Below are positions 1 through 64,000 of a stretch of DNA of 64,000 nt, piece by piece (within the stretch, counting starts at the first letter, position 1; each line of letters begins with the position of its first letter). The position numbers and the translations under genes are program-made. The notes beneath the pieces were generated by a model. It was not told where the DNA came from, made no database searches, and worked only from the letters and a program-made list of their open reading frames with translations. Where the stretch lies: the NCBI GenBank assembly GCA_964513995.1, contig CAZEOQ010000003.1:20009-84008 (forward strand), given 5' to 3'. This stretch comes from an uncultured Desulfobacterales bacterium. GTDB taxonomy: Bacteria; Desulfobacterota; DSM-4660; Desulfatiglandales; JALVZP01.

Positions 1-59
1 TGAAGCAATGGGAATTGATGATCCAGATAGCCTTTCATATGCAAGGAAGATTTTTATCT

Positions 60-1040
60 CTAAGAGGATTTAAGGAGCTCTGAAAGCTTCCTTAGAGAAT
101 TTCTCTGTCCCAAAGCAATAAGTATATCTCCTTCTTCTATCTTTGTCTTAGAAGAAGGGTTGAATACCATACCCCTGTCTTTTTTCCTTATAGCAACTAT
201 TATAACATCCATCTTCTGTCTTATTCCTGAATCTTCCAGTGTAACACCATTTAAAGGAGAACCTTTTCCTACTTTCAGTTCTTCCATCTCAAGTTCTATT
301 TCTCTGTTATAAACAGTAAGTTCTAAAAATTCGGATACTGTGGGTCTTGCAATAAGATTTGCTACTCTTTGTCCTCCAACAAGATGAGGCATAATTACTC
401 TGTCTGCTCCTACTCTGAGAAGTTTCTTATAAGTATGTTCCTCATCAGCTCTTGAGAGTATAAAAAGATTTGGATTAAGTGTTCTTGCTGTCATCGTAAG
501 GAAAAGATTGTCTGCGTCAGATGAAAGAAGTGCAACAATCCCTTTTGCCCTTTCAATTCCTGCTTCTATGAGGATATCCTCTGCTGTTGCATCTCCTATG
601 AGATAAGGATGTCTGTTTCTTTCTAAATCATCTTTTAGTTCTGGATTTTTTTCAATAACAAGATAAGGAATTCCTCTAAGCATAAGTTCATTTGCTACGA
701 CCTTTCCAAGCTTACCATAACCACATATTATGTAATGATCCTTTAATTCCAATTTTTTCCTCCCAAGTATAGATACAATCTGAAATTCTATCATTGTTTG
801 AGCAAAAAGACCAAGTGTATATGCTATTACTCCAACTCCTGTAAGTATCAGAAAGATAGTAAATATCCTTCCTGAAGGAGAGATTGGCTTTATTTCCTGA
901 AAACCAACAGTAGTAATTGTAATAACTGTCATGTAGAGTGAGTCCAAAAAATTCCATCTTTCAATGAACATATATCCTGCTGTTCCCAAAAGGATAATTC
1001 CAAAGAGTAAAAAAAATCCACGAACAATCTTCCTTTTCAT
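60..1040 (-). CDS. 2-TM potassium-channel-family protein with cytoplasmic RCK (TrkA-N/TrkA-C) domains, MthK/Kch-like
   Basis: Two N-terminal hydrophobic helices flank a pore loop TITTVGFQE. The Rossmann motif ICGYGKLGKVV opens an RCK domain, followed by a TrkA-C-like tail. The ATG overlaps the hpt stop (ATGA). Confidence 0.8.
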   Translation of the reverse strand: MKRKIVRGFFLLFGIILLGTAGYMFIERWNFLDSLYMTVITITTVGFQEIKPISPSGRIFTIFLILTGVGVIAYTLGLFAQTMIEFQIVSILGRKKLELKDHYIICGYGKLGKVVANELMLRGIPYLVIEKNPELKDDLERNRHPYLIGDATAEDILIEAGIERAKGIVALLSSDADNLFLTMTARTLNPNLFILSRADEEHTYKKLLRVGADRVIMPHLVGGQRVANLIARPTVSEFLELTVYNREIELEMEELKVGKGSPLNGVTLEDSGIRQKMDVIIVAIRKKDRGMVFNPSSKTKIEEGDILIALGQRNSLRKLSELLKSS

Positions 1041-1570
1041 TCATCTACTTTCAGGACATATATATCAGGAAAAGATCTTCCTTCTTCATTAAAATCAAGA
1101 CCATATCCTATAAGAAAACCCTTTTCTACTTTAAATGCACAGTAATCTATTTCAACCTTTGCTTCTCTCCTTTCAGTTTTATCTATCAAAACACAGGTCC
1201 TTACAGATTCAGGACCTTTTTCCTCAAGGATTTTTACTACCTGAGATAAGGTTTTGCCTGTATCAACTATGTCTTCAACAACTATCACTGGTTTATCTCT
1301 TATTGGAAGCTCTATATCTTTTGTAAAAACGACTTTTCCTGGCTCCATCTTTGAACCATAACTTGCTACTCTTATAAAGTCTATCTTTACAGGAATTGTA
1401 AGCTCCCTTACCAAGTCCGTTAAAAAAAATACAGCTCCTTTAAGTATTCCAATAAGTATCGGTTCTTTTCCTTTGTAGTCTTGAGAGATTTTTCTTGCTA
1501 TCTCTTTTATCCTTTTTTGAATGAGTTCCCTTGGTATAAGAAGTTCTTTTTTATACCTCATTTTTTTCAT
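1037..1570 (-). CDS. hpt: hypoxanthine(-guanine) phosphoribosyltransferase
   Basis: PRPP-binding motif VIVVEDIVDTGKTL, typical ~175 aa length, and the classical position downstream of tilS. The internal ATG at 1561, 9 nt after AAGGAG, may be the true start. Confidence 0.9.
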   Translation of the reverse strand: MKKMRYKKELLIPRELIQKRIKEIARKISQDYKGKEPILIGILKGAVFFLTDLVRELTIPVKIDFIRVASYGSKMEPGKVVFTKDIELPIRDKPVIVVEDIVDTGKTLSQVVKILEEKGPESVRTCVLIDKTERREAKVEIDYCAFKVEKGFLIGYGLDFNEEGRSFPDIYVLKVDE

Positions 1571-3740
1571 CTCCTTTTTTAATACTTTCAGGAAAAGATC
1601 TGATATGAATATCCCTTTGTGGAAAAGGTATCTCTATTCCTTCCTCTTTGAATCTTCTGAAAAGCTCAAAATAATAATCACTTATAAGTCCTGTTATAGG
1701 TCTTAGTTTTTCCATCCTGCACCATACAAGAAGAGAAAAATTAAGACTGCTTTCTCCAAATCCTTCAAACCACACTGTTATAGGATGTTCTTCATCTTCT
1801 CTTGTTGTTGGTATTTTTCTTGCCACCTCTTTTGCAATCCTTACAACCTTTTCTGGATCACTATTATATGAAACTCCAAAAGGAATCCTCAATCTCCTCC
1901 AGTCATCTCCATATGTCCATGTAGCAACCTTGTTTGATACGAGTTCAGAATTTGGGACAATTATGTCTAATCCATCATATGTCCTTATTATCGTGCTTCT
2001 TATTGAAACATCCTTTACCTTTCCCAAAAGTCCATTTTCAAGTTCTATGATATCTCCTACTTTTATACTCCTTTCTGCAAGAAGTATCAGCCCACTTATA
2101 AAGTTATTTGCAATTGTCTGAAGTCCAAAACCTATACCAACTCCAAGTGCTCCAAGTATTATAGTAATCTGACTCAGGTTTACACCAGCAGTAGAAAGTG
2201 CAATAAGAACGAGAAGGATCAGGAGAAAATAATAGCTGAGTTTTGATATAGAGTTTCCAACTCCTACGGATAAACCAAATCTTTTTATAAGAAAAGATGA
2301 AAGCTTTTTTCTTAGAAGTCTTAAAACAAATATTCCGAGACATAAAAAAAGAAAGAACTTGATTATGGCTAAAACAGTTATAACACTTCCTCCTATGCTC
2401 CAGATAGGATATGATACGACGGTCTTTAGTTTTTTAAAACAGTTCACTAATGTGTAAGAGAAGTTTTCATAAAAGCCTTTTTCTTTTTTTACGAGTGATA
2501 GGATGTATCTCGTGTTCCAGAATGTCCTTCTTGCATATGAAAGATTTTCTGAGATCTTTTCTAAAAGTCTTTCAAGGTATTTTTTGTTTAAAAGAAGTTC
2601 TTCATAAAGCTTCCTCAGTGAATCCTTAACAAGGACATCTTCCTCTGTTTTTATTTCATTCCTTATCCTTATAATCTTTTCATTAAGGATAGAATATTCA
2701 TACCTTCTTTTCTCAAACTCATGTTCCAGTCTTTTTATCTTCTCCCCTATCTCATCTACCATTCCCTCACATTTCTTTAAACTTCCTTTTTCTTTCATCC
2801 ATGCATACTTAAATCCTGCATATAGCCTCTTTAAAGAAATAGCTAATCTTTTTTGTGAAAGAGCTTCCTTCTCATACTGAAACCTTTTCAGATAAGCTTT
2901 GATCCTTTCTTTTTCTACTTCAAGAATCCTTTTTGGAGATAGCTCCTTCATTTTTTCAAGTCTTATTTCAAAAAGAAGTATTTTTCTGTTAAGTCTCTTT
3001 TGCTCAGAAATAACCTCCTCCTTTAACTTTTCTTCTTTTCTGCTAATCTCTCTTATCTCTTTAAGAACCTCATCCTTTTCTCTTTCAGAAAACCTCAAAT
3101 TTTTAAACATATCTTCCAATTCCATCTCCTGCTTTTTTACGAGAATGAGAAGTTTCCTTTCAGCCTCTTCTAACTTCATCTTTTTTATCATCCTTATCGC
3201 ATACTCTGTCTGAAGACTTAAAAGCTGAGCAGTCAAAAGATATTTCCTTATTTTTTCCTTCTCTTCCACATACCTCAGAAAGAGCTGATTTAGTTCCTGC
3301 TCAATTCCTGAAAGTTCATCTAAGAGAACTTTTTCCTCTTTCTGAAATCTTTTTAGTCTTTGAATAGAATCCTGATAAAAGGAAAGTCTTTTTTCAAAGT
3401 CCTTTAGTCTATATGGAGGGCTAAAGATAGGGATTTGAGGGATCTGATATTTACTTTTTATTTCTCTTTTTAGCCTTGAAAGCAAAAAAGATGTTCCTTC
3501 TAAAAGCTCTATTGCTTCAGAAATAATTCTTCTTTCTTCTTCCTTAAGCTCCTCTTTTGGGATAAGATTTAACTGAGATATAAGCTGATTTATGAAATTC
3601 TTCCGAATTTCTATAAAATTCTCTATCTTCTGAAGATTTCCTTTATATAACCTTGGTTCTAAAGGTGATGTTAGTAAGGTCTTAGAAAAAACAATTCCTG
3701 CTAAGATAAAGTCTATCAGAAAAGCTAATAACCACTTCAC
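1551..3740 (-). CDS. large MscS-family mechanosensitive channel (MscK/KefA-like) with long coiled-coil N-terminal region
   Basis: GTG start directly after the upstream stop (TAAGTG). A ~430 aa K/E-rich coiled-coil region is followed by several TM helices and an MscS core (TIANNFISGLILLAERSIKVGDIIEL). Confidence 0.8.
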   Translation of the reverse strand: MKWLLAFLIDFILAGIVFSKTLLTSPLEPRLYKGNLQKIENFIEIRKNFINQLISQLNLIPKEELKEEERRIISEAIELLEGTSFLLSRLKREIKSKYQIPQIPIFSPPYRLKDFEKRLSFYQDSIQRLKRFQKEEKVLLDELSGIEQELNQLFLRYVEEKEKIRKYLLTAQLLSLQTEYAIRMIKKMKLEEAERKLLILVKKQEMELEDMFKNLRFSEREKDEVLKEIREISRKEEKLKEEVISEQKRLNRKILLFEIRLEKMKELSPKRILEVEKERIKAYLKRFQYEKEALSQKRLAISLKRLYAGFKYAWMKEKGSLKKCEGMVDEIGEKIKRLEHEFEKRRYEYSILNEKIIRIRNEIKTEEDVLVKDSLRKLYEELLLNKKYLERLLEKISENLSYARRTFWNTRYILSLVKKEKGFYENFSYTLVNCFKKLKTVVSYPIWSIGGSVITVLAIIKFFLFLCLGIFVLRLLRKKLSSFLIKRFGLSVGVGNSISKLSYYFLLILLVLIALSTAGVNLSQITIILGALGVGIGFGLQTIANNFISGLILLAERSIKVGDIIELENGLLGKVKDVSIRSTIIRTYDGLDIIVPNSELVSNKVATWTYGDDWRRLRIPFGVSYNSDPEKVVRIAKEVARKIPTTREDEEHPITVWFEGFGESSLNFSLLVWCRMEKLRPITGLISDYYFELFRRFKEEGIEIPFPQRDIHIRSFPESIKKGDEKNEV

Positions 3741-4463
3741 TTATCCTATAACTCCATCCGCATATACATTTCCACTTTCCAATACTTTCCATACTTTTCC
3801 AAACTTCCCTATGACCACATTTATCACATCTCCTGGTCTTAAAAGTTCCACGAGCTCTTTTGTAAGAAGAACTGGACCTACTTTCATCCCTTCTTCATTT
3901 TCCAAATAAGCCAGATTTCCTTCAAAGTAAAGTATCTTCATGTATCCTTCATCCCAATCTTCTGGTTCTCTCATTGAATCTATTGACACGACCTTATTAT
4001 TCCACATTCCAGGATTTGGAGTATGCAAAAGATATAGCTTATATGCTGCTTCCTGAAGCCTTTTTATCTCCTTAGACTTATCTCTTGGAATCACTGATAA
4101 GAATTCCTTCCTTTGCTCTTTTGTAATATATCCTCTTTTATAACACCAGTTTATCCATCTTCTCATGACTATAGGAGCTCTGATAAGCACAACATCACTT
4201 CCTATCCACTTTCTTGGAAGCCACCAGTCAATGAAATCAGAAATAATTTCCTTTTGATAATCGCTCCAGTCTGCTGCTAAAAGCTCTTCTCCATTTTCTC
4301 CTTCTATTACTGCATAAGGATCTGATCTGAGCATATCTATAAAAAGAAGAATGACTGTTCTGTAGATGTTTTTTGTTCTTTCTGTAAAAGAGAGCTGTTC
4401 AAGAAATTCTATAGCTGATCTGGTTATATTTGAAGGATGCTTTAAAAGCTCATCTAAGAGCAT
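3741..4463 (-). CDS. hypothetical protein (240 aa), no recognisable family
   Basis: Long ORF with a GGGAGG SD 8 nt before the ATG. It is locked into the tilS-hpt operon by an overlap with the tilS stop and direct abutment to the next start. Confidence 0.55.
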   Translation of the reverse strand: MLLDELLKHPSNITRSAIEFLEQLSFTERTKNIYRTVILLFIDMLRSDPYAVIEGENGEELLAADWSDYQKEIISDFIDWWLPRKWIGSDVVLIRAPIVMRRWINWCYKRGYITKEQRKEFLSVIPRDKSKEIKRLQEAAYKLYLLHTPNPGMWNNKVVSIDSMREPEDWDEGYMKILYFEGNLAYLENEEGMKVGPVLLTKELVELLRPGDVINVVIGKFGKVWKVLESGNVYADGVIG

Positions 4464-5838
4464 TTTCAGAACCTCCCTGAAGATATTCTTTTAATAAAGG
4501 TTCTTCTGTCTCAAATCTTATCTTTATACCATTTTTTACTCCTGTCTTATATCTTTTATCCACCCTTTCTATTCCACATATGTAAACAGGCTTTCCATCT
4601 TTGACAATCATAGGCAGCTTTTTCCTTAATCCTTTAGGAATCTTCAGGTCTATAAAAATATCCTTTACCTTCTTATGTCCATTTACAGAAATCCTATCAC
4701 CTTTCCTCATATTTCTTACAACAATAGGGAAGCTTACATCTAAAGCATCATCTGATTTTTCCAAGATTATCCAGCTTTTTATCTCTCTTATATAGTATCT
4801 TCCATAATCGTTTATGATGTAACAGAAGTCTTGCACATCTTCTTTCCTTTTTATAAAAAGCCTGTCATAAGACTTTTCAACTTTGATTCCATAAGGGATA
4901 TGGACCTCAGCATTTGCCTTTTCAGAAAAGGCAATCTTTAAAATAGAACTTATGTGCTTGTGACTTATCCTCTTTAGACTTCCTATTTTTTCTTCCAGGA
5001 TATTTCTAAGTATCCTGTTTTTCAAAGCTGGATGAACAGCTTTCAGATCTTCTAATTTAAGAACTGAAATTTCTCCAATCTCTTTTACATTTCTTTTAAT
5101 CCAGTCATTTGCATTTTTTTCTAAAAAATCATTTTCCAAAAAGAGGATCTCAGCAGTATTTGCTAAGATTTCTATTATATTTGGCTGGTATTTCAGAAGA
5201 TAAGGGATCAATTCGTGCCTTATTCTGTTTCTCAAAAACTCTAAACTCATATTAGAGGAGTCTATCATGTAACTAAGACCTCTTTTTTTAAGATAATACA
5301 ACACTTCTTCCCTGGTCAACTTTATTATAGGTCTTATTATCCTGCCTCTTACAGGAGGAATCCCTCTCAGACCAGAAGTCCCACTTCCTCTTATAAGTCT
5401 CATAAGGACAGTTTCTGCTTGATCATTCATATTATGTCCTACTGCTATCCTTTCTGCTCCATATTTTTCCCTTACTTCTTCAAGAAAATTATATCTTAAA
5501 ATCCTTGCCTTTTCTTCAATTGAACCAGAACTTTTTATATCTTCATCAGTCTTCTTGTATTCAAATGGAATTCCTAACTTTTCACTGAATCCTTTTACAA
5601 ACCTTGTTTCTCTTTCGTCTTCTCCTGGTCTCATTCCGTGATCAAAGTGAGCTGTTATCAGCTGATACTTAAATTCGTCTTTAAGTTCGTAAAGGATGTG
5701 TAAAAGACATATAGAATCAGGTCCTCCTGAGACCCCTACAACGATTTTATCACCTTCATCAATCATGTTGTATTCAATTATTGTAGACTTTACCTTGTTT
5801 ATAATCTGAAGGAGCTTAAGGTCTTGCTTTTTTTTCAT
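4450..5838 (-). CDS. tilS: tRNA(Ile)-lysidine synthase
   Basis: PP-loop motif VGVSGGPDS, length and C-terminal domain typical of TilS, and hpt downstream. Confidence 0.9.
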
Positions 5839-5883
5839 ATCAGTTGTACAAATTGGCTGTTAAAAAAAAGGAGGAATATAAGA

Positions 5884-7248
5884 ATGCGTAAAATCAATTT
5901 ACCAGAATCAGAACTTCCTCGTCAATGGTATAACATCCTTCCTGATCTTCCTGTCCCATTATCTCCTCCTCTTCATCCAAAAACAGGAAAACCTATATCT
6001 GCTTCTGATCTTGAAGCAATATTTCCTCCTCCTCTTATTGAACAAGAATTTTCTCAAAAAACAGATATAGAAATACCAGAAGAAGTCCTTGAGAAATATA
6101 AAATATGGAGACCTACTCCTCTATACAGGGCATTAAATCTGGAAAGATACCTGAAAACTCCAGCAAAGATATACTTTAAAAACGAAGGAGTAAGTCCTTC
6201 TGGGAGTCATAAACCAAATACAGCAATTGCCCAGGCATATTATAATAAGATCTCTGGAACAAAGAGACTTACAACTGAAACAGGTGCTGGACAGTGGGGA
6301 AGTGCACTTGCATTTAGCTGTTCTCAGTTTGGTCTTGAGTGTAAAGTATTTATGGTAAGGATAAGCTATGAACAGAAACCATACAGAAGGATTATGATGG
6401 AAGCATGGGGAGCAGAATGTATTCCAAGTCCAAGCAGTCAAACAGAGGCAGGAAGGAGGATCTTAGAAAAAGATCCTGATTCACCTGGAAGCTTAGGAAT
6501 AGCTATAAGTGAAGCTATAGAGCTTGCCGTAACAGATAAAGATACAAAGTATGCACTTGGAAGTGTCCTGAATCATGTCCTTCTTCATCAGACGATAATA
6601 GGTCTTGAATGCAAAAAACAGCTGGAGCTTATAGGAGAATATCCTGATGTAATAATAGGATGTATTGGTGGAGGAAGCAATTTTGGAGGACTTTGTCTTC
6701 CTTTTGTAAGAGATAAAATAAACGGGAAAGACATAGACATAATAGCTGTAGAGCCTACAGCATGTCCTACAGTTACAAAAGGAGAATTTGCTTATGACTT
6801 TGGAGATACAGCCTGTCTAACCCCTCTTCTTCCCATGCATACACTTGGTCACAGCTTTGTTCCAAAACCACTTCATGCTGGAGGACTCAGGTATCACGGA
6901 ATGGCTCCTATTATAAGTCATCTCGTAGAACAGGGGATCATAAAAGCAGTGGCAGTAAGTCAGCTTGATACATTCAAAGCAGGGATAATATTTGCAAAAA
7001 CAGAAGGTTTCATCAGTGCGCCAGAAACAAATCATGCAATATCTGTTGTAATTCAGGAAGCTATTAAAGCAAAGGAAGAAGGAAAAGAAAAGACTATACT
7101 TTTTAATTGGAGTGGACATGGACTTTTAGATCTTTCTGCATACAATGCCTATCTTAGAGGAGAGCTTATTGATTTTTCTCTCTCGGATGATGAGATAAAA
7201 GAAGCTCTAAAAGAGATAGAAAATCTTCCAAAGCCAAAGAAGAGATGA
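5884..7248 (+). CDS. trpB: tryptophan synthase beta chain-like protein, TrpB2 type
   Basis: TrpB2-type N-terminus ([13 protein letters not shown]), PLP-lysine context SGSHKPNTA and a GGGSN loop. An AGGAGG SD precedes ATG 5884. The ORF-track TTG at 5824 is judged an extension. Confidence 0.9.
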
Positions 7249-7457
7249 AAATAAGATGTCCTAAGCTGGGAGATGAAGTAGATTTTGGATATTGCAGGAG
7301 GGAAAATAATGGAAAGCCTTGTTACAGAATATTTGATTGCTGGGGACCTGAAGTAAAAGATCTCCTTAGAGAAGACGAACTGAAAGATATAAAACCACCA
7401 AAAACCAAGATAGTATCACTTATAGAGCTTATAGAAAAAGCTAAAAGAAAGGATTAG
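7245..7457 (+). CDS. small Cys4 protein (70 aa), unknown function
   Basis: ATGA overlap with the trpB2 stop. Four Cys residues (C5, C17, C26, C32) and a K/E-rich tail. No recognised family. Confidence 0.55.
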
Positions 7458-7469
7458 TCATTTCACAGC

Positions 7470-7497
7470 TTGACTTAAGTAAGATTTGAATTAATAT
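7470..7497 (+). promoter_or_regulatory. sigma70-like promoter upstream of the HU/IHF gene
   Basis: TTGACT (7470-7475), 16 nt spacer, TAATAT (7492-7497), about 30 nt upstream of ATG 7528. Confidence 0.45.
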
Positions 7498-7527
7498 TAT
7501 TAAAAACCTCTTGGAAAGAGGTGGATT

Positions 7528-7806
7528 ATGAATAAGTCTCAGCTTATAAGAGCTTTAGCAGAAGAACAAAAACTTCCTCTTTATAAAGCAGAGGAAGTAG
7601 TAAATACTTTCTTTGGAGAAATAGAAAGAGCTTTTATGAATTCTGAAAGGGTAGAGATCAGAGGATTTGGAAGTTTTAAAATCAAGCATTATGACGGATA
7701 CAGAGGAAGAAATCCAAAAACTGGTGAACCGATAGATGTAAAACCAAAAAGATTGCCTTTTTTTAAAGTAGGAAAAGATTTGAAAAAGAGAGTAGACATA
7801 GAATGA
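7528..7806 (+). CDS. HU/IHF-family DNA-binding protein (IHF-beta-like)
   Basis: 92 aa with the family signature RGFGSF...GRNPKTGEPIDV. Confidence 0.9.
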   Translation: MNKSQLIRALAEEQKLPLYKAEEVVNTFFGEIERAFMNSERVEIRGFGSFKIKHYDGYRGRNPKTGEPIDVKPKRLPFFKVGKDLKKRVDIE

Positions 7807-7808
7807 AA

Positions 7809-8077
7809 CCCGGCCGTGCTAGGCGGGGAGTTAGCGGTTCCCTGTACCCGAAATCCGCTTATGCGGGGCCGAATGCCCTATGAGGTCTGCTATGGGATTT
7901 CCTTTTTCTGGCTTAGGACATGGTGGAAGCCCCATGGACAGACCTCTTACGAACCCCGCCAGGCCCGGAAGGGAGCAACGGTAAGTAAGTAGGTCTGGGT
8001 CATGGAAGGACCACCACTGATCCTAAGTCAGAAAAGGAGTCCTTATAGCAGATCGAGTAGGGATGCACGGCCGGGTC
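7809..8077 (+). ncRNA. ffs: signal recognition particle RNA, long (Alu-domain-containing, Bacillus scRNA-like) form
   Basis: The 5' region GCTAGGCGGGGAGTTAGCGGTTCCCTGTACCCGAAATCCGC closely resembles my recollection of the Bacillus scRNA Alu domain. The domain IV motif CAGGCCCGGAAGGGAGCAAC carries a GGAA tetraloop (7960-7979). The termini CCGGCCGTGC and GCACGGCCGG pair. The region is a GC-rich island in AT-rich DNA. Ends are approximate (about +-5 nt). Confidence 0.9.
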
Positions 8078-8094
8078 CTTCCTGAAATTTTTTT

Positions 8095-9921
8095 ATGATA
8101 GAACACATCTTAGGAAAGGATATAGCAAGATACATAAGACCTTATCGCAGATTAATTTTTTATTCAATAAGCTTTGCTATTCTTTCTTCTTTTTTTGTCG
8201 TAATACCTGCCTATCTTCTTCAGCCATTTATTGACGAATGTATGAAAAAAGGAACTGAACCTGCAAGCTGGAAGATCACATGGATTAGATTTGATTCTCT
8301 GACTTCATGGCATAAAACAGAAATAGTCCTGATAAAAGAGATATCACAAAGCAGACTAATAGTTTTACTTGGAGCTATAGCAGCAGTCTCTGTAATACTT
8401 AAGTCTTTGTTTTCTTATCTTAGTGGAATAACAGCTGTTGCTTTTTCTAACAGAGCTGTGCAGGCTTTAAGGATTGATCTTTATAAAAAATTTATCAGTT
8501 TGCCTTTAAGCTTTTATCATAAAAGAAAGAAAGGTGAGCTTATAGCAAGAGCTACAGCAGACATAAACATAATGCAGTCAAACATTGCAAATATTCTAAT
8601 TGGACTTATCCAGTATCCTCTTATCATCTTTGTCTTCCTCATATATCTGCTTATTATGGATCTTCAGATGACCCTTATTGTTGCCTTTATATCTCCTGTA
8701 ATTGTATTTCTTGTAAAAGTATTTGGGAATAAAGTAAAAAAGAATGCACTGAAAATGCAAGAAGCAATGGCTGATGTGACTTCTGCATATCAGGAGACAC
8801 TTTCTTGTCTAAAAGTAATTCATGGATTTTATAGAGGAAAAGATGAGGTGGAAAAGTTTGAAAAACTGGCAGATGAGCTTTACAAAAGAGTTATACAGTG
8901 GAGGAAGTGGCATTTGGGACTGAGTCCTATGATGGATGTTACTATATTTTTCCTTATTCCAGGAATCCTGCTTATAGGAAAACTCCACTTTCACCACACC
9001 TTAGGTGAACTTATCTCAATGCTGTATGCCTATTCAAGAATTTATCAGCCTATAAAAAAACTTACAAAGATAAATAATGACATAAAGACACTACATGGAG
9101 CAACAAAAAGAGTTTTTGAAATTCTTTCGGCTGAGCCTGAGATAAAAGAAAAAAAGGATGCAAAAGTCCTTCCAAGACATAAAAAGTATATAGAATTCAG
9201 AAATGTAAGTTTTGGATATGATCCAGATAAACTCGTATTGAAAAACATATCGTTCAGGATAAATGCTGGTGAAGTTGTAGCATTTGTGGGATCTACTGGA
9301 TCTGGAAAAAGCACTCTTCTTGAACTGATTCCTCGTTTTTATGATGTCACATCTGGAAGCATTATTATAGACGGATATGACATAAGGGAAGTTACCTTAG
9401 AATCTCTCAGAAGACAGATAGGTATAGTAACTCAGGATATAATCCTTTTTCATGATACGATTGAAAATAACATAAAATACGGTGCTCCTGAAAAAGGAAT
9501 GGAAGAGATCATTGAAGCTGCAAAAGCTGCATATGCTCATGATTTTATTGTAAAACAGCCAAGATCCTACAAGACTATAATAGGAGACAAGGGAGATCTT
9601 CTTTCTGGAGGTCAAAAACAGAGGATAGCAATCTCAAGAGCCCTTCTTATAAATCCAAGTATACTTATACTTGATGAGGCTGCTTCAGCACTTGATGCAG
9701 AAAGTGAAAAGTTTATTCAGAAGACCATAGACAAGCTTAAAGGTAAGTGCACAATCCTTATTTCTGCTCACAGATTAAATACCATAGCAAATGCTGACAG
9801 GATTTATGTGCTTGAGGATGGAATGATTGTAGAATCTGGAACCTGGAATGAACTTATATCAAAGAAAGGGAGATTTCAGTTTCTCTATGAATTACAGTTC
9901 AAGAATCATGAAGAAAGATGA
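8095..9921 (+). CDS. ABC exporter, fused permease/ATPase (MsbA-like)
   Basis: N-terminal 6-TM exporter domain plus an NBD with Walker A GSTGSGKST, signature LSGGQKQRIAISRA and Walker B ILILDEA. Confidence 0.85.
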   Translation: MIEHILGKDIARYIRPYRRLIFYSISFAILSSFFVVIPAYLLQPFIDECMKKGTEPASWKITWIRFDSLTSWHKTEIVLIKEISQSRLIVLLGAIAAVSVILKSLFSYLSGITAVAFSNRAVQALRIDLYKKFISLPLSFYHKRKKGELIARATADINIMQSNIANILIGLIQYPLIIFVFLIYLLIMDLQMTLIVAFISPVIVFLVKVFGNKVKKNALKMQEAMADVTSAYQETLSCLKVIHGFYRGKDEVEKFEKLADELYKRVIQWRKWHLGLSPMMDVTIFFLIPGILLIGKLHFHHTLGELISMLYAYSRIYQPIKKLTKINNDIKTLHGATKRVFEILSAEPEIKEKKDAKVLPRHKKYIEFRNVSFGYDPDKLVLKNISFRINAGEVVAFVGSTGSGKSTLLELIPRFYDVTSGSIIIDGYDIREVTLESLRRQIGIVTQDIILFHDTIENNIKYGAPEKGMEEIIEAAKAAYAHDFIVKQPRSYKTIIGDKGDLLSGGQKQRIAISRALLINPSILILDEAASALDAESEKFIQKTIDKLKGKCTILISAHRLNTIANADRIYVLEDGMIVESGTWNELISKKGRFQFLYELQFKNHEER

Positions 9922-11510
9922 ATTCTGTATTAGTTGTCGTTTTTTCATCTCTTGTATTCCTGTTCGGTATTTCAGTATATGCAAATAAGTTAGAAAAACT
10001 TTTTGAACTAAGAAGTTCTGAAAAGACCCCTGCTTATACGAGATATGATGGAATAGATTATGTTCCTGCAAAAAACTGGTTAATACTTTTTGGTCATCAC
10101 TTTTCAAGTATAGCTGGAGCAGCTCCTATAGTAGGTCCAATAATTGCTGTAAGCATATGGGGATGGTTTCCTGTAGCTGTTTGGATTGTTTTGGGAAGTG
10201 TATTCATAGGAGGACTTCATGATTTTTCTGCACTTTGTATATCAGTAAAGAAAGACGGAGAAACAATAGGGCAGATAGCCAAGGATGTTATATCTTACAA
10301 GGCAAGATCTGTATTTTCTTTTTTTATCCTTCTTACTCTTCTTCTTGTCATCTCTGTATTTGTTTATCTGTGTGCAAAGACATTTGTTACTGACCCACAT
10401 ATAGTCATTCCTTCTTTAGGACTTATACCTGTTGCTTTGATCTGTGGGATCTTTATATATAAACTGAAGAAAAATCAGTTCAAGGTTACTATTTTTGGTC
10501 TCCTTCTCCTTTTTCTTCTTATCTTAGCAGGAAGAATTGTTTCTGTATGTGAAAGGCTTGAAGTCTGGATTATCCTTCTTCTTGTTTATGCATTCTTTGC
10601 ATCAACTGCTCCTGTTCATCTTTTACTTCAACCCAGGGATTACCTAAGTGCTTATCTTCTTTTCTTTGGTATAGCAACAGGATACACAGGAATTTTCCTC
10701 TCTCATCCTGAAATCCACATCCCATCTTTTATCAAAACTGAATATCCTCTTTGGCCTTTTCTTTTTGTTACAGTTGCATGTGGTGCAGTTTCAGGATTTC
10801 ATTCACTTATTGCTACTGGAACGACATCAAAACAGCTTGCAAATCAAATGGATGCAAAGAAGATAGGATATGGAGCTATGATACTTGAAGGAGCTTTAGC
10901 CTTACTTTCTCTTTTATGCATAGCTTCAGGAATTAAAGATTACAGAATGCTTAAGGAAGTTATATCAAAAGGAGGACCTATTCTTGTATTTAGTAAAGGA
11001 TTTGGAGCTGTTACATCTCCTATCTTAAGAGGATTTGGAGAAACCATAGCAGTAGTAATTCTTAATACCTTTATTCTCACTACCTTAGATACTGCTACAA
11101 GAATATCCAGACATGTCTTTTCAGAACTGACAGGAATAAAGAACAGATTTATCACTACGGCTTTTATCTTAGGACTTGCAGGAATCTTAAGTTTCAGTGG
11201 AAAATGGAGGCTTATATGGCCTGCTTTTGGTGCTTCTAATCAGCTTTTAGCTGTTTTTACTTTTTTTGTCGTAACGGGCTGGCTTTTTTCAAAAAAGAAA
11301 AAAATTAAACTCATCTTATCTTTAACTACATTTGTCTTTTTGACAACATTTTCTTCTCTTTTTCTTCAGATACTTACCTACATAAAAAAAACTCAATACA
11401 TACTTTTTTCAATATCAGCTATCCTTCTAATCCTAAGTCTATTTCTTCTTGTTGAATCTCTCAGAAAAATCATAAAAAAATGGGTGCTACAGAAAGGAGC
11501 TGATCTGTAG
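9918..11510 (+). CDS. cstA: carbon starvation protein CstA-family transporter
   Basis: CstA N-terminal signature DYVPAKNWLILFGHHFSSIAGAAPIVGPI, many TM segments, and an ATGA overlap with the upstream gene. Confidence 0.85.
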   Translation: MNSVLVVVFSSLVFLFGISVYANKLEKLFELRSSEKTPAYTRYDGIDYVPAKNWLILFGHHFSSIAGAAPIVGPIIAVSIWGWFPVAVWIVLGSVFIGGLHDFSALCISVKKDGETIGQIAKDVISYKARSVFSFFILLTLLLVISVFVYLCAKTFVTDPHIVIPSLGLIPVALICGIFIYKLKKNQFKVTIFGLLLLFLLILAGRIVSVCERLEVWIILLLVYAFFASTAPVHLLLQPRDYLSAYLLFFGIATGYTGIFLSHPEIHIPSFIKTEYPLWPFLFVTVACGAVSGFHSLIATGTTSKQLANQMDAKKIGYGAMILEGALALLSLLCIASGIKDYRMLKEVISKGGPILVFSKGFGAVTSPILRGFGETIAVVILNTFILTTLDTATRISRHVFSELTGIKNRFITTAFILGLAGILSFSGKWRLIWPAFGASNQLLAVFTFFVVTGWLFSKKKKIKLILSLTTFVFLTTFSSLFLQILTYIKKTQYILFSISAILLILSLFLLVESLRKIIKKWVLQKGADL

Positions 11511-11524
11511 CACCCATTTTTTTT
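11480..11524. terminator. bidirectional intrinsic terminator between convergent cstA and hsp20
   Basis: 13-bp perfect inverted repeat ATGGGTGCTACAG (11480-11492) / CTGTAGCACCCAT (11505-11517) with a 12-nt loop. An A-run lies upstream and a T8 run downstream. It overlaps the last cstA codons. Confidence 0.65.
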
Positions 11525-11526
11525 CT

Positions 11527-11973
11527 TTAGCACTTCCTTATCTCAATCCTTCTTATGTTTCCAGGATGTGCTTTTGGAATTACGAGCTTTAATACTCCAT
11601 TTTTGTATGTTGCCTCTATTTCATCTTCCTTTATGTCTTCAGGAAGTCTGAAACTTCTCTGGAATGAACCATATCTCCTTTCTAAGAAGTAATATCCTTC
11701 ACCCCTTTCTTCCTCTTCTCTTCTTTTTTCTCCTCTTATAGTAAGTATCCCACCAGATATTGTTATATCTATATCCTCTGGATCAACTCCTGGAAGCTCT
11801 GCTGTTACAACATATTCCTTTTCATTTTCTATTATGTCAAATGCAGGCTCCCAGACATTCCTCTCTTCAAGGAGGCTTGGCATTGTCAGATCTTCAAACA
11901 AGCTCTCAAATCTGTCAAAGAAGCTTTCAAGAAGTCCGCTTCTGTAAGGAACAACCTCCACTATCCTTCCCAT
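11527..11973 (-). CDS. small heat-shock protein, Hsp20/alpha-crystallin family
   Basis: Alpha-crystallin domain (EYVVTAELPGVDPEDIDITI...GVLKLVIPK) and an AAGGAGGTGA SD. Confidence 0.9.
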   Translation of the reverse strand: MGRIVEVVPYRSGLLESFFDRFESLFEDLTMPSLLEERNVWEPAFDIIENEKEYVVTAELPGVDPEDIDITISGGILTIRGEKRREEEERGEGYYFLERRYGSFQRSFRLPEDIKEDEIEATYKNGVLKLVIPKAHPGNIRRIEIRKC

Positions 11974-12010
11974 AATGCCTCACCTCCTTTCTGAGAGGTT
12001 TTCCAATAGA

Positions 12011-12038
12011 AAAGTAATCACTTCTTTTATACTGTCAA
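12011..12038 (-). promoter_or_regulatory. putative promoter of hsp20
   Basis: On the minus strand: TTGACA (12038-12033), 16 nt spacer, TACTTT (12016-12011). It overlaps the pabC stop codon. Confidence 0.35.
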
Positions 12039-12892
12039 GACAATGACCTTGCATACTCCCAAAGCCAATTTCTTGATTTTTCTGCAAAAACCAGATCTTT
12101 CTTAAATACCCTTTCCTCTATTCTTCTGACAGGCATAACTCCTATGAGTGAGTTCAAGACGAATATCTGTTCTGATTCTTTTAACTCTTCAACTGTCACA
12201 TTTTTTTCTTTTATTTTTATCCCTCTTTCACTCCAGACCCTTCTCAACATCTTTAATGTTATACTTGGCAATATGTCATCTCCATAAGGTGTGAACCAAA
12301 GACCATCTTTTCTAAAAATAATAGCTCCAGTTGATGTTTCCTTTACATATCCATCATATCCTATAAGAATAGAATCATCTGCTCCGAGATTTACAGCATA
12401 ATCTTTTGCCCACATGTTATACAGATAGTTCAGGCTTTTATAAAAAGCCAAAGGCGTAGATCTTTTAAGTTTAAAAGGAACAAGATAAAATCCTTCATTA
12501 TACTTTTCTTCTGGGATGTGATATCTTTTAGCAAATATTATCCATGTAGGAGTTTCTCCATAAGGAAGACCTTTTTCCTCTTTTAAACTACCCCTTGTAA
12601 TCATTACTTTTACTGCAGCAACACTATCTTCAAGCCCATTAAGAGATATAAGCTTTCTGAATATCTCTTTTTCATTAAGCCTTTCAGGAAACCTTATCTT
12701 AAAACAATCACAACAATACTTAAGTCTTTCTAAGTGTTCTTCAAAGAAAAATATCTTTCCTTTTTCTGATCTCATTGTAGTAAAGAATCCATCTCCATAT
12801 ATAAGCCCTCTATCATAAACAGAAATCTTTGCCTTTTCAGCCTCAAGAAGTTCTCCATTTATACACACATACCTTTTCATCTCTTCCTGCAT
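12035..12892 (-). CDS. pabC: aminodeoxychorismate lyase (class IV aminotransferase fold)
   Basis: Fold-type IV motif DRGLIYGDGFFTT and a position directly downstream of pabA-pabB. ATG 12892 is chosen over the ORF-track TTG 12895. ATG 12880 is also possible. Confidence 0.7.
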   Translation of the reverse strand: MQEEMKRYVCINGELLEAEKAKISVYDRGLIYGDGFFTTMRSEKGKIFFFEEHLERLKYCCDCFKIRFPERLNEKEIFRKLISLNGLEDSVAAVKVMITRGSLKEEKGLPYGETPTWIIFAKRYHIPEEKYNEGFYLVPFKLKRSTPLAFYKSLNYLYNMWAKDYAVNLGADDSILIGYDGYVKETSTGAIIFRKDGLWFTPYGDDILPSITLKMLRRVWSERGIKIKEKNVTVEELKESEQIFVLNSLIGVMPVRRIEERVFKKDLVFAEKSRNWLWEYARSLS

Positions 12893-14234
12893 CAAAAAAT
12901 ACTTCTGCTTTATTTAAAGTCTCTTTATATTCCTGTTCAGGATCAGAATCATACACAATTCCTCCTCCTGCTCCATAGTAACAGAAATTTCCCTTTATAA
13001 TAAGTGTCCTTATGGCTATGCTTAGATCTAACTTATGACCAATTCCTACATATCCTATAGATCCCGTGTATAAATGTCTTACATTTGGTTCAAGCTCATC
13101 TATTATTTCCATCGCTCTTATCTTTGGACATCCTGTAATTGAACCTCCTGGAAATGTTGCTTTTATTATATCTGAAAATCCTTTTTTTATAAGCTCTCCT
13201 TCTATGATGGATACAAGATGATGGACATACGAATATGTCTCTATTCTTTTGTGTTCTTTTACTGTTACTGTTCCTGGTTTACATATCTTTCCCAAATCAT
13301 TTCTTAAAAGATCAACTATCATTGAAAGTTCTGCATCATCTTTTGGATCCTTCAAAAGATCTAACTTATATTTTTTATCCTCCTTTTCTGTTCTTCCTCT
13401 TGGTCTTGTCCCTTTTATTGGTCTTGTTTCTATTTTTTCTCCATTACTATAAAGGAATCTTTCCATAGAAGTAGAGACTATATAATGATCACCTGCATTT
13501 ATATATGCATAAAAAGGAGCAGGTTTTGAAATAAAAAGTTTATAAAAAAGAGATAAAGGATCACCGTGAAATTCTGCAAAAAATCTTTGGGACAGGTTCA
13601 CCTGATACACATCTCCTTTCCTTATGTATCTTATTATCCTCCTTATAGCAGAAATATAGGAAGATTTCGTAAAATTACTTCCAATCTTCCCAAATTCATA
13701 GGAATTTAGTGAAAAGCTGTTGTTAAGCAGTTCTATCTTTGGACTATAAGTTTTTTCAAAATCCCAGAAAAAGAAAGCCGTATTCTTTTTTGTCTTGTCA
13801 AATACTGCTACCTTTGAAGGAAATATCCAGAAAAAGTCAGGCAGTTTTAAATCGTCTTTAGCAGTTTGTGGAAGTATTGGTTCTATTATGTTTTTATATT
13901 CATATGCAACATATCCTAAGAATCCTCCAGTAAAAGGAATTTCTTCGCAAGGATGTCCTATTTTGTCAATCAAGTAGTCTATATATTTGATGAGCTGAAA
14001 GGAGCTGAATTTTCTCATTCCTTCATTCTTTGACCAAAGGATTCCAGACTTACCTTTTGCTTTGAGTATAATAATAGGATCCCAACCAGCTATACAGTAT
14101 CTAGAACAGTCAGATTCTCCTCCACTTAAAAGCATAACGGCTATATCTTTCATGTAAGGAGAAAAGAGGAAAAAAAATTCTTCAGGACTTCTGCAATAAA
14201 AAACTTCAGCTGAATAGATAAGTCTTGGAATCAT
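12843..14234 (-). CDS. pabB: aminodeoxychorismate synthase component I (chorismate-binding enzyme)
   Basis: Chorismate-binding core PGGSITGCPKIRAMEIIDELE...LYTGSIGY and an ATGA overlap with pabA. The PabB versus TrpE call rests on the pabC context. Confidence 0.8.
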   Translation of the reverse strand: MIPRLIYSAEVFYCRSPEEFFFLFSPYMKDIAVMLLSGGESDCSRYCIAGWDPIIILKAKGKSGILWSKNEGMRKFSSFQLIKYIDYLIDKIGHPCEEIPFTGGFLGYVAYEYKNIIEPILPQTAKDDLKLPDFFWIFPSKVAVFDKTKKNTAFFFWDFEKTYSPKIELLNNSFSLNSYEFGKIGSNFTKSSYISAIRRIIRYIRKGDVYQVNLSQRFFAEFHGDPLSLFYKLFISKPAPFYAYINAGDHYIVSTSMERFLYSNGEKIETRPIKGTRPRGRTEKEDKKYKLDLLKDPKDDAELSMIVDLLRNDLGKICKPGTVTVKEHKRIETYSYVHHLVSIIEGELIKKGFSDIIKATFPGGSITGCPKIRAMEIIDELEPNVRHLYTGSIGYVGIGHKLDLSIAIRTLIIKGNFCYYGAGGGIVYDSDPEQEYKETLNKAEVFFDAGRDEKVCVYKWRTS

Positions 14235-14794
14235 CTCAGAGAAAGGAAATTACTTATTATTTCTCTTCCAAATTCTGTCATAAATGATTCTGGATGAAAC
14301 TGAACTCCACAGACAGGATATTCTGTATGAGAAATTCCCATAACTACTCCATCACTACTTCTGGCAAGAATTTCCAAAGGCTTTCCTACAGGATAACATT
14401 GAAGAGAATGATATCTTGCTGCTAAGAAAGGAGAAGGTATCCCTTTAAATATGGACTTTCCGTTATGATAAACCAGATCTTTCTTTCCGTGCATGGGAAG
14501 AGGAGCAAGAGTCGTTTTTCCTCCAAATACCTCATTTATTACTTGCATTCCCAGGCATACTCCAAGGATTGGGACTTTTTTATAGAATATCCTTACGACT
14601 TCAGGACTTATTCCAGAATCCTTAGGAGTCTTTGGTCCAGGAGATATACAGATCCAGTCAAATTTCATTCTTGAAATCTCTTCTACAGTTACCTCATCGT
14701 TTCTGTATACGAAAACCTCTATGTTAAATGTAGAAAAAAGCTGAAATAGATTGTATGTGAAAGAGTCGTAATTATCTATAAGTAAAAGACGCAT
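14231..14794 (-). CDS. pabA: aminodeoxychorismate/anthranilate synthase glutamine amidotransferase component II
   Basis: LLIDNYDSFTYNL, catalytic GVCLGMQ, and HPES. ATG 14794 is chosen over the ORF-track GTG 14800. Confidence 0.85.
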   Translation of the reverse strand: MRLLLIDNYDSFTYNLFQLFSTFNIEVFVYRNDEVTVEEISRMKFDWICISPGPKTPKDSGISPEVVRIFYKKVPILGVCLGMQVINEVFGGKTTLAPLPMHGKKDLVYHNGKSIFKGIPSPFLAARYHSLQCYPVGKPLEILARSSDGVVMGISHTEYPVCGVQFHPESFMTEFGREIISNFLSLR

Positions 14795-14811
14795 TTTCAC
14801 ATAAAAATAAA

Positions 14812-14844
14812 GGGGTTAGCTTTTGCTACTAACCCCTTTTTTTT
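14812..14844. terminator. hairpin terminator/attenuator between tRNA-fMet and pabA
   Basis: GGGGTTAG (14812-14819) pairs with CTAACCCC (14829-14836) across a 9-nt loop. A T8 run follows on the + strand, and TTTATTTTT follows on the - strand side. Confidence 0.5.
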
Positions 14845-14846
14845 CA

Positions 14847-14920
<74 letters not shown>

Positions 14921-14932
14921 TCAGCTATTAAA

Positions 14933-14961
14933 AAGATAAAACAAAAAGCCGATTTTGTCAA
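14933..14961 (-). promoter_or_regulatory. promoter of tRNA-fMet (and probably pabABC)
   Basis: On the minus strand: TTGACA (14961-14956), 17 nt spacer, TATCTT (14938-14933). The -10 lies 12 nt upstream of the mature tRNA 5' end. Confidence 0.5.
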
Positions 14962-14966
14962 TATAT

Positions 14967-14995
14967 TTGACAGAAAAGCTTATGGAGCATATATT
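14967..14995 (+). promoter_or_regulatory. promoter of the 15020 gene
   Basis: TTGACA (14967-14972), 17 nt spacer, TATATT (14990-14995). Its -35 forms a palindrome (TGTCAA-tatat-TTGACA) with the divergent tRNA promoter. Confidence 0.55.
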
Positions 14996-15019
14996 TAAAA
15001 AACAGGGAGGGATAAAGAT

Positions 15020-15373
15020 ATGCGAAAAGTTGGTGATCTTGTTCTTATCTATTATATGGGAAAGCCTTCTGTTTATGCAAGAATAGAATCCATAGAACCT
15101 GATGTAAAAGAAGGATGGTATCAAGTAAAACTTTTGCTTTTAAGTATCCCAGCACAAATAGTTACCTGGATACTGAGAGAAGAATACATTGATGGAAGTA
15201 TATTCACTATGGGTGGAGTTCCTATGAGACTTGGAGATGTTGAAATAGGACCTCCTGCAAAGCTTTTGGGAGAGATGAATCAGAAAAAAGAAGAGGATAA
15301 AAAGGAAGAAAAAGAGTCAAAGAAGAAAAAGGCAAAGGTTATAGAACTAAAACTTCCTGAAAGAAAAAGATAA
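15020..15373 (+). CDS. hypothetical protein (117 aa) with K/E-rich C-terminal tail
   Basis: GGGAGGG SD and a good promoter upstream. No recognisable family. Confidence 0.5.
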   Translation: MRKVGDLVLIYYMGKPSVYARIESIEPDVKEGWYQVKLLLLSIPAQIVTWILREEYIDGSIFTMGGVPMRLGDVEIGPPAKLLGEMNQKKEEDKKEEKESKKKKAKVIELKLPERKR

Positions 15374-15381
15374 CATAAGGT

Positions 15382-17781
15382 TTAACGAAGAAGGGAATAA
15401 AGGGTTTGAGAAAACTCAAAAAGTCTTTCTTCAGGAATGTTTCCCTTTATATACTTCAGAGCATTTTTGAATGTCAGATGTGAAATTGATTCTATATGTT
15501 TTATTGCCTTTAATTCATAAAGACTTTCTCCTTCACTTCTTGCTCTTTTTAAAATCTCCTCTTCTTTTACCTTTCTCCCTTTATTTTTATTCAAAACCTT
15601 TGCCACAGTCCAATACGACTCTATATAGCTCCTTATAAGATTTCCCCATAAGGAAAGAAATTCTAAACCATGTCTTGTAATTTTAAAACCATCCTTTTCC
15701 TTTAAAATAAACCTTTCTTTTAAAAAGTATCCAATTGCCTTATCAAGGCTTTCATCAAAATCTTCGTCATATATGAACTCATAGCTGAATATGGATTTCA
15801 GAAAAGAAGCTACTTCTTTTATCTTTTCTTCTTTTATCTCCTCTCTTCCTGAAAGGAGAGCTATTGCTACAAAGCTATAAGGTAAAAAATACTGAAGGAT
15901 GCAGTTCTTATAATAGCTAAGCTCAAAGGCTTTCTTCTCATTAAGTTCAAAAAATCCATCTTTTTCATCAGAAGAAAAAACTATCCTTTCCTTTATAAAA
16001 AATTCCAGAGTATCTTCTACTGTCTTTTTCAAGTCTTTCTTTATCTGATCAGCTAAAGGAACATTATTTTCTTTCAAAAAATCTAATATAACCTTACAGC
16101 TTTCCATGAGTTCATCTAAATGAAATCCATCTCTATGTTTTGACAAGATCGGAATTGCCAAAAAAGAACTTGGACTTACTGCTGTTATCCTGTTTATGGA
16201 TCTTGATAAAACAAATGCAAATTCTTCTACTGAAGTAAAATGTTCTTTTAAAGAAATAGGCTTTCCAAATCTTATGTAAATCTTACCAAAATTTCTTTTT
16301 AAGATTCTCCTTGCTTTTATAACCTGAAAAAGACTTTCTGGCTCCTTTTGTTTCCCTTCTATCTCCTTAAGATAGGTCTTTTCCTCTACTATTTTGTCAT
16401 ATACAATAGAACAGGGAATAAAGATTATGTCCTTGCAGAAACCTTCCTTCCAAGCATTTATAAGAATAGAAAGAAAACCTGTTTTTGGAAGCTCAAGTTT
16501 ACCCGTTCTGCTTCTTCCTCCTTCTATAAAAAACTCTATAGGATATCCTTCCTGAAGGAGAAATTTTACATATCTGTCAAGAACTAATGTATAAATCCTA
16601 ACTCCTTTGAATTTAAATGATCTCCTTATAAAGAATGCTCCACATTTCCGGAATATATATCCTACTGGCCAGAATGCAAGATTTCTGCCAGCTGCTATCT
16701 TTGGAGGATATATGTAATTTTTAAAAAGAAAGTAATTTAAGACAAGGTAATCAATATGGCTTTTGTGAGAAGGAACATATACTGTAGGAAGACCTTTTTT
16801 TATCCATCTTCTTATCTCATTTATCTCACTTTCTAATATGTCTATTCCTTGAAAGCTTTTTTTCCATATGAGCCTTAAAAATGCATGAAATGCAGTAGCA
16901 TATGTAATACTGAAGTCAGAAGCTATTTCATCAAAGTATCTTTCAGCTTCCTTCTTTAACTCTTTTTCTTTTTTACTGTCCCCTTTTGCCATTTCTTTTA
17001 TGACCTTCCTTAACCTTTCATCCGTAAGGATTATCTCTTTTATCTGTTGCTTTGACTTTTCTATAGGTCCAAGAACAGCTTTTTTTTGGTTATCCATAGC
17101 TGACATAAGTTCTTCTTTTAGCCTTATTGCAAGCTTTTCTGGATTCAAGCTCCTGTTTTCTTCCACATATTGCATAAGATTTACGGGTTCTCCTATGTCT
17201 ATAAATGCCTTTCTGTAATTTTTAAGAAACAGGGAAGCAAGTTTTGTAAAAATTCCAGGCTTATCTCTTGGTCCAAAGATTATTCTAAACAAGGATCCTT
17301 CTTTTCTTTCTGGTTTGATTCTGTATAGGATAAGGATCGGGACTATAAATATAGGAAAATTCAGATCTTTCTGGATCTGGATAAGATGAAAGATTGGTTG
17401 TCTTTCTTCATAAAATCTTTTTGGATCTATAAGTGAAATCAGTCCATGAATCTTTTTTGAAAGAGCATCTCTGTAGGAAGGAGTTTCCTTTCTTTTTAAG
17501 CAGTTTAAAAGCTTTCTTATGGGAAAATATAATCTAAAATCAAGATCAAAAGAGAGTCTTGGATAAGGAAGACGCTCCTTTCTTAAACAATAGTGATATA
17601 TGAGGAAGTCAAAATGGCTTGGATATTTTGTTGCATATATTATGACTCCTTTTTTCCCAATCTCTTTTAGTCTATCTGAAAGACTTCTGTCTATTTTTAT
17701 GTGCTTAGAAATCAGATGAAGGAAAAGGTGAATTAAGAAAGGTGGTTTTTCAGGAAATACATAGGTAAGAAGTTCTTCCAC
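15382..17781 (-). CDS. plsB: glycerol-3-phosphate acyltransferase, PlsB type
   Basis: 799 aa with the acyltransferase H(X)4D block VPSHKSHIDYLVL, FFIRRSF and IEFFIEGGRSRTGK. A GTG start follows an AAGGAGGG SD. Confidence 0.85.
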   Translation of the reverse strand: MEELLTYVFPEKPPFLIHLFLHLISKHIKIDRSLSDRLKEIGKKGVIIYATKYPSHFDFLIYHYCLRKERLPYPRLSFDLDFRLYFPIRKLLNCLKRKETPSYRDALSKKIHGLISLIDPKRFYEERQPIFHLIQIQKDLNFPIFIVPILILYRIKPERKEGSLFRIIFGPRDKPGIFTKLASLFLKNYRKAFIDIGEPVNLMQYVEENRSLNPEKLAIRLKEELMSAMDNQKKAVLGPIEKSKQQIKEIILTDERLRKVIKEMAKGDSKKEKELKKEAERYFDEIASDFSITYATAFHAFLRLIWKKSFQGIDILESEINEIRRWIKKGLPTVYVPSHKSHIDYLVLNYFLFKNYIYPPKIAAGRNLAFWPVGYIFRKCGAFFIRRSFKFKGVRIYTLVLDRYVKFLLQEGYPIEFFIEGGRSRTGKLELPKTGFLSILINAWKEGFCKDIIFIPCSIVYDKIVEEKTYLKEIEGKQKEPESLFQVIKARRILKRNFGKIYIRFGKPISLKEHFTSVEEFAFVLSRSINRITAVSPSSFLAIPILSKHRDGFHLDELMESCKVILDFLKENNVPLADQIKKDLKKTVEDTLEFFIKERIVFSSDEKDGFFELNEKKAFELSYYKNCILQYFLPYSFVAIALLSGREEIKEEKIKEVASFLKSIFSYEFIYDEDFDESLDKAIGYFLKERFILKEKDGFKITRHGLEFLSLWGNLIRSYIESYWTVAKVLNKNKGRKVKEEEILKRARSEGESLYELKAIKHIESISHLTFKNALKYIKGNIPEERLFEFSQTLYSLLR

Positions 17782-17872
17782 AATTCCCTCCTTAGATGTT
17801 ATAAATATTAAACACCAAAATACGAAAAAGCAATGATGAAGGTAAAATTTGTGAACTGCTTTATGTAACAGC

Positions 17873-17902
17873 TTGACATAAAGGGAATCTTTTTTGTAGG
17901 AA
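17873..17902 (+). promoter_or_regulatory. possible promoter of the CoA-transferase cluster
   Basis: TTGACA (17873-17878) followed after 18 nt by a weak -10 TAGGAA. It shares the ACAGCTTGAC context with the ihf promoter. An AAGGAGGGG SD precedes ATG 17935. Confidence 0.3.
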
Positions 17903-17934
17903 ATATGAAATGAAAACTTTAAAAGGAGGGGCAG

Positions 17935-19131
17935 ATGGCTGAAAAGGCATTAGAAGGAATAAAAGTCCTTGATCTTGCAAGAAATATTGCAGGATCATAT
18001 TGTGGAAAGCTTTTTGCAGACTTTGGTGCAGAGGTAATTAAGGTTGAGCCTCCTGAAGGAAATCCTTTAAGAAAGATGTGTCCTTTTAAGGGTGATGAAA
18101 AGGATCCTGAAAAAAGTGGAACATTCTTTTATCTGAATACAAATAAGAAGAGCATTACACTTGATATTACAAAAAAAGAAGGCGCTGATGTTCTTAAAAA
18201 ACTTGTAGAAAAAGCAGATGTCATTATAGAGGACTTTGAGCCTGGAAAGATGAAGGAGTTTGGGCTTTCGTATGAGGAACTGAAAAATGTAAATCCAAAA
18301 ATAATCATGACTTCTATAACCTGGTTTGGACAAGATGGACCATACAGGGACTATAAAGCAAATAACTTTGTCGCATATGGTCTTGGTGGTGCAATGTATG
18401 TCATGAGACCAACAAAGTGGCCAGACATAAGACCTGCCGTTCTTGGAGGATATCAGGCAGAATATACAGCAGGTCTTATTGCATACATAGCTACACTAAG
18501 TGCCATCATAAGTCCAAAAGTAGAAGGGACATGGATTGATCTTTCTGTTATGGAATCAGTAACGAGCACACTTACAGGAATTATGGCAGACTATTCATAT
18601 CTTGGACTTAGCAGAAGGACACTTCCTTGGGCAATACATGGATTTCCAACACAGGAAAACTATCCTTGCAAAGACGGTTATGTAAATCTTACACCAGGAA
18701 TTGGTGGAACACAGGTCATTGCTGATCTTATAGAAAAGCCAGAAGAAAGAGAAAATCCACTCCTTGTAAAAGCTGGAGCAAGGGTAAAAGAGCCAGAAAA
18801 GTTTGAACAGCTGATCCTTCCATGGCTAAAAGAGCATAAAAAATGGGAAATTACAGAAAAAGCACAAAAACTCAAGCTCGCATTTGCACCAATACTTAGT
18901 CCTGGAGAACTTCTTGAAGATCCACAGCTTAAAGAAAGGAAGTTCTTTGCAAAGGTAGATCATCCAAAGATGGGAGAGGTAACATATCCTGGAGCACCTG
19001 CAAAGCTCAGTGAAAGTCCATGGAAGGAAGGAAGGGCTCCTCTTCTTGGAGAACATACAAAGGAGGTCCTTTCTGAAGCAGGATATTCTGAGGATCAGAT
19101 AAATGATCTCAAAGAAAAAGGCATAATATAA
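17935..19131 (+). CDS. family III (CaiB/BaiF-type) CoA-transferase, subunit/paralogue A
   Basis: N-terminal family motif LEGIKVLDL...GKLFADFGAEVIKVEPP. By manual alignment, the position of the family nucleophile Asp carries Glu (GGYQAEYTAGL). Confidence 0.85.
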   Translation: MAEKALEGIKVLDLARNIAGSYCGKLFADFGAEVIKVEPPEGNPLRKMCPFKGDEKDPEKSGTFFYLNTNKKSITLDITKKEGADVLKKLVEKADVIIEDFEPGKMKEFGLSYEELKNVNPKIIMTSITWFGQDGPYRDYKANNFVAYGLGGAMYVMRPTKWPDIRPAVLGGYQAEYTAGLIAYIATLSAIISPKVEGTWIDLSVMESVTSTLTGIMADYSYLGLSRRTLPWAIHGFPTQENYPCKDGYVNLTPGIGGTQVIADLIEKPEERENPLLVKAGARVKEPEKFEQLILPWLKEHKKWEITEKAQKLKLAFAPILSPGELLEDPQLKERKFFAKVDHPKMGEVTYPGAPAKLSESPWKEGRAPLLGEHTKEVLSEAGYSEDQINDLKEKGII

Positions 19132-19144
19132 AGGAGGGAAAAAG

Positions 19145-20515
19145 ATGGCATATAAGCTTCTTGAAGGAATAAGAATACTTGATCTTACGACAGTATATGC
19201 AGGTCCTATGGGAACAAGAATACTTGCAGATCTTGGTGCAGAAGTAATAAAGATAGAGTCTCCATCAAGACCAGATCTTTTTACACGAATGACAGCATAT
19301 CCTGATAATGAACCACCTGAAAAGGAAAACTGGAATGCAGGAGGATACTTTCATCTCCTTAATGCAGGGAAAAAGGGGATAAGTCTTGATATATCAAAGG
19401 ATAAAGGAAAGGAGATATTCAAGAGACTTGTAAAGATAAGTGATATTGTAATGGAGAACTTTTCTCCAAGAGTTATGGATAATCTTGGTCTTGGATATCA
19501 GGAGCTCAGGAAAGTTAAGCCTGACATAATAATGGTATCAATGAGTGGACTTGGACATTATGGACCACTCAGAGACTACTACATGTATATGACAGGAATG
19601 GAAGGGATGTCCGGTCTTACATACATAACAGGACATCCTGACAAACCTCCACTTCTTTCAAACTATGCATATGGTGACTGGATGTTAGGAGTAACAGGTG
19701 CAGCTGCAGCTCTTACTGCACTCTATTACAGAAAAAAGACAGGAAAAGGACAGTATGTGGATGTTGCAGGAAGAGAAGCGATAATAATTCACATTGGTGA
19801 TGTGATAATGGACTATACACTTAATGGAAGAGTAAGGGAAAGGGCTGGAAACTTCCATCCAGAAATGGCACCACATGAATGTTATAGATGCAAGGGAGAA
19901 GACTCATGGATAAATATTGCAGTAGAAAATGATGAACAGTGGAAGGCACTTTGCAAGCTTATGGGAAAAGAAGAACTTAAAGATGATCCGAGATTTGCAA
20001 AAGCAGAAGACAGGGTAAAGAACAGAGAGGAGCTGAACAAAATTATAGAAGAGTGGACAAAGAATTATGATAACATAGAACTTATGGAAATGCTTCAGAA
20101 AGAAGGAATTCCTGCAGGTGCAGTCCTTTCCATGAAGCAGGTTCATCTGAATCCTCATCTAATCCAGAGAGGATACTTTGAGGTCATTGATCATGGAAAG
20201 GCTGTTGGAAAAAGACCAGTAGGAAAACAGATGCCAGCAAAGTTTTTGGGTGTAGAAAGCTTTGTTCCAAAAAGGGCTCCTCTTTTTGCTCAAGACAATG
20301 AATATGTATTTTGTGAGCTTCTTGGAATGAGCAAGGATGAGCTCAAGAAACTTGAAGAAGAAAAAGTCATAGGGACTGTTCCAAGATTTCCACCTCCTCG
20401 TCCAACAAGACTTGATCTTATAGAAAAACAGGTAGGAAAAGGTGCAGGTTATGTTGATCCAAATTATCTTGAAGAGCTGAGAAAGGTATTTGGAGAAGAC
20501 ATAGGAAAGAAATAA
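19145..20515 (+). CDS. family III (CaiB/BaiF-type) CoA-transferase, subunit/paralogue B
   Basis: LEGIRILDLTTVYAGPMGTRILADLGAEVIKIESP. The nucleophile Asp context YAYGDWMLGVTGAAAALTAL aligns with CaiB YTADYFSGLTATTAALAAL. Confidence 0.85.
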   Translation: MAYKLLEGIRILDLTTVYAGPMGTRILADLGAEVIKIESPSRPDLFTRMTAYPDNEPPEKENWNAGGYFHLLNAGKKGISLDISKDKGKEIFKRLVKISDIVMENFSPRVMDNLGLGYQELRKVKPDIIMVSMSGLGHYGPLRDYYMYMTGMEGMSGLTYITGHPDKPPLLSNYAYGDWMLGVTGAAAALTALYYRKKTGKGQYVDVAGREAIIIHIGDVIMDYTLNGRVRERAGNFHPEMAPHECYRCKGEDSWINIAVENDEQWKALCKLMGKEELKDDPRFAKAEDRVKNREELNKIIEEWTKNYDNIELMEMLQKEGIPAGAVLSMKQVHLNPHLIQRGYFEVIDHGKAVGKRPVGKQMPAKFLGVESFVPKRAPLFAQDNEYVFCELLGMSKDELKKLEEEKVIGTVPRFPPPRPTRLDLIEKQVGKGAGYVDPNYLEELRKVFGEDIGKK

Positions 20516-20531
20516 AAAGGAGGGAATCAGT

Positions 20532-21749
20532 ATGGAAGAGAAAATAGAAAAGGTAGAAAAGGGAAAGCTTGTTGAAGGTCGTCTTACTCCAGAGCTTATA
20601 AAGGAGATGGAAGGAAAGAAAGGACTTATGCTAAGAGTTGATGACTATATAAATAATGTTGATGTTACGAAAAGGGCAATAAGAAGTTTCTGTGATGGTG
20701 TAGGAGACTGGAATCCACTTTACAGAGATGAGGAATATGCAAAAAAGAGTCCATATAAAGGACTTGTAGCTCCACCATTTTTTGTATATTCCATCCTTCC
20801 TGCTGCACCACAGTTTGGATTTAGAGGACTTGGTGGATTCAATGCAAGGAATGAACTTCATTTTTATAAGCCTATCCGTCCAGGAATGCACATAGAGCCT
20901 ACATCACAGTTCAAGGACTTTGAGATAAAGGAAGGGAAAAGAGGAAAGATGGTATTTGAGTATTTTGAGCAAAGGTATGTAGATGAAAAAGGTGAGCTTG
21001 TATGTCTTTATAATCAGATGAATATAAGGGTTGAAAGAGCTGCAATGAGAAAGAGCAAGGAGGAAGAAGCAAAGAAAGAGAAAAAAGGTCCTCAGCTTCC
21101 ACATCCATGGACAGATGAAGAACTTGAACAGATAGAAAAAGAGATCCTTTCAGAAGAGATAAGAGGAGCAGAACCAAGATTCTGGGAAGATGTTCAGGTT
21201 GGAGAAGAGCTAAAGCCAGTAATAAAAGGACCAATTGGTCTTTCTGACATGATTGCATTCTTCCTTGGTGGTGCAACTCCTGTAAGACCATTTGGTCATG
21301 AGCTTGCATACAGACATAAACAAAGGCATCCTGCATGGTATTTCAGAGATCCTGAAACATATGCCTTGGAGCCAGTCTATGCTGTTCACTACAATAAATA
21401 TGCAGCACAATCACAGACAGGTATTGCATGGCCATATGATGTCGGAATACAGAGACACTGCTGGCAGGGACATCTTCTTACAAACTGGATGAGTGATCAC
21501 GGATGGCTGAAGATGGCAAGGGCAGAATACCGTGGTTTTGTATATCTTTCTGATGTGATAAGGGTTGGAGGAAAGGTCGTAAAGAAGTATATAGATGATG
21601 AAGGAGAGCCTGTTGTTGAGATAGAGACATATGCAATAAATCAGAGAGGAGAAAATGTAATGCCAGGACTTGCAATAGTTGCACTTCCGTCAAGAGAAAG
21701 GAACTACTGGCCAGTAGAAGAAAGAGTAAAAAAGGAAGGAATAAAATAA
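20532..21749 (+). CDS. double hotdog-fold (MaoC-N + MaoC-like) acyl-CoA dehydratase/hydratase family protein
   Basis: The N-terminal half carries FCDGVGDWNPLYRDEEYAKKSPYKGLVAPPFF, which is MaoC_dehydrat_N-like. The C-terminal half is a second hotdog domain. It is a paralogue of 26691-27881. Confidence 0.75.
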   Translation: MEEKIEKVEKGKLVEGRLTPELIKEMEGKKGLMLRVDDYINNVDVTKRAIRSFCDGVGDWNPLYRDEEYAKKSPYKGLVAPPFFVYSILPAAPQFGFRGLGGFNARNELHFYKPIRPGMHIEPTSQFKDFEIKEGKRGKMVFEYFEQRYVDEKGELVCLYNQMNIRVERAAMRKSKEEEAKKEKKGPQLPHPWTDEELEQIEKEILSEEIRGAEPRFWEDVQVGEELKPVIKGPIGLSDMIAFFLGGATPVRPFGHELAYRHKQRHPAWYFRDPETYALEPVYAVHYNKYAAQSQTGIAWPYDVGIQRHCWQGHLLTNWMSDHGWLKMARAEYRGFVYLSDVIRVGGKVVKKYIDDEGEPVVEIETYAINQRGENVMPGLAIVALPSRERNYWPVEERVKKEGIK

Positions 21750-21761
21750 AGGAGGAGGAAG

Positions 21762-23345
21762 ATGCCACTCAAAACCTTCTTGGATGAATTTAAGAGCTAC
21801 GAAGAAGCAAGAGAAAAGTTCAAGTGGTCTGACAGATGGAAGGTATTTGATGGGACAAAAGAAAACTTTAACATTGCACATGAATGTGTTGACAGACATC
21901 CAAAAGAGGATGTTGCTTTGAGGATAAAGTATGAGGACGGAAGGGAAGAGGTTTATAAGTTTAAGGAATTTTCAGAAGCAACATCACAGTTTGCAAACTT
22001 CCTTGCTGGAAGAGGAATAGAAAAAGGAGACAGAGTTGCACTCCTTCTTCATCCATGCTTTGAGTTTTATGTGGGAATGTTTGGGACATTTAAGAGAGGT
22101 GCTATCGTAATCCCATGTTCTCCACTTTTTGGACCAGAAGCAGTTGGATATCGTCTTGAAAAAGGTGGTGCAAAGGCAATACTTACAACAAAGGACAGGA
22201 CAAATCTTATTCCTGATGATGTAAGAAAGAAGCTGAATCTTCAGATAATATATGCAGACGATCTTCTTGATCAGATAAGCAAGGAATCAACAGAATTTAC
22301 TCCTAATACCAGTGCAAATGATCTTGCAATGTATCAGTTCTCAAGTGGGACAACAGGTGCACCAAAGATAGTAAATTACAGACATGGTGCAATTACTGTT
22401 GCAGCACCATTTGTAAGGTTTGCCGTAGGAATTACAGCTGATGACAACTACTTCTGTCCATCATCTCCTGCATGGGGACATGGAATCTGGTATGGAACAA
22501 TAGCACCACTTATATTTGGAGTTGCTGTTGGTGCATATTCAGGAAGGTTTAATCCTGATGTATGTCTTGAAGCACTTCAGAACTTTGAAATAACAAACAT
22601 CTCTGCAATTGCATCACACTACAGACTTATGGTCACATCTCCAAATGTTGATAAATACAAGCTTAAGCTAAGGAAGCTTACGTATACTGGTGAGGCTATG
22701 CCAAAGGACATAATAGAGCTTATACAGAAAAAATGGGGAATTACACCTTATGTCCTTTACGGAACAACAGAGGTAGGTCCTCTTACATGTGATTTTGCAG
22801 GATTTGAAACCTGGAAGCCAAAGCCAGGAAGTCTTGGAAAGCCAGCAATAGGAGCAGAAGTAGAAGTCCTTGATGAAGAAGGAAACATATGTCCTCCAGG
22901 AAAAGTAGGACAGATGGCAATAAAAAGAGGTGATAAATGGATAAAGGTAGGAGATCTTGTGTATAAGGATGAAGATGGATTCTTCTGGTATGTTGGAAGA
23001 GCAGATGATGTCATTATATCTGCAGGATATACAATAGGACCAATAGAGATTGAAGAAGCTCTTAAGAAACATCCAGCAGTGGAAGAGTGTGCAGTTGTTG
23101 GAAGTCCTGATAAAGAAAGAGGAAACATTGTAAAGGCATTTATTAAAGTAAGGGAAGGATACAGTCCTACTCCACAGCTTGCAGAAGAGATAAAGGAGTT
23201 TGTAAAGGATAAGCTCAGCAAGCATGAATATCCAAGAGAAGTTGAATTTATTGACGAGATTCCAAAGACACCTGATGGAAAGATAAGAAGGAAGGTGCTT
23301 AGGGAAAGAGAGATAGAGAGAAAGAAGAAGATGGGAGTGATATAG
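21762..23345 (+). CDS. AMP-forming acyl-CoA synthetase/ligase
   Basis: Adenylate-forming motifs YQFSSGTTGAPK, YGTTE, GDLVYKDEDGFFWYVGRADD and PKTPDGKIRR. Confidence 0.85.
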   Translation: MPLKTFLDEFKSYEEAREKFKWSDRWKVFDGTKENFNIAHECVDRHPKEDVALRIKYEDGREEVYKFKEFSEATSQFANFLAGRGIEKGDRVALLLHPCFEFYVGMFGTFKRGAIVIPCSPLFGPEAVGYRLEKGGAKAILTTKDRTNLIPDDVRKKLNLQIIYADDLLDQISKESTEFTPNTSANDLAMYQFSSGTTGAPKIVNYRHGAITVAAPFVRFAVGITADDNYFCPSSPAWGHGIWYGTIAPLIFGVAVGAYSGRFNPDVCLEALQNFEITNISAIASHYRLMVTSPNVDKYKLKLRKLTYTGEAMPKDIIELIQKKWGITPYVLYGTTEVGPLTCDFAGFETWKPKPGSLGKPAIGAEVEVLDEEGNICPPGKVGQMAIKRGDKWIKVGDLVYKDEDGFFWYVGRADDVIISAGYTIGPIEIEEALKKHPAVEECAVVGSPDKERGNIVKAFIKVREGYSPTPQLAEEIKEFVKDKLSKHEYPREVEFIDEIPKTPDGKIRRKVLREREIERKKKMGVI

Positions 23346-23352
23346 AAGAGGG

Positions 23353-24342
23353 ATGAAAAAAGGAAGACAAAAGGGCGGATTATTCCGCCCTTTTGTTTTA
23401 ATTATTTTTTCTGTCCTTCTTATTGCCCCTTCTTTCTGCAAAGCAGAAAAAGAATTTCTTCTTCCAGGAAAGCTTTATCCTTCCTTATGTATCTGTTTTC
23501 CAAACAATAAGGAAGGATGGATAGCAGGGCATTTTGGAATGATCTGGCATACAGATGATGGTGGAAAAAGCTGGAAGATTCAGGAAAGTGGAACGAGGAA
23601 AAATATAGTGGACATGTATTTTGTTGACACGAAGAATGGATGGGCGGTAGGATATGGAGGACTTATCCTTCATACATCTGATGGAAAAAGATGGGAAAAA
23701 CAGAAAAGTCCTTTGCCTTATTTCTGGAAGTCTGTCTTCTTTAAAGACAAGCTTCATGGATGGATTGTTGGAGAGATGGGAACAGTCCTTTATACAGAAG
23801 ATGGTGGAAAGAACTGGAAGGTCCTTATTACTGGAGACGACCTTGTATTCCATTCAATTGCCTTTTCTCCTGAAGGATATGGATGGGCAGCAGGTGAATT
23901 TGGTGTCATATATGCATATGATCTGAAGAAGTGGTATCTTGAAGACAATGGAATAGCTGCAGAAGAAAACACCATATGGTCAATAGCATGTATTGGAAAA
24001 GAAAGGATCGTTGCATCAGGAATAGCCTCACTCCTTCTTATAAAGGAAGGTTATACTGGAAGATGGAAGAGGATAAGAGTTCTTGAGAAATATCATGGAC
24101 AGAATAGCCTTTTCAGGATACTCAAATTCAAGGATAAGATAATCACATTTGGTATGAAGTCTATCTATTATAGCAAAGACCCTTATGGACCATGGAAAAA
24201 AGCTCGTCTTCCTTTAAAGCTTCCATATGGTGAATGGCTTTATGATTGCTGGAATAATGGGAAAAGGGTTTGGATCCTTGGAATAAAAGGAACAATCCTT
24301 TACAGTGATGATGGTGTGGTATGGAAGACCATAGGGGAATAA
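23353..24342 (+). CDS. secreted Ycf48/BNR-repeat-like beta-propeller protein
   Basis: Signal-peptide-like N-terminus and repeated Asp-box motifs TDDGGKSWK, TSDGKRWEK, TEDGGKNWK and SDDGVVWK. Confidence 0.75.
   Translation: MKKGRQKGGLFRPFVLIIFSVLLIAPSFCKAEKEFLLPGKLYPSLCICFPNNKEGWIAGHFGMIWHTDDGGKSWKIQESGTRKNIVDMYFVDTKNGWAVGYGGLILHTSDGKRWEKQKSPLPYFWKSVFFKDKLHGWIVGEMGTVLYTEDGGKNWKVLITGDDLVFHSIAFSPEGYGWAAGEFGVIYAYDLKKWYLEDNGIAAEENTIWSIACIGKERIVASGIASLLLIKEGYTGRWKRIRVLEKYHGQNSLFRILKFKDKIITFGMKSIYYSKDPYGPWKKARLPLKLPYGEWLYDCWNNGKRVWILGIKGTILYSDDGVVWKTIGE
23367..23410 (+). terminator. intrinsic-terminator-like hairpin inside the 5' coding region of the Ycf48-like gene
   Basis: 13-bp perfect stem ACAAAAGGGCGGA (23367-23379) / TCCGCCCTTTTGT (23384-23396) with a 4-nt loop, followed by TTTTAATTATTTTTT. 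Confidence 0.55.
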
Positions 24343-26687
24343 CAGGATTTATAGCAGAATATGCCTTCAGATTCAGAATTCCACTTCTCATCCTCACATT
24401 CCTTATCACAGTATATATGGGAATTGGTCTTAGAAGACTTCAGACAAAAGCAAGACTTGAGGACATGCTTCCAGAAAGTCATCCTTATATAAAACTTCAC
24501 AAAAAATATCAGGCAATATTTGGTGGAGCAAATACAGTCCTTTGTGAACTTAAGGTAAAAGAAGGAGACATATTTAATCCAAAATTCTTAAAGATACTCA
24601 AAGAAGTAACATACAAATTTCGCTATTATGACGATGTATATCCTCTTCTCGTAGATTCTATTACTCTTCAGAAGGCAAAATACATAAGTGTAAGAGGAAG
24701 GGGTGAGGTATACATTGGATCACTTGTATGGCCAAGAATTCCAAAGAAAAAGGAAGAGCTTGAAGAACTTAAAGAACATACACTTGGAAGTCCTCTTTAT
24801 AGAGGTGTCCTTGTTTCAGCTGATGGAAAGGCTGCTCTTATTGTTGCTCAATTTAAGCCAACAATTGATTATAAGAAGCTTTACAGATTTGTCCAAGACT
24901 TAAGAGAAAAGTATAATAACGAATATACGAGCATACACCTCATAGGAAGACCAATACTTCTTGCCACAATATATGGTCACTGGAACAGGATATTCTTTAT
25001 ATTTGCAATAACATTTGCAATCATAGGAATCCTTCTTTTCCTTTTTTTAAGGTGTCTTATAGGACTTATTGTCCCGATTGCTGTTGCATTTTTAAGCAGC
25101 ATCTGGGGGATTGGTCTTTGTGGATACCTGAAACTCAACTTTGATCCACTTATGATCGTCCTTCCATTCCTTGTTTCTGTAAGATGCATAAGCAGTGCTG
25201 TTCAGAAATGTGAAAGATATGTGGAAGAGGAGCTAAGGACAAGGAGAAAGGATATTGCTGCAAAGAATACTATAAGGAGTATGCTTCCTCCATGTCTTGG
25301 AGCAGTCCTTACAGATGGAGCAGGATTTGCTGCTATGATCCTTTCAGACATCCCTTTTTTAAAAAACATAAGCATCATACTTACACTCTGGATACTGAAT
25401 CTGATATTTTTGAGTGGGATAATGGCACCAATATTTTCATATTATCTTCCTGCACCAAGTTCTTATAAGAGCAGATTCTTCAGACCTTCAAAAGAAGATA
25501 TCTGGGCAAGATTTAACACAAAGATTGCAAGATTTTCCATAACACCTTTTGGAAAAAAGATTGTTATAGGCTTTGTCTTTACAGTTGCCTTTTTCTTTGG
25601 AATCTTTGCAGCAAGGATACCAATTGGAGAAATAGCTCCTGGGACAAGTGTTCTTAAGCCTGATTCTGTATATAATAGGGATTTTCAGGAAATAACACTC
25701 AGGTTTGACAAGATTGGTCCTGATACACTAATTCTATTTTTTGAAGGAAGGCCAGGGGCAGTAGAAGATCCAAGATTCCTTCACTACATAGAAGCATTTG
25801 AGTATTATATGAAGGAAAGGATGCCTGATATATGTGGAGGATGGAAGTCTCTTACGACAATCATAAGAAGACTTAACTGTATGTTTCATGAAGGAGATCC
25901 ATCATGGTTTCTTATCCCTGATAAGAAAAAGGCAACAGAGGATCTGATCCTTTTATATAGACAAAAGCAGCCACCTGGTGGATTTGACTGTTTTGCTGAC
26001 AGGCTTTTTAGATTTGGAAACACAGTCCTTTTTTTCAAGGATCATACTGAAAAGACAATAAAAAGAATCATGAAACACATGAAAGAGTTCTTTGAAAGAT
26101 ATCCACCAAAAATAGAAGGACTTGGAGAATTTAAACCAGCAGGAGGAGTAATAGGAGTTCATGCAGCAATAAATGAGACGATTGAAAAAGAGCATCTTCG
26201 CATAGACTCTACTGTCCTTTCAGCAATATTCCTTATATGTGCTCTTACATTCAGATCACTTCTTATTGCAAGCTTCCTTATAACTCCTCTTATTGTTGCA
26301 AACATCGTAGGATTTGGACTTATGAGCCTTCTTGGTCTTAGTCTTACGATAGAAACGATTCCTATTGCTGCTGTTGGTGTTGGAATTGGAGTAGACTTTA
26401 GCATTTATCTTTATAGCAGATACAAGGAGGAGTATGCAATAAGGACAGATATGGAAAGGAATCTTATTGAAGGTGCAAAGTCTGTAGGAAAAGCAATCCT
26501 TTTTATTGCACTTGTCATGATCATTCCTCTTTCTGTCTGGGGATTTCTTGCAGAGATAAGATTTCAGGCACAGATGGGAATGTTCTATTCACTTATCTTC
26601 TTTATAAATCTTATATTCTCTCTTACATTTCAGCCAGCAGTTGTTTCTCTTTTTGGAAAAAGGGTTGAGAAATCTCTTAAGAGGTAA
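24321..26687 (+). CDS. RND-superfamily transporter, MMPL/HpnN-like (COG1033-type)
   Basis: 788 aa with two multi-TM bundles separated by large soluble loops. The N-terminus is typical of predicted RND exporters. It overlaps the Ycf48-like gene by 22 nt. Confidence 0.8.
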   Translation: MEDHRGITGFIAEYAFRFRIPLLILTFLITVYMGIGLRRLQTKARLEDMLPESHPYIKLHKKYQAIFGGANTVLCELKVKEGDIFNPKFLKILKEVTYKFRYYDDVYPLLVDSITLQKAKYISVRGRGEVYIGSLVWPRIPKKKEELEELKEHTLGSPLYRGVLVSADGKAALIVAQFKPTIDYKKLYRFVQDLREKYNNEYTSIHLIGRPILLATIYGHWNRIFFIFAITFAIIGILLFLFLRCLIGLIVPIAVAFLSSIWGIGLCGYLKLNFDPLMIVLPFLVSVRCISSAVQKCERYVEEELRTRRKDIAAKNTIRSMLPPCLGAVLTDGAGFAAMILSDIPFLKNISIILTLWILNLIFLSGIMAPIFSYYLPAPSSYKSRFFRPSKEDIWARFNTKIARFSITPFGKKIVIGFVFTVAFFFGIFAARIPIGEIAPGTSVLKPDSVYNRDFQEITLRFDKIGPDTLILFFEGRPGAVEDPRFLHYIEAFEYYMKERMPDICGGWKSLTTIIRRLNCMFHEGDPSWFLIPDKKKATEDLILLYRQKQPPGGFDCFADRLFRFGNTVLFFKDHTEKTIKRIMKHMKEFFERYPPKIEGLGEFKPAGGVIGVHAAINETIEKEHLRIDSTVLSAIFLICALTFRSLLIASFLITPLIVANIVGFGLMSLLGLSLTIETIPIAAVGVGIGVDFSIYLYSRYKEEYAIRTDMERNLIEGAKSVGKAILFIALVMIIPLSVWGFLAEIRFQAQMGMFYSLIFFINLIFSLTFQPAVVSLFGKRVEKSLKR

Positions 26688-26690
26688 AGT

Positions 26691-27881
26691 ATGATAGAGT
26701 CAAAGGTAAAGATGGCAGAAGCAGAGATTACAGAAGAGCTTATAGAGGAGATGAAAAAAAGAAGAGGGAAGAAGCTTTATGTGGAAGATGTCCTTTTTCA
26801 CGACAGGGCAACAAAAAGGGCAATAGAAAGGTTTGCAGATGCAATAGGAGATCCTAATCCTCTCTGGAGAGACAGGGAATATGCAAGGAATACTATATAT
26901 GGAGACATAGTTGCACCACCTTCATGGATACTTTCTGTTCTTTCTGGTGTCCAGTTTGGATGGAAAGGTCTTGCAGGATTTCACATCTCAACTGAGATAA
27001 AGTTCTTTAGACCAATAATGCTTGATGATGTCCTGAGCTGTGAATCGGTATATGTAGGATTTGAAGGTCCAAAAAAGAGCAGATTTGCAGGAAAGGTTGT
27101 CATAGATACATTCAGAGAGAGGTATTTTAATCAGAAAGGAGAACTCATAGCAGTGTCTATAAGAAAGATCCTGAGAGCAGAAAGAAAAAGTGCAAGAGTT
27201 CGTTCTTATTATGAAGGAATAAAGCTTCCACATCCATGGAAAGAAGATGAGCTGAAGAAGATAGAAGAAGAGGTTATGAATGTGAAGATAAGGGGATCTG
27301 AGATAAGATACTGGGAAGATGTTAAAGTAGGAGAAGAGCTTCCAGATCTTGTAAAAGGACCAATTGGAATCATGGACATAATTTCTGCAATAAGTGTTGG
27401 ACTTGCTCCTGCAAGGATATGTGGTCAGGCTGTTGCACTTGAGGAATACAGAAAAAGACCTGCATGGGCATTCCGTGATCCAGAAACAGGTGCAATGGAA
27501 CCTCTTCTTGCGGTTCACTATAACAAAGAAGCAGCAAAGGCAATGGGTCTTCCATATCCATATGATCTTGGACCACAAAGACAGTGCTGGTATATACAGC
27601 ACATAACAAACTGGATGGGAGATGATGGATGGCTAAAAAGCTGCTCTGCAGAATACAGAAGGTTTGTATTTCTTTCTGATGTTATCCGTTTTAAAGGAAA
27701 AGTCACAAGGAAGTATGTGGATGAAGAAGGTGAGCCTGTTGTAGAGATAGAAACGAATACATATAATCAGAGAGGGGAAAATGTCCTTATTGGAAAAGCA
27801 ACAGTTGTCCTTCCATCAAAAAAGATGAATACACATCCAGTTAAAAAAAGACTTGGGAGGGAAGAAGATGGTAAGGGCTAA
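26691..27881 (+). CDS. double hotdog-fold (MaoC-N + MaoC-like) protein, paralogue 2
   Basis: FADAIGDPNPLWRDREYARNTIYGDIVAPPSW, plus long blocks identical to 20532-21749 (e.g. GEPVVEIET, LPHPW, RDPET). It starts 4 nt after the RND stop. Confidence 0.75.
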   Translation: MIESKVKMAEAEITEELIEEMKKRRGKKLYVEDVLFHDRATKRAIERFADAIGDPNPLWRDREYARNTIYGDIVAPPSWILSVLSGVQFGWKGLAGFHISTEIKFFRPIMLDDVLSCESVYVGFEGPKKSRFAGKVVIDTFRERYFNQKGELIAVSIRKILRAERKSARVRSYYEGIKLPHPWKEDELKKIEEEVMNVKIRGSEIRYWEDVKVGEELPDLVKGPIGIMDIISAISVGLAPARICGQAVALEEYRKRPAWAFRDPETGAMEPLLAVHYNKEAAKAMGLPYPYDLGPQRQCWYIQHITNWMGDDGWLKSCSAEYRRFVFLSDVIRFKGKVTRKYVDEEGEPVVEIETNTYNQRGENVLIGKATVVLPSKKMNTHPVKKRLGREEDGKG

Positions 27882-28209
27882 GCTATGGCTCAGATGTGCT
27901 GCTGTAGGAGATCCTGTAACTCCTGTTCTTGTAAGACCTGCTGTTTTGGGATGGGAAGGGAAGTTCAGGGACATATCACTTACCATAGAAAGACCTTTCA
28001 AGGCAGATGAGCTTTTGAGAAGGATGAAGGGATGGGTTACTGTGGATGTGGAAAAATTTATAGATATCGTAAAAAAATATGGATTTTTGAAACTACTTGA
28101 TGAAAGATATGTTGTAATAGAGACAGAGACTGAAGAAGAGTTTGAAAAGATGAAGAAAGAGCTTCAGAAAAATTTTGAAGATCAGTTTGATCTGGAGAGG
28201 ATGGTATGA
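27868..28209 (+). CDS. hypothetical protein (113 aa)
   Basis: ATG 27868 lies 6 nt after GGGAGGG (the ORF-track TTG is at 27853). It overlaps the upstream stop and makes an ATGA overlap with ugd. No recognised family. Confidence 0.5.
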   Translation: MVRAKLWLRCAAVGDPVTPVLVRPAVLGWEGKFRDISLTIERPFKADELLRRMKGWVTVDVEKFIDIVKKYGFLKLLDERYVVIETETEEEFEKMKKELQKNFEDQFDLERMV

Positions 28210-29582
28210 GCTTTAAAAAAAGGATTCTTTGTATAGGTGCAGGATATGTTGGTGGAATTACAATGGCTGTTATTGCAAAAAAGTGTCCTGAATATAAAGT
28301 TACACTTGTTGATGTTGATCATGAAAAGATAGACAGGTGGAACTCAGATGATCTTCCTATATATGAACCAGGACTTTATGAGATAGTAAAAGAAAGAAGA
28401 GGGAAGAATCTCTTTTTTGTAAAGGATATGGAAAGGGCAATAAAAGAGGCAGACATAATATTTGTAAGTGTAAATACTCCTACAAAGACATTTGGAGAAG
28501 GAGCAGGCTATGCAGCAGATCTTCAATACTGGGAAAAGACAGCAAGAAAGATAAAGGAGTATGCAGATTCAGACAAGATAATAGTAGAAAAAAGCACACT
28601 TCCTGTAAGGACAGCAGAGGCAATGGAAAGGATACTTAAGGCAGGAAACAGAAGTATTCATTTTGAAGTAATATCAAATCCTGAATTCTTAGCAGAAGGA
28701 ACAGCAATAAGGGATATGGAAGATCCTGACAGGGTCCTTATAGGATACAGGGATACAGAAGAAGGAAGAAAGGCAAAGGATGAGATAGTAGAGATTTATG
28801 CACACTGGGTTCCAAAGGAAAGGATAATAACTTCAAATATATGGAGTAGTGAGCTTGCAAAGCTTGTTTCAAATGCATTTCTTGCACAAAGGGTTTCTTC
28901 CATAAATTCTATTACTCCACTTTGTGAAAAGACAGAGGCAGACATCCAGGAGATAGCAAAGGCAGTTGGGATGGACAGCAGAATCGGAAGTAAATTCCTG
29001 AATGCAAGTGTGGGATTTGGTGGATCTTGTTTTAAAAAGGACATACTGAATCTTGTATACCTTTGCAGATACTATGGTCTTGATGAGGTTGCAGACTATT
29101 GGGAGGCGGTTGTAAGGATAAATGAGTATCAGAAGGAAAGGTTTGTAAAGATGATGATCTCTGCAATGTTTCATACACTTGTAGAAAAAAGGATATGCCT
29201 TTTTGGATTTGCATTTAAGGCAAATACAGATGATACAAGGGAAAGTCCTGCAATATATGTTGCAAAAAGGCTTCTTGAAGAAAAGGCATTTCTTAGGATA
29301 ACAGATCCAAAGGCACTTGAAAATGCAAAAAGGGATCTAAAAGGGATAGATCAGAATGTGGAATACATAGAAGATCCATACATTGCAGCAGAAGACTGTG
29401 ATGCAATAGCAGTTCTTACAGAATGGGATCTTTACAGAAGACTTGATTATGAAAGGATATACAGAAGTATGAGAAAGCCTGCATTTATATTTGATGGAAG
29501 AAACATACTTGATCACAGAAGACTTTTTGAAATAGGATTTAATGTATATCCAATAGGAAAAGTCCCTCTTACTCACTTTTAG
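28206..29582 (+). CDS. ugd: UDP-glucose 6-dehydrogenase
   Basis: NAD-binding GAGYVGG and the catalytic Cys motif GFGGSCFKKD. Confidence 0.9.
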   Translation: MSFKKRILCIGAGYVGGITMAVIAKKCPEYKVTLVDVDHEKIDRWNSDDLPIYEPGLYEIVKERRGKNLFFVKDMERAIKEADIIFVSVNTPTKTFGEGAGYAADLQYWEKTARKIKEYADSDKIIVEKSTLPVRTAEAMERILKAGNRSIHFEVISNPEFLAEGTAIRDMEDPDRVLIGYRDTEEGRKAKDEIVEIYAHWVPKERIITSNIWSSELAKLVSNAFLAQRVSSINSITPLCEKTEADIQEIAKAVGMDSRIGSKFLNASVGFGGSCFKKDILNLVYLCRYYGLDEVADYWEAVVRINEYQKERFVKMMISAMFHTLVEKRICLFGFAFKANTDDTRESPAIYVAKRLLEEKAFLRITDPKALENAKRDLKGIDQNVEYIEDPYIAAEDCDAIAVLTEWDLYRRLDYERIYRSMRKPAFIFDGRNILDHRRLFEIGFNVYPIGKVPLTHF

Positions 29583-29584
29583 CC

Positions 29585-31282
29585 ATGGAAGAAAAGGTAA
29601 TTCAGTTTAAAAGAGAAGGGCAGACTGTTGCTGAAAGAAGAAGGGAGCTTTTTTTAGAAAGACTGTTCAGTCTTCCTCCAGAAAAAGCACTTGACCTTAT
29701 ACTTTCTCAGCAAAATGCAAAAGAGCTTGTTCAGAACCTTCCTTCAGTTGACCTTTACTGGATCATAAAAAAGATAGGAGAAGATGATTCTATTCCCATT
29801 CTTGAACTTGCTTCAGAAGAGCAATGGCAATACATACTTGATATAGAAGTATGGGTAAGGGACAGGATAAACATAAGGAAGGTATCTGAATGGCTCAGGA
29901 GATTTATGAAAGCAGATGCTGAAAGACTTGCAAGATGGCTTATAACTGAAGAAATGGAAATGTTTACTTACTATTATCTCTACAGGATGCTTGACATAAT
30001 AATTGCAACAGATGACAACATATACGACATTCCTGAAGACTACTTTACACTTGACGGAACATTTTATCTGAAGCTAAGAGATCCTGATCAGAGAGATCTT
30101 ATTGAGACAATCCTAAAGCTTATAGCAAGTGAAAGCTTCCTAAGGTATCAAGCACTTCTTATGACATCAAGAGCAATTCTTCCTGCATCAACAGAGGAAG
30201 AGCTATATAGGCTTAGAAGTGTAAGGATTGCAGAATATGGTTTCCTTCCATTTGAAGAAGCAGTTGGAATATATGCCCCACTTGATCCAGAGGATCTTGT
30301 ATTAGAAAAGAAGGACAGAAGAAAGGAGATAGTTTATGTTGATGATGAGGTAAAGGACATAATCCCATCTTTTCCAATGTATAGTCTTCAGCCTGTAGGC
30401 ATATTTCAGCTTGCCTTAAGGAACATTAAAGACAATGTCCTTCTTGACAGAATAAAGCTTGAATTTGCTGGTCTTTGCAATCAACTTCTTTCTGCTGACG
30501 GACTTTCTATTGGAGGATATGAGGATCTTATAAAAGTCTGTAAAAAAGCAGCAGGTTATCTGAACATAGGTTTTGAAAAGGTATGTGGTAATGATGTAAA
30601 TATGGCTATAGAGCTTATAAAGAAGAATTCACTTCATTCTATATTCAGAGTAGGATTTGGTATTGCACTTAGGCTGAGATGGGAAGTAGAAAGATGGATA
30701 AAAGAAAGCTGGTTTAGGAGTCAGGAGATAGACTTCAGTTTCTGGGGATCAGACGGAGAAATCCTTATAGGTCTTCTTAACAAAAAACCTCTTTATTATG
30801 TAGGAATAGAAGATGGAGAAGAATACAGACCTTTCCAGAGCCTGAAGGAAATAGAGGAATGCAGAAGTATCTTTTATAAGATAAAAGTCCTTGACAGGCT
30901 TTTTTCTGATCTTACATCGTTCTATCCAATTGAAAAAGGTCTTCTTAAAGATCCTACCATAACTTATGTCCCTTTTCTTTTCACATTCTGGGCAAGAAAG
31001 ATATTGGAACTTGATCCTGGATTTTTACCAATAGATATGGATCAGGTAAGAAGGTTCTTTGAAAAACTCAGAGAAAAAGAAAGCCAACCTCCATATAGGA
31101 TGGAAGGATTTAGGGAAAGATTTATAGAAGATATAAGCTGTTACTTTTCAGGAGAAAAAGAGGAAAAAAGGATTCTAAGGGATATACTTTCTTCTCTGTG
31201 GGATGAATTTAGAGAAGAATATGAAAATGTAGCTATAAAGGACTTAGATGAAAGATATATCAGGTTCATCCTTATCAGATAA
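29585..31282 (+). CDS. hypothetical protein (565 aa), helical-repeat N-terminus
   Basis: Long ORF starting 2 nt after the ugd stop. The N-terminal region is loosely MgtE-N-like helical. No catalytic motif recognised. Confidence 0.55.
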   Translation: MEEKVIQFKREGQTVAERRRELFLERLFSLPPEKALDLILSQQNAKELVQNLPSVDLYWIIKKIGEDDSIPILELASEEQWQYILDIEVWVRDRINIRKVSEWLRRFMKADAERLARWLITEEMEMFTYYYLYRMLDIIIATDDNIYDIPEDYFTLDGTFYLKLRDPDQRDLIETILKLIASESFLRYQALLMTSRAILPASTEEELYRLRSVRIAEYGFLPFEEAVGIYAPLDPEDLVLEKKDRRKEIVYVDDEVKDIIPSFPMYSLQPVGIFQLALRNIKDNVLLDRIKLEFAGLCNQLLSADGLSIGGYEDLIKVCKKAAGYLNIGFEKVCGNDVNMAIELIKKNSLHSIFRVGFGIALRLRWEVERWIKESWFRSQEIDFSFWGSDGEILIGLLNKKPLYYVGIEDGEEYRPFQSLKEIEECRSIFYKIKVLDRLFSDLTSFYPIEKGLLKDPTITYVPFLFTFWARKILELDPGFLPIDMDQVRRFFEKLREKESQPPYRMEGFRERFIEDISCYFSGEKEEKRILRDILSSLWDEFREEYENVAIKDLDERYIRFILIR

Positions 31283-32354
31283 ATACCTCTGGCTTTCACT
31301 TTATCTTATAAAAGGCATAGGAAACTCAACATTTTTTCATCTTATAAGAAGTTTTTCTTGTGTTGAAGAGATATTCTGTTCTGATCAAAAAAGGCTTATC
31401 TCTTTGGGAATAAAAGAGGAAGTTGCAAGGAATATAGTAAAAAGGGTCTTTAAAAAAGATCCTGAAAAGGAGTTAAAAAGGATTGAAGAGGTTGGTGCAA
31501 GGATTATTACATATAATGATAAGACCTATCCTGAAATCTTAAGAAACATACACTATCCTCCTCCTGTCCTTTATGTAAAAGGAAGAGACATTCCAGAAGA
31601 TAGTTTCCTTCTGAGCATTGTCGGATCAAGAATTCCAAGTCTTTATGGAATAAGGATTGCTGAAGATTTCTCTTATAGACTTGCAAAGATAGGAATAGGG
31701 ATTGTAAGTGGAATGGCAATAGGAATAGACAGTTCTGCACACAGAGGTGCACTTAAAGCAGGGGGATATACTGTTGCTGTTCTTGGAACAGGTATAGATG
31801 TCGTTTATCCAAAAAGAAACAGTAAGCTCTTTGAACAGATATCAGAATCAGGAACACTCATAACAGAATTTACTACAGGAACACCTCCTGAACCAAAAAA
31901 CTTTCCTATAAGAAACAGGATAATAAGTGGGTTGAGCAGAGGAGTCCTTGTCGTTGAGGCAACGAGAAAAAGTGGTTCTCTTATTACGGCATCATTTGCA
32001 CTTGATCAGGGAAGAGAAGTATTTGCAGTTCCTGGAAATATAGATTCTGAAAGAAGCAGGGGAACGCACTTTCTTATAAAACAAGGTGCAAAGCTTGTTG
32101 AAGACATAGAGGATATACTTGAGGAGTTTGGGATAAGGATAGAGGAAAAAGAGTCTTTAAAACTGAGTCCTGAAGAAAAAAAGATATACGAGTGTCTGGA
32201 TTATTATCAACCATTACATGTGGATGAGATCGTAAGAAAAACAGGATTTGATACAGCTTATGTCCTGAGTCTTCTTTTAAAAATGGAACTTAAAGGAGCT
32301 GTAAAACAGATTCCAGGAAAGATGTTTATAAAAGATGCTTCCAAGAGAGCTTAA
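31248..32354 (+). CDS. dprA: DNA processing protein DprA/Smf
   Basis: Core GMAIGIDSSAHRGALKAGGYTVAVLGTGIDVVYPKRN and a C-terminal winged-helix-like tail. Confidence 0.9.
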   Translation: MKDISGSSLSDKYLWLSLYLIKGIGNSTFFHLIRSFSCVEEIFCSDQKRLISLGIKEEVARNIVKRVFKKDPEKELKRIEEVGARIITYNDKTYPEILRNIHYPPPVLYVKGRDIPEDSFLLSIVGSRIPSLYGIRIAEDFSYRLAKIGIGIVSGMAIGIDSSAHRGALKAGGYTVAVLGTGIDVVYPKRNSKLFEQISESGTLITEFTTGTPPEPKNFPIRNRIISGLSRGVLVVEATRKSGSLITASFALDQGREVFAVPGNIDSERSRGTHFLIKQGAKLVEDIEDILEEFGIRIEEKESLKLSPEEKKIYECLDYYQPLHVDEIVRKTGFDTAYVLSLLLKMELKGAVKQIPGKMFIKDASKRA

Positions 32355-34998
32355 AGAAGAAGCAGAAGAAAGGTATAAGGTCTTAAAAAAGATTGCAGGA
32401 GAAAGTATAGATAAAGAAAAGCTGAAAAAGATTATTTTATTGAGTGATTTTGTTTTTAATACAATCCTGAATTATCCTTCTAGTCTGGAAGTTATAGATG
32501 AGAAGATAAAAAAAAGGTTTGGAAAAGAGGATTACATAAGGAGGATAGGGGATTGTATAGAAGAGGAGATAGGTGAATTTAAAAAAAGGCTGAGAAGACA
32601 GAGAAATAAAGAGCTTTTAAGGATTGCATGGAAGGACATCGTGGAAGGATGTGATGTATTTGAGGTGATGAAAGAGCTTTCAGCATTTGCAGATGCCTGT
32701 ATTCTAAGGACTATGGAATATACCTATAGGATGTATTCACACAGATTTGGTTCTCCTGCAGAAAAAGCTCAGACTTTAACGGTTATTGCTTTGGGAAAAT
32801 TGGGAGGAGAAGAACTCAATTTTTCATCTGACATTGACATTATGTTTGCCTATCCTGAAGAAGGAGTAACATATAGCAAAATTACAAACAGTGAATTTTT
32901 TTCATATATGGCTCAATCAATTATCAACATATTAAGTGAACATACAGAAGATGGATTTGTCTTTAGAGTAGATACGAGACTCAGACCATTTGGAGAAAGT
33001 GGTCCAATAGTTATGAACTTTGATGAAATGGAAGATTATTACTATACATATGGAAGAGAATGGGAAAGATATGCACTTATAAAAGCAAGGGTTATAGGAG
33101 GGAATGAGGAGATTATACACAGGATCAGGAAATTTGTTTACAGGAAGTATCTTGATTATGGAGTATTTGAGGCATTAAGAGAGATGAAGGAGAAGATAGA
33201 ATCAGAAACAAAGGATATGAGTATAGATGAGGATATAAAACTTGGGCCTGGAGGAATAAGGGAGATAGAATTTTTTGTTCAAGTCTTTCAGTTGCTTAGA
33301 GGAGGAATAGATCCTGAACTTCAAACACCAAGTCTGCTGAAGGCTATTTCTGTTCTTGGAGAAAAGGGATATCTTGACAAAAAGATCTGTTCTGGATTGA
33401 TCTCTGCATATAGATTTTTCAGAAGACTTGAAAACAGGATTCAGCAATATAAGGATCTACAGACACACAGGCTTCCAAAAGAAAGGAAAGAAAGGATAAA
33501 ATTAGCTTTTTCAATGGGATTTGAAGACTGGGATAGCTTTTTTAAAACTCTGCTTTATTGGTCCTCTTTTGTAAGAAAAAACTTTTCTCAGCTTTTAGGA
33601 AAAAAAGAAAAGACAGAAGACATCTTTGTGTCAATATGGAATACAGATGAAAGAGAAAAGAGAAAAAGGCTTCTTTCTTCTATTGGAGCATCAAAAAAAG
33701 TTGAGACAATAATTGATGAACTGAAACAGACAAGATACCTTGGACAGAATGCAAAAAGGATCCTTGATAAGCTTATGCCAGTCGTCTTAAAAAAGATCTT
33801 TAAAGAAGAGGAAAATGTATCTCTGGCAATATCCAGGATTATAAAAAGCATACAGACAAGGACAAATTATCTTTCTCTTCTTCTTGAAAATCCATCTGTT
33901 ATTGATCATCTTATAAGACTTGCAAAAGAAAGCTCATGGATAATCTCATTTGTCTCAAAAAATCCTGCACTCTTAGATGAACTTATAGATCCAAGGACAC
34001 TTTATAATCCACCAAGAAGAGAAGAGCTGAAAAGGGACATAAATAACAGGCTGAAGATGATTTCTGATTTAGAGGATCAAATAATACAGCTATGTCTTTT
34101 CAGACAGACAAACACACTTAGAGTTGCTGCAGCAGACATAGAAGGCGCTATTTCTACAGTTGAGGTAAGCAGTCTCCTTACGCATATAGCAGAAGTTGTC
34201 TTGGAAAAGGCTTTGGAGATTTCTATGAATAAATTTGGAAAAAAAGATGGATTTTGTATTATAGGATATGGTAAGCTTGGAGGAAGGGAACTCGGTTATA
34301 ACTCTGATCTTGACATAGTATTTATCCATACAGAAGATCCATCCTCTTATATAAAAGTCTCACAACACATCCTCAAGCTTCTTACGACATATACAGTCAT
34401 GGGAAAGGTATATGAAATAGACACAAGACTAAGACCAGATGGAAGTTCAGGAGTCCTTTCAGTAAACATCTCTTCATTTGAAAAGTATCAGTTAGAAAGG
34501 GCATGGACATGGGAACATCAAGCACTCCTTAGAGCAAGGGGGATATGTGGGGACAAGAAGGTCATGAAGGCATTTGAGGATATAAGATATAAGGTGCTTT
34601 CAAAGAAAAGAGAAAAAGGGAAGCTTTTTGAAGAAGTATGGGACATGAAAGAAAGGATAAGAAAAAATCTGTTAAAACCAGTAAAAGGTCTTTTTCACAT
34701 AAAGTATGAAAGAGGTGGAATCATAGACATTGAATTCCTAATCCAGTATCTTGTTCTTCTTAATGCACATCTTTTTCCTGAGATCCTGAAAAGGAGATCT
34801 CACATTCATTTCATAGAAGAGCTTGTAAGGGTATCTGTTATGGATAAGGAAGATGGAATCTTTCTGAAGAATGCTTATATTGAGCTGAGGTCTATGCTAA
34901 ACAGGCTCTCACTTCAGGAAAAGCCATTTAGAGTTGAAAGAGAAAGGGTTTGTGAGATAGCTGAAAAGGTGGAAAGGCTATGGGAAAAATATTCCTGA
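32335..34998 (+). CDS. glnE: glutamine synthetase adenylyltransferase/adenylyl-removing enzyme
   Basis: Two nucleotidyltransferase modules: GKLGGEELNFSSDIDIMF and GKLGGRELGYNSDLDIVF. Confidence 0.85.
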   Translation: MLPRELKEEAEERYKVLKKIAGESIDKEKLKKIILLSDFVFNTILNYPSSLEVIDEKIKKRFGKEDYIRRIGDCIEEEIGEFKKRLRRQRNKELLRIAWKDIVEGCDVFEVMKELSAFADACILRTMEYTYRMYSHRFGSPAEKAQTLTVIALGKLGGEELNFSSDIDIMFAYPEEGVTYSKITNSEFFSYMAQSIINILSEHTEDGFVFRVDTRLRPFGESGPIVMNFDEMEDYYYTYGREWERYALIKARVIGGNEEIIHRIRKFVYRKYLDYGVFEALREMKEKIESETKDMSIDEDIKLGPGGIREIEFFVQVFQLLRGGIDPELQTPSLLKAISVLGEKGYLDKKICSGLISAYRFFRRLENRIQQYKDLQTHRLPKERKERIKLAFSMGFEDWDSFFKTLLYWSSFVRKNFSQLLGKKEKTEDIFVSIWNTDEREKRKRLLSSIGASKKVETIIDELKQTRYLGQNAKRILDKLMPVVLKKIFKEEENVSLAISRIIKSIQTRTNYLSLLLENPSVIDHLIRLAKESSWIISFVSKNPALLDELIDPRTLYNPPRREELKRDINNRLKMISDLEDQIIQLCLFRQTNTLRVAAADIEGAISTVEVSSLLTHIAEVVLEKALEISMNKFGKKDGFCIIGYGKLGGRELGYNSDLDIVFIHTEDPSSYIKVSQHILKLLTTYTVMGKVYEIDTRLRPDGSSGVLSVNISSFEKYQLERAWTWEHQALLRARGICGDKKVMKAFEDIRYKVLSKKREKGKLFEEVWDMKERIRKNLLKPVKGLFHIKYERGGIIDIEFLIQYLVLLNAHLFPEILKRRSHIHFIEELVRVSVMDKEDGIFLKNAYIELRSMLNRLSLQEKPFRVERERVCEIAEKVERLWEKYS

Positions 34999-36842
34999 TA
35001 TTTTTTTTACTGTTTTCGTATGGTTTTTGTGAAGATGAACATGTGGTTTTATTAAAAGAGTTTGAGAAGATATTTTATTTTGAAGATGGATCATCAATAC
35101 ATGAGGATGAGGTATTTCTGAAGGTATTGGACAAGAAAGGTGTCATAAGAGAACAGGTTCAGGTATTTTATCAGAACAGACACTATTCTGAACTAAAGAT
35201 AGAACACCTTGAAGTCATAAAGAAAGATGGAAGAAGGATAGATGTTGATGTAGAAAGAAACAGTAAAGAAGAGATGTTTGAGGTTGAGGAGAACATATAT
35301 GATCCAAACAGGAAAGTCTTAAAGGTATTTGTTCCTTGTCTGAGCCCAGGAGATGTGATTCACTGGAAGATAAAAGAAAGAAGGTTTAAGGAGATAATTC
35401 CTGGACAGATATATGGAATGGTAATAATTCAGAGAGATTTTCCTGTGAACTATTACAGGCTTGAGCTTATGTTTCCAAAAGAAAAAAGATTAAAGTATCT
35501 GATAAAGAATAAGGCAGGAAAGGTAAAGTTTTATCATGAGATAATAAATGGAAAAAAGAGGCTTATATGGGAATTTAAAGATGTTCCAAAACTTGTTCCA
35601 GAACCAAATATGCCCCCTTTTCACAAAGTAGCAATGAGACTACTTTTTTCAACAATCCCTTCATGGAAGGATGTATCAAGATGGTATTTTGAACTTGTAG
35701 AGCCAAAGCTTAAGCCTTCTGAAGAGATTGTAAAAAAAGTAAGACAGCTTATAAAGGGAAAAGATGATATGGAAAAGATAGCTTCTCTTTATTATTTTGT
35801 TTCCAGAAAGATAAGATACTTAGGGATAATAGCAGAATCAAAAAGACCTGGCTTTGAACCCCACGATGTAAACCTTACATTTACGAGGAAATACGGAGTA
35901 TGCAGAGATAAAGCTGCACTTCTTGTCTGTATGCTCAGGATAGCTGGTTTTCGTGCTGCACCTGTGCTTGTAAGTATTGGAGAAAGGCTTGATGAAGAAA
36001 TTGTCGTTCCTTATTTTAACCATGTAATTGTGGCTGTATTAGATGAACTTGAAAGACCTTTCATCTTTCTTGATCCTACATCTGAAACAAGCAAACAGTT
36101 TCTCCCTGATTATGACAGAAATTCATCTTATCTTATTGCACATAAAAAAGGTTCTTACTTAGGGAAGATTCCTCCTCAGACCCCAGAAGAAAACCTTTTT
36201 TTGATAAAGATAAAAGGAAGACTTAAAAAAGATGGATCTTTTTTTGGAAAAATAGAAGGAATAAGCTTTGGTTTTTCTGATACAGTAATAAGGTCAATCT
36301 TTATGAATAAGAACAGAGAAGAAGCAGAAAGGTTTTTGATAAGGTTTCTCAAAGGAAAAAGAAGGGACATGAAAATTGAGGATATAGATTTTTCTGATCC
36401 GGATAAAAGAGAGGTAAATTTTCACTTCTCCTGTTCTTTTAAGATAAAAAATGCTACTTTTTCCAAAGGAAAATGGACATTTTTTTGGCCCATAAGTTCA
36501 ACAGAATATCTTGGACTTCTTGACAGATGGATCCTTGAAAAAGCTGATATGAACAGAAGAAGGTTTCCAATAAGATTTGGGTATGTATTTGCAAGTAAAA
36601 TTGTAGAAGAAATAGAATTTGAAGAGAAACCAAAGAGGATAAAGTTTCCTGTTATGCAGAATCATCAAAATAAACTGTTTTCTCTTTGGACATCATTTGA
36701 GATACAGGATTCTGAAATAAAAATAACAAGATATCTCAGCTTAAAAAAGTTAGAAGTGCCAGCTGATGAATATTCCCTGATATTAAGACTAAAGCATGAC
36801 TTAAAATATGAAGCATTTCTTCCTATAAGACTATGCTATTGA
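34980..36842 (+). CDS. secreted transglutaminase-like protein with DUF3857-like N-terminal domain
   Basis: Signal peptide, then a core Cys in YGVCRDKAALLVCMLRIAGF, His in FNHVIVAV and Asp in FLDPT. Confidence 0.75.
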   Translation: MGKIFLIFFLLFSYGFCEDEHVVLLKEFEKIFYFEDGSSIHEDEVFLKVLDKKGVIREQVQVFYQNRHYSELKIEHLEVIKKDGRRIDVDVERNSKEEMFEVEENIYDPNRKVLKVFVPCLSPGDVIHWKIKERRFKEIIPGQIYGMVIIQRDFPVNYYRLELMFPKEKRLKYLIKNKAGKVKFYHEIINGKKRLIWEFKDVPKLVPEPNMPPFHKVAMRLLFSTIPSWKDVSRWYFELVEPKLKPSEEIVKKVRQLIKGKDDMEKIASLYYFVSRKIRYLGIIAESKRPGFEPHDVNLTFTRKYGVCRDKAALLVCMLRIAGFRAAPVLVSIGERLDEEIVVPYFNHVIVAVLDELERPFIFLDPTSETSKQFLPDYDRNSSYLIAHKKGSYLGKIPPQTPEENLFLIKIKGRLKKDGSFFGKIEGISFGFSDTVIRSIFMNKNREEAERFLIRFLKGKRRDMKIEDIDFSDPDKREVNFHFSCSFKIKNATFSKGKWTFFWPISSTEYLGLLDRWILEKADMNRRRFPIRFGYVFASKIVEEIEFEEKPKRIKFPVMQNHQNKLFSLWTSFEIQDSEIKITRYLSLKKLEVPADEYSLILRLKHDLKYEAFLPIRLCY

Positions 36843-38614
36843 AAATAGCACTATTTTTATTTTTTCTGACATCTTCTTGTCTTTCTCAATCAGTTTTTGA
36901 AAATGCAGATGCAATAAATAATTATGTCAGAAAGCTGTATAGAATAAATCCAGATGGAAGCTATAGGCTTTTCTTAGAAATGCAGATTGAGATAAAGACA
37001 TATAAGGGAAAGAAAGAATGGGCAGATTTTAAATATCCATATAACAGCCAGTATCAGGAAGTGTTTATAAGAAAAGCAAGGACAATACTTCCTTCAGGAA
37101 GAGTAAAGGAGGTAACAGAAAAAGAAATTCACGATATTTTAGATCCATCAACTTCTGAAAGCTCTCTTTATTCAAAAGCAAGACTAAAGGTCATAAACTT
37201 CCCTTCAGTAGAAATAGGATCAAAGATAGAAATCAGAATTGAATTGTTGTCAAAGATAGGATTCTGGGCTAAGGAGAACTTTAGACTCCTGAATCCTACA
37301 AGAGAAAAGAAAGTCATACTGGATGTCCCTTCTCATATGAAGCTTACTGTAAGTATAAAAGATCCTAAGGTGAAGTTTGAAAAGAAGAAAAAAGGAGAAA
37401 GGGTTATCTATATATGGGAAGGAAGAGATCTTCCTAAGTTGTATGATGAGCCAAACAGCCCTGAAATAGAAAATCAGCCCTTTTGTCTTCTTGTATCAAG
37501 CTTTGGATCATGGAAAGATGTAGCAAATTTTTTTAAGAATTTTTTTAAGTTACAAAGGAAAATAAGACCTCCTTCCTGGGCAAAGAAAGATCCTGACCTC
37601 TGTTACATGCTTCTTCTGAAACACATAAACTTATATCCTCTTGACCTTTTTAAAAGTTCCCTTATTCCTCAGGATCCATATCTTACATTAAAAAAAGGAT
37701 ATGGAAGTTCAATTGATCTTGCTTTTCTTTTTTACAGCATACTCAAGTCTCAAGGAAAAGATGTAGACCTTTTTCTTGCTAACAAAAGAGGTCTTTTTAT
37801 TTTAAAAGAAAGCTATTTTCCTGAACTTTTTGATCAGATCCTTGTTTATACAGATGGAAAATTTTATTCCTTTTCTGAAAGATACCTTTCACCTGGTTTT
37901 ACAGGTTCTGAAGGAACACTTGGACTTAGTATAAAAGAAGGAAGGCTAATAAAGATTCCAGAAGGAGAGAATAAAAAAAGGAGAGAAATAAGTATGAGTA
38001 TATCCTCTGAAGGGGCTTATGGAAAGGTGAAAGATGAGTTCTGGGGAATATATGCTTCTCAGATAAGGAGATCATTTAGGTATCTGAAAGGAGAAGAGTT
38101 AAAGATAAGGATTTCAAAATACATCCATTCTATGGATCCTTTGGCAAAGGTTAAGGATTTTAAGATAGAAGATCTGAAAAAGAAGGTAGAAATTTCTTTT
38201 TCATTCTTGACAAGTAATCCTTTTATGAGATCTGAAGATCTTCTTCTCTTTCCTATACCTGAACCAGATATCATTTCACACCTAAGCAGACTTCTCACTA
38301 AAAGAAGATATCCTCTTTTTATTCCAAGGACAAAAACAGAGATCTTTAAGCTAAAACTCATCTTACCTGAAGGTATAAAACCAGTATTTATTCCTTCTTC
38401 TTTTGGAAAGGAAGGTCCTCTTTGTTGGGATATAAGATACAGGTTAAGAAAGAATTGTCTTGTTTTTCTGAGAAGATTGACATTAAAAAGGAGTATGATC
38501 CCTGTTGAAGATGTAAAGGAGGTCTTGGAAAAGACAGAGATGCTCTGTTCAATAAAAAACAGGGTATTGATTTTTGAATATGAGACTGGAAGTAGTAATA
38601 AAGGGAAAAGATAA
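36833..38614 (+). CDS. transglutaminase-like paralogue with substituted catalytic residues (probable pseudo-enzyme)
   Basis: Same overall architecture and a signal peptide. The core Cys position reads GYGSSIDLAFLFYSILKSQG and the His position carries Q (FDQILVY). Confidence 0.65.
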   Translation: MLLKIALFLFFLTSSCLSQSVFENADAINNYVRKLYRINPDGSYRLFLEMQIEIKTYKGKKEWADFKYPYNSQYQEVFIRKARTILPSGRVKEVTEKEIHDILDPSTSESSLYSKARLKVINFPSVEIGSKIEIRIELLSKIGFWAKENFRLLNPTREKKVILDVPSHMKLTVSIKDPKVKFEKKKKGERVIYIWEGRDLPKLYDEPNSPEIENQPFCLLVSSFGSWKDVANFFKNFFKLQRKIRPPSWAKKDPDLCYMLLLKHINLYPLDLFKSSLIPQDPYLTLKKGYGSSIDLAFLFYSILKSQGKDVDLFLANKRGLFILKESYFPELFDQILVYTDGKFYSFSERYLSPGFTGSEGTLGLSIKEGRLIKIPEGENKKRREISMSISSEGAYGKVKDEFWGIYASQIRRSFRYLKGEELKIRISKYIHSMDPLAKVKDFKIEDLKKKVEISFSFLTSNPFMRSEDLLLFPIPEPDIISHLSRLLTKRRYPLFIPRTKTEIFKLKLILPEGIKPVFIPSSFGKEGPLCWDIRYRLRKNCLVFLRRLTLKRSMIPVEDVKEVLEKTEMLCSIKNRVLIFEYETGSSNKGKR

Positions 38615-39359
38615 AGTTTTGGAAGACAGTATAAAAGATCTGGGGAGGAGATTCTTTATAGAAAGGGTCAAAGGATATCTACTTTTTTCCTTTCCTATAA
38701 AGGATGAAACTGAGATAGACAAGATCCTAAAATACATAGAAGATAAACTTCCTGAAGATTCTGAAATAATAAATACTTCCTTATCTTTCAGAAAAGAGCT
38801 GGATCTTCACGGATACAGGATAACTATAGGAGCTGAAAAAAAGAGAACAGAGGAAAAAGAGATCATTTTAAAGAAAGGGCTTGCATTTGGAGGCTTTCAT
38901 CCTACCACAAAGATGTGCCTTCAGCTCCTTTTAGAAGCTGTAAGAAGAGGTTTTATTATAAGGACTGCACTTGACCTTGGAACAGGAAATGGAATTTTAG
39001 CAATCATGGCAAAAAAGCTTGGGATAAATAAGGTATTTGCGGTTGATATAGATTATGAAGCATGTGTTGAGTGTAAAGAGAATGCAGGCATTAATGATGT
39101 TGAAATAGGTATAGTCTGTGGAGATCAGGATTGTATAAAAGGAAGATTTCAGCTTGTCCTTGTAAATATCATATTTCATGTAACTGAAAGGATAATGGAT
39201 AGGATAAAGGAGATGGTTGAAAAAAAAGGGCTTCTTATAATTTCAGGATTTATCAGTTCAAGGAAAGATGTGATTAAGGATAAATTAAAAGAAGATGGGA
39301 TTTTTATAGAAGAGAAAGAAGATGAGGGATGGGGAGCAATATTATGGCAAAAAGAATGA
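38580..39359 (+). CDS. prmA: ribosomal protein L11 methyltransferase
   Basis: GLAFGGFHPTTKMCLQLL and the SAM motif DLGTGNGILAI. ATG 38580 is chosen over the ORF-track TTG 38574. Confidence 0.85.
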   Translation: MRLEVVIKGKDKVLEDSIKDLGRRFFIERVKGYLLFSFPIKDETEIDKILKYIEDKLPEDSEIINTSLSFRKELDLHGYRITIGAEKKRTEEKEIILKKGLAFGGFHPTTKMCLQLLLEAVRRGFIIRTALDLGTGNGILAIMAKKLGINKVFAVDIDYEACVECKENAGINDVEIGIVCGDQDCIKGRFQLVLVNIIFHVTERIMDRIKEMVEKKGLLIISGFISSRKDVIKDKLKEDGIFIEEKEDEGWGAILWQKE

Positions 39360-40331
39360 ATCATGTCTCCATTTTGATATCTTGTATACCCATGGACTTA
39401 GTTTTCTGTTCATCAATTCTGCTTCTTTCATAATCTTCTTTTCTTTTCCTTCATAGAGGACAGAAACCTTCATGTAACATTCATCTTCCTTACAGCTCTT
39501 ACTTGGAAATATCCTTATTATCATACCATTCAGAAGCCTATATTCTACATAAGAATCCTCTTCTATACCTACTTCTTTCATGCTTTTTGAAGGATCAACT
39601 ACATCATCTATCCTGAGATAATCCAGTCCTTCTTTTAGCTTTTCTATGACATCTTTTTTCAGCTTTCCTTTTATAAGCTTAAAATTTCCTTTTTCTCTTA
39701 CAAGGACATACTTCACCTTTCCTTTTTTATACCCTTTTATCTTCCCTATTTCATCTTCCTTTATGTCTAAAAGATCAAGCTTTATCCATTCTCCTGGTCC
39801 CTGTATAAGTGAAGTGAAATATTGGTCTATAAGATATACGGTATCTCCTATTCTTATGAACTGCCCTTTTGGAAAACCATCTTTTTCCGTTCTCATTGCC
39901 TTTCCAAATATTATCTTTTTTATCAAACCTCCTTCCTTATCCTTCAATATCAGACATCTTCCCTTCTCTTCTTCTTTTCCATTTTCCTCTGGATCAAGAA
40001 GAGAAAGTCTTTTCAAAGTATCTTCTTTTGCTTTAAAGACCTGCCCTACAGTTACACCTCTCAGTTTTTCTATCAGCTCATATATTTGAGAAAAGTCTGC
40101 AAAGTATCCAAAATGTTCTTTTACAATCCAATCCCCATCCTTTCTTATAAGAGTTACATTTATTCCCTCAGGACTTATGATGTCTATCTCGGATATCTTT
40201 TCCAGTGGAATATCTGAAAATATGTGCAGACCTAAGGTCTTTTTATATGACCTGTTTTTATACTTCCCTAAGAATAAGACAATTCCTAAAAGAGCTAAAC
40301 AAAAGACAGAAAGTAAAATTATATTCCTCAT
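39342..40331 (-). CDS. DUF4340-like membrane-anchored protein
   Basis: N-terminal TM helix, an ATGA overlap with the GldG-like gene, and the typical last position in ABC-2/GldG modules. Confidence 0.6.
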   Translation of the reverse strand: MRNIILLSVFCLALLGIVLFLGKYKNRSYKKTLGLHIFSDIPLEKISEIDIISPEGINVTLIRKDGDWIVKEHFGYFADFSQIYELIEKLRGVTVGQVFKAKEDTLKRLSLLDPEENGKEEEKGRCLILKDKEGGLIKKIIFGKAMRTEKDGFPKGQFIRIGDTVYLIDQYFTSLIQGPGEWIKLDLLDIKEDEIGKIKGYKKGKVKYVLVREKGNFKLIKGKLKKDVIEKLKEGLDYLRIDDVVDPSKSMKEVGIEEDSYVEYRLLNGMIIRIFPSKSCKEDECYMKVSVLYEGKEKKIMKEAELMNRKLSPWVYKISKWRHDSFFLP

Positions 40332-42121
40332 CTTTTTGTCTTCCTCTGTCTGTATATAGCAAGACCTATTCCTGCAAAAGAGATAAAAAGTGGCATAAGG
40401 AAGATGTTTATAAATTTAAGTATCATACCAAGTCTTTCTATATCTGCCCTGAGTGTCTTTCTTACTTCCCTTAATTCATGCTGGATCCTTATCTTTTGTT
40501 CTCTAAACCTTTGAATCTCTTTTTCAAGCTCAGAAGATAAGACAAGTTTTCCCGATTCTTTCCTTTTCTTCTCTAACTCCTTCAGTCTCTCATTTATTAT
40601 CTCTGCCTGCTTTTCAAGCTCCTTTTCCTTTTCAAGCCATTTTTTTTGAGCTTTTGCCTTAAGCTCAAGAACCTTTTTAAAAGGTCTTTCAAATCTTCCT
40701 CTTGTTCTTATACTTATAAGATCCTCTGTCCCTGTAAGATACTCACAGGCATTCAAAAGAAAGTTCAGATTATCATTAAATATCCTGCTTATGACAAGAC
40801 CAAAGATCTGTGTCTTTTCTACATAAAAGTCATCATTTAAGAAATCACTATCTGCAACAACTATTATAGCAGAACTTTTTTTTGCTTCTTTTATGTGATC
40901 TTTCTTGGAGAAACCTTTTGGAGGAGAAGAAAAAGCAGATTTGAACCTTCCTCTGATAAGCACTGCAATAGGATATTCTTTCCCTTTAGGTTTTACTCTC
41001 TTTCTTACAAATTCACTTCCCATTCCCACAATAAACACACTTATGGTATCAGAAGACTTACTTGAGTGGATAAGTGTCTCAAAAGAGATATCCTTCTTTT
41101 TTTTCTCTATATACCCTGCAATAGGAAAAAGCATATTCTCCAGACCAGAAGTTATAACACTTTCTTTACTGAAAGAACCTTCTCTTGCTGTTATGACCAC
41201 AGGACTTTCTTTTATCAAATTACCTGATCTTACATATGTTGCCTGTTCTATATCTGCCACAGCCTTATCTTGAACAACACTTATCCCCCATGAAGAGAAT
41301 AGATCTTCTAAACCTGTCCTTAGACCAATGTCAGGTGTTTCAGTTGATATGCAATACGGATCTGTAAGGATAATGGCATTTTTTCCTGAAAGGATGAATT
41401 GATCTATGGCATATTCAAGGTTTTTGTCTATCTTTTTAGGATGAATTATAAGCAAGAGGTCTGTATCAGGATCTATCCTTTTTACATCTTTCTTAATCTT
41501 TCTCACTTCATACATCTTTCTCAGCTCCTTTACAAAAAGCCATTCTTTTTTTTCAAATACAGGAAGAAAACTCAGTATCCCTATCACTTTTTTCTTTGGA
41601 TTTTGTAGCTTATATATAGCCTGAGTTACTTTATACTCCAGAAGCTCTTCTTCTGAAGGATCAAGAAAGGGAATCCTTTCTATCCTTTCTTCTGAAAGAA
41701 ATACAAGCCCACAGTATATCTTTTCTCCTCCTTCTGTCTCAATTCCTCTAAGTCCATATTTTTCTGCCCATTCTTCTTCCTCACTGTCAGGCTTTGGATC
41801 ATATACTTCCAGTCTTATCTTTCCTCTTCCTTCTTTTTCATACTCTTCCAAAAATTCTTTTACCCTTTTTGCATAAAGTTTTATGTATGCTGGGACAGAT
41901 GGATTGCTTTTACTGTAGAAAAACTTTATGGTAATGGGTGTCTTTATTTTAGATATTATGTTCTTTGTTCCTTCTGAAAGTGTATAGAGTTTTTCTTCAG
42001 TTATGTCCCACCTTAGGTTTGCATAAGATAAAAGGACATTTATGAGTATGAGTAAAAAAAGAAGTAAAGAGACTTCTATTACTGAAACTGCAATCCTTTT
42101 TATGTCCTTCCTTTCTTCCAT
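40328..42121 (-). CDS. GldG-like ABC-transporter auxiliary protein
   Basis: N-terminal TM followed by RWDITEEKLYTLSEGTKNII...ITIKFFYS, a C-terminal coiled coil and a TM helix. Confidence 0.75.
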   Translation of the reverse strand: MEERKDIKRIAVSVIEVSLLLFLLILINVLLSYANLRWDITEEKLYTLSEGTKNIISKIKTPITIKFFYSKSNPSVPAYIKLYAKRVKEFLEEYEKEGRGKIRLEVYDPKPDSEEEEWAEKYGLRGIETEGGEKIYCGLVFLSEERIERIPFLDPSEEELLEYKVTQAIYKLQNPKKKVIGILSFLPVFEKKEWLFVKELRKMYEVRKIKKDVKRIDPDTDLLLIIHPKKIDKNLEYAIDQFILSGKNAIILTDPYCISTETPDIGLRTGLEDLFSSWGISVVQDKAVADIEQATYVRSGNLIKESPVVITAREGSFSKESVITSGLENMLFPIAGYIEKKKKDISFETLIHSSKSSDTISVFIVGMGSEFVRKRVKPKGKEYPIAVLIRGRFKSAFSSPPKGFSKKDHIKEAKKSSAIIVVADSDFLNDDFYVEKTQIFGLVISRIFNDNLNFLLNACEYLTGTEDLISIRTRGRFERPFKKVLELKAKAQKKWLEKEKELEKQAEIINERLKELEKKRKESGKLVLSSELEKEIQRFREQKIRIQHELREVRKTLRADIERLGMILKFINIFLMPLFISFAGIGLAIYRQRKTKR

Positions 42122-42122
42122 A

Positions 42123-42860
42123 CTATTCCCTGTAGTTTTGAAGGATGGTTTTTGTAAGGTATAGCATGAAGATTATTACTGAAATGAAATAAACAATGTC
42201 TCTCAGGTCTAAAACACCCCTTTGTATTGACTCATAATGCGTCATAAAGCTTATGTTAGCAAGGAAGTCTATTATCCATGAAGGAGCCCAGCCTGAAAAG
42301 AATTCTGTAATTGGAGGCCATCCAGAAAGCACAAAAAAAAGGCATATTACGACAGAAATTATAAAGCTTATAACCTGATTTCTTGTAATAGATGAAGTAA
42401 AGCAGCCTATACTGAGATATGCTCCTGCCATAAGAAGACTTCCAAGATATGCACAGAAGATTACACCAAGATCAGGATCCCCTAAATACAGAACAGTAAG
42501 AACTAAAGGAAATGTGAAAAAAAGGCAGATTGCTATAAAGATCCAGGCAGAAAGAAATTTTCCTAAGACTGCTTCCATACTTGTAATAGGAAGTGTAAGA
42601 AGAAGCTCAACTGTTCCAAGTCTTCTTTCTTCTGCCCAAAGCCTCATGGATACAGAAGGGACAAGAAAGAGATAAATCCAGGGATGCCATTGAAAGAATG
42701 CCCTGAGGTCTGCCTGTCCCAATTCATAAAAATGGCTTACAGAGAATGTAAAAAAACCACACAGCATGAGAAATATGACCATGAATACATAAGCAACAGG
42801 AGAAGTAAAGTAACATAAAAGCTCTTTTTTTGCTATTGAAGATATGTTCCTGAGGTTCAT
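42123..42860 (-). CDS. ABC-2 type transporter permease (GldF-like)
   Basis: Six predicted TM helices and a position between the ATPase and GldG-like genes. Confidence 0.75.
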   Translation of the reverse strand: MNLRNISSIAKKELLCYFTSPVAYVFMVIFLMLCGFFTFSVSHFYELGQADLRAFFQWHPWIYLFLVPSVSMRLWAEERRLGTVELLLTLPITSMEAVLGKFLSAWIFIAICLFFTFPLVLTVLYLGDPDLGVIFCAYLGSLLMAGAYLSIGCFTSSITRNQVISFIISVVICLFFVLSGWPPITEFFSGWAPSWIIDFLANISFMTHYESIQRGVLDLRDIVYFISVIIFMLYLTKTILQNYRE

Positions 42861-43786
42861 TTTCCTAAGGTAATCTTTCTGAAGACCTCATCCAGTCTTC
42901 CCTGCTCCACAAAAAAATACCTTATCTTTTTCTTTGTCTTTTCTCTGAGATATCCTATTATGGAACTTACAAAATCAGCTCCTGGTTTTTCAGGATATAT
43001 GATAACAGAATCAAGACTCGTTTTTTCTACATTCCTTATTCCAGGAAGCTTCTTCAGGCTTTTCAAAAATTCATCATCTATCTCTTCCTGAAAAGATACC
43101 CTTACAGCACCATAATAAGATGACCTTTTTTTAAGACCATCAGGAGTATCATCTACAAGAATCTTTCCATTACTTATTATAATTGCCCTTGTGCAGACAG
43201 CTTCTACTTCTTCCAGTATGTGAGTAGAAAGGATGATGGTTTTTTTTTCTGACAGCTGTTTTATCATGTTTCTTACTTCATGTTTTTGATTTGGATCTAA
43301 TCCGTCTGTAGGTTCGTCAAGGATAAGGTATTCTGGATCATGGATAAGGCTTTGTGCAAGACATACTCTCTGTTTAAATCCCTTAGATAATGTGCTTATT
43401 GACTGATACATCACATCAGAAAGAAAGCATCTTTCAAGTATCTCTCCTACCCTTCTTTTTTTCTCCTTTCCATAAAATCCCCTTATCTCTGCTATAAACT
43501 CCAAAAAACCCAAAACGGTCATATCCGGATATACAGGAGCATTTTCTGGAAGATAGCCTATCCTTTTTTTTGCCTCAACCGGATTTTCAACTATATCATA
43601 GCCTCCTATCAGTGCTGTTCCAAAGGTAGGAGTAAGGAAGCCTGTTATCATTCTCATTGTAGTTGTTTTTCCTGCTGCATTTGGACCTAAAAAACCAAGG
43701 ACTTCACCTTTTTCTACACAAAAGCTTACATTATCTACAGCTACCTTTTTTCCAAATATCTTTGTAAGATTCTTTACCTCTATCAT
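42857..43786 (-). CDS. ABC transporter ATP-binding protein (GldA-like)
   Basis: Walker A GPNAAGKTT, signature LSKGFKQRVCLAQ and Walker B YLILDEPTDGLD. Confidence 0.85.
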   Translation of the reverse strand: MIEVKNLTKIFGKKVAVDNVSFCVEKGEVLGFLGPNAAGKTTTMRMITGFLTPTFGTALIGGYDIVENPVEAKKRIGYLPENAPVYPDMTVLGFLEFIAEIRGFYGKEKKRRVGEILERCFLSDVMYQSISTLSKGFKQRVCLAQSLIHDPEYLILDEPTDGLDPNQKHEVRNMIKQLSEKKTIILSTHILEEVEAVCTRAIIISNGKILVDDTPDGLKKRSSYYGAVRVSFQEEIDDEFLKSLKKLPGIRNVEKTSLDSVIIYPEKPGADFVSSIIGYLREKTKKKIRYFFVEQGRLDEVFRKITLGK

Positions 43787-43792
43787 TTTATA

Positions 43793-43827
43793 TAAAAAAA
43801 AACCCGCCTCCCGGAAAGGAGGCGGGT
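43793..43827 (-). terminator. rho-independent terminator of groESL
   Basis: On the minus strand, the stem ACCCGCCTCC/GGAGGCGGGT (43802-43827) with a 6-nt loop is followed by T9 (43794-43802). Confidence 0.8.
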
Positions 43828-43842
43828 CTGTTTTCAGTCAGT

Positions 43843-45468
43843 TTAGAACTCTTCTACGCTTCCTGGTGTTGGTGTCTTTTCTTCTTTCTTCTCAGGTTTT
43901 TCAGCAATCATTGCCTCTGTTGTAAGGAGAAGACTTGCTACTGATGCAGCATTCTGGAGAGCAAGTCTTATTACCTTTGTAGGATCAATTACTCCTGCCT
44001 TTACAAGATCCTCATATTCACCTTTTTCTGCATTAAATCCAAATGCACCTTCACCCTGTTTTACCTTTTCTACTACAATTGATCCTTCAAATCCTGCATT
44101 ATTTGCAATCTGTTTAAGTGGTTCTTCAAGAGCCTTCTTTACAATCTCTGCTCCAAGCTTTTCTTCTTCACTGAAGTCACTTAGATCCTCAAGTGCCTTC
44201 TGTGCTCTTATGTATGCAACTCCACCACCAGGAACAATTCCTTCCTCAACTGCTGCCTTTGTAGCATTCAGAGCATCCTCTACACGATCCTTCTTCTCCT
44301 TCATTTCTGCTTCTGTTGCAGCTCCTACACGGATTACTGCAACTCCACCAATCAGTTTTGCAAGACGCTCCTGAAGCTTTTCTCTATCATAGTCACTTGT
44401 CGTCTCTTCTATCTGCAGTCTTATCTGCTTTACTCTAGCTTCTATAGCTTCCTTGCTTCCTCCACCTTCTATAATCGTAGTATTGTCTTTGTCTATTATG
44501 ATCTTCTTTGCTGTTCCAAGATCATCAAGTGTTACATTTTCAAGTTTTACTCCAAGGTCTTCACTTATTACCCTTCCTCCAGTAAGGATTGCAATGTCTT
44601 CAAGCATTGCCTTTCTTCTTTCACCAAATCCTGGAGCCTTTACTGCTGCACACTTAAGTGTTCCACGAAGCTTGTTTACTACGAGTGTTGCAAGTGCCTC
44701 TCCTTCTACATCTTCTGCTATGACGAGAAGTGGTTTTCCTGATCTTGCAACCTCTTCAAGTATTGGAATAAGATCCTTCATTGAGCTTATCTTCTTTTCA
44801 TGGATCAGGATAAATGCATCTTCAAGGTGAACCTCCATCTTTTCAGCATCTGTAATGAAGTATGGGCTTAGATATCCTCTGTCAAACTGCATTCCTTCTA
44901 CTACTTCAAGTGTTGTCTCCATTCCCTTTGCTTCTTCTACTGTAATTACACCTTCTTTTCCTACCTTTTCCATTGCCTCTGCTATGATTTCACCTATTGA
45001 AGGATCGTTGTTTGCAGATATTGTTCCTACCTGTGCAATCTCTTTCTTTTCTCTTGTAGGTGTTGAAAGCTTCTTCAGTTCTTCAACAACCTTTGCCACT
45101 GCCTTGTCTATTCCTCTTTTCAGAGCCATTGGATTTGCACCAGCAGCAACAAGCTTGCTTCCTTCCTTATAGATTGCCTGTGCAAGGATTGTTGCTGTTG
45201 TTGTTCCATCTCCTGCAACATCTGATGTCTTTGATGCAACCTCTTTTACCATCTGTGCTCCCATGTTTTCAAACTTGTCTTCAAGCTCTATCTCTTTTGC
45301 AACAGTTACACCGTCTTTTGTTACCTTTGGTGAACCAAATGCCTTTTCTATAAGGACATTCCTTCCTCTTGGACCAAGTGTTACTTTTACTGCATTTGCA
45401 AGTGTATCAACTCCCTTCATTATCTTCTCTCTTGCCCGGACATCATATGTAATCTGCTTTGCTGTCAT
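43843..45468 (-). CDS. groL: chaperonin GroEL
   Basis: Unmistakable Cpn60 sequence ([17 protein letters not shown]...). ATG 45468 lies 7 nt after GGAGGT. The ORF-track GTG 45477 lies inside the SD. Confidence 0.98.
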
Positions 45469-45486
45469 AGCCTCCACCTCCTTAAT

Positions 45487-45777
45487 TTAGTCTTCAAGAA
45501 TTGCAAGGATATCATCTTCTCTCATAATCAGATACTCAACACCATCTATCTTTATTTCATTTCCTGCATATTTGCTAAAAAGAACCTTATCATTTACTTT
45601 TACTTCCATAGGAATCCTTTCTCCTTTATCATTTAACCTTCCTGGACCAACTGCTATAACTTTTCCCTGCTGTGGTTTTTCTTTTGCTGTATCAGGAATA
45701 ATGATTCCTCCTGGAGTCTTTTCTTCTTCCTCTATCCTCTGAACCAGAACCCTATCATACAGAGGTTTTACCTTCAT
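45487..45777 (-). CDS. groS: co-chaperonin GroES
   Basis: 96 aa Cpn10 (KPLYDRVLV...[22 protein letters not shown]). Confidence 0.98.
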
Positions 45778-45825
45778 ACTTCTACCTCCTTCAGTATTTT
45801 TTTGAAGAAACCTTAAGAGGATTTT

Positions 45826-45863
45826 TGTTTACCAAAAGATAAACATACTTTTTCTGTTGTCAA
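45826..45863 (-). promoter_or_regulatory. groESL promoter with overlapping palindrome
   Basis: On the minus strand: TTGACA (45863-45858), 16 nt spacer, TATCTT (45841-45836). The palindrome TGTTTA-N8-TAAACA (45826-45845) overlaps the -10 and start region. Confidence 0.45.
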
Positions 45864-45884
45864 GGGGAGGAAAAATATTATAGT
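45857..45884 (+). promoter_or_regulatory. promoter of the GNAT-ABC gene; near-leaderless transcript
   Basis: TTGTCA (45857-45862), 16 nt spacer, TATAGT (45879-45884). The ATG follows only 11 nt after the -10 and has no SD. Confidence 0.4.
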
Positions 45885-45895
45885 GAAAAAAAAGT

Positions 45896-47725
45896 ATGTT
45901 TCTTGAAGGGAAAATAGCTGGTAAAAAGGAAGAGAGATTTATAACGAAGTGGTATGGAAGGATAAAGCTGAAATTAGAAAAAGGAGAAGAGATTATTCTT
46001 CCTTGTGCAGGAGTAATTTCTCAATGGCTTTATGATGGAGAAAAAGTAGAAGTTGAGATAGAGGATTTAAAAAATCCTAAATTTGAAAACTACAGTCTTT
46101 GGAGAACATATGAAGGAGAGAAGATAAAGGTATGGCCTCCTTTTGAGGAGATAAGGAGGATATCTATACCTGATCCAGTAAGAAGAGGTATCCTTTATTC
46201 TTATAATCTCAGGATAAGGGAGGCTGTAAGAAAGACAGATTTTGAAAACATCGTAGAACTTGAACAGTATCATTATGCATCACAAAAGGAAGTTATAGGG
46301 ATTTGGAAGTGTAGCTCTTGCAATACATACATACAGGCAAATGTAAAACCGATCTGCAAAAATTGTGGTTCTGACAGAGATGTAAATATATTTGAGATAA
46401 AAGGTTCTCTTCCTACTTCAAGATTCCTTATCTTAGAGCTTGAATCAAAGAAGAAGTATGAACCAGAGGTTATAGGATATGTAAGGGTTGATCCTCCTGT
46501 TCCAAAGATGAACAGACGTATTTCTGAAGATCAGATCATAAAGGACATAAGAGAAAAAGTATTTCCTCCTGAATGGATCTCTCCTCTTTTTCATTTTGAA
46601 AAAGACATTGAAGATGCAAGATGGAAGGCAATTTTTAAGACAGCTACAGCCATAACAAGGATAGCAAGGGTTGTCATTCATCCAGACTACAGAGCAGACG
46701 GTCTTGGAAAGATAGCTGTAAGTGCAGCAATTGATTGGATAAAAGAAAGAAGGGTTCCTGAGATGAAAAAAAAGAAGGAGCTTATAGAAGTTATAGCACA
46801 GATGGCAAGATTTAATCCTTTCTTTGAAAAAGTTGGATTTAAGTATCTTTGGGATACAGGTTCAGGAAGACCAGTCCTTTATTTTCCTATCTCTGAAAGG
46901 GCAAAAAAGATAATTGATGATTTTTTAGAAAAGGACAAACTTGCTTCAAAACATAAAGGAAAGCTTTACAGAAGCTCATATGGAAAAGTAGAACCTATAG
47001 CTGGAAGTATCGTATTTGAGAATGTATCAAAGTTCTTTGAAAACAGACTTGATCTGGAAAACATTCCAAAAAATCTTAAAGAACTTTTAGAAGACTTTGG
47101 TGTATCTGAAAGAAGGATACAGAGAAGGGTTTTAAGTAATGTGAATGTAAAGATAGAACCAAAAAGCATTGTTGCACTTATTGGGGCTTCAGGTGCAGGA
47201 AAGACGACATTTTTAAGACTTATCGTAGGAAGGGTTTTAGGTCTTGGAGATGAGAGATTTAAAGTAAATGATGGAAACATATATATTCCTGAAAATGTAA
47301 AAATAGCAGTTCTTATTCCAGGAGAATTTGAACCAGATTTTAAAAAAGAAAAGTCCATAATAGAGCATATATATGAAAAGACAGAAGATGAAAAAAAGGC
47401 AGTTGAAATTCTTAACAGATGTGGTCTTTCTGATGCAGTCCTTTACAGAGCAAGATTTTTTGAACTTTCAACAGGACAAAAAGAAAGAGTAAAGATTGCC
47501 TCACTTCTTGCAGAAAGTCCAAATCTTCTTATAATTGACGAACTGGCATCTCATCTTGATCTACTTACTGCAATGAGGGTAACGAGAAGACTTTCTTCAC
47601 TTGTAAAACAGTCAGGAATTACTATGATATTTTCAACTCATAGAGCAGAAGTCCTCAGAGCATCTTCTCCTGATAAGATCCTTTATGTAGGATATGGAAA
47701 AGTAAAGGAAGATGCTTCTTTTTAA
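45896..47725 (+). CDS. fusion protein: N-terminal domain + Zn-ribbon-interrupted GNAT acetyltransferase + C-terminal ABC-type ATPase
   Basis: CxxC-x11-CxxC (C139, C142, C154, C157). GNAT motif A RVVIHPDYRADGLGKIAVSAAIDWI. The ABC NBD has Walker A GASGAGKTT, signature LSTGQKERV, Walker B LLIIDELASHLD and H-loop STHRAE. There is no TM domain. Confidence 0.8.
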   Translation: MFLEGKIAGKKEERFITKWYGRIKLKLEKGEEIILPCAGVISQWLYDGEKVEVEIEDLKNPKFENYSLWRTYEGEKIKVWPPFEEIRRISIPDPVRRGILYSYNLRIREAVRKTDFENIVELEQYHYASQKEVIGIWKCSSCNTYIQANVKPICKNCGSDRDVNIFEIKGSLPTSRFLILELESKKKYEPEVIGYVRVDPPVPKMNRRISEDQIIKDIREKVFPPEWISPLFHFEKDIEDARWKAIFKTATAITRIARVVIHPDYRADGLGKIAVSAAIDWIKERRVPEMKKKKELIEVIAQMARFNPFFEKVGFKYLWDTGSGRPVLYFPISERAKKIIDDFLEKDKLASKHKGKLYRSSYGKVEPIAGSIVFENVSKFFENRLDLENIPKNLKELLEDFGVSERRIQRRVLSNVNVKIEPKSIVALIGASGAGKTTFLRLIVGRVLGLGDERFKVNDGNIYIPENVKIAVLIPGEFEPDFKKEKSIIEHIYEKTEDEKKAVEILNRCGLSDAVLYRARFFELSTGQKERVKIASLLAESPNLLIIDELASHLDLLTAMRVTRRLSSLVKQSGITMIFSTHRAEVLRASSPDKILYVGYGKVKEDASF

Positions 47726-48026
47726 GAAGAGATTCATAGAACCTATACTTACTGGAAAAAAATGGCAGACAAGGAGGCTGAAGAAACCAAAGCTAAAAGT
47801 AGGAGGAATATATGCTTGTAAAACGAGCAGGTTTAGCTCTGCATTTGCTTATGTCCAGATAACAAAGATAAGGAAACAGAGACTTTATGACATAACTGAT
47901 GCAGAAGTAAAGGCAGAAGGAATGGAAACAAAGGAGGAGTTTATAAAGGTCTTCAAGGAAATATATAATCTTCCATCTTCAGCAAATCCTGAAGTATGGG
48001 TAATTGAGTTTAAGCTTATCAGGTAA
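47712..48026 (+). CDS. ASCH-domain protein
   Basis: 104 aa with FKKRFIEPILTGKKWQTRR...KVGGIY...ITDAEVKAEGMETKEEF, which matches the ASCH/PUA-like pattern. It overlaps the upstream gene by 14 nt. Confidence 0.7.
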   Translation: MLLFKKRFIEPILTGKKWQTRRLKKPKLKVGGIYACKTSRFSSAFAYVQITKIRKQRLYDITDAEVKAEGMETKEEFIKVFKEIYNLPSSANPEVWVIEFKLIR

Positions 48027-49645
48027 TGAGAAAAGAAAAAGCTGTCTGGATCCTTATATTCCTCTTTGCTTCTTTCATATATTTTCCTACAGCAGTAAGA
48101 CCAATAAGAGATGCAGAGTCAAAATATGTTGAAATTCCAAGGGAATTCTTTGTAAGTGGTGATTGGCTGTCTCCTAAGCTTGATTTTGTAAATTACTACA
48201 CAAAACCTCCTTTCAGTTTTTGGATAACAGCCATAGGATATAAGATTTTTGGTATAAGTCCTTCTGTTGCAAGAAGTATAAACATAATCTGGGCTTTCCT
48301 TTGTTCTCTCCTTTTGGGTATATTTGCTGAGGAACTTTTTGGAAGATGGATTGGTCCTATAACATCTGCCATCTTTCTTCTTATATCAGAAGTATTTGCT
48401 TATTGTTTAGATGCAGGAATAGAGTTTTCTCTTATATTTTTCATCATAAGTTCAATCCTTTTCTTCTGGAAATACTGGGAAAAGGGAAAAAAGGTCTATC
48501 TTCTTTTTTTCTATTTATCCATGGGACTTGGATACATGACAAAAGGACTTCTTGGATTTTGTATCCCTTCAGCTGTCATATTCTTTTTTCTTCTTTTTAC
48601 AAAAAAACTACACAAGCTCTTTGAGATAATCTATCTTCCTGGAATAACCCTTTTTCTTGTCTTAGTTCTTCCATGGACCTTGATTATGTCCTTAAAAGAT
48701 CCTGACTTTTTCAGCTACTTCATAATAAATGAACATATCGGAAGGATTACTGGACAAAGAGACACAAAAGAAGCAATTTTCCCCACATCCTCTTTTTTAG
48801 CTCATGTTGCAGGAGAATTTTTCCCCTGGATTATGTATATCCACATAATAGCAAAAAGACTTTTTTTTGGCATAAAAGAAAAAGAAGAGAAGTTTATACT
48901 TCTTTTTGTCTGGTCAGCCATCCCCCTTTTGCTCTTTTCTATATCTAAGAACAAAGTAGACTTTTATGGACTACATGTATATCCTGGCCTGACAGTTGTC
49001 CTTTCTTATGAGATAAAAAGGCTTTTTGAAAAAAGAGAAAATCTTGGTTTATGGGCATATCCATGGATTTTCGTCTTTATCCTATCAGCTATCTCTTTTT
49101 TCATTATAGGTATTAAACCAGACCTTTTTGACATTCCTTCTGTTTCTGTTGCAAGATTCTTTCTTCTTATCTCATCTTTTTTTGGTCTCTTTATCTTCAT
49201 TTTACTTAAAAAAGGAAGACTTAAGCTTTCATCCTTCCTTATCTCTCTATATATGCTTCTTTTTTTCTTATGCACAGAAAGGATGTATATAGCAGATTTT
49301 GATAATGATTCCATGAAGTTTGCAACAGATGTTTTAAAGAAGGTAAAAAAGGATTACCCTATCTTTTGTAGTAATCTTCCTGAGTTTTCTCATGTTGCTA
49401 TAGTTAATTTCTATACAGGAAAGAAGGTTTATATACTGAGAGGAAAAGAGAATCTTCCAGGATATGAAGAAAGGAGAAGGCTTTATATTGATGATAAAGA
49501 TTTTTTGAGGATCTTAGAGGAAAAAGGGAAGGCTTTTATAATTGGAGATACAGAAGATGTAAAAGAAAGACTAAGGAGACTTGGACTCAGATATAAAATA
49601 CTCTGTTCTTCGTCTAATAGATCTCTTTTCCTTGTTCAAAAGTAG
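48026..49645 (+). CDS. ArnT/PMT-like membrane glycosyltransferase (GT39/GT83-like)
   Basis: Multi-TM protein. The first loop carries RDAESKYVEIPREF...YYTKPPFSFW, typical of lipid-linked-sugar transferases. It makes a TAATG overlap with the ASCH gene. Confidence 0.75.
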   Translation: MRKEKAVWILIFLFASFIYFPTAVRPIRDAESKYVEIPREFFVSGDWLSPKLDFVNYYTKPPFSFWITAIGYKIFGISPSVARSINIIWAFLCSLLLGIFAEELFGRWIGPITSAIFLLISEVFAYCLDAGIEFSLIFFIISSILFFWKYWEKGKKVYLLFFYLSMGLGYMTKGLLGFCIPSAVIFFFLLFTKKLHKLFEIIYLPGITLFLVLVLPWTLIMSLKDPDFFSYFIINEHIGRITGQRDTKEAIFPTSSFLAHVAGEFFPWIMYIHIIAKRLFFGIKEKEEKFILLFVWSAIPLLLFSISKNKVDFYGLHVYPGLTVVLSYEIKRLFEKRENLGLWAYPWIFVFILSAISFFIIGIKPDLFDIPSVSVARFFLLISSFFGLFIFILLKKGRLKLSSFLISLYMLLFFLCTERMYIADFDNDSMKFATDVLKKVKKDYPIFCSNLPEFSHVAIVNFYTGKKVYILRGKENLPGYEERRRLYIDDKDFLRILEEKGKAFIIGDTEDVKERLRRLGLRYKILCSSSNRSLFLVQK

Positions 49646-49652
49646 AGGCATT

Positions 49653-50867
49653 ATGGAAAAGATAGACCTGGAAGAAAAAAGCAGAAAAAGGACATATCTT
49701 ATTGTTTTTTTCCTGTTATTCTTCTTTTTTTTGATCTTCTTTCTAAAAAGAAACTCTGGCAGTTCAATTAAGTATATAACACAGAAGGTAAAGAGAGGAG
49801 ATCTCGTTATAACTGTTACGGCAACAGGAAATCTTCAGCCTTTAAATAAAGTAGAAATAGGAGTTGAGGTATCAGGAACAATTGAGAAGATCTATGTGGA
49901 CTATAATGATCATGTAAAAAAGGGTCAGATACTTGCAAGACTTGATCTTTCAAAATTTGAAGCTCAAGTTTATAGAGCAGAAGCAAGACTTAAAGCAGCA
50001 CAGGCAGAACTGAAAAAAGCAGAAGCAGAACTTCAGCTTGCAAAGATAAGGATAAGGAGGCTAAAAAGAGCTTACAGGCTTAGTCACGGAAAAGTTCCTT
50101 CAAAGGAAGAGATTGATGAAGCAGAAGCAAAACTAAAGATAGCTGAGGCAAAGGTTGAATCTGCAAAAGCAGAAATTTTTGCAGCAAAGGCAGATCTTAA
50201 ATATTACACAACAGAGCTTTCAAAGGCTATAATATATTCACCAATAGACGGGATCGTCCTTGCAAAACATGTTGAAGAAGGACAAACTGTAGCAGCAAGA
50301 TTTCAGACACCTGTCCTTTTTACACTTGCAGAAGATCTAAGGAAGATGGAGCTTCATGTAGATATAGATGAAGCAGATATTGGAAAAGTAAAAGTGGGAC
50401 AGCTTGCAGAATTTACTGTAGATGCATATCCTGAAAAGGTTTTCAGGGCAAAGGTAAAAGAGGTCAGGTTTTTTCCAAAAATAGTTGAAGGAGTTGTGAC
50501 ATATGAAGCAATTCTTGAAGTAGATAATCCGGATCTTCTTCTCAGACCAGGAATGACAGCAACTGCAAAGATAATAGTCAAACAAATAAAAGATGCTATA
50601 CTTATTCCAAACAAAGCTCTCAGATTCAGAATGCCAAGGATAAAGAAAGAGAAAAGGAAAAAAAGCTTCCTTTCAATGATAATACCTCATCCTCCATTAA
50701 GATCAGAGGTCTTTAAGGAAGAAAAAAAAGACAGGATATGGATTCTGAAGAATGGTCGTCCTGTAGAAGTATCTATAAAAACAGGAGAGACAGATGGAAT
50801 TGTGACTCAGGTCCTTTCTGATAACATAAAACCAGGAACAGAAGTCATTGTTGGAATCAAAAGATGA
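49653..50867 (+). CDS. HlyD/MacA-family periplasmic adaptor
   Basis: N-terminal TM helix, an alanine/lysine-rich coiled-coil hairpin (KAAQAELKKAEAELQLAK) and beta-barrel regions. ATG 49653 is chosen over the ORF-track TTG 49581. Confidence 0.8.
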   Translation: MEKIDLEEKSRKRTYLIVFFLLFFFFLIFFLKRNSGSSIKYITQKVKRGDLVITVTATGNLQPLNKVEIGVEVSGTIEKIYVDYNDHVKKGQILARLDLSKFEAQVYRAEARLKAAQAELKKAEAELQLAKIRIRRLKRAYRLSHGKVPSKEEIDEAEAKLKIAEAKVESAKAEIFAAKADLKYYTTELSKAIIYSPIDGIVLAKHVEEGQTVAARFQTPVLFTLAEDLRKMELHVDIDEADIGKVKVGQLAEFTVDAYPEKVFRAKVKEVRFFPKIVEGVVTYEAILEVDNPDLLLRPGMTATAKIIVKQIKDAILIPNKALRFRMPRIKKEKRKKSFLSMIIPHPPLRSEVFKEEKKDRIWILKNGRPVEVSIKTGETDGIVTQVLSDNIKPGTEVIVGIKR

Positions 50868-51541
50868 AACCTATCGTAGAGCTTATTTCAGTAAGAAAGG
50901 TCTATGGATCAGGAAAGGCAAAAGTTGAGGCTTTAAGGGGAATAAATCTGAGAGTATATCCTGGGGAATTTGTTGCTATAATGGGACCAAGTGGATCTGG
51001 AAAGTCAACTTGTTTAAATATAATTGGTTTTCTGGATAAGCCGACTTCTGGCTTTTATGTATTTAATGGAATCAGGACAGAAAGGCTTACAAAAAATCAG
51101 ATGGCACTTATAAGAAGATACTATCTTGGATTTGTATTTCAAGGATATAACCTCTTAGAAAGGACATCAGCTCTGGAAAATGTAGAACTTCCTCTTATAT
51201 ATCAGGGAGTTCCAGAAGCTGAAAGGAGAAAAAAAGCACTTTTTGCTCTTGAAAAAGTTGGACTAAAAGGTTTTGAAGATCATACACCAGCTGAACTTTC
51301 AGGAGGACAGCAGCAGAGAGTAGCTATTGCAAGGGCAATCGTAACAGATCCTATCCTTCTTCTTGCAGACGAGCCTACAGGTAATCTTGATACAAAAAGG
51401 AGTCATGAAATAATGAAGCTTCTTTCAGAGTTAAACAGAGATGGAATGACGATTATTATGGTAACACATGAAAGAAGCATGGCAGAGTATGCAAAAAGGA
51501 TAATAATATTTCAAGATGGTGTGATTGTAAGAGAAGAATGA
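50864..51541 (+). CDS. MacB/LolD-type ABC ATPase
   Basis: Walker [10 protein letters not shown], signature [14 protein letters not shown] and Walker [13 protein letters not shown]. Confidence 0.88.
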
Positions 51542-52746
51542 TCTGGAATGCATTTATAATTGCGATAAGGGAGATAAGAAGAAATCTTTTGAGATCAATC
51601 CTTACTTCCTTAGGAATCGTAATAGGGGTTTCTTCAGTAATAACAATGGTCAATCTTGGAAATGGAGCTACAAAGAAGGTTAAGGAAGAGATAAAAAGTC
51701 TTGGATCAAACCTTATACAGATAAGACCAGGAAAAAGACCAAGACATTTTGGAATAAGAGAACAGGCAAGACCTTTTAAGATAAAGGATGCAGAAATGAT
51801 CAAAAGACAGATCTGTGGAATAGAAGCTGTTGCACCTGTTGCAGGAAAGCAGATTCAGGCAATATATGGAAACAGAAACTGGGAGACACTGGTAATAGGA
51901 AGCACAAATGACTACATAGATGTTTCTGACTGGAAGATAAGATTTGGAAGAAGATTCTTTGAAGGAGAAATAAGATCAGGACAGGCTGTATGTATCTTAG
52001 GAAATACTGTTTATGAAAAGCTGTTTTGTGGAGAATATCCTGTAGGAAAGAGGATAAGGCTTAAGAAGATATCTTTTAAGGTAATAGGAGTTTTTGAAAA
52101 AAAAGGACAGTCAAGTTTTGGTGCTGACAGAGATGATTTTATCCTTATACCTATAAGAGCGTTTCACAGAAGGATTGCAGGAAACAATTATGTAACAAGC
52201 ATATATGTATCTATAAGAGATGGTTATTCCATAGATAGGGTAATAGAAGACATAAAGCTTCTTATGAGAGAAAGAAGACATATATCTCCTTATGAAGAAG
52301 ATGATTTTTTCATATTGGATATGAGAGAAATAGTAAAGATACTTTCAAGGACAACACGGGTCCTTACATCATTCCTTGGAGCAATTGCAGCAGTAAGTCT
52401 TATCGTAGGAGGAATAGGAATAATGAACATTATGCTTGTTTCTGTTACGGAAAGGACAAAAGAGATAGGGATAAGAATGGCTATAGGAGCTCTTCAAAGG
52501 GACATACTCCTTCAGTTCTTGGTAGAAGCAATGGTACTTTCTTCTTTTGGAGGAATAATAGGAATACTTCTTTCAATTATAGCTTCATACTGGCTCTGTA
52601 AGATCCTTCTCGTTCCATTTGTCTTTGACATAAAGATAATAATCCTTTCATTCTGCTTTTCTCTTCTTATTGGCATAATATTTGGCTTTCTTCCTGCAAA
52701 GAGAGCAGCAGATATGAATCCTATAGACGCTCTCAGATATGAATAA
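51538..52746 (+). CDS. MacB-type ABC permease (FtsX-like with periplasmic domain)
   Basis: One TM helix, a ~230 aa periplasmic domain and a C-terminal three-TM FtsX domain (ERTKEIGIRMAIGA). Confidence 0.85.
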   Translation: MIWNAFIIAIREIRRNLLRSILTSLGIVIGVSSVITMVNLGNGATKKVKEEIKSLGSNLIQIRPGKRPRHFGIREQARPFKIKDAEMIKRQICGIEAVAPVAGKQIQAIYGNRNWETLVIGSTNDYIDVSDWKIRFGRRFFEGEIRSGQAVCILGNTVYEKLFCGEYPVGKRIRLKKISFKVIGVFEKKGQSSFGADRDDFILIPIRAFHRRIAGNNYVTSIYVSIRDGYSIDRVIEDIKLLMRERRHISPYEEDDFFILDMREIVKILSRTTRVLTSFLGAIAAVSLIVGGIGIMNIMLVSVTERTKEIGIRMAIGALQRDILLQFLVEAMVLSSFGGIIGILLSIIASYWLCKILLVPFVFDIKIIILSFCFSLLIGIIFGFLPAKRAADMNPIDALRYE

Positions 52747-53521
52747 GATCTGAGAAGCTTATAAGTCTTATCTCAAGATCTTCTATTAGCCTTCTTACCT
52801 TAGAACTCGTTACAGCTTTTAGTTCTTCAAATCCTTTTGTTCCTTTTCTGTCATCAAGATGAAGATATATCTCAAAGATGCCTTTTTTTTTAGAAATTTT
52901 TTCTAAGACAAAAATAAGCCATTCTTCTGTTATCTCTCCTGTCTTATAAAGACCAATTATTCCATCTGGATAGATCAGCCCTGCAGAATCTGCTTCTTTT
53001 TTGAAGTTCTTAGAAAGAGCTGAAAATGCAATTCTATAAAAGCTGTTTCTTATGATATGCTCCTTTGGATATATATTCCATGGTTCATAAGGAAATCTTA
53101 TGCATCTTACTCCAAATCTTTTGCAATTCTCTGTTATCTCTTTCAGTATCTTTGGATGGATATGGATGTGATGGTGAGAATTTATATGTGATGGTCTAAA
53201 AAGAGATGATGCCTTTCTGAACTGAAAAGATATCTCTTTTTTTATCCACGAAAATATCTGTTTGCTAAATTGTGCAAGAAGTCCTATCTTTGCAGGAGAT
53301 ATGTTTATCCTTTTTCCTAAGGAAAGACTTTTTCCTTCTGTAACTGATACATGAATTCCTATGTCTATGTCTTTTTCCTTTGCCAAAGAAATGGCATCTT
53401 CCCACCTTTCTCCTGTTATCATAACTGATGCAGATGTAAGTATCCCTTCATCTTTTGCAATACTTACAGCCCTGTTAACAGATAAGCTCTTTCCAAAATC
53501 ATCAGCCGTAACAATAATCAT
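52733..53521 (-). CDS. YdjC/ChbG-family carbohydrate deacetylase (HpnK-like)
   Basis: N-terminal IVTADDFG motif and a His cluster HINSHHHIHIHP. It lies downstream of the HpnJ/HpnI-like genes. Confidence 0.75.
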   Translation of the reverse strand: MIIVTADDFGKSLSVNRAVSIAKDEGILTSASVMITGERWEDAISLAKEKDIDIGIHVSVTEGKSLSLGKRINISPAKIGLLAQFSKQIFSWIKKEISFQFRKASSLFRPSHINSHHHIHIHPKILKEITENCKRFGVRCIRFPYEPWNIYPKEHIIRNSFYRIAFSALSKNFKKEADSAGLIYPDGIIGLYKTGEITEEWLIFVLEKISKKKGIFEIYLHLDDRKGTKGFEELKAVTSSKVRRLIEDLEIRLISFSDLIHI

Positions 53522-54645
53522 CCTATCTCTTCCATCCTTCCATCAGAATATACCCTGTATCTTTTTCCTCTCCAGAATACCTCTTTTCCAAGAAAAGATA
53601 TGAGCCATAAAAAAAGAAAGAGGAAATCTCCAAAAGGAGTAAAAATGCAGATCTTTTTGTCTGAATCTATTGATCTTAGGACCTCAAGTCCACATATGAT
53701 TCTAAGTAGAACAGTAAAAAGAAGGAGAAAAATCTCTCCTGTAATAAGGTAAAGTATAAGTGCCCAAGGTGTTGGATGACAGAGGAATGTAAAGAAATAT
53801 CCAAAAGGATTGCAGGTTTTTACTGTCCTGTTCCATCTTAAGACCTTCAAAAATGCCTCCTTTATTCCTTTTCCTTCGGATGTAATCTTTACTATATATG
53901 GTGCAAGGATGACCTTGTATCCTTTCTGAACTATAAGTTTTGCAAGCATGTAATCATCTGCAAGATAGTCCTTTACAGAAGAAAATCCTCCTATCTTCTC
54001 AAGAACATCTCTTCTTATTGCAATAGATGCTCCAAATGCATACCTTAGACTGTATCCTGTAAAGAAAGCAGAAAAAAGAACAGCAGGAATAAAGTTTGCT
54101 TCTACATTCAGTATCTCTATAAGATCTGCAATACAATGTCTTCCTTCTATCCTGTATATTGCTGTTGTTGCTCCTGCGGAGCTATCTTCTAAGATAGGGA
54201 TTATCATCTTTTCTATATAAGACGGTTCTGCTTTTGTATCAGAATCAGAAAGTATAATGATTTCAGAAGATTGAGGGATGTGTCTTTCCATGTTCATAAG
54301 ATTTCTTACTTTTCTGTTAGAACCCTCCTTTGCTTCTCCTTCTGTAAGAATGACCTTATCTGGAAAAAGATCTTTTATTTTTTTTGCAAGCTTATATGCA
54401 GGATCATCCCTTTTTGCAACTCCAAGAAGAAGCTTGTATCCTGGATAAGGAATCCTTAAAAAACTCAGTATATTCTCAAAAAAGTCCTTATCAATTCCAC
54501 AAAGTGGCTTAAGTAAAAGGACTTTTGGAAATCTTTTTATTTTTTTTGCTTCCTTAAGCCTTTTTTTAAAAGCCCTGCTGCAAAAAGCAGAAATAAGCTG
54601 ATAGATAATGGATGCAGACCATATAATTGCTATAATCTTCAGCAT
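53518..54645 (-). CDS. membrane-associated family 2 glycosyltransferase (HpnI/ceramide-glucosyltransferase-like)
   Basis: GT-A region with ILSDSDT and DDYML motifs, flanked by TM helices. Confidence 0.7.
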   Translation of the reverse strand: MLKIIAIIWSASIIYQLISAFCSRAFKKRLKEAKKIKRFPKVLLLKPLCGIDKDFFENILSFLRIPYPGYKLLLGVAKRDDPAYKLAKKIKDLFPDKVILTEGEAKEGSNRKVRNLMNMERHIPQSSEIIILSDSDTKAEPSYIEKMIIPILEDSSAGATTAIYRIEGRHCIADLIEILNVEANFIPAVLFSAFFTGYSLRYAFGASIAIRRDVLEKIGGFSSVKDYLADDYMLAKLIVQKGYKVILAPYIVKITSEGKGIKEAFLKVLRWNRTVKTCNPFGYFFTFLCHPTPWALILYLITGEIFLLLFTVLLRIICGLEVLRSIDSDKKICIFTPFGDFLFLFLWLISFLGKEVFWRGKRYRVYSDGRMEEIG

Positions 54646-56063
54646 TTCATCTTTTTTTTCCTTTCTCTCATAAAAGAAAAGAATTCCTTTGCTTCTCTAA
54701 GCCTCCTTTTACACATATCAAGATCAGTAATCATTGTCTTTATTATCCTGAGGATTGGCTTTGGTCTGAAATAGAATCTGTTATAGAATCTCTCAACAGC
54801 TAAAAATATCTCTTCTTTTGAAAGATTTTCGTATTCAAGTGCAGGGATCTGAATACCATCAGATACGACATCTTCTGAAACAAGCCATCCATTCCTTTTT
54901 GCTTCTTCATAAAGTTCTGTTCCAGGATATGGTGTGGCAATTGATACCTGGATTGTATCAGGATCAATCTCCTTTGCAAATTCTATTGACTTTTCTATTG
55001 TCTCACGAGTTTCACCTGGAAGTCCAAGAACGAATGTTGCATGCACAGAGATTCCAAGTTTTTTACAACTTTTCATAAATCTTCTTATCTGCTCAGTTGT
55101 TATACCTTTTTTTATGTTCTTCAAGATCTCATCAGATCCAGATTCAACACCCACCATAAGAAGCCTCAGACCGTTTTCCTTCATAACAGAAAGAGTCCTT
55201 TCAGGAACATTTGCACGGGAGCTACATGACCATGTTATTCCAAGTTTTCCAAGACCTTTTGCAATCTCCTCAGCTCTTTTAAAGTCAGCAGTAAATGTAT
55301 CATCATCAAAAAAGAATTCTTTTACTTGAGGAAACATCTCCTTTGCCCTTTTCATCTCTTCTATAACAACACGAGGAGACCTTTTCCTATACCTTCTTCC
55401 TGCAATCGTCTGTGGCCAAAGACAAAATGTGCATCTTCCAGGACATCCTCTTCCTGTATAAAGTGAAAGATATGGATGGAGAAGATAGCCTATGAAGTAA
55501 TTTTCTATCTTCAGGTCTCTTTTATAGACATCAAGGACTGATGGAAGTGAGTCCATATCCTGGATAAATTCCCTTTTTGGATTTATTACGATCTCCTTTC
55601 CTCTTCTGTATGCTATTCCCTTTACATCTGAAAGTCTCATCCCTTTTGCAATGTCAAGTATCGTATAGTCAAATTCACCAATTGCAACAAAATCAACAGC
55701 CCTTGCTTCTTCTAAGGACTCCTTAGGAAGTGCTGTTACATGAGGACCTACCATTCCTATGAGGATATTTGGATAAGTGTCTTTTAGATTTTCTGCAAGA
55801 AGAGAGTCATTCCTGAATCCAGCAGTGCTTGTAAATATAACTACCATGTCAAAATCCTTTGCTATGTCTATAACCTCCTTTGCACTTATATCATGAGGAG
55901 GAGCATCTACAAGTCTGCTTCCAGGACATAGTGCTGCTGCCTGTGCAAGCCATGTAGGATACCAGAAAGATCTTATTTCTCTTCTTGCCTGATATCTGCT
56001 TCCAGCCCCTCCATCAAATCCTTTATAAGACGGGGGATTCAGAAAAAGGACTCTTTTTTCCAT
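54639..56063 (-). CDS. hpnJ: B12-binding-domain radical SAM protein, HpnJ-like
   Basis: N-terminus LFLNPPSYKGFDGGAGSRYQARREIRSFWYPTWLAQAAA matches my recollection of the HpnJ family. It has a CxxxCxxC cluster (GCPGRCTFC). ATG 56063 lies 9 nt after AAGGAG. The ORF-track TTG 56084 is rejected. Confidence 0.8.
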   Translation of the reverse strand: MEKRVLFLNPPSYKGFDGGAGSRYQARREIRSFWYPTWLAQAAALCPGSRLVDAPPHDISAKEVIDIAKDFDMVVIFTSTAGFRNDSLLAENLKDTYPNILIGMVGPHVTALPKESLEEARAVDFVAIGEFDYTILDIAKGMRLSDVKGIAYRRGKEIVINPKREFIQDMDSLPSVLDVYKRDLKIENYFIGYLLHPYLSLYTGRGCPGRCTFCLWPQTIAGRRYRKRSPRVVIEEMKRAKEMFPQVKEFFFDDDTFTADFKRAEEIAKGLGKLGITWSCSSRANVPERTLSVMKENGLRLLMVGVESGSDEILKNIKKGITTEQIRRFMKSCKKLGISVHATFVLGLPGETRETIEKSIEFAKEIDPDTIQVSIATPYPGTELYEEAKRNGWLVSEDVVSDGIQIPALEYENLSKEEIFLAVERFYNRFYFRPKPILRIIKTMITDLDMCKRRLREAKEFFSFMRERKKKMKC

Positions 56064-56076
56064 AACACCTATCTCC

Positions 56077-56805
56077 TTATCCAAGCTTTTTCAGATAGTA
56101 TTCAATATATTCCTTTACCTTTTCTTTTCCTCTGTATATCCCAAAATGCCCTTCACAGAGTATGTCTGCATCAAGTCTTATTATCTTTTTCAGGGAATCT
56201 TTTGCAAGCTGTGGATCTGCTCCTGGAATAAAATAAGGGCCATGTATGTCCTGTCCAAAAAGTATCCTTTTTCCCTTTATGTCAACATAGCATACAATGC
56301 TTCCTGGAGAGTGTCCTGGGATGTGAAGAAAGAAGAATTCATATTTTCCAATCCTTATCTTTTCTTCCTCTCCTTTTATCTTTATATCTATCTTGCATGG
56401 GCTGTAAGATACCCCATACCAGTCAGCACCTGTTCCTTTTCCTTCCTCTATCATAGGTTTTTCTTTTTCATGAGCTATTATGTCAGGATTGAACATCTGC
56501 TTAAATCTATAAAGTCCTCCAATATGATCAACATGACCATGAGTGACAATTATTGCTTTTAGTCTTTCTGGATCAAAATTGAGCTTCTTTATATTTTCAA
56601 CAATCCTTTCTACACCATCTCCTATACCAGAATCTATAAGAACAAGATAAGGATGTGAATTTACAAGATAAACAGAACAGTCATCCTCATAAGAAAGATC
56701 ATGTCCTCCTACTTGATATATGTCCTCAAATATCCTGAATGGCTCTTTCATCTCTGCTTTTTTATACCAAAAACACAGAAACCTAAAAAGTAGTTTTCTT
56801 GACAT
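56077..56805 (-). CDS. metallo-beta-lactamase-fold hydrolase
   Basis: HxHxDH motif THGHVDHIGG. The start is ambiguous (ATG 56805 or ATG 56751). Confidence 0.8.
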   Translation of the reverse strand: MSRKLLFRFLCFWYKKAEMKEPFRIFEDIYQVGGHDLSYEDDCSVYLVNSHPYLVLIDSGIGDGVERIVENIKKLNFDPERLKAIIVTHGHVDHIGGLYRFKQMFNPDIIAHEKEKPMIEEGKGTGADWYGVSYSPCKIDIKIKGEEEKIRIGKYEFFFLHIPGHSPGSIVCYVDIKGKRILFGQDIHGPYFIPGADPQLAKDSLKKIIRLDADILCEGHFGIYRGKEKVKEYIEYYLKKLG

Positions 56806-56833
56806 ATTTTAACAAGTAGCTTACTCTGAGAAT

Positions 56834-58252
56834 ATGCTTGATCCAGAAAAGAATACTGTTCCAGAAAGATTGGAGAAGATATATCTTATGGGAATATGTG
56901 GTGTAGGAATGTCTGCACTTGCAGGAATCCTAAGATCTATGGGATATAAGATAAAAGGATCTGATAGCAACTTTTATCCTCCTGTAAGTGAGCTCCTTTT
57001 AAGACTGGGTATTCCTGTGTATAAATACAGTCCAGAAAATCTGAAAGAAAGACCAGATCTTGTAATTATTGGAAATGTCATAAAAAGAGATAATCCAGAA
57101 CTTTTAGAGATACTTAAAAAAGACATCCATTATCTTTCTTTTCCACAGGCAGTAAAAAAGCTCCTTCTTAGAGGAAAAAAGTCCATAGTAATTGCAGGAA
57201 CACATGGAAAGACAACGACAACGGCTCTTATAAGCTGGATACTAAGAAGAGCAGGTCTTGATCCTTCTTTTATAATAGGTGGAATAGCAAAGAACTTTGA
57301 TTCAAATTTTTATCTGGGAAAAGGAGAATTCTTCGTAATAGAAGGTGATGAATATGACAGTGCATTCTTTGATAAAAGACCAAAGTTTCTTCATTATGAT
57401 CCATGTCTTGCAGTTATTACAAACATAGAATTTGATCATGCAGACATATATAAAGATATAAGCGATGTTATTTTAAGCTTTAGAAGCTTTATAAAGCTCA
57501 TTCCTGAAGATGGAATCCTTGTATATAACAGAGAAAGCTATATACTTGACCTTGAAGCAAAAAAATCTTCTTCATGGATCATATCATATGGGACAGAGGA
57601 TTCTTTATGGTATGTGAAAGATACATGGACTGAGGAAGGAAGAACCTTTTTCCTTGTTTGTAAAGAAGGAAAAGAATATATGAAACTTAGCACACTTCTT
57701 TATGGAAGACACAATTTGTCTAATATCCTTGCAGGAATAGCAATATCTGATTATCTTGGAATTCAAAAAGATACAGTAAGGCATGCAGTAGAAGGATTTA
57801 AAGGAGTAAAAAGAAGGCTTGAGCATATTGGAGAAAAAAATGGGATCCTTGTCATAGATGATTTTGCTCATCATCCAACAGAGGTAAGGGAATCTTTAAG
57901 GGCTCTTAGAGAAAGGTTTCCTAAAAGAAGGATAATAGCTGTTTTTGAACCAAGGACAAATTCAAGCAGAAGAGATGTATTCCAGAAGAGTTATGTCTTT
58001 TCATTTGACAGTGCTGACATAGTAATGATTCCAGAACCACCTATGATGGAAGGAATTCCAGAAGATGAAAGATTCTCTTCAGCCCTTCTTGTAGAAGACC
58101 TTAAAAAAAGAGGTTTAGATGCATATTATTTTCCTGATAAAGGAAAGCTTCTTTCTCAGCTTTTAAAAAAGACAAAAAAAGGTGATATAGTCATCTTTAT
58201 GTCAAATGGAATAATGGAGAATCTTCCAAGAAGATTCCTTTTTTCACTTTAA
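56834..58252 (+). CDS. mpl: UDP-N-acetylmuramate:L-Ala-gamma-D-Glu-meso-DAP ligase (murein peptide ligase)
   Basis: Mur-ligase P-loop GTHGKTTTT. The Mpl-type N-terminus has MGICGVGMSALAGIL, NFYPPVS and VIIGNVIKRDNPE. Confidence 0.82.
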   Translation: MLDPEKNTVPERLEKIYLMGICGVGMSALAGILRSMGYKIKGSDSNFYPPVSELLLRLGIPVYKYSPENLKERPDLVIIGNVIKRDNPELLEILKKDIHYLSFPQAVKKLLLRGKKSIVIAGTHGKTTTTALISWILRRAGLDPSFIIGGIAKNFDSNFYLGKGEFFVIEGDEYDSAFFDKRPKFLHYDPCLAVITNIEFDHADIYKDISDVILSFRSFIKLIPEDGILVYNRESYILDLEAKKSSSWIISYGTEDSLWYVKDTWTEEGRTFFLVCKEGKEYMKLSTLLYGRHNLSNILAGIAISDYLGIQKDTVRHAVEGFKGVKRRLEHIGEKNGILVIDDFAHHPTEVRESLRALRERFPKRRIIAVFEPRTNSSRRDVFQKSYVFSFDSADIVMIPEPPMMEGIPEDERFSSALLVEDLKKRGLDAYYFPDKGKLLSQLLKKTKKGDIVIFMSNGIMENLPRRFLFSL

Positions 58253-58762
58253 AAGTGATATAAGAATAAGGAAAAACGAAGGAATCCAAAGACATATGAT
58301 CTCATTTATTATGACAATCTTTCCCCATTCACTGAAGAAATCACTGATCCTTACAGGAGAAGCAATCATTGGTCTCCAAGGAAGAAGATATCTTTTGTTT
58401 GAAAAAGGAGAAAAAAATGCAACTCCTTTTCCACCTGCTGTCATTGCATCAAGAAAAGAGTGAAGGAGAGAAAGACCAAAACCGATCCCTTCATAAAAGA
58501 ACCATTTTCCTGTAAATGCTTTTATGTGGAAAAATACATGGACTAGGAATATGCTGAGGATAAGAGAAAAGAATATGGAATGAAAAAACCCTCTGTGTCC
58601 AAAAAAACTGCTATAAGGTATTCCTAAAAAAAAAGATATTCCGTCTATGTCAGGAAATACAGAACTTAGGACAGAAAAAAGAAGGAACTTGAGATCTTCC
58701 TTAGAAGAAAGTGCAAATCCTACTGATAGTCCAACTACAGCATGAGATATAACTGTTGGCAC
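58244..58762 (-). CDS. membrane-bound metal-dependent hydrolase, YdjM/DUF457-like
   Basis: Multi-TM protein with His-rich loops (SHAVVG, GHRGFFHS, LLHSFLD). The GTG start overlaps the hisG stop by 1 nt. Confidence 0.65.
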   Translation of the reverse strand: MPTVISHAVVGLSVGFALSSKEDLKFLLFSVLSSVFPDIDGISFFLGIPYSSFFGHRGFFHSIFFSLILSIFLVHVFFHIKAFTGKWFFYEGIGFGLSLLHSFLDAMTAGGKGVAFFSPFSNKRYLLPWRPMIASPVRISDFFSEWGKIVIINEIICLWIPSFFLILISLLK

Positions 58763-59634
58763 TATATTACCTTATTCAGTGGATATTCTATTATGTCCTG
58801 TGCTCCTGCTTTTATAAGCTTTGGAATAAGATCTCTTACTACCTGTGAATTTACAACTGCTTCTACTGAAAGCCAATCAGAATTATAAAGACTTGCTACA
58901 GTTGGTGCCTTCATACTTGGAAGAATCTTTATGACCTCATCAAGTCTTTCCTTTGGAACATTCATCTTAAGCCCTACCATACTTTCTGCTCTAAGAGCAC
59001 CTTTTAGAAGAAGTGCAATCTGCTCAATTTTACTTCTTTTCCAAGGATCCTTGTATGCTTCTTTGTTTGCAATAAGCTGTGGATTTGTCTTCATAAACTC
59101 ATATATGATCTTAAGTCCATGTGCCTTTATTGTGCTTCCTGTTTCTGTCACTTCAACTATAGCGTCTACAAGACCTGCTGCAACCTTTGCTTCTGTTGCT
59201 CCCCAAGAAAATTCAACTTCTACATCAATCCCTTTCTGTTTAAAGAATCTTTTCGTAAATCTTACGAGTTCAGTTGCAATCTTTTTTCCTCTTAGATCTT
59301 CAAGACTTTTTATATCTGAATCTGCTCTTACTGCAAGGACCCATCTTGCAGGCTTGTTTGTCGTCTTTGAATATACAAGGTCCTCCACAACAATCACATC
59401 TGACTCATTTTCTTCTATCCAGTCCCTTCCAGTAATTCCTGCATCAAGTGTTCCATCTTCTACATACTTTGACATCTCTTGTGCTCTGCAGATTGTGCAT
59501 TCAATCTCTTCATCATTTATATCAGGAAAATAGCTCCTTTCATTTACTGTAATCTTCCATCCAGATTTTTCAAAAAGGTTTATTGTTGCATTTTGAAGAC
59601 TTCCTTTTGGAATCCCAAGCTTTAACTTCTTCAT
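58762..59634 (-). CDS. hisG: ATP phosphoribosyltransferase, long form
   Basis: 290 aa with the [11 protein letters not shown]-terminus, a catalytic core and a C-terminal regulatory domain. Confidence 0.9.
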
Positions 59635-60017
59635 TTCTCATACACCTCTTTTGGATCAAATATCTTTTTTCCAACAATCCTGTATGTCCCATCCTTTTCT
59701 ACTTTTTTATGAAAACAGCTCTCATATCCTTCATGACATGCAGCTCCACCAATCTGTTCAACCAGAAAAAGGACTGTATCATTATCACAGTCAACAAATA
59801 TCTCTTTTATCTTCTGAACATTTCCTGAGCTTTCTCCCTTATGCCAAATCTTCCTCCTTGATCTGCTCCAGAAGTGTGTTTCTCCTGTCTGAAGACACCT
59901 CTTCCATGCTTCTTCATTTATATATGCAAGCATAAGGACTTTTTTAGTCTTGTAATCCTGAACAATAGCAGGAATTAAACCATTTCCTTTAGAAAAGTCA
60001 AGTCTTATCTTTTCCAT
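59631..60017 (-). CDS. hisI: phosphoribosyl-AMP cyclohydrolase (monofunctional)
   Basis: [27 protein letters not shown] motif. At 128 aa it has no HisE domain. Confidence 0.9.
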
Positions 60018-61248
60018 AAAATACCCTCTCCCAAACCTCCCAGAAATTTGGAAAAGACTTACTTACACATTCTTTTCCCTTTATCTCTATGTCCTTTACT
60101 TTCAGCTTTGCAACAGCAAAACTCATAGCAATCCTGTGATCATTATATGTTTCAATCTGAGCACCATGAAGCTTTTTTCCTCCTTCTATTATAAGTCCAT
60201 CCTCTTTTTCTTCTACCTTTCCTCCAAGCTTTCTTATCTCTGTAGCCATTGCCTTCAGTCTGTCTGATTCTTTTCCTCTCAGATGAGGAACATTAAATAT
60301 GTGTGTCTTTCCTTTTGCAAAAAGACTTATTACAGCAAGTGTTGGAACCTGATCAGGCATATTGTTCATGTCTATTTCTATTCCTTCAAGCTCCCCTCCT
60401 TTTACCTTTATCCCATCATCCTCTTCTTCTACAGTGCATCCCATCTTTTCAAGGACATCCAGGAATTTTATATCTGGCTGATTAGAACTTCTTTTAAGTC
60501 CTTTTACCTTAATCTCTTCTCCTGTAACAGCAGCAGCTGCCCAAAAATATGCTGCACTTGATGCATCAGGCTCTACCGAAAACTCCCTTCCCATATATGG
60601 ATGATAAGGAAATCTATACCATCTGAGATCACTTGATACTCTGTAGTTCATTCCAAACTTTCTCATAACTTCAAGTGTAAGTCTTATATAGCTTCCAGAA
60701 ACAGGTATTTCTTTTATAAGAAGTTCCATTCCATACTTAAGACATGGACCAACAATAATCAGTGCAGATACGAATTGACTGCTTTCTGCTTTTGGAAGGA
60801 GAAATGTTCCACCAATAAGTGGACCTCTTATTATAAAAGGGATGTGCCATTTTTTTTCTAAAAATTTCAGTCCTATCCCAACTTTGAATAAAACCTGAAG
60901 AAGATCTTCCATTGGTCTTTCTTTCAGTCTCTTATCTCCTGTAATAAGGACATCCTTTTTTGCAAGTGAAGCAAATGCCGTAAGAAATCTTGCAGAAGTC
61001 CCTGAATTTCCAACATATATCTCTGTCTTTTCCTCAGGTGGATTTATCCTTCCATTTGTTCCTTTTACATAAATCCTTTCCCCTTCCCTTCTTATATCCA
61101 CTCCAAGCTTTCTAAGTGCTTCCATTGTATAGATCGTATCATCACACAGAAGCGGATTCTTTATAACAGAATTTCCAAGTGCAAGAGCAGATATAACGAG
61201 TGCTCTATGCGTTATACTTTTTGAAGGAGGAACTTCTACTTCTAACAT
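59998..61248 (-). CDS. aroA: 3-phosphoshikimate 1-carboxyvinyltransferase (EPSP synthase)
   Basis: [20 protein letters not shown] and RGKESDRL motifs. Confidence 0.9.
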
Positions 61249-62084
61249 GGATCTTTTCCTCTAAGACATGACAGGACTGTTTTTTTCATAACTTCCAAAG
61301 GAGCTTCTTTTTTGGTCCAAAGTTCAAACTGCTTTGCTCCTTGATAAACAAACATATCTACGCCTGTTATTATTCTGCATCCTGCTTTTTTTGCCATCTT
61401 AAGGAACTCTGTTTCCAAAGGATTATATATAACATCCATAACAACTGTTCCAGGTCTAAAAATAGATCCTGATACAGGGCTTTTTTCCACATCAGGATAC
61501 ATTCCAACAGAAGTTGCCTGAATAATTATATGTGCATCTGTCTGTTTAAGTGAAGAAAGAGGAATAAATTCTGCATCTATATCCCTTGCAAGCTTTTCTC
61601 CACGCTCTTTTGTCCTATTACATACAGTTACAGTAGCTCCTTCTTCTTTCAGTCCAAAACAGATTGCTCTTGCAGCTCCTCCTGCTCCTATAACAAGGAC
61701 TTTTTTCCCTCTAAGTTCATTTACCTCTTTCTTTAAAGCAGCTATAGCACCATATGCATCTGTGTTATATCCTATTATCTTTCCATTATCATTCAGAAGT
61801 GTATTTACTGCTCCAATCCTTTCTGCAAGAGGATCTATCTCATCAAGATATTCACATATCTTTTCCTTATATGGAATCGTTATACTCAGCCCTTTAATAG
61901 AAAGTGATCTCATTCCACAGACAACACAGCTTACATCCTTACAAGGAAAGTAAAGATATACAGCATTTATTCCTTTTTCATGAAAAGCAGTGTTGTGCAT
62001 AACAGGGCTAAGACTGTGAGATAATGGATATCCAACAACTCCAAATATCATTGTATCAGGACTTATCCTTTTATCTCCTCCCAT
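61242..62084 (-). CDS. aroE: shikimate dehydrogenase
   Basis: GVVGYPLSHSLSPVMHN and GAGGAARA motifs. The start is ambiguous (ATG 62084 or 62051). The ORF-track start 62159 lies deep inside aroD and is rejected. Confidence 0.85.
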   Translation of the reverse strand: MGGDKRISPDTMIFGVVGYPLSHSLSPVMHNTAFHEKGINAVYLYFPCKDVSCVVCGMRSLSIKGLSITIPYKEKICEYLDEIDPLAERIGAVNTLLNDNGKIIGYNTDAYGAIAALKKEVNELRGKKVLVIGAGGAARAICFGLKEEGATVTVCNRTKERGEKLARDIDAEFIPLSSLKQTDAHIIIQATSVGMYPDVEKSPVSGSIFRPGTVVMDVIYNPLETEFLKMAKKAGCRIITGVDMFVYQGAKQFELWTKKEAPLEVMKKTVLSCLRGKDPC

Positions 62085-62740
62085 ATCCTTCTTAAAAAAG
62101 TAGCAGTGATCTGTCCAGGTGCTGCCTTTTCTTCTTCTCTGAGTGAACAGTATGTCCATGGAGAACCAAATATAGGAGAAATTATTCTGCTAAGTTTTCC
62201 ATACTCACCCATTGCAAATGATATAAGACTGTATCCTTTTTTTCTAAAATCATCAACAAGTCTTAAGAATAGAAAATTGTCATACCATCCTTTTGCATAT
62301 CCTATAATTTTTCCTATATCTGCTCCTTCTGAAAATATCCTGTATGCATGTTCATAAAGCAGATTTTCTGGAACAGGCTCAAAGAAGTGCTTTGAAATGA
62401 TTACCTTTGTATCCTTTTTTGACTTCAGGATCTCCTCTTTTAGATCCCTTTCTGTATCAAGTTCTATGTCAACATAGTCTGCTCCAAGAGATACTGCTTT
62501 TTTCAAAACCTTTATCCTTTCTGCTTCACTTATCTCCTTATTAAACCCTCCTTCTTTCTTTGATCTAAATGTAACTATCAAAGGAAGCTTACTGTTCTTT
62601 ATCAATCTTTCAAGATCAAAACTTTCCATACTGTCAAGTCTTATCTCTATAAGATCTGCAAGATCCTTTGCCTCTTCCATCTTCTTAAGAGCATCTTCTG
62701 TATTTTTTGACAATATAGAAACACATATCTTCCAGTTCAT
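62063..62740 (-). CDS. aroD: 3-dehydroquinate dehydratase, type I
   Basis: 225 aa TIM-barrel-type DHQase pattern (DLIEIRLD...VDIEL). It is grouped with aroE and aroA. Confidence 0.8.
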   Translation of the reverse strand: MNWKICVSILSKNTEDALKKMEEAKDLADLIEIRLDSMESFDLERLIKNSKLPLIVTFRSKKEGGFNKEISEAERIKVLKKAVSLGADYVDIELDTERDLKEEILKSKKDTKVIISKHFFEPVPENLLYEHAYRIFSEGADIGKIIGYAKGWYDNFLFLRLVDDFRKKGYSLISFAMGEYGKLSRIISPIFGSPWTYCSLREEEKAAPGQITATFLRRIWEEIKG

Positions 62741-63981
62741 GGAAGATCTATCCTCCCCTCAGCTATTGCAACAGGAAATACAGGGACCCTTATCCCTGGC
62801 TTCTTCCACTGAAATATACAAGCAATTGCACCCTGTTTTGGATCAAAACTGAATATAAGCTGATGAAACTTAGAAAATCTTATTCTTCCAACAGCACCAA
62901 ACATATCTGTCCTTTCAATTTCTTTTACTATCTTTTCAGGATCAAGCTCACCTGCCCTTTCCATAGCTTCTTTCAGGACATATACTGCATCATATGAATT
63001 TGCTGCACCGTGACAGCTAAGTCTTTTTGCTTTTTCACTTCCCCAGAATCTTTTATATGCATTATAGAACTCCAAGGACTTTGGAATCTTCTTTACAGGA
63101 ATTGATCCTGCCTCAAGAATAAAACCAAAGATTCCTTCAACTGCACCATCTGTCACTTCCCATGCGTATTCTGGAGCTGCTGGACTTATTATTCCTGTAA
63201 CGACTGCTTTTATCTTCATCAAGTAAAGCTGTTTTATAAGGATTTCAGCCTCAGGCATGTCAAAAAATATAAGAAGGAGTTTTGAATCAGAAGATTTTAT
63301 CTTAAAAAGAGAAGAAGAAAAATCTGTTGTTCCCATAGGATATACATCAAATCCATAAACCTTCCATTTATTTTTTTCTAACCATTCTTTTAATGAACTT
63401 CCTGTCTGTCTTGTCCAAAGCACATCTTGAACAATTATGTATGCCTTTTTCTTTATTCTTTGAGTTTTTTCCAGAAACGAAATAAACTTCTTAAAATAAG
63501 AAACCACATAACCTGAGTCTATTCCCATTCTGAAAAGATACTTATACTTTGAGTAGTCCTCTTTTATCCTTTTCTGAAACTCAGAACTAAGAGCTATTGT
63601 GCATATATAAGGAATTCTGTATCTTGCTATAAGATCCATGGATGCCAAAAGAACTTCTGATCTGCTTGCTCCAACAATTATTGCATCAGGTCTTTTTTCA
63701 AGTATAAGCTTCTCTATAGCCATAATCGCATCATATACAGGGACTCCTGCTTCTGCTCCTCTTGTGTCTATTGAATATGCTTTAAGCATGTGATACCCAT
63801 CTTTTAGCCTGACTCCTCCTTTTTTGTTTATCTCATATACAGCAAGCTGAACAGCTCTCCATGCATCCATTCCCTCAATTGTTTTTAAACTTGTAGGAAC
63901 TCCTATTATTATAGGACGAGCTGATGCAAGGCAAAGATTGCAGATAAATAGCAAAAGAAAAAGACTATTTTTTAAATGCAT
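62737..63981 (-). CDS. periplasmic substrate-binding protein, LivK/Peripla_BP_6-like
   Basis: Signal peptide and a type I periplasmic binding-protein pattern. AGGAG SD upstream, and an ATGA overlap with aroD. Confidence 0.75.
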   Translation of the reverse strand: MHLKNSLFLLLFICNLCLASARPIIIGVPTSLKTIEGMDAWRAVQLAVYEINKKGGVRLKDGYHMLKAYSIDTRGAEAGVPVYDAIMAIEKLILEKRPDAIIVGASRSEVLLASMDLIARYRIPYICTIALSSEFQKRIKEDYSKYKYLFRMGIDSGYVVSYFKKFISFLEKTQRIKKKAYIIVQDVLWTRQTGSSLKEWLEKNKWKVYGFDVYPMGTTDFSSSLFKIKSSDSKLLLIFFDMPEAEILIKQLYLMKIKAVVTGIISPAAPEYAWEVTDGAVEGIFGFILEAGSIPVKKIPKSLEFYNAYKRFWGSEKAKRLSCHGAANSYDAVYVLKEAMERAGELDPEKIVKEIERTDMFGAVGRIRFSKFHQLIFSFDPKQGAIACIFQWKKPGIRVPVFPVAIAEGRIDLP

Positions 63982-64000
63982 CTGCTATATATTCTCCTAA

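Follow-up and report, generated by a model that had tools for sequence, protein, structure and literature searches.

Two studies published in 2026 have tied a Magic-type gene set to anaerobic benzene degradation (PMC13101534, PMC13416013). Both propose a GlcDEF-like flavoprotein as the benzene-activating enzyme, and both term their pathways hypotheses (PMC13101534, PMC13416013). The Magic proteins of the benzene degrader 'Ca. Anaerobenzenivorax' ORM2a, of which WAC08367.1 is protein #23, were detected in benzene-degrading cultures (PMC13101534). In a marine sulfate reducer, Musat et al. have described a benzene-induced cluster, BzS1_26180-26210, which is separate from the flavoprotein genes and encodes a BbsE-like CoA-transferase (44.1 kDa), a CaiB-like CoA-transferase (50.5 kDa), a dehydratase-domain protein (45.6 kDa) and a CoA ligase (58.8 kDa) (PMC13416013). 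All four proteins were detected; their levels were higher on benzene than on toluene, and the ligase was very abundant under all listed conditions (PMC13416013). For the BzS1 flavoprotein, abundance on toluene came close to that on benzene, and labelled 3-phenylpropanoate was detected in the cultures (PMC13416013).

The window, a 64-kb stretch of DNA from an uncultured Desulfobacterales bacterium, contains four genes in the order CT1-CT2-HD1-LIG (Table 1), encoding two family-III CoA-transferases, a double-hotdog protein and an AMP-forming ligase with predicted masses of 44.4, 51.6, 47.1 and 59.3 kDa, respectively. The genes are separated by 13, 16 and 12 nt, and a AAAGGAGG(G/A) ribosome-binding site precedes the start codon of all four. 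A preliminary description of this DNA had reported four packed genes with strong Shine-Dalgarno sequences, with which the exact coordinates, the AAAGGAGG sites, the 12-16 nt gaps and the Pfam families agree. The stem of the terminator-like hairpin behind LIG spans 16 bp, 7 of them GC, and leads into a T-run; hairpins with different stem sequences occupy the equivalent site in L002, L004, L005, L006 and the ORM2a locus L090. Given its position and its conservation in relatives, the four genes look like a single transcription unit, even though the co-directional block runs on downstream. The same gene order was found again on more than 15 independent contigs, a recurrence far beyond chance.

Table 1. 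Features of the four-gene set and of the region that follows it
Feature	Coordinates	Strand	Basis or remark
CT1, family-III CoA-transferase, non-canonical subunit, 398 aa	17935..19131	+	Pfam CoA_transf_3, E 9.8e-84
CT2, family-III CoA-transferase, catalytic subunit, 456 aa	19145..20515	+	Pfam CoA_transf_3, E 1e-109
HD1, double-hotdog MaoC-superfamily protein, 405 aa	20532..21749	+	Pfam PF13452 + PF01575
LIG, AMP-forming acyl-CoA synthetase, medium-chain (MACS/ACSM) type, 527 aa	21762..23345	+	Pfam AMP-binding + AMP-binding_C
Ycf48-like BNR beta-propeller, 329 aa	23353..24342	+	Pfam PSII_BNR, E 2.6e-20; N-terminal signal-peptide-like segment
Intrinsic-terminator-like hairpin + T-run	23364..23399	+	After LIG stop, in first codons of next ORF
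RND-superfamily transporter (MMPL / HAE3-like), 788 aa	24321..26687	+	Pfam MMPL
HD2, double-hotdog paralogue of HD1, 396 aa	26691..27881	+	Pfam PF13452 + PF01575; 48% identical to HD1
118-aa ORF, membership uncertain	27853..28209	+	Kept with UDP-glucose dehydrogenase gene

A tblastn search places orthologues of the four genes in the same order in the Magic cluster of ORM2a, with amino acid identities of 62% (CT399), 69% (CT453), 73% (HD396) and 69% (AMP-binding protein). The ORM2a locus (L090/L091) reads MaoC-N164, hyp150, CT399, CT453, FAD483, CCG438, FAD581, HD396, LIG523. Furthermore, HD1 is an orthologue of WAC08367.1: P0004, which represents the 90%-identity cluster of that protein, is 74% identical to HD1. 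Identities of 62-73% together with synteny point to aryl-substituted acids, and the preliminary view that no substrate could be assigned is thus outdated. With moderate confidence, we favour reading the four genes as the CoA-handling module of a Magic-type, benzene-associated set, here apart from the flavoprotein genes. The homology to this recently described kind of module is solid, and in the best reading its predicted function would be to activate a short-chain acid with an aryl substituent as a CoA thioester and to hydrate it, at a stage after hydrocarbon activation. Neither the GlcDEF-like flavoprotein (#24-26) nor #29/#30 has a homologue in the 64-kb window, which also contains no aromatic-pathway genes, so that any link of this organism to benzene is putative.

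The module might instead serve another hydrophobic or medium-chain carboxylic acid, such as a phenylpropanoid-like, alicyclic or branched one, and be unrelated to benzene in the window organism; benzene degraders would merely have recruited it beside their flavoprotein, and traffic of the acid or its precursor would fall to the RND/Ycf48 pair. This appears to be a real, if lesser, possibility. The window layout is common to at least 10 related hydrothermal-vent contigs, likewise with no flavoprotein nearby, and looser HD, CT and LIG homologues (45-63%) occur widely in other settings, among them aerobes such as Paracoccus. The wider families lie in varied catabolic surroundings, beside genes for beta-oxidation, glycyl radical enzymes, mutases or TRAP/ABC uptake systems. 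The abundance of the BzS1 ligase in all conditions could also mean a more general role, with which the nearly equal flavoprotein levels on toluene and benzene are compatible (PMC13416013). However, HD1 belongs to a small, discrete and monophyletic Magic-type clade, in which the sequences of ORM2a, L087 and L089 form the sister group of HD1 and its window-type relatives; only six 90% clusters are at least 65% identical to HD1, whereas the remainder of the family, with more than 1000 members, reaches at most 58%. In addition, all known cultured or enriched carriers are benzene degraders, namely ORM2a/b and Pelotomaculum BPL (PMC13101534) and, by architecture, BzS1. The AUK045 MAG, whose window-type locus L006 has identities to ORM2a of 72, 72, 65 and 60% that match Table 3 of PMC13101534, also encodes the flavoprotein (PMC13101534, PMC13416013).

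The surroundings of related loci give the module a catabolic context, in favour of the benzene-associated reading. In L087 an MMPL gene precedes the cluster and BcrBC/BcrAD-like genes follow it, and L089 has 3HCDH and ECH genes inside the cluster. The preliminary description had noted the absence of the usual partner enzymes, which holds within the window but not in a 91%-identical relative (L002), where genes for an acyl-CoA dehydrogenase, a crotonase and a DsrMK-like membrane Fe-S oxidoreductase lie directly upstream.

Each of CT1 and CT2 has one of the two BbsEF chains as its reciprocal best match. Among PDB entries, CT1 scores highest against 9fn0_A (170 bits), which is a subunit of a benzylsuccinate CoA-transferase, and CT2 matches 9fn0_B (210 bits) and 4ed9 (215 bits). 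CT2 keeps the nucleophile, as the Asp of its YGDW motif aligns with the catalytic Asp and is found in 58 of 59 homologues. CT1 has a Glu at this position, which aligns with the Glu of 9fn0_A and with the catalytic Asp of YfdW and SUGCT, and which is present (QAEY/F) in all 19 orthologues of at least 50% identity. Rather than the simple paralogues first described, the two transferases are a BbsEF-like pair, one subunit with Asp and the other with Glu, and we infer from their sequences that they form a BbsEF-type heteromer.

This resemblance, the presence of Mch, MeaC and PaIch among the nearest solved folds of HD1, and the CitE-like lyase adjoining distant HD-CT-CT sets in rhizobia would suit a known dicarboxylate pathway with its lyase encoded elsewhere, whether for mesaconate (Mct/Mch), itaconate (Ict/Ich), malate (SmtAB) or benzylsuccinate (BbsEF/BbsH). 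Such a pathway is nonetheless very improbable, being largely refuted by the NCBIfam family scores. The two transferases score 230/251 against a cut-off of 442 for formyl-CoA transferase, 182/233 against 700 for succinyl-CoA:mesaconate transferase and 58/86 against 725 for Mct, and the Mch and Ich models match none of the module proteins. HD1 is only 10-13% identical to Mch, MeaC and PaIch, and the window encodes no lyase, BbsG-type dehydrogenase or BbsAB-type thiolase. BbsH is a crotonase and not a hotdog protein, which also counts against benzylsuccinate. With equivalog scores far below cut-off (Frc, CaiB, Mct, SmtAB-like, Mch, Ich), the proteins lie outside every characterised clade, in line with the preliminary description, according to which membership of a known pathway clade would have made this an ordinary pathway.

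The double-hotdog architecture assigned earlier to HD1 is borne out by its fold, but not by Pfam: the FAS1_DH_region (PF13452) and MaoC_dehydratas (PF01575) matches both fall within residues 41-158, in the N-terminal half, and are therefore insufficient for this call. The AlphaFold2 model comprises two hotdog units (pLDDT 89.4, pTM 0.90), and its Foldseek matches are exclusively double-hotdog hydratases and dehydratases, led by MSMEG_6754, Mch, MeaC, PaIch and Rv0216 at 10-13% identity, so that the modelled fold places HD1 in the hydratase/dehydratase class. None of the 62 aligned family members keeps the canonical hydratase-2 His, which gives way to W, F or Y, and ordinary (R)-hydratase chemistry is thus not guaranteed. 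HD2 belongs to a separate clade with members in all window-type loci (L002, L004, L005, L006, L095, L096).

The ligase/transferase/hotdog thioester logic proposed in the preliminary description is reasonable, and Musat et al. independently suggested a similar Fld/Cai-like CoA cycle for BzS1_26180-210 (PMC13416013). In such a catalytic cycle the hotdog protein would dehydrate a 2-hydroxyacyl-CoA, converting 2-hydroxy-3-phenylpropanoyl-CoA to cinnamoyl-CoA, and the transferase would return CoA from product to substrate. The combination of ligase, family-III transferase and 'dehydratase' fits Fld and Cai gene logic, and the labelled 3-phenylpropanoate of the BzS1 cultures also speaks for the cycle (PMC13416013). 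We consider it unlikely here, however, as HD1 and HD2 are hotdog proteins without a cofactor, the CaiB and CaiC models score well under their NCBIfam cut-offs and no HGD-D or BcrAD protein is encoded in the window. Alpha-elimination from 2-hydroxyacyl-CoA requires an HgdAB/FldBC-type radical [4Fe-4S] dehydratase with an ATP-dependent activator.

The best NCBIfam models for LIG are also below cut-off (PRK04319, 370 versus 729; MbcS, 354 versus 850), and its best PDB matches are 9g79, 5u2a, 3etc, 8biq and ACSM2A. Its LYGTTE motif has a Gly at the position that the gating Trp takes in acetyl-CoA synthetases. Within the favoured benzene-associated module, LIG would spend ATP to join CoA to a medium-sized acid and so make the first thioester; an aryl-substituted C3-C5 acid is the most likely substrate. 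The CT1/CT2 heteromer, with CT2 supplying the Asp nucleophile and CT1 as Glu-variant partner, could then transfer CoA to the free acid with no ATP spent; the donor thioester would be either succinyl-CoA or the product of the pathway itself. HD1, probably with HD2, would add or remove water at the 2,3-bond of an enoyl- or 3-hydroxyacyl-CoA, feeding a beta-oxidation-like route to benzoyl-CoA, and the Ycf48-like/RND pair may handle a hydrophobic compound at the cell envelope.

The set does not end with LIG at 23345, as first proposed, since the Ycf48-like, MMPL/RND and second double-hotdog genes that follow are conserved with the module. The Ycf48-like gene is kept after LIG in L002-L005 and L092-L095 (50-71% identity), and the transporter is 69-79% identical in L002-L005, L092 and L095. 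The Ycf48-like family pairs with MMPL in DUF1302-DUF1329-BNR-MMPL sets, and transporter homologues at 62% and 45% identity are located in such clusters; the NCBIfam HAE3 model (TIGR00921) scores 147 against a cut-off of 352. The 118-aa ORF has no family match in Pfam or NCBIfam, and only in L004 and L095 does it recur together with the UDP-glucose dehydrogenase gene that comes next. A PlsB gene is the divergent upstream neighbour of the four genes. Together with the MmpL-like exporter, the HadAB-like dehydratases, the FadD-like ligase and weak HadA/HadB and MmpL3/HpnN model matches, it could suggest a cluster for building or exporting lipids, the least probable explanation considered here. The PlsB adjacency is not kept in relatives, with ACAD/ECH genes upstream in L002 and Tol-Pal and PPIase genes in L006; the HadA/B matches reach 25-30 bits against cut-offs of 180-350; and ACP-based lipid synthesis has no place for CoA-transferases. 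Moreover, benzene cultures express the orthologous catabolic proteins at high levels (PMC13101534, PMC13416013).

Overall, the preliminary interpretation is partly supported. The four genes are not an orphan set and, judging by sequence, would represent a stand-alone copy of the CoA part of the Magic cluster. The ORM2a cluster has flavoprotein genes within it, whereas the module in the window stands apart from them and its block continues with the Ycf48-like/MMPL-RND pair and HD2. BzS1_26180-26210 matches the module in layout and is close to it in protein masses, a likeness by architecture.

The four genes for two family-III CoA-transferases (CT1 and CT2), a double-hotdog protein (HD1) and an AMP-forming ligase (LIG) were recovered on the forward strand exactly where the preliminary description had placed them, and its family calls for the transferases and the ligase agree with the Pfam matches. 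The strong Shine-Dalgarno sequence claimed for each gene is likewise present, with AAAGGAGG(G/A) ahead of all four start codons. The genes are spaced by 13, 16 and 12 nt, and a terminator-like hairpin lies directly 3' of the LIG stop; in five related loci, that of the benzene degrader ORM2a ('Ca. Anaerobenzenivorax') among them, a hairpin of differing stem sequence occupies this position. On the basis of these ribosome-binding sites, the short gaps and the LIG-distal hairpin also found in related loci, CT1-CT2-HD1-LIG behave as one transcription unit.

Four further genes on the same strand follow LIG, with overlaps or gaps of at most 7 nt and with weaker ribosome-binding sites than those of the four-gene unit. 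They encode a Ycf48-like protein (BNR), an MMPL-type transporter (RND), a second double-hotdog paralogue (HD2) and a short protein. The post-LIG hairpin falls within the opening 16 codons of the Ycf48-like ORF (window 23353-23400), where the signal peptide is encoded, and, instead of being fully coupled to LIG, the transporter genes may be subject to attenuation.

Features of the four-gene unit, the downstream block and other parts of the window
Feature	Position (nt)	Strand	Assignment
Unannotated ORF	15020-15373		Family scan without match
CT1	17935-19131	+	CoA_transf_3 (Pfam E 9.8e-84)
CT2	19145-20515	+	CoA_transf_3 (Pfam E 1e-109)
HD1	20532-21749	+	FAS1_DH_region and MaoC_dehydratas (Pfam), 405 aa
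LIG	21762-23345	+	AMP-binding and AMP-binding_C (Pfam)
BNR	23353-24342	+	Ycf48-like protein
Hairpin	23364-23399		Terminator-like, 16-pair stem followed by a T-run
RND	24321-26687	+	MMPL/HAE3-type RND transporter
HD2	26691-27881	+	Double-hotdog protein, 48% identical to HD1
118-aa ORF		+	Last gene of the downstream block
DUF6178 protein	29585-31282		565 aa (Pfam E 6.5e-150)
DUF3857 paralogues	34980-38614		Two adjoining genes, the first also with a transglutaminase-like domain
Unannotated ORF	59631-60017		
Unannotated ORF	61242-62159		
Unannotated ORF	62063-62740		

The remaining window is of a housekeeping character, encoding PabABC, PlsB, CstA, Hsp20, UDP-glucose dehydrogenase, DUF6178, DprA and GlnE, together with GroEL, MurA/MurC, HisG and several ABC systems. 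A role in lipid synthesis, as the PlsB neighbour might imply, was rejected because the adjacency to PlsB is not conserved in relatives. The G+C content is 39-40% in the cluster (window 18000-28000; 37% in one 2-kb bin) and 33-36% in the flanks. The DUF6178 gene lies between those for UDP-glucose dehydrogenase and DprA, and the DUF3857 paralogues follow GlnE.

Since the Pfam matches on HD1 are confined to residues 41-158, its assignment as a double-hotdog protein was tested separately with a structure model. The AlphaFold2 model, built with 62 homologues (pLDDT 89.4, pTM 0.90), contains two helix-in-sheet units, and Foldseek searches of the PDB returned double-hotdog hydratases and dehydratases only (probability 1.0, TM 0.5-0.75), so that both methods agree with the original call. 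The structural neighbours include MSMEG_6754, Mch, MeaC, PaIch, Rv0216 and a fungal FAS dehydratase, at 10-13% identity, and a sequence search of the PDB with HD1 gave no meaningful match. The overall double-hotdog fold is that of MSMEG_6754 (4v12), Mch (4e3e), MeaC (8hgn), PaIch (8huc, 8khg), Rv0216 (2bi0) and MFE-2 hydratase-2, but HD1 is approximately 50-140 residues longer than the solved structures (258-353 aa). The predicted fold supports the (de)hydration of an acyl thioester. The N-terminal domain carries the hydratase-2-like sequence F-x-D-G-[IV]-G-D-x-N-P-L, in which Asp59 is invariant among the 62 aligned relatives. The catalytic His of this motif is replaced in all 62 (by Trp in 45, Phe in nine and Tyr in eight), and the HD family thus does not hold the hydratase-2 (MaoC) motif with both catalytic residues. 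The C-terminal domain has an invariant E280-P...V-H286-Y-N segment and Asp303, with His286 lying outside the hydratase-2 motif. Canonical (R)-hydratase chemistry is not guaranteed for HD1; no curated NCBIfam model reaches its cut-off with this protein, and no Mch model matched.

The search with HD1 returned more than 1000 relatives, and only six 90%-identity clusters reach at least 65% identity (91, 82, 78, 74, 73 and 65%), the next being at 58% or below. The sub-clade of the window is the one found in benzene degraders. In a neighbour-joining tree, HD1 and its window-type relatives are sister to the proteins of ORM2a and of two homologous loci on other contigs, L087 and L089, with the L088 protein at the base; the HD2 proteins group in a clade of their own, found in window-type loci only. 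WAC08367.1, which is protein #23 of 'Magic', the benzene-associated gene cluster of ORM2a (Toth et al., AEM 2026, PMC13101534), belongs to the cluster whose representative is the 74% match, P0004.

With regard to the transferases, each resembles a different subunit of the two-subunit CoA_transf_3 enzyme BbsEF, the succinyl-CoA:(R)-benzylsuccinate CoA-transferase (9fn0): CT1 scores 170 bits against chain A and 117 against chain B, and CT2 210 bits against chain B and 106 against chain A. In the PDB alignments, the residue that aligns with the catalytic Asp of YfdW, SUGCT and 4ed9 is Glu in both CT1 and 9fn0_A and Asp in CT2 and 9fn0_B. The Glu (QAEY/F) is present in every CT1 orthologue of at least 50% identity, and the Asp (YGDW) in every CT2 orthologue. 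This pattern of an Asp and a Glu subunit, together with the separate chain matches, fits a putative CT1/CT2 heteromer in which, as in BbsEF, one subunit is the canonical catalytic one. Among more remote pairs, this position holds F, H, Y, G, A or S in the CT1-like partner, and the CT2-like partner retains the Asp in 58 of 59 cases, and the sequences suggest that many family-III 'paralogue pairs' may be catalytic/non-catalytic heteromers. The CT1-like partners without the acidic nucleophile include those of L012, L046, L048, L054-L056 and L063-L081, among others.

Membership in the Frc, CaiB, SucGlut, Mct, succinyl-CoA:mesaconate, YfdE and HadAB families was rejected, as all NCBIfam scores are far under cut-off. 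For CT1/CT2, these are 230/251 versus 442 and 224/247 versus 504 for formyl-CoA transferase (Frc/YfdW), 196/241 versus 750 for the succinate-glutarate transferase, 182/233 versus 700 for succinyl-CoA:mesaconate transferase (NF041294), 110/126 versus 413 for CaiB and 58/86 versus 725 for Mct (TIGR04253). Given these scores and the 10-13% identity of HD1 to Mch and PaIch, the genes do not belong to a characterised Mct/Mch or Ict/Ich clade, the ordinary pathways that the preliminary description had weighed against its own reading.

The closest solved relatives of LIG are the medium-/short-chain enzymes 9g79, 5u2a, MacS (3etc), the 4-hydroxybutyrate-CoA ligase 8biq and ACSM2A, and benzoate- and phenylacetate-type ligases are more distant in the PDB comparison. 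Medium-chain acyl-CoA synthetases (MacS, ACSM2A, 8biq, MbcS) thus provide the best PDB and NCBIfam matches, with the NCBIfam cut-offs missed by about half (PRK04319, 370 versus 729; MbcS, 354 versus 850); the CaiC model scores 169 versus 651. In acetyl-CoA synthetases, a Trp limits the pocket to acetate. LIG has a Gly at this position, in the motif LYGTTE, which may serve as a lead on the size of its pocket. The ORM2a orthologue of LIG has been assigned to a separate subfamily (Toth et al. 2026, PMC13101534).

In the published numbering of 'Magic', #22 is an AMP-binding protein, #23 a MaoC protein, #24-26 a GlcDEF-like FAD-binding/Hdr-like Fe-S/FAD-binding trio, #27 and #28 type-III CoA-transferases, #29 a hypothetical protein and #30 a MaoC N-terminal domain protein (PMC13101534). 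Read in the orientation of the window, the ORM2a locus (L090/L091) runs from BamQ through MaoC-N (164 aa), a hypothetical protein (150) and two transferases (399 and 453) to FAD-binding (483), CCG Fe-S (438), FAD-binding (581), HD (396) and AMP-binding (523) proteins. The homology of CT1-CT2-HD1-LIG to the CoA genes of 'Magic' is solid, with tblastn identities of 62% for CT1, 69% for CT2, 73% for HD1 and 69% for LIG. Neither the flavoprotein genes #24-26 nor the small hotdog pair #29/#30 have a tblastn match in the 64-kb window at E<=1e-3, and BamQ is also absent. Furthermore, the #24-26 genes were not found in any of the window-type loci L002-L006 and L092-L096. By hhalign, #30 (164 aa) matches the N-hotdog of the HD family with a probability of 96.9%, and #29 gives a weak but colinear alignment with the C-terminal half. 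The idea that HD2 simply substitutes for this split pair was toned down, since the hydrothermal MAG AUK045 carries HD2 and, as reported, homologues of #29/#30 (PMC13101534).

Close flavoprotein homologues have also been reported for AUK045 (GCA_021163815; PMC13101534, PMC13416013). At its locus L006, CT-CT-HD-LIG-HD2 is placed between Tol-Pal/PPIase genes and aspartyl-tRNA synthetase, and flavoprotein genes are absent from the 21 kb visible. Taken together, this locus and the reported flavoprotein indicate that, in the marine/vent lineage, the flavoprotein is not linked to the CoA module, and that at least one genome has both. The L006 proteins are 72% (LIG), 72% (HD), 65% (CT) and 60% (CT) identical to those of ORM2a, and we infer that these values are the AUK045 column of Table 3 of Toth et al. 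with its row labels shifted by one. Flavoprotein-linked arrangements are found in L087 (MMPL, FAD, CCG, FAD, MaoC-N, hypothetical, CT, CT, HD, LIG, MBL, two HGD-D, two BcrAD), in L088 (CT, CT, HD, FAD, CCG, FAD, MaoC, MaoC) and in L089, where 3HCDH and ECH genes precede LIG and a FAD_binding_4 gene stands at the end. L087 (1-18469) is part of GCA_054029575.1, contig JBPNTN010000112.1; its downstream genes, of which the first encodes a metallo-beta-lactamase-fold protein, include two HGD-D and two BcrAD_BadFG genes that could encode a class-I benzoyl-CoA-reductase-like or a 2-hydroxyacyl-CoA-dehydratase-like enzyme.

A similar separation has been described in the benzene-degrading marine sulfate reducer BzS1, where the abundant flavoprotein genes BzS1_12970/80/90 form one locus (Musat et al., Environ Microbiol 2026, PMC13416013) and BzS1_26180/190/200/210, apart from it, encode a BbsE-like transferase (44.1 kDa), a CaiB/BaiF-like transferase (50.5 kDa), a dehydratase-domain protein (45.6 kDa) and a CoA ligase (58.8 kDa) (PMC13416013). 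The architecture match of the window unit to this cluster is solid. The window proteins CT1, CT2, HD1 and LIG have masses of 44.4, 51.6, 47.1 and 59.3 kDa, a difference that points to a different organism, and none of the proteins of the examined clusters matches the published BzS1 masses exactly.

The complete order CT1-CT2-HD1-LIG-BNR-RND-HD2 is found in the window and in L002/L003, L004, L005 and L095. L092-L094 keep it as far as their short contigs extend, and L006 and L096 are window-type without the BNR-RND pair. Neither the text nor the tables of PMC13101534 and PMC13416013 mention the Ycf48/RND/HD2 extension. Ahead of the module in the 91%-identical relative (L002 1414-7253, L003 306-2902), there are genes for a 581-aa multi-Fe-S membrane protein and a 284-aa CCG protein, with those for an acyl-CoA dehydrogenase, a 355-aa protein and a crotonase further upstream in L002. 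The window lacks this DsrMK/HdrD-like electron outlet, and a search of it for the Fe-S/CCG oxidoreductase found none.

With respect to the transporter pair, RND homologues of 62% (L121) and 45% (L122) identity reside in complete DUF1302-DUF1329-Ycf48-like-MMPL sets, and the highly expressed 'Nanopod' cluster of ORM2a comprises DUF1329, a YCF48-related protein and MMPL (PMC13101534). The ORM2a 'Nanopod' MMPL is not among the RND matches or their clusters. Neither DUF1302 nor DUF1329 was found among the annotated ORFs of the window, and its four unannotated ORFs of at least 110 aa are all too short for such proteins (~520 aa). An MMPL gene lies directly upstream of the flavoprotein-linked cluster in L087, so that the link to a transporter recurs. 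L121 and L086 derive from one JGI sample; L086 is a contig with 'Magic'-type CT, HD and LIG genes (identities of 66-74% to their window and ORM2a counterparts) and no flavoprotein genes visible.

Looser HD homologues (35-58%) occur in Desulfobacterota, Dehalococcoidia, Acidobacteriota, Actinomycetota and Proteobacteria. Their commonest neighbours are family-III transferase genes (48 of approximately 85 loci), mostly as CT1-like/CT2-like pairs, followed by ACSM-like ligases (29 loci) and then by crotonases, SDRs, acyl-CoA dehydrogenases and thiolases. The contexts range from beta-oxidation operons (Paracoccus) and CitE-like lyase sets (rhizobia) to mutase and HGD-D sets and loci with a glycyl radical enzyme of ~830 aa. 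As this breadth of contexts and taxa indicates, the trio of hotdog protein plus transferase pair is an old, reusable catabolic unit.

Several of these contexts have features of their own. In L001 (471-17381), L010 (939-16058) and L085 (1-15716), distant HD genes with CT pairs stand beside the ~830-aa glycyl radical enzyme and its activase, with DHDPS-like genes (not L085), DUF6282 (not L010), UGSC proteins (not L010) and an aldehyde:ferredoxin oxidoreductase or Mo-hydroxylase, in what looks like a glycyl-radical pathway using the same CoA trio. GRE, DHDPS-like, AOR and UGSC genes were looked for in the window and not found. Dehalococcoidia and Limnocylindrales MAGs (L048, L049, L073, L078) have two to four consecutive CT1-like/CT2-like pairs adjoining one or two HD-family genes. 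The order HD, CT, CT is kept in Rhizobium, Agrobacterium, Bradyrhizobium and relatives (L054-L056, L069, L074, L075), at 34-37% HD identity. In L054, the sole annotated one, genes for a 289-aa protein and a CitE/HpcH-like lyase follow, and those for an ABC importer of the branched-chain type and a 3-hydroxyisobutyrate-dehydrogenase-like protein precede; the rhizobial set looks like an itaconate- or mesaconate-style dicarboxylate route. In Paracoccus denitrificans DSM 413 (L013, 1546-13718), a 50%-identical HD homologue is accompanied by an AMP-ligase and an IclR regulator, with genes for an aldehyde dehydrogenase, a family-III transferase, a thiolase, a FadB-like enzyme and a long acyl-CoA dehydrogenase on the divergent side. 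This cultured aerobe offers genetics on the HD family.

The anaerobic attack on benzene has been a puzzle for decades. An abundant GlcDEF-like flavoprotein and CoA-handling genes are what two studies from 2026 both point to, with the reaction and its product named by neither, and this kind of gene set is already published (PMC13101534, PMC13416013). In the window, the genes for CoA handling form a self-contained and tightly conserved transcription unit of vent-associated Desulfobacterales, to which a hydrophobe transporter pair and a second hotdog enzyme are attached. The unit has no linkage to flavoprotein genes, a separation which suggests that the module can be studied on its own. Most likely, LIG would prime an aryl-substituted short-chain acid with CoA at the expense of ATP, CT1/CT2 would transfer CoA without ATP as a BbsEF-like heteromer, and HD1/HD2 would hydrate or dehydrate an aryl-substituted short-chain acyl-CoA en route to benzoyl-CoA, with the Ycf48-like/RND envelope pair, encoded alongside, probably handling the hydrophobe. 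What is known of 2-hydroxyacyl-CoA dehydratases weighs against an alpha-elimination by a cofactor-less hotdog protein. As the hotdog protein is of this cofactor-less kind, the alpha-elimination reading of Musat et al. appears chemically unlikely (PMC13416013).

The main rival to the proposed aryl-acid route is that the module acts on a different hydrophobic acid and that benzene degraders simply possess it too. The 64-kb window holds no aromatic-pathway gene and, in line with the preliminary description, none for the usual partners (acyl-CoA dehydrogenase, crotonase, lyase or thiolase). In BzS1, all four proteins BzS1_26180-210 were detected, and their levels with benzene exceeded those with toluene (PMC13416013). 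If the module were unrelated to benzene, its use as a metagenomic marker of anaerobic benzene degraders would call for caution. It is possible, if on balance doubtful, that the module (CT1/CT2-HD1-LIG with HD2) is an obligatory partner downstream of the benzene-activating flavoenzyme, converting the first benzene-derived acid into a beta-oxidisable CoA ester, and that its coupling to Ycf48-like/RND marks vent Desulfobacterales as degraders of benzene or another unsubstituted arene. In that case, its substrate specificity would show which compound the first benzene adduct is, since the enzymes are soluble, lack a redox cofactor and are easily expressed. The acids and CoA esters accepted would constrain, backwards, the product of the activating enzyme, and the module would offer a tractable route to the first product of anaerobic benzene activation.

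Among known systems, the Cai (CaiB/CaiC/CaiD) and Fld (FldA/FldL/FldBC) pathways operate by the same logic, with priming by a ligase, CoA recycling through a family-III transferase and (de)hydration of the thioester. Their (de)hydratases are a crotonase (CaiD) and a radical Fe-S dehydratase (FldBC); neither type is encoded in the window, and the CaiB and CaiC models remain far under cut-off. No Pfam match for HGD-D Fe-S dehydratase subunits or a BcrAD-type activator, as in the FldABC and FldI type, was found among the annotated window genes. Against 9fn0, CT1/CT2 reach just ~170-210 bits, and the Bbs dehydrogenase and thiolase are absent from their vicinity. The partner hydratase of the Bbs pathway is a crotonase, not a hotdog protein. 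The adjoining Ycf48-like and MMPL/RND genes are the same family pair as in the 'Nanopod'-type sets, although DUF1302 and DUF1329 genes are lacking. As in BzS1_26180-210, four genes stand by themselves away from flavoprotein genes; their functions follow one another in the same order, and the subunit masses are nearly identical. Unlike 'Magic', which in ORM2a is reported on a transposase-flanked genomic island (PMC13101534), the window unit stands amid housekeeping genes, without the GlcDEF-like trio between transferases and hotdog gene and with the Ycf48-like/RND pair and full-length HD2. Both have orthologous AMP-binding, MaoC and two type-III CoA-transferase genes in conserved order, and in the window as in ORM2a a terminator-like hairpin follows the ligase gene.

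Follow-up and report, generated by a model that had tools for sequence, protein, structure and literature searches.

The closest described relatives of the CoA-handling genes analysed here come from anaerobic, benzene-grown bacteria. In the benzene fermenter Ca. Anaerobenzenivorax ORM2a, proteins of the 'Magic' and 'Nanopod' clusters reach high abundance while benzene is being degraded (Toth et al. 2026, PMC13101534). In the marine sulfate reducer BzS1, the module BzS1_26180/190/200/210 is benzene-induced and abundant in benzene-grown cells (Musat et al. 2026, PMC13416013). The functions assigned to the Magic and Nanopod proteins are themselves deduced from proteomics only. Pairs of a Ycf48-like propeller and an RND transporter, which the original prediction held to lack an assigned function, are not wholly without one. 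AmeABCD of Castellaniella defragrans, whose locus lies in a catabolic island, confers monoterpene tolerance (PMC6394551), homologues in Pseudomonas putida and Shewanella have fitness phenotypes (10.1101/2020.07.04.188060, 10.1101/072470), and ORM2a expresses its Nanopod cluster abundantly when grown on benzene (PMC13101534). The four-gene DUF1302/DUF1329/BNR/RND homologues show pleiotropic fitness phenotypes, and Price et al. propose a role in envelope export (10.1101/072470).

The window is the whole 64-kb stretch of DNA that was analysed, and its relevant features are collected in Table 1. Rechecking the open reading frames and their families bore out the four same-strand genes predicted after the ligase gene, together with their overlaps. 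The propeller and RND genes share 22 nt (24321 versus 24342), the second hotdog gene starts at the fourth nucleotide past the RND stop (a 3-nt spacer), and the S113 gene overlaps both the second hotdog gene (14 nt) and ugd (ATGA). The genes around the block are housekeeping genes, with no catabolic island, and plsB lies divergently upstream.

Table 1. Features of the CoA-ester/transporter block (window coordinates).
Feature	Position	Strand	Family or basis
CoAT1, type-III CoA-transferase subunit, BbsE-like	17935..19131	+	PF02515, E = 1e-83
CoAT2, type-III CoA-transferase subunit, BbsF-like	19145..20515	+	PF02515, E = 1e-109
HD1, double-hotdog MaoC-type hydratase/dehydratase, 'Magic #23' clade	20532..21749	+	PF13452 + PF01575
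LIG, AMP-forming acyl-CoA ligase, medium-chain (ACSM/MacS) type	21762..23345	+	PF00501 + PF13193
Intrinsic-terminator-like hairpin	23364..23409	+	16-bp stem, T-run
Ycf48-like beta-propeller, predicted periplasmic, COG4447, AmeC-type, 329 aa	23353..24342	+	PF14870 PSII_BNR, E = 2.6e-20
RND/MMPL inner-membrane transporter, HAE3-family, AmeD/'Nanopod' type, 788 aa	24321..26687	+	PF03176 MMPL; TIGR00921
HD2, second double hotdog, 396 aa	26691..27881	+	PF13452 + PF01575
S113, small conserved soluble protein, 113 aa	27868..28209	+	no Pfam/NCBIfam family
ugd, UDP-glucose 6-dehydrogenase	28206..29582	+	PF03721, PF00984, PF03720

The top PDB match of CoAT1 is 9fn0_A, a benzylsuccinate CoA-transferase subunit (E = 7e-49), and CoAT2 has 9fn0_B as its second-best match (E = 6e-61); the two window proteins are 32% identical to each other. 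Identity to the ORM2a Magic proteins is 62% for CoAT1 (#28), 69% for CoAT2 (#27), 73% for HD1 (#23), and 69% for LIG (#22). Within the Magic clade as a whole it spans 62-75%, whereas generic family members reach only 47-60%. In a tree of the HD family (all trees are neighbour-joining, on tblastn segments), HD1 groups with ORM2a #23 and the flavoprotein-linked homologues P0123, P0125, and P0126. By sequence, the window CoA genes thus fall within the clade of the anaerobic-benzene 'Magic' cluster, whose remaining members are all Magic-cluster genes. Members of the generic CoAT/HD/LIG family occur widely across Chloroflexota, Acidobacteriota, and Firmicutes, so the chemistry is not specific to benzene. 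The best PDB matches of LIG are 9g79, 5u2a, 3etc, 8biq, and ACSM2A. A Foldseek search with the AF2 model of HD1 (pLDDT 83) returned double-hotdog dehydratases at the top, with the mesaconyl-CoA hydratase MeaC and itaconyl-CoA hydratase. Mesaconyl- and itaconyl-CoA hydratases act in concert with type-III CoA-transferases, in keeping with the catabolic role proposed below.

These enzymes could also make up a self-contained pathway that starts from a ready-made organic acid, in an organism that is not a benzene degrader. The acid might be phenylpropanoate or cinnamate, a branched acid or one of medium chain length, or an itaconate/mesaconate-type C5-dicarboxylate. The cassette would then be an ancestral acid-handling module, with which benzene degraders later combined the flavoprotein, and the RND pair would protect the cell against the acid or against its hydrophobic form. 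The HD1 fold and the likeness of the ligase to short- and medium-chain acid ligases are consistent with this proposal, as are the housekeeping surroundings and the frequency of CoAT-CoAT-HD and HD-LIG neighbourhoods in non-benzene lineages. Searches found no FAD-FeS-FAD flavoprotein in the 64-kb window or in any of the 21-kb cassette loci; benzoyl-CoA pathway genes are likewise absent from the 64-kb window. However, in BzS1 and AUK045 (L017) the CoA module is likewise located away from the flavoprotein locus, so the absence of a flavoprotein at the window locus says little. The placement of HD1, LIG, and both transferases inside so tight a clade also argues against a stand-alone pathway, as does the restriction of the propeller-RND linkage to that clade (see below). 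We regard this alternative as possible but doubtful.

The ligase gene is followed by a hairpin that begins 19 nt past its stop, inside codons 4-16 of the propeller ORF. A hairpin stands at the same site in every lineage, with differing stems (GGGCGG/CCGCCC, GGGACGG/CCGTCCC, and GGAGACGG/CCGTCTCC), and ORM2a likewise has one after its ligase gene (CCGGGGC/GCCCCGG). This conserved, predicted intrinsic terminator divides the unit into two tiers and makes it improbable that the 10-kb unit originally envisaged (17935-28209) is a simple single transcript. Tier 1 would run from CoAT1 to LIG (17935-23345) and end at the terminator; tier 2 would comprise the propeller, RND, HD2, S113, and ugd genes (23353 to ~29582). 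Because tier 2 has no room for its own promoter, its transcription would depend either on read-through of the terminator or on a promoter within the ligase gene.

The CoAT1-CoAT2-HD1-LIG-BNR-RND-HD2 block is shared by about seven distinct lineages and sits in at least three different genomic settings, with differing flanks, so the arrangement reflects more than chance. The predicted association of the transporter pair with the CoA genes holds up and is conserved. The RND and second hotdog genes stay closely packed in all lineages, their spacing ranging between a 19-nt gap and a 4-nt overlap. A BNR or RND gene lies within 10 kb at 4 of 7 informative Magic-clade genome loci versus 0 of 71 generic HD loci; the linkage is confined to the Magic clade. 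Two further RND lineages are linked with Magic-type flavoprotein clusters. Four loci (L090, L109-L111) carry FAD-CCG-FAD ... TetR-BNR-MMPL, with DUF1329 next in L090, and the order at L108 is MMPL-FAD-CCG-FAD-#30-#29-CoAT-CoAT-HD-LIG. The GCA_054029575.1 MAG contains this complete Magic cluster together with a DUF1302-DUF1329-BNR-RND cassette (L004), whose RND is 62% identical to that of the window.

A lack of any functional link was weighed against this pattern. A mobile two-gene transporter module may have landed past the ligase terminator, between transcription units, and been passively inherited. The conserved terminator between LIG and BNR would suit such an insertion, and the pair is missing at the same site in two sister loci, L014 and L017. 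The RNDs of block cassettes and four-gene clusters also interleave in the RND tree, suggesting mobility. However, both deep branches of the clade retain the pair (bootstrap support for grouping L016+L014+L017 is 100/100), and it is closely packed with HD2 in all lineages. Together with the two additional flavoprotein-linked RND lineages and a similar pattern at the EbN1 cluster and the catabolic island of Castellaniella, this retention makes passive inheritance very improbable.

The top PDB sequence matches of the propeller are Ycf48 structures (E = 1e-21). Its N-terminus resembles a signal peptide (hydrophobic core at aa 10-28), supporting the prediction that it is secreted. All four motifs ascribed to it as SxDxGxxW-type are Asp-box-like, but the pattern [ST]xDxGxxW is matched by just two of them (TDDGGKSW at 67 and TEDGGKNW at 148); TSDGKRW (~106) and SDDGVVW (~316) are, by eye, one residue short. 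The best NCBIfam match of the RND protein is TIGR00921 (HAE3); ~12 hydrophobic segments are seen along the protein, together with large loops at aa 41-223 and aa 432-625. The TM10 residues G690, D692, and Y696 (GxGxD...Y) recur in at least 90% of 64 homologues; the Asp/Tyr pair probably serves as a proton relay for proton-driven transport. Identity is 62-65% to the RNDs of four-gene Ame-type cassettes (L002-L004, L010) and, for the propeller, 47-52% to propellers in DUF1302-DUF1329-BNR-RND cassettes. The two proteins are accordingly classed, from these matches, as an HAE3 pair of the AmeCD/'Nanopod' type.

HD1 and HD2 share 187 of 395 residues (47%, E = 2e-128), in keeping with the by-eye estimate of roughly half. 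The duplication described in the original prediction is not recent, since the two fall in different subfamilies of the tree; HD2 is an ancient paralogue that belongs to the generic subfamily, in a clade apart from HD1. It directly follows LIG at L014 and L017, loci without the transporter pair. ORM2a #30 aligns with the N-terminal half of the HD2 family (hhalign probability 96%), and #29 aligns weakly with the C-terminal half (50%). S113 starts at an ATG preceded by a GGGAGGG Shine-Dalgarno sequence; a TTG at 27853 would give 118 aa. It matches no Pfam or NCBIfam family and belongs to a small family (79 representative clusters among 1.84 billion proteins). Its 77-82% identity in four further lineages (L009, L011, L012, L015), with ugd next each time, marks it as a real protein.

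Co-inheritance of ugd with S113 in these five lineages, the window included, bears on another proposal, in which the Ycf48-like/RND pair serves envelope biogenesis by exporting a cell-wall or outer-membrane lipid and, with ugd and plsB, the unit builds or remodels and exports a (glyco)lipid. The pleiotropic fitness phenotypes of the four-gene homologues and their proposed export role (10.1101/072470) fit this proposal, as do lipid export by the HAE3 protein HpnN and by MmpL proteins and the divergent plsB upstream. However, plsB is adjacent in the window only, with different upstream genes in L006 and L009, and ugd is absent at L006, L014, L016, and L017. Pfam and NCBIfam profiles detect no acyltransferase, glycosyltransferase, or PKS genes in the unit, the ligase does not belong to the FAAL/FadD32 type, and the HpnN and MmpL3 models score far under their cut-offs. 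Envelope-lipid export is therefore quite unlikely. The two analogies first offered for it fail individually: FadD-MmpL because the best PDB matches of the ligase make it ACSM/MacS-type and a PKS gene is absent, and HpnN because TIGR03480 reaches 47 bits against a cut-off of 752. Of the two original options, importing and degrading a hydrophobic compound fits better than building and exporting one.

We propose that this two-tier block serves to break down an aromatic or hydrophobic CoA ester, with coupled handling of the substrate at the envelope, in an uncultured low-GC Desulfobacterales bacterium, a marine sulfate-reducer relative; we give this roughly an even chance of being correct. The Magic-clade placement, the match with the BzS1 module, the conserved transporter link, the AmeABCD phenotype, and the EbN1 analogue speak for it, whereas the absence of flavoprotein, DUF1302, DUF1329, and benzoyl-CoA pathway genes from the 64-kb window, the wide spread of the generic family, and the missing hydratase-2 histidine of HD1 speak against it. 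The ligase would make the first acyl-CoA, and the BbsEF-like heteromeric transferase would then pass CoA from the product back to the incoming acid. HD1 and HD2 would hydrate an aryl-substituted, possibly dicarboxylic, enoyl-CoA en route to benzoyl-CoA. The proton-driven RND and the propeller may transfer the hydrophobic hydrocarbon, or else an intermediate, between inner membrane and periplasm. To our knowledge, all characterised RND pumps are exporters, so an uptake role would be without precedent; extrusion that limits membrane load is the likelier direction. Outer-membrane DUF1302/DUF1329 partners, if any, would be encoded elsewhere.

Among enzyme systems, BbsEF (PDB 9fn0) is likewise a two-subunit type-III transferase, and the Ict/Ich and Mct/Mch itaconate/mesaconate modules also combine a type-III transferase with a double-hotdog hydratase. 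The window, however, has neither further bbs genes nor a lyase gene. MeaC and PaIch have the closest double-hotdog folds to HD1, yet sequence identity is only 12-14%, and the canonical hydratase-2 histidine is replaced by Tyr in HD1 (GDWNPLY) and Trp in HD2 (GDPNPLW). Plasmid 2 of Aromatoleum aromaticum EbN1, a cultured anaerobic degrader of aromatic compounds, carries YCF48-MMPL-DUF1302-DUF1329 inside a beta-oxidation/AMP-ligase CoA-ester cluster (NC_006824.1, 205.7-223.1 kb). Unlike the window, that cluster includes DUF1302 and DUF1329 and uses crotonase/ACAD/thiolase enzymes in place of type-III transferases and double hotdogs, and its RND is only 31% identical.

The window shares with Magic and BzS1 the relative order of two type-III CoA-transferase, double-hotdog MaoC, and AMP-ligase genes, and gene order and protein sizes/masses agree with BzS1_26180-210. 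It differs from Magic in having no GlcDEF-like FAD-FeS-FAD genes between CoAT2 and HD, a fused HD2 where ORM2a has split #30/#29, and an embedded Ycf48/RND pair; the block is not on a transposase-flanked island. As in AmeABCD, Nanopod, and P. putida PP_0765/0766 and PP_2018/2019, an HAE3 (COG1033) RND is paired with a co-oriented COG4447 Ycf48-like protein. As in those systems, the pair sits within or beside genes for the catabolism of hydrophobic substrates. Outside the block, the RNDs most similar to that of the window are in DUF1302-DUF1329-BNR-RND cassettes. Unlike those systems, the 64-kb window has no DUF1302 or DUF1329 gene (the system is likewise split over two loci in P. putida and P. 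stutzeri), and a gene for a cytoplasmic hotdog enzyme directly abuts the pair. One conserved block thus joins Magic-type CoA genes and a Nanopod/AmeCD-type pair, formerly linked only by co-expression, in a new arrangement.

The four genes that follow the AMP-forming ligase gene (LIG) had been placed from the sequence alone, and ORF and family searches bear out their coordinates, overlaps, and order. The two double-hotdog proteins, HD1 (encoded just upstream of LIG) and HD2, had been judged roughly half identical; the computed value is 47%. Two of the four Asp-boxes ascribed to the Ycf48-like propeller protein (BNR) fit the pattern [ST]xDxGxxW, and the other two, read by eye, are one residue short of it. 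The small reading frame termed S113 is a real gene; its product belongs to a small family and shares 77–82% identity with proteins from four other lineages.

Features downstream of the ligase gene, with positions along the 64,000-nt window
Feature	Coordinates	Strand	Remarks
BNR, Ycf48-like PSII_BNR propeller	23353-24342	+	329 aa; signal-peptide-like N-terminus
RND, MMPL/HAE3 protein	24321-26687	+	788 aa; 22-nt overlap with BNR; ~12 TMS; two large loops
HD2, double hotdog	26691-27881	+	396 aa; 3-nt spacer after RND
S113, 113-aa protein	27868-28209	+	14-nt overlap with HD2; ATGA overlap with ugd

Scanning genomes with the hotdog family as query recovered the complete genome of ORM2a, the benzene fermenter Ca. 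Anaerobenzenivorax, whose "Magic" cluster is a highly expressed gene set proposed to carry out anaerobic benzene activation (PMC13101534). The type-III CoA-transferases CoAT1 and CoAT2, HD1, and LIG are 62, 69, 73, and 69% identical over their full length to ORM2a proteins #28, #27, #23, and #22, respectively, and these orthologues keep the relative gene order of ORM2a. Generic family members reach only 47–60%, and HD1 falls inside the Magic clade of the HD tree. The three most abundant proteins of ORM2a make up a GlcDEF-like FAD/Fe-S/FAD complex, the genes for which lie between CoAT2 and HD (PMC13101534). Searches with tblastn for these genes (#24–26; FAD, Fe-S (CCG), FAD) matched neither the window nor any cassette or sister locus. 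Every match to the flavoprotein #24 lies outside the window's population (GCA_053987455.1, GCA_053940125.1, SRR35107132, SRR32939038, and SRR32938009); the MAGs and samples that hold such homologues are GCA_053939655.1, GCA_053995175.1, GCA_053985365.1, JGI 3300022470, and SRR7051321. The window belongs to contig JBMXHN010000012.1 of GCA_053987455.1, and a near-identical copy of the locus is present in GCA_053940125.1. In one metagenomic locus, L106 (JGI 3300004761, Ga0068270_10093), the modules are permuted to CoAT1-CoAT2-HD-HCDH-ECH-LIG, followed by genes for an NDP-forming acyl-CoA synthetase, an ECH, and a radical SAM protein, with a FAD gene further on.

The block CoAT1-CoAT2-HD1-LIG-BNR-RND-HD2 is complete in homologous loci L006–L009, L011, L012, L015 (= L097), and L016, and pieces of it, cut by contig ends, occur in L094–L096. 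Together, these loci cover about seven lineages; RND identities are 69–80%. Neighbors upstream of the block vary (PlsB, ERCC4, RACo), as do those downstream. Linkage of the transporter pair, BNR and RND, to the CoA genes in related genomes, the lack of which would have counted against the original prediction, is conserved across differing flanks. A BNR or RND gene lies within 10 kb of 0/71 generic HD loci versus 4/7 informative Magic-clade genome loci (Fisher p = 2.5e-5, for loci that are not phylogenetically independent). The pair is absent from L014/L098 and L017 (AUK045), which read CoAT1-CoAT2-HD1-LIG-HD2, and the 320-bp spacers between LIG and HD2 in L014 and L017 showed no BNR or RND remnants. 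Because L016, a carrier of the pair, clusters with L014 and L017 at 100/100 bootstrap in a concatenated neighbor-joining tree, the pair would either be ancestral in the clade and have been lost once, or have been gained twice at the same site. In L012, the ligase gene (11214-12809) looks truncated or frameshifted, with a gap of 500 nt after an ORF of 363 aa, and may be either a pseudogene or an error of assembly.

S113 has no family match in Pfam or NCBIfam and no similarity to ORM2a #29, to the 143-aa and 118-aa proteins of L006, or to hotdog domains. Its family comprises only 79 representative clusters, all of small proteins. The gene is always followed by that for UDP-glucose 6-dehydrogenase (27868 to 29582 for the two in the window), and five lineages have inherited both along with the block, namely those of the window, L009, L011, L012, and L015. 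The rest of the window consists of housekeeping genes. A gene for a full-length DUF6178 protein (29585-31282; E = 6.5e-150) sits between ugd and dprA/glnE, in the same orientation and with gaps of ≤2 nt, and occurs at the block in the window's copy of the locus alone. Elsewhere, at 34980-43786, two tandem DUF3857 proteins, the first with a transglutaminase domain as well, adjoin a convergent ABC-2/ABC_transp_aux/DUF4340 cluster, all of them envelope-related, and a bacterial large-type SRP RNA scores 151 bits at 7814-8070.

From CoAT1 to LIG, the genes are separated by 12–16 nt, and every gap has a GGAGG Shine-Dalgarno sequence. A hairpin with a 16-bp GC-rich stem followed by a T-run (23364-23409) begins 19 nt past the LIG stop. 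A strong intrinsic-terminator hairpin occurs at the same site in every lineage, with differing stem sequences (L006, L009, L011, L012, L015, L016, L014, L017, and L022), and ORM2a has one after its ligase gene as well. In the window's clade, the hairpin falls within the first 16 propeller codons, among those for the signal peptide; in L016, it is intergenic. In L015, the reading frame through the hairpin differs, which would point to conservation of the structure and not of the peptide. RNAalifold on a MAFFT alignment recovered a partial stem only, because in L014, L016, and L017 the stem is displaced, and hairpins called for each sequence were relied upon. Since the terminator splits the unit after LIG, we infer two expression tiers, CoAT1 to LIG and BNR to ugd, with the second reached by read-through. 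Translation-dependent anti-termination at the hairpin is possible, if speculative.

The RND protein matches PF03176 (102.5 bits versus a cut-off of 20.5), and its best NCBIfam match is the HAE3 model TIGR00921, at 146.7 bits and under the subfamily cut-off of 351.9. Its TM10 has a conserved Asp/Tyr pair. The overlap of its gene with BNR, 22 nt in the window, is kept at 19–22 nt across the main clade. RND relatives with 62–65% identity (L002, L003/L004, and L010) sit in DUF1302-DUF1329-BNR-RND cassettes and form one clade with the window's RND in a neighbor-joining tree; an RND with 45% identity (L005) is encoded in such a cassette too. Neither DUF1302 nor DUF1329 has a tblastn match within the 64-kb window. 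This four-gene architecture is that of AmeABCD, a monoterpene tolerance system in Castellaniella defragrans (PMC6394551). It shows cofitness phenotypes in Shewanella and Pseudomonas (10.1101/072470), is needed by Pseudomonas putida on Tween 20 and fatty esters (10.1101/2020.07.04.188060), and is the subject of an AlphaFold-based shuttle model (PMC10866462). In Pseudomonas species, the system is split over two loci (10.1101/2020.07.04.188060, 10.1101/072470), and in ORM2a it is named the "Nanopod" cluster (PMC13101534).

Two analogies drawn in the original prediction do not hold. The first likened the unit to mycobacterial FadD-MmpL lipid export; LIG is of the ACSM/MacS type, not FadD/FAAL, with medium-chain or acetate-type ligases as its best matches, RND scores 24.8 bits against the MmpL3 model (cut-off 1400), and a family search found no PKS or acyltransferase gene in the unit. 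The second, hopanoid transport by HpnN, fails on TIGR03480 (47.4 bits versus 751.85) and NF052374 (32.9 versus 1100), and the window has no hopanoid genes. BNR matches PF14870 (73 bits versus a cut-off of 27). As a candidate Ycf48/HCF136 photosystem II assembly factor, it scores 77 bits with NF010237 (cut-off 326) and shares the fold family alone; the nearest loci come from records labeled Desulfobacterales.

Among the enzymes, CoAT1 has chain A of the benzylsuccinate CoA-transferase 9fn0 as its best PDB match, and chain B is the second-best match of CoAT2. Because each pairs with a different chain, the two sequences suggest a BbsEF-like heteromer. Membership in the benzylsuccinate system itself was rejected, as a family search of the window found none of the bbs operon partners (BbsG, H, CD, AB). 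The structure model of HD1 (pLDDT 83) is a double hotdog nearest to MSMEG_6754, the mesaconyl-CoA hydratase MeaC, and itaconyl-CoA hydratase. Assignment of HD1 as a mesaconyl- or itaconyl-CoA hydratase was set aside, the likeness being in fold alone, with 12–14% identity and no NCBIfam match. At the position of the canonical hydratase-2 histidine, HD1 has Tyr and HD2 has Trp. A recent tandem duplication of HD1 as the origin of HD2 is ruled out by the tree; because their subfamilies differ, the two are ancient paralogues. In hhalign, the N-terminal half of the HD family is matched by ORM2a #30 (probability 96%) and the C-terminal half, weakly, by #29 (50%), so HD2 may be a fused counterpart of #30/#29.

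The model that these data support best is a catabolic module in which an aryl-substituted or hydrophobic acid is activated with CoA and hydrated, and to which an AmeCD-type RND pair is coupled. LIG would prime the cycle, the CoA would be recycled by the transferase, and the RND pair would handle the hydrophobic substrate at the envelope. To our knowledge, every characterized RND pump is an exporter, and extrusion is for that reason the more likely direction of transport. The original prediction had proposed a unit that either builds and exports or imports and degrades a hydrophobic acid or lipid; that interpretation is partly supported, and the observation behind it is confirmed.

Other RND genes, too, are joined to Magic-type modules elsewhere. 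In L090–L092 and L109–L111, a BzS1-style flavoprotein cluster (FAD-CCG-FAD ... HCDH-ECH-TetR; BzS1 is a marine sulfate reducer) has BNR and MMPL genes of another sub-lineage immediately downstream, with about 30% and 38% identity to the window's pair. Beyond MMPL, L090–L092 carry a DUF1329 gene and then a 689+-aa ORF without a Pfam match. In L108 (GCA_054029575.1), another MMPL gene lies upstream of a complete Magic cluster, and the same genome has the L004 cassette, DUF1302-DUF1329-BNR-RND, with an RND 62% identical to the window's. That the linkage persists through repeated reshuffling of the modules argues for a functional connection. The pair that follows the flavoprotein cluster in L090 (7195-21779 for cluster and pair) and L109–L111 is larger, with a Ycf48-like protein of 375–387 aa and an MMPL of about 900 aa. 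In BzS1, the genes after TetR (13090-13130) encode "hypothetical" proteins detected in membrane fractions only. Downstream of the complete cluster of L108 (14447-18469 of JBPNTN010000112.1) are two HGD-D and two BcrAD_BadFG genes, which resemble 2-hydroxyacyl-CoA dehydratase or class-I benzoyl-CoA reductase and bear on the alpha-elimination step hypothesized for BzS1.

Benzene activation and processing that involve neither oxygen nor carboxylation have long been an unsolved problem. Candidate gene sets, the Magic enzymes and the Nanopod transporter, come from two papers of 2026, which link them by co-expression only and call for homologous systems from other sources (PMC13101534, PMC13416013). 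Our analysis adds an independent linkage, in which HAE3 RND/Ycf48 pairs of three sub-lineages are physically joined to Magic-type modules. It also yields a list of modular parts: CoAT-CoAT-HD-LIG together with a terminator of its own, HD2 as a candidate counterpart of #30/#29, the flavoprotein trio, and HCDH-ECH-TetR. The block further provides small sets of genes, free of the flavoprotein, that suit heterologous expression and screening for substrates. The window has a GC content of 36%, and the nearest loci in the genome scan are labeled "uncultured Desulfobacterales". A bolder reading, which we offer tentatively and consider rather unlikely, is that this low-GC lineage is an unrecognized anaerobic degrader of benzene or related arenes, that the Nanopod-type pair hard-wired to the Magic CoA module is a dedicated part of the benzene pathway, and that the terminator in the signal-peptide codons sets the enzyme:transporter ratio through translation-dependent read-through. 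If true, it would provide genetic evidence beyond co-expression for the transporter's place in the still-unsolved anaerobic benzene pathway. If the lineage does not degrade benzene, the block would still be the ancestral acid-handling module behind the assembly of benzene clusters.

The arrangement is a variant of a recently described, biochemically uncharacterized system. Like AmeABCD and Nanopod, the window encodes an HAE3 RND with a co-oriented, adjacent COG4447/Ycf48-like periplasmic protein, but it lacks the DUF1302 outer-membrane barrel and the DUF1329 LolA-like protein of those cassettes. It differs from the Magic cluster of ORM2a in having no flavoprotein trio between CoAT2 and HD, and in encoding a fused HD2 where ORM2a has the separate hotdog pair #30/#29. 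Plasmid 2 of Aromatoleum aromaticum EbN1 offers another parallel, with YCF48-MMPL-DUF1302-DUF1329 inside a gene cluster for beta-oxidation and a ligase. The four-gene module CoAT1-CoAT2-HD1-LIG of the window recurs in BzS1 (BzS1_26180-210), where it is abundant in benzene-grown cells and lies apart from the flavoprotein locus (PMC13416013); the protein masses match.
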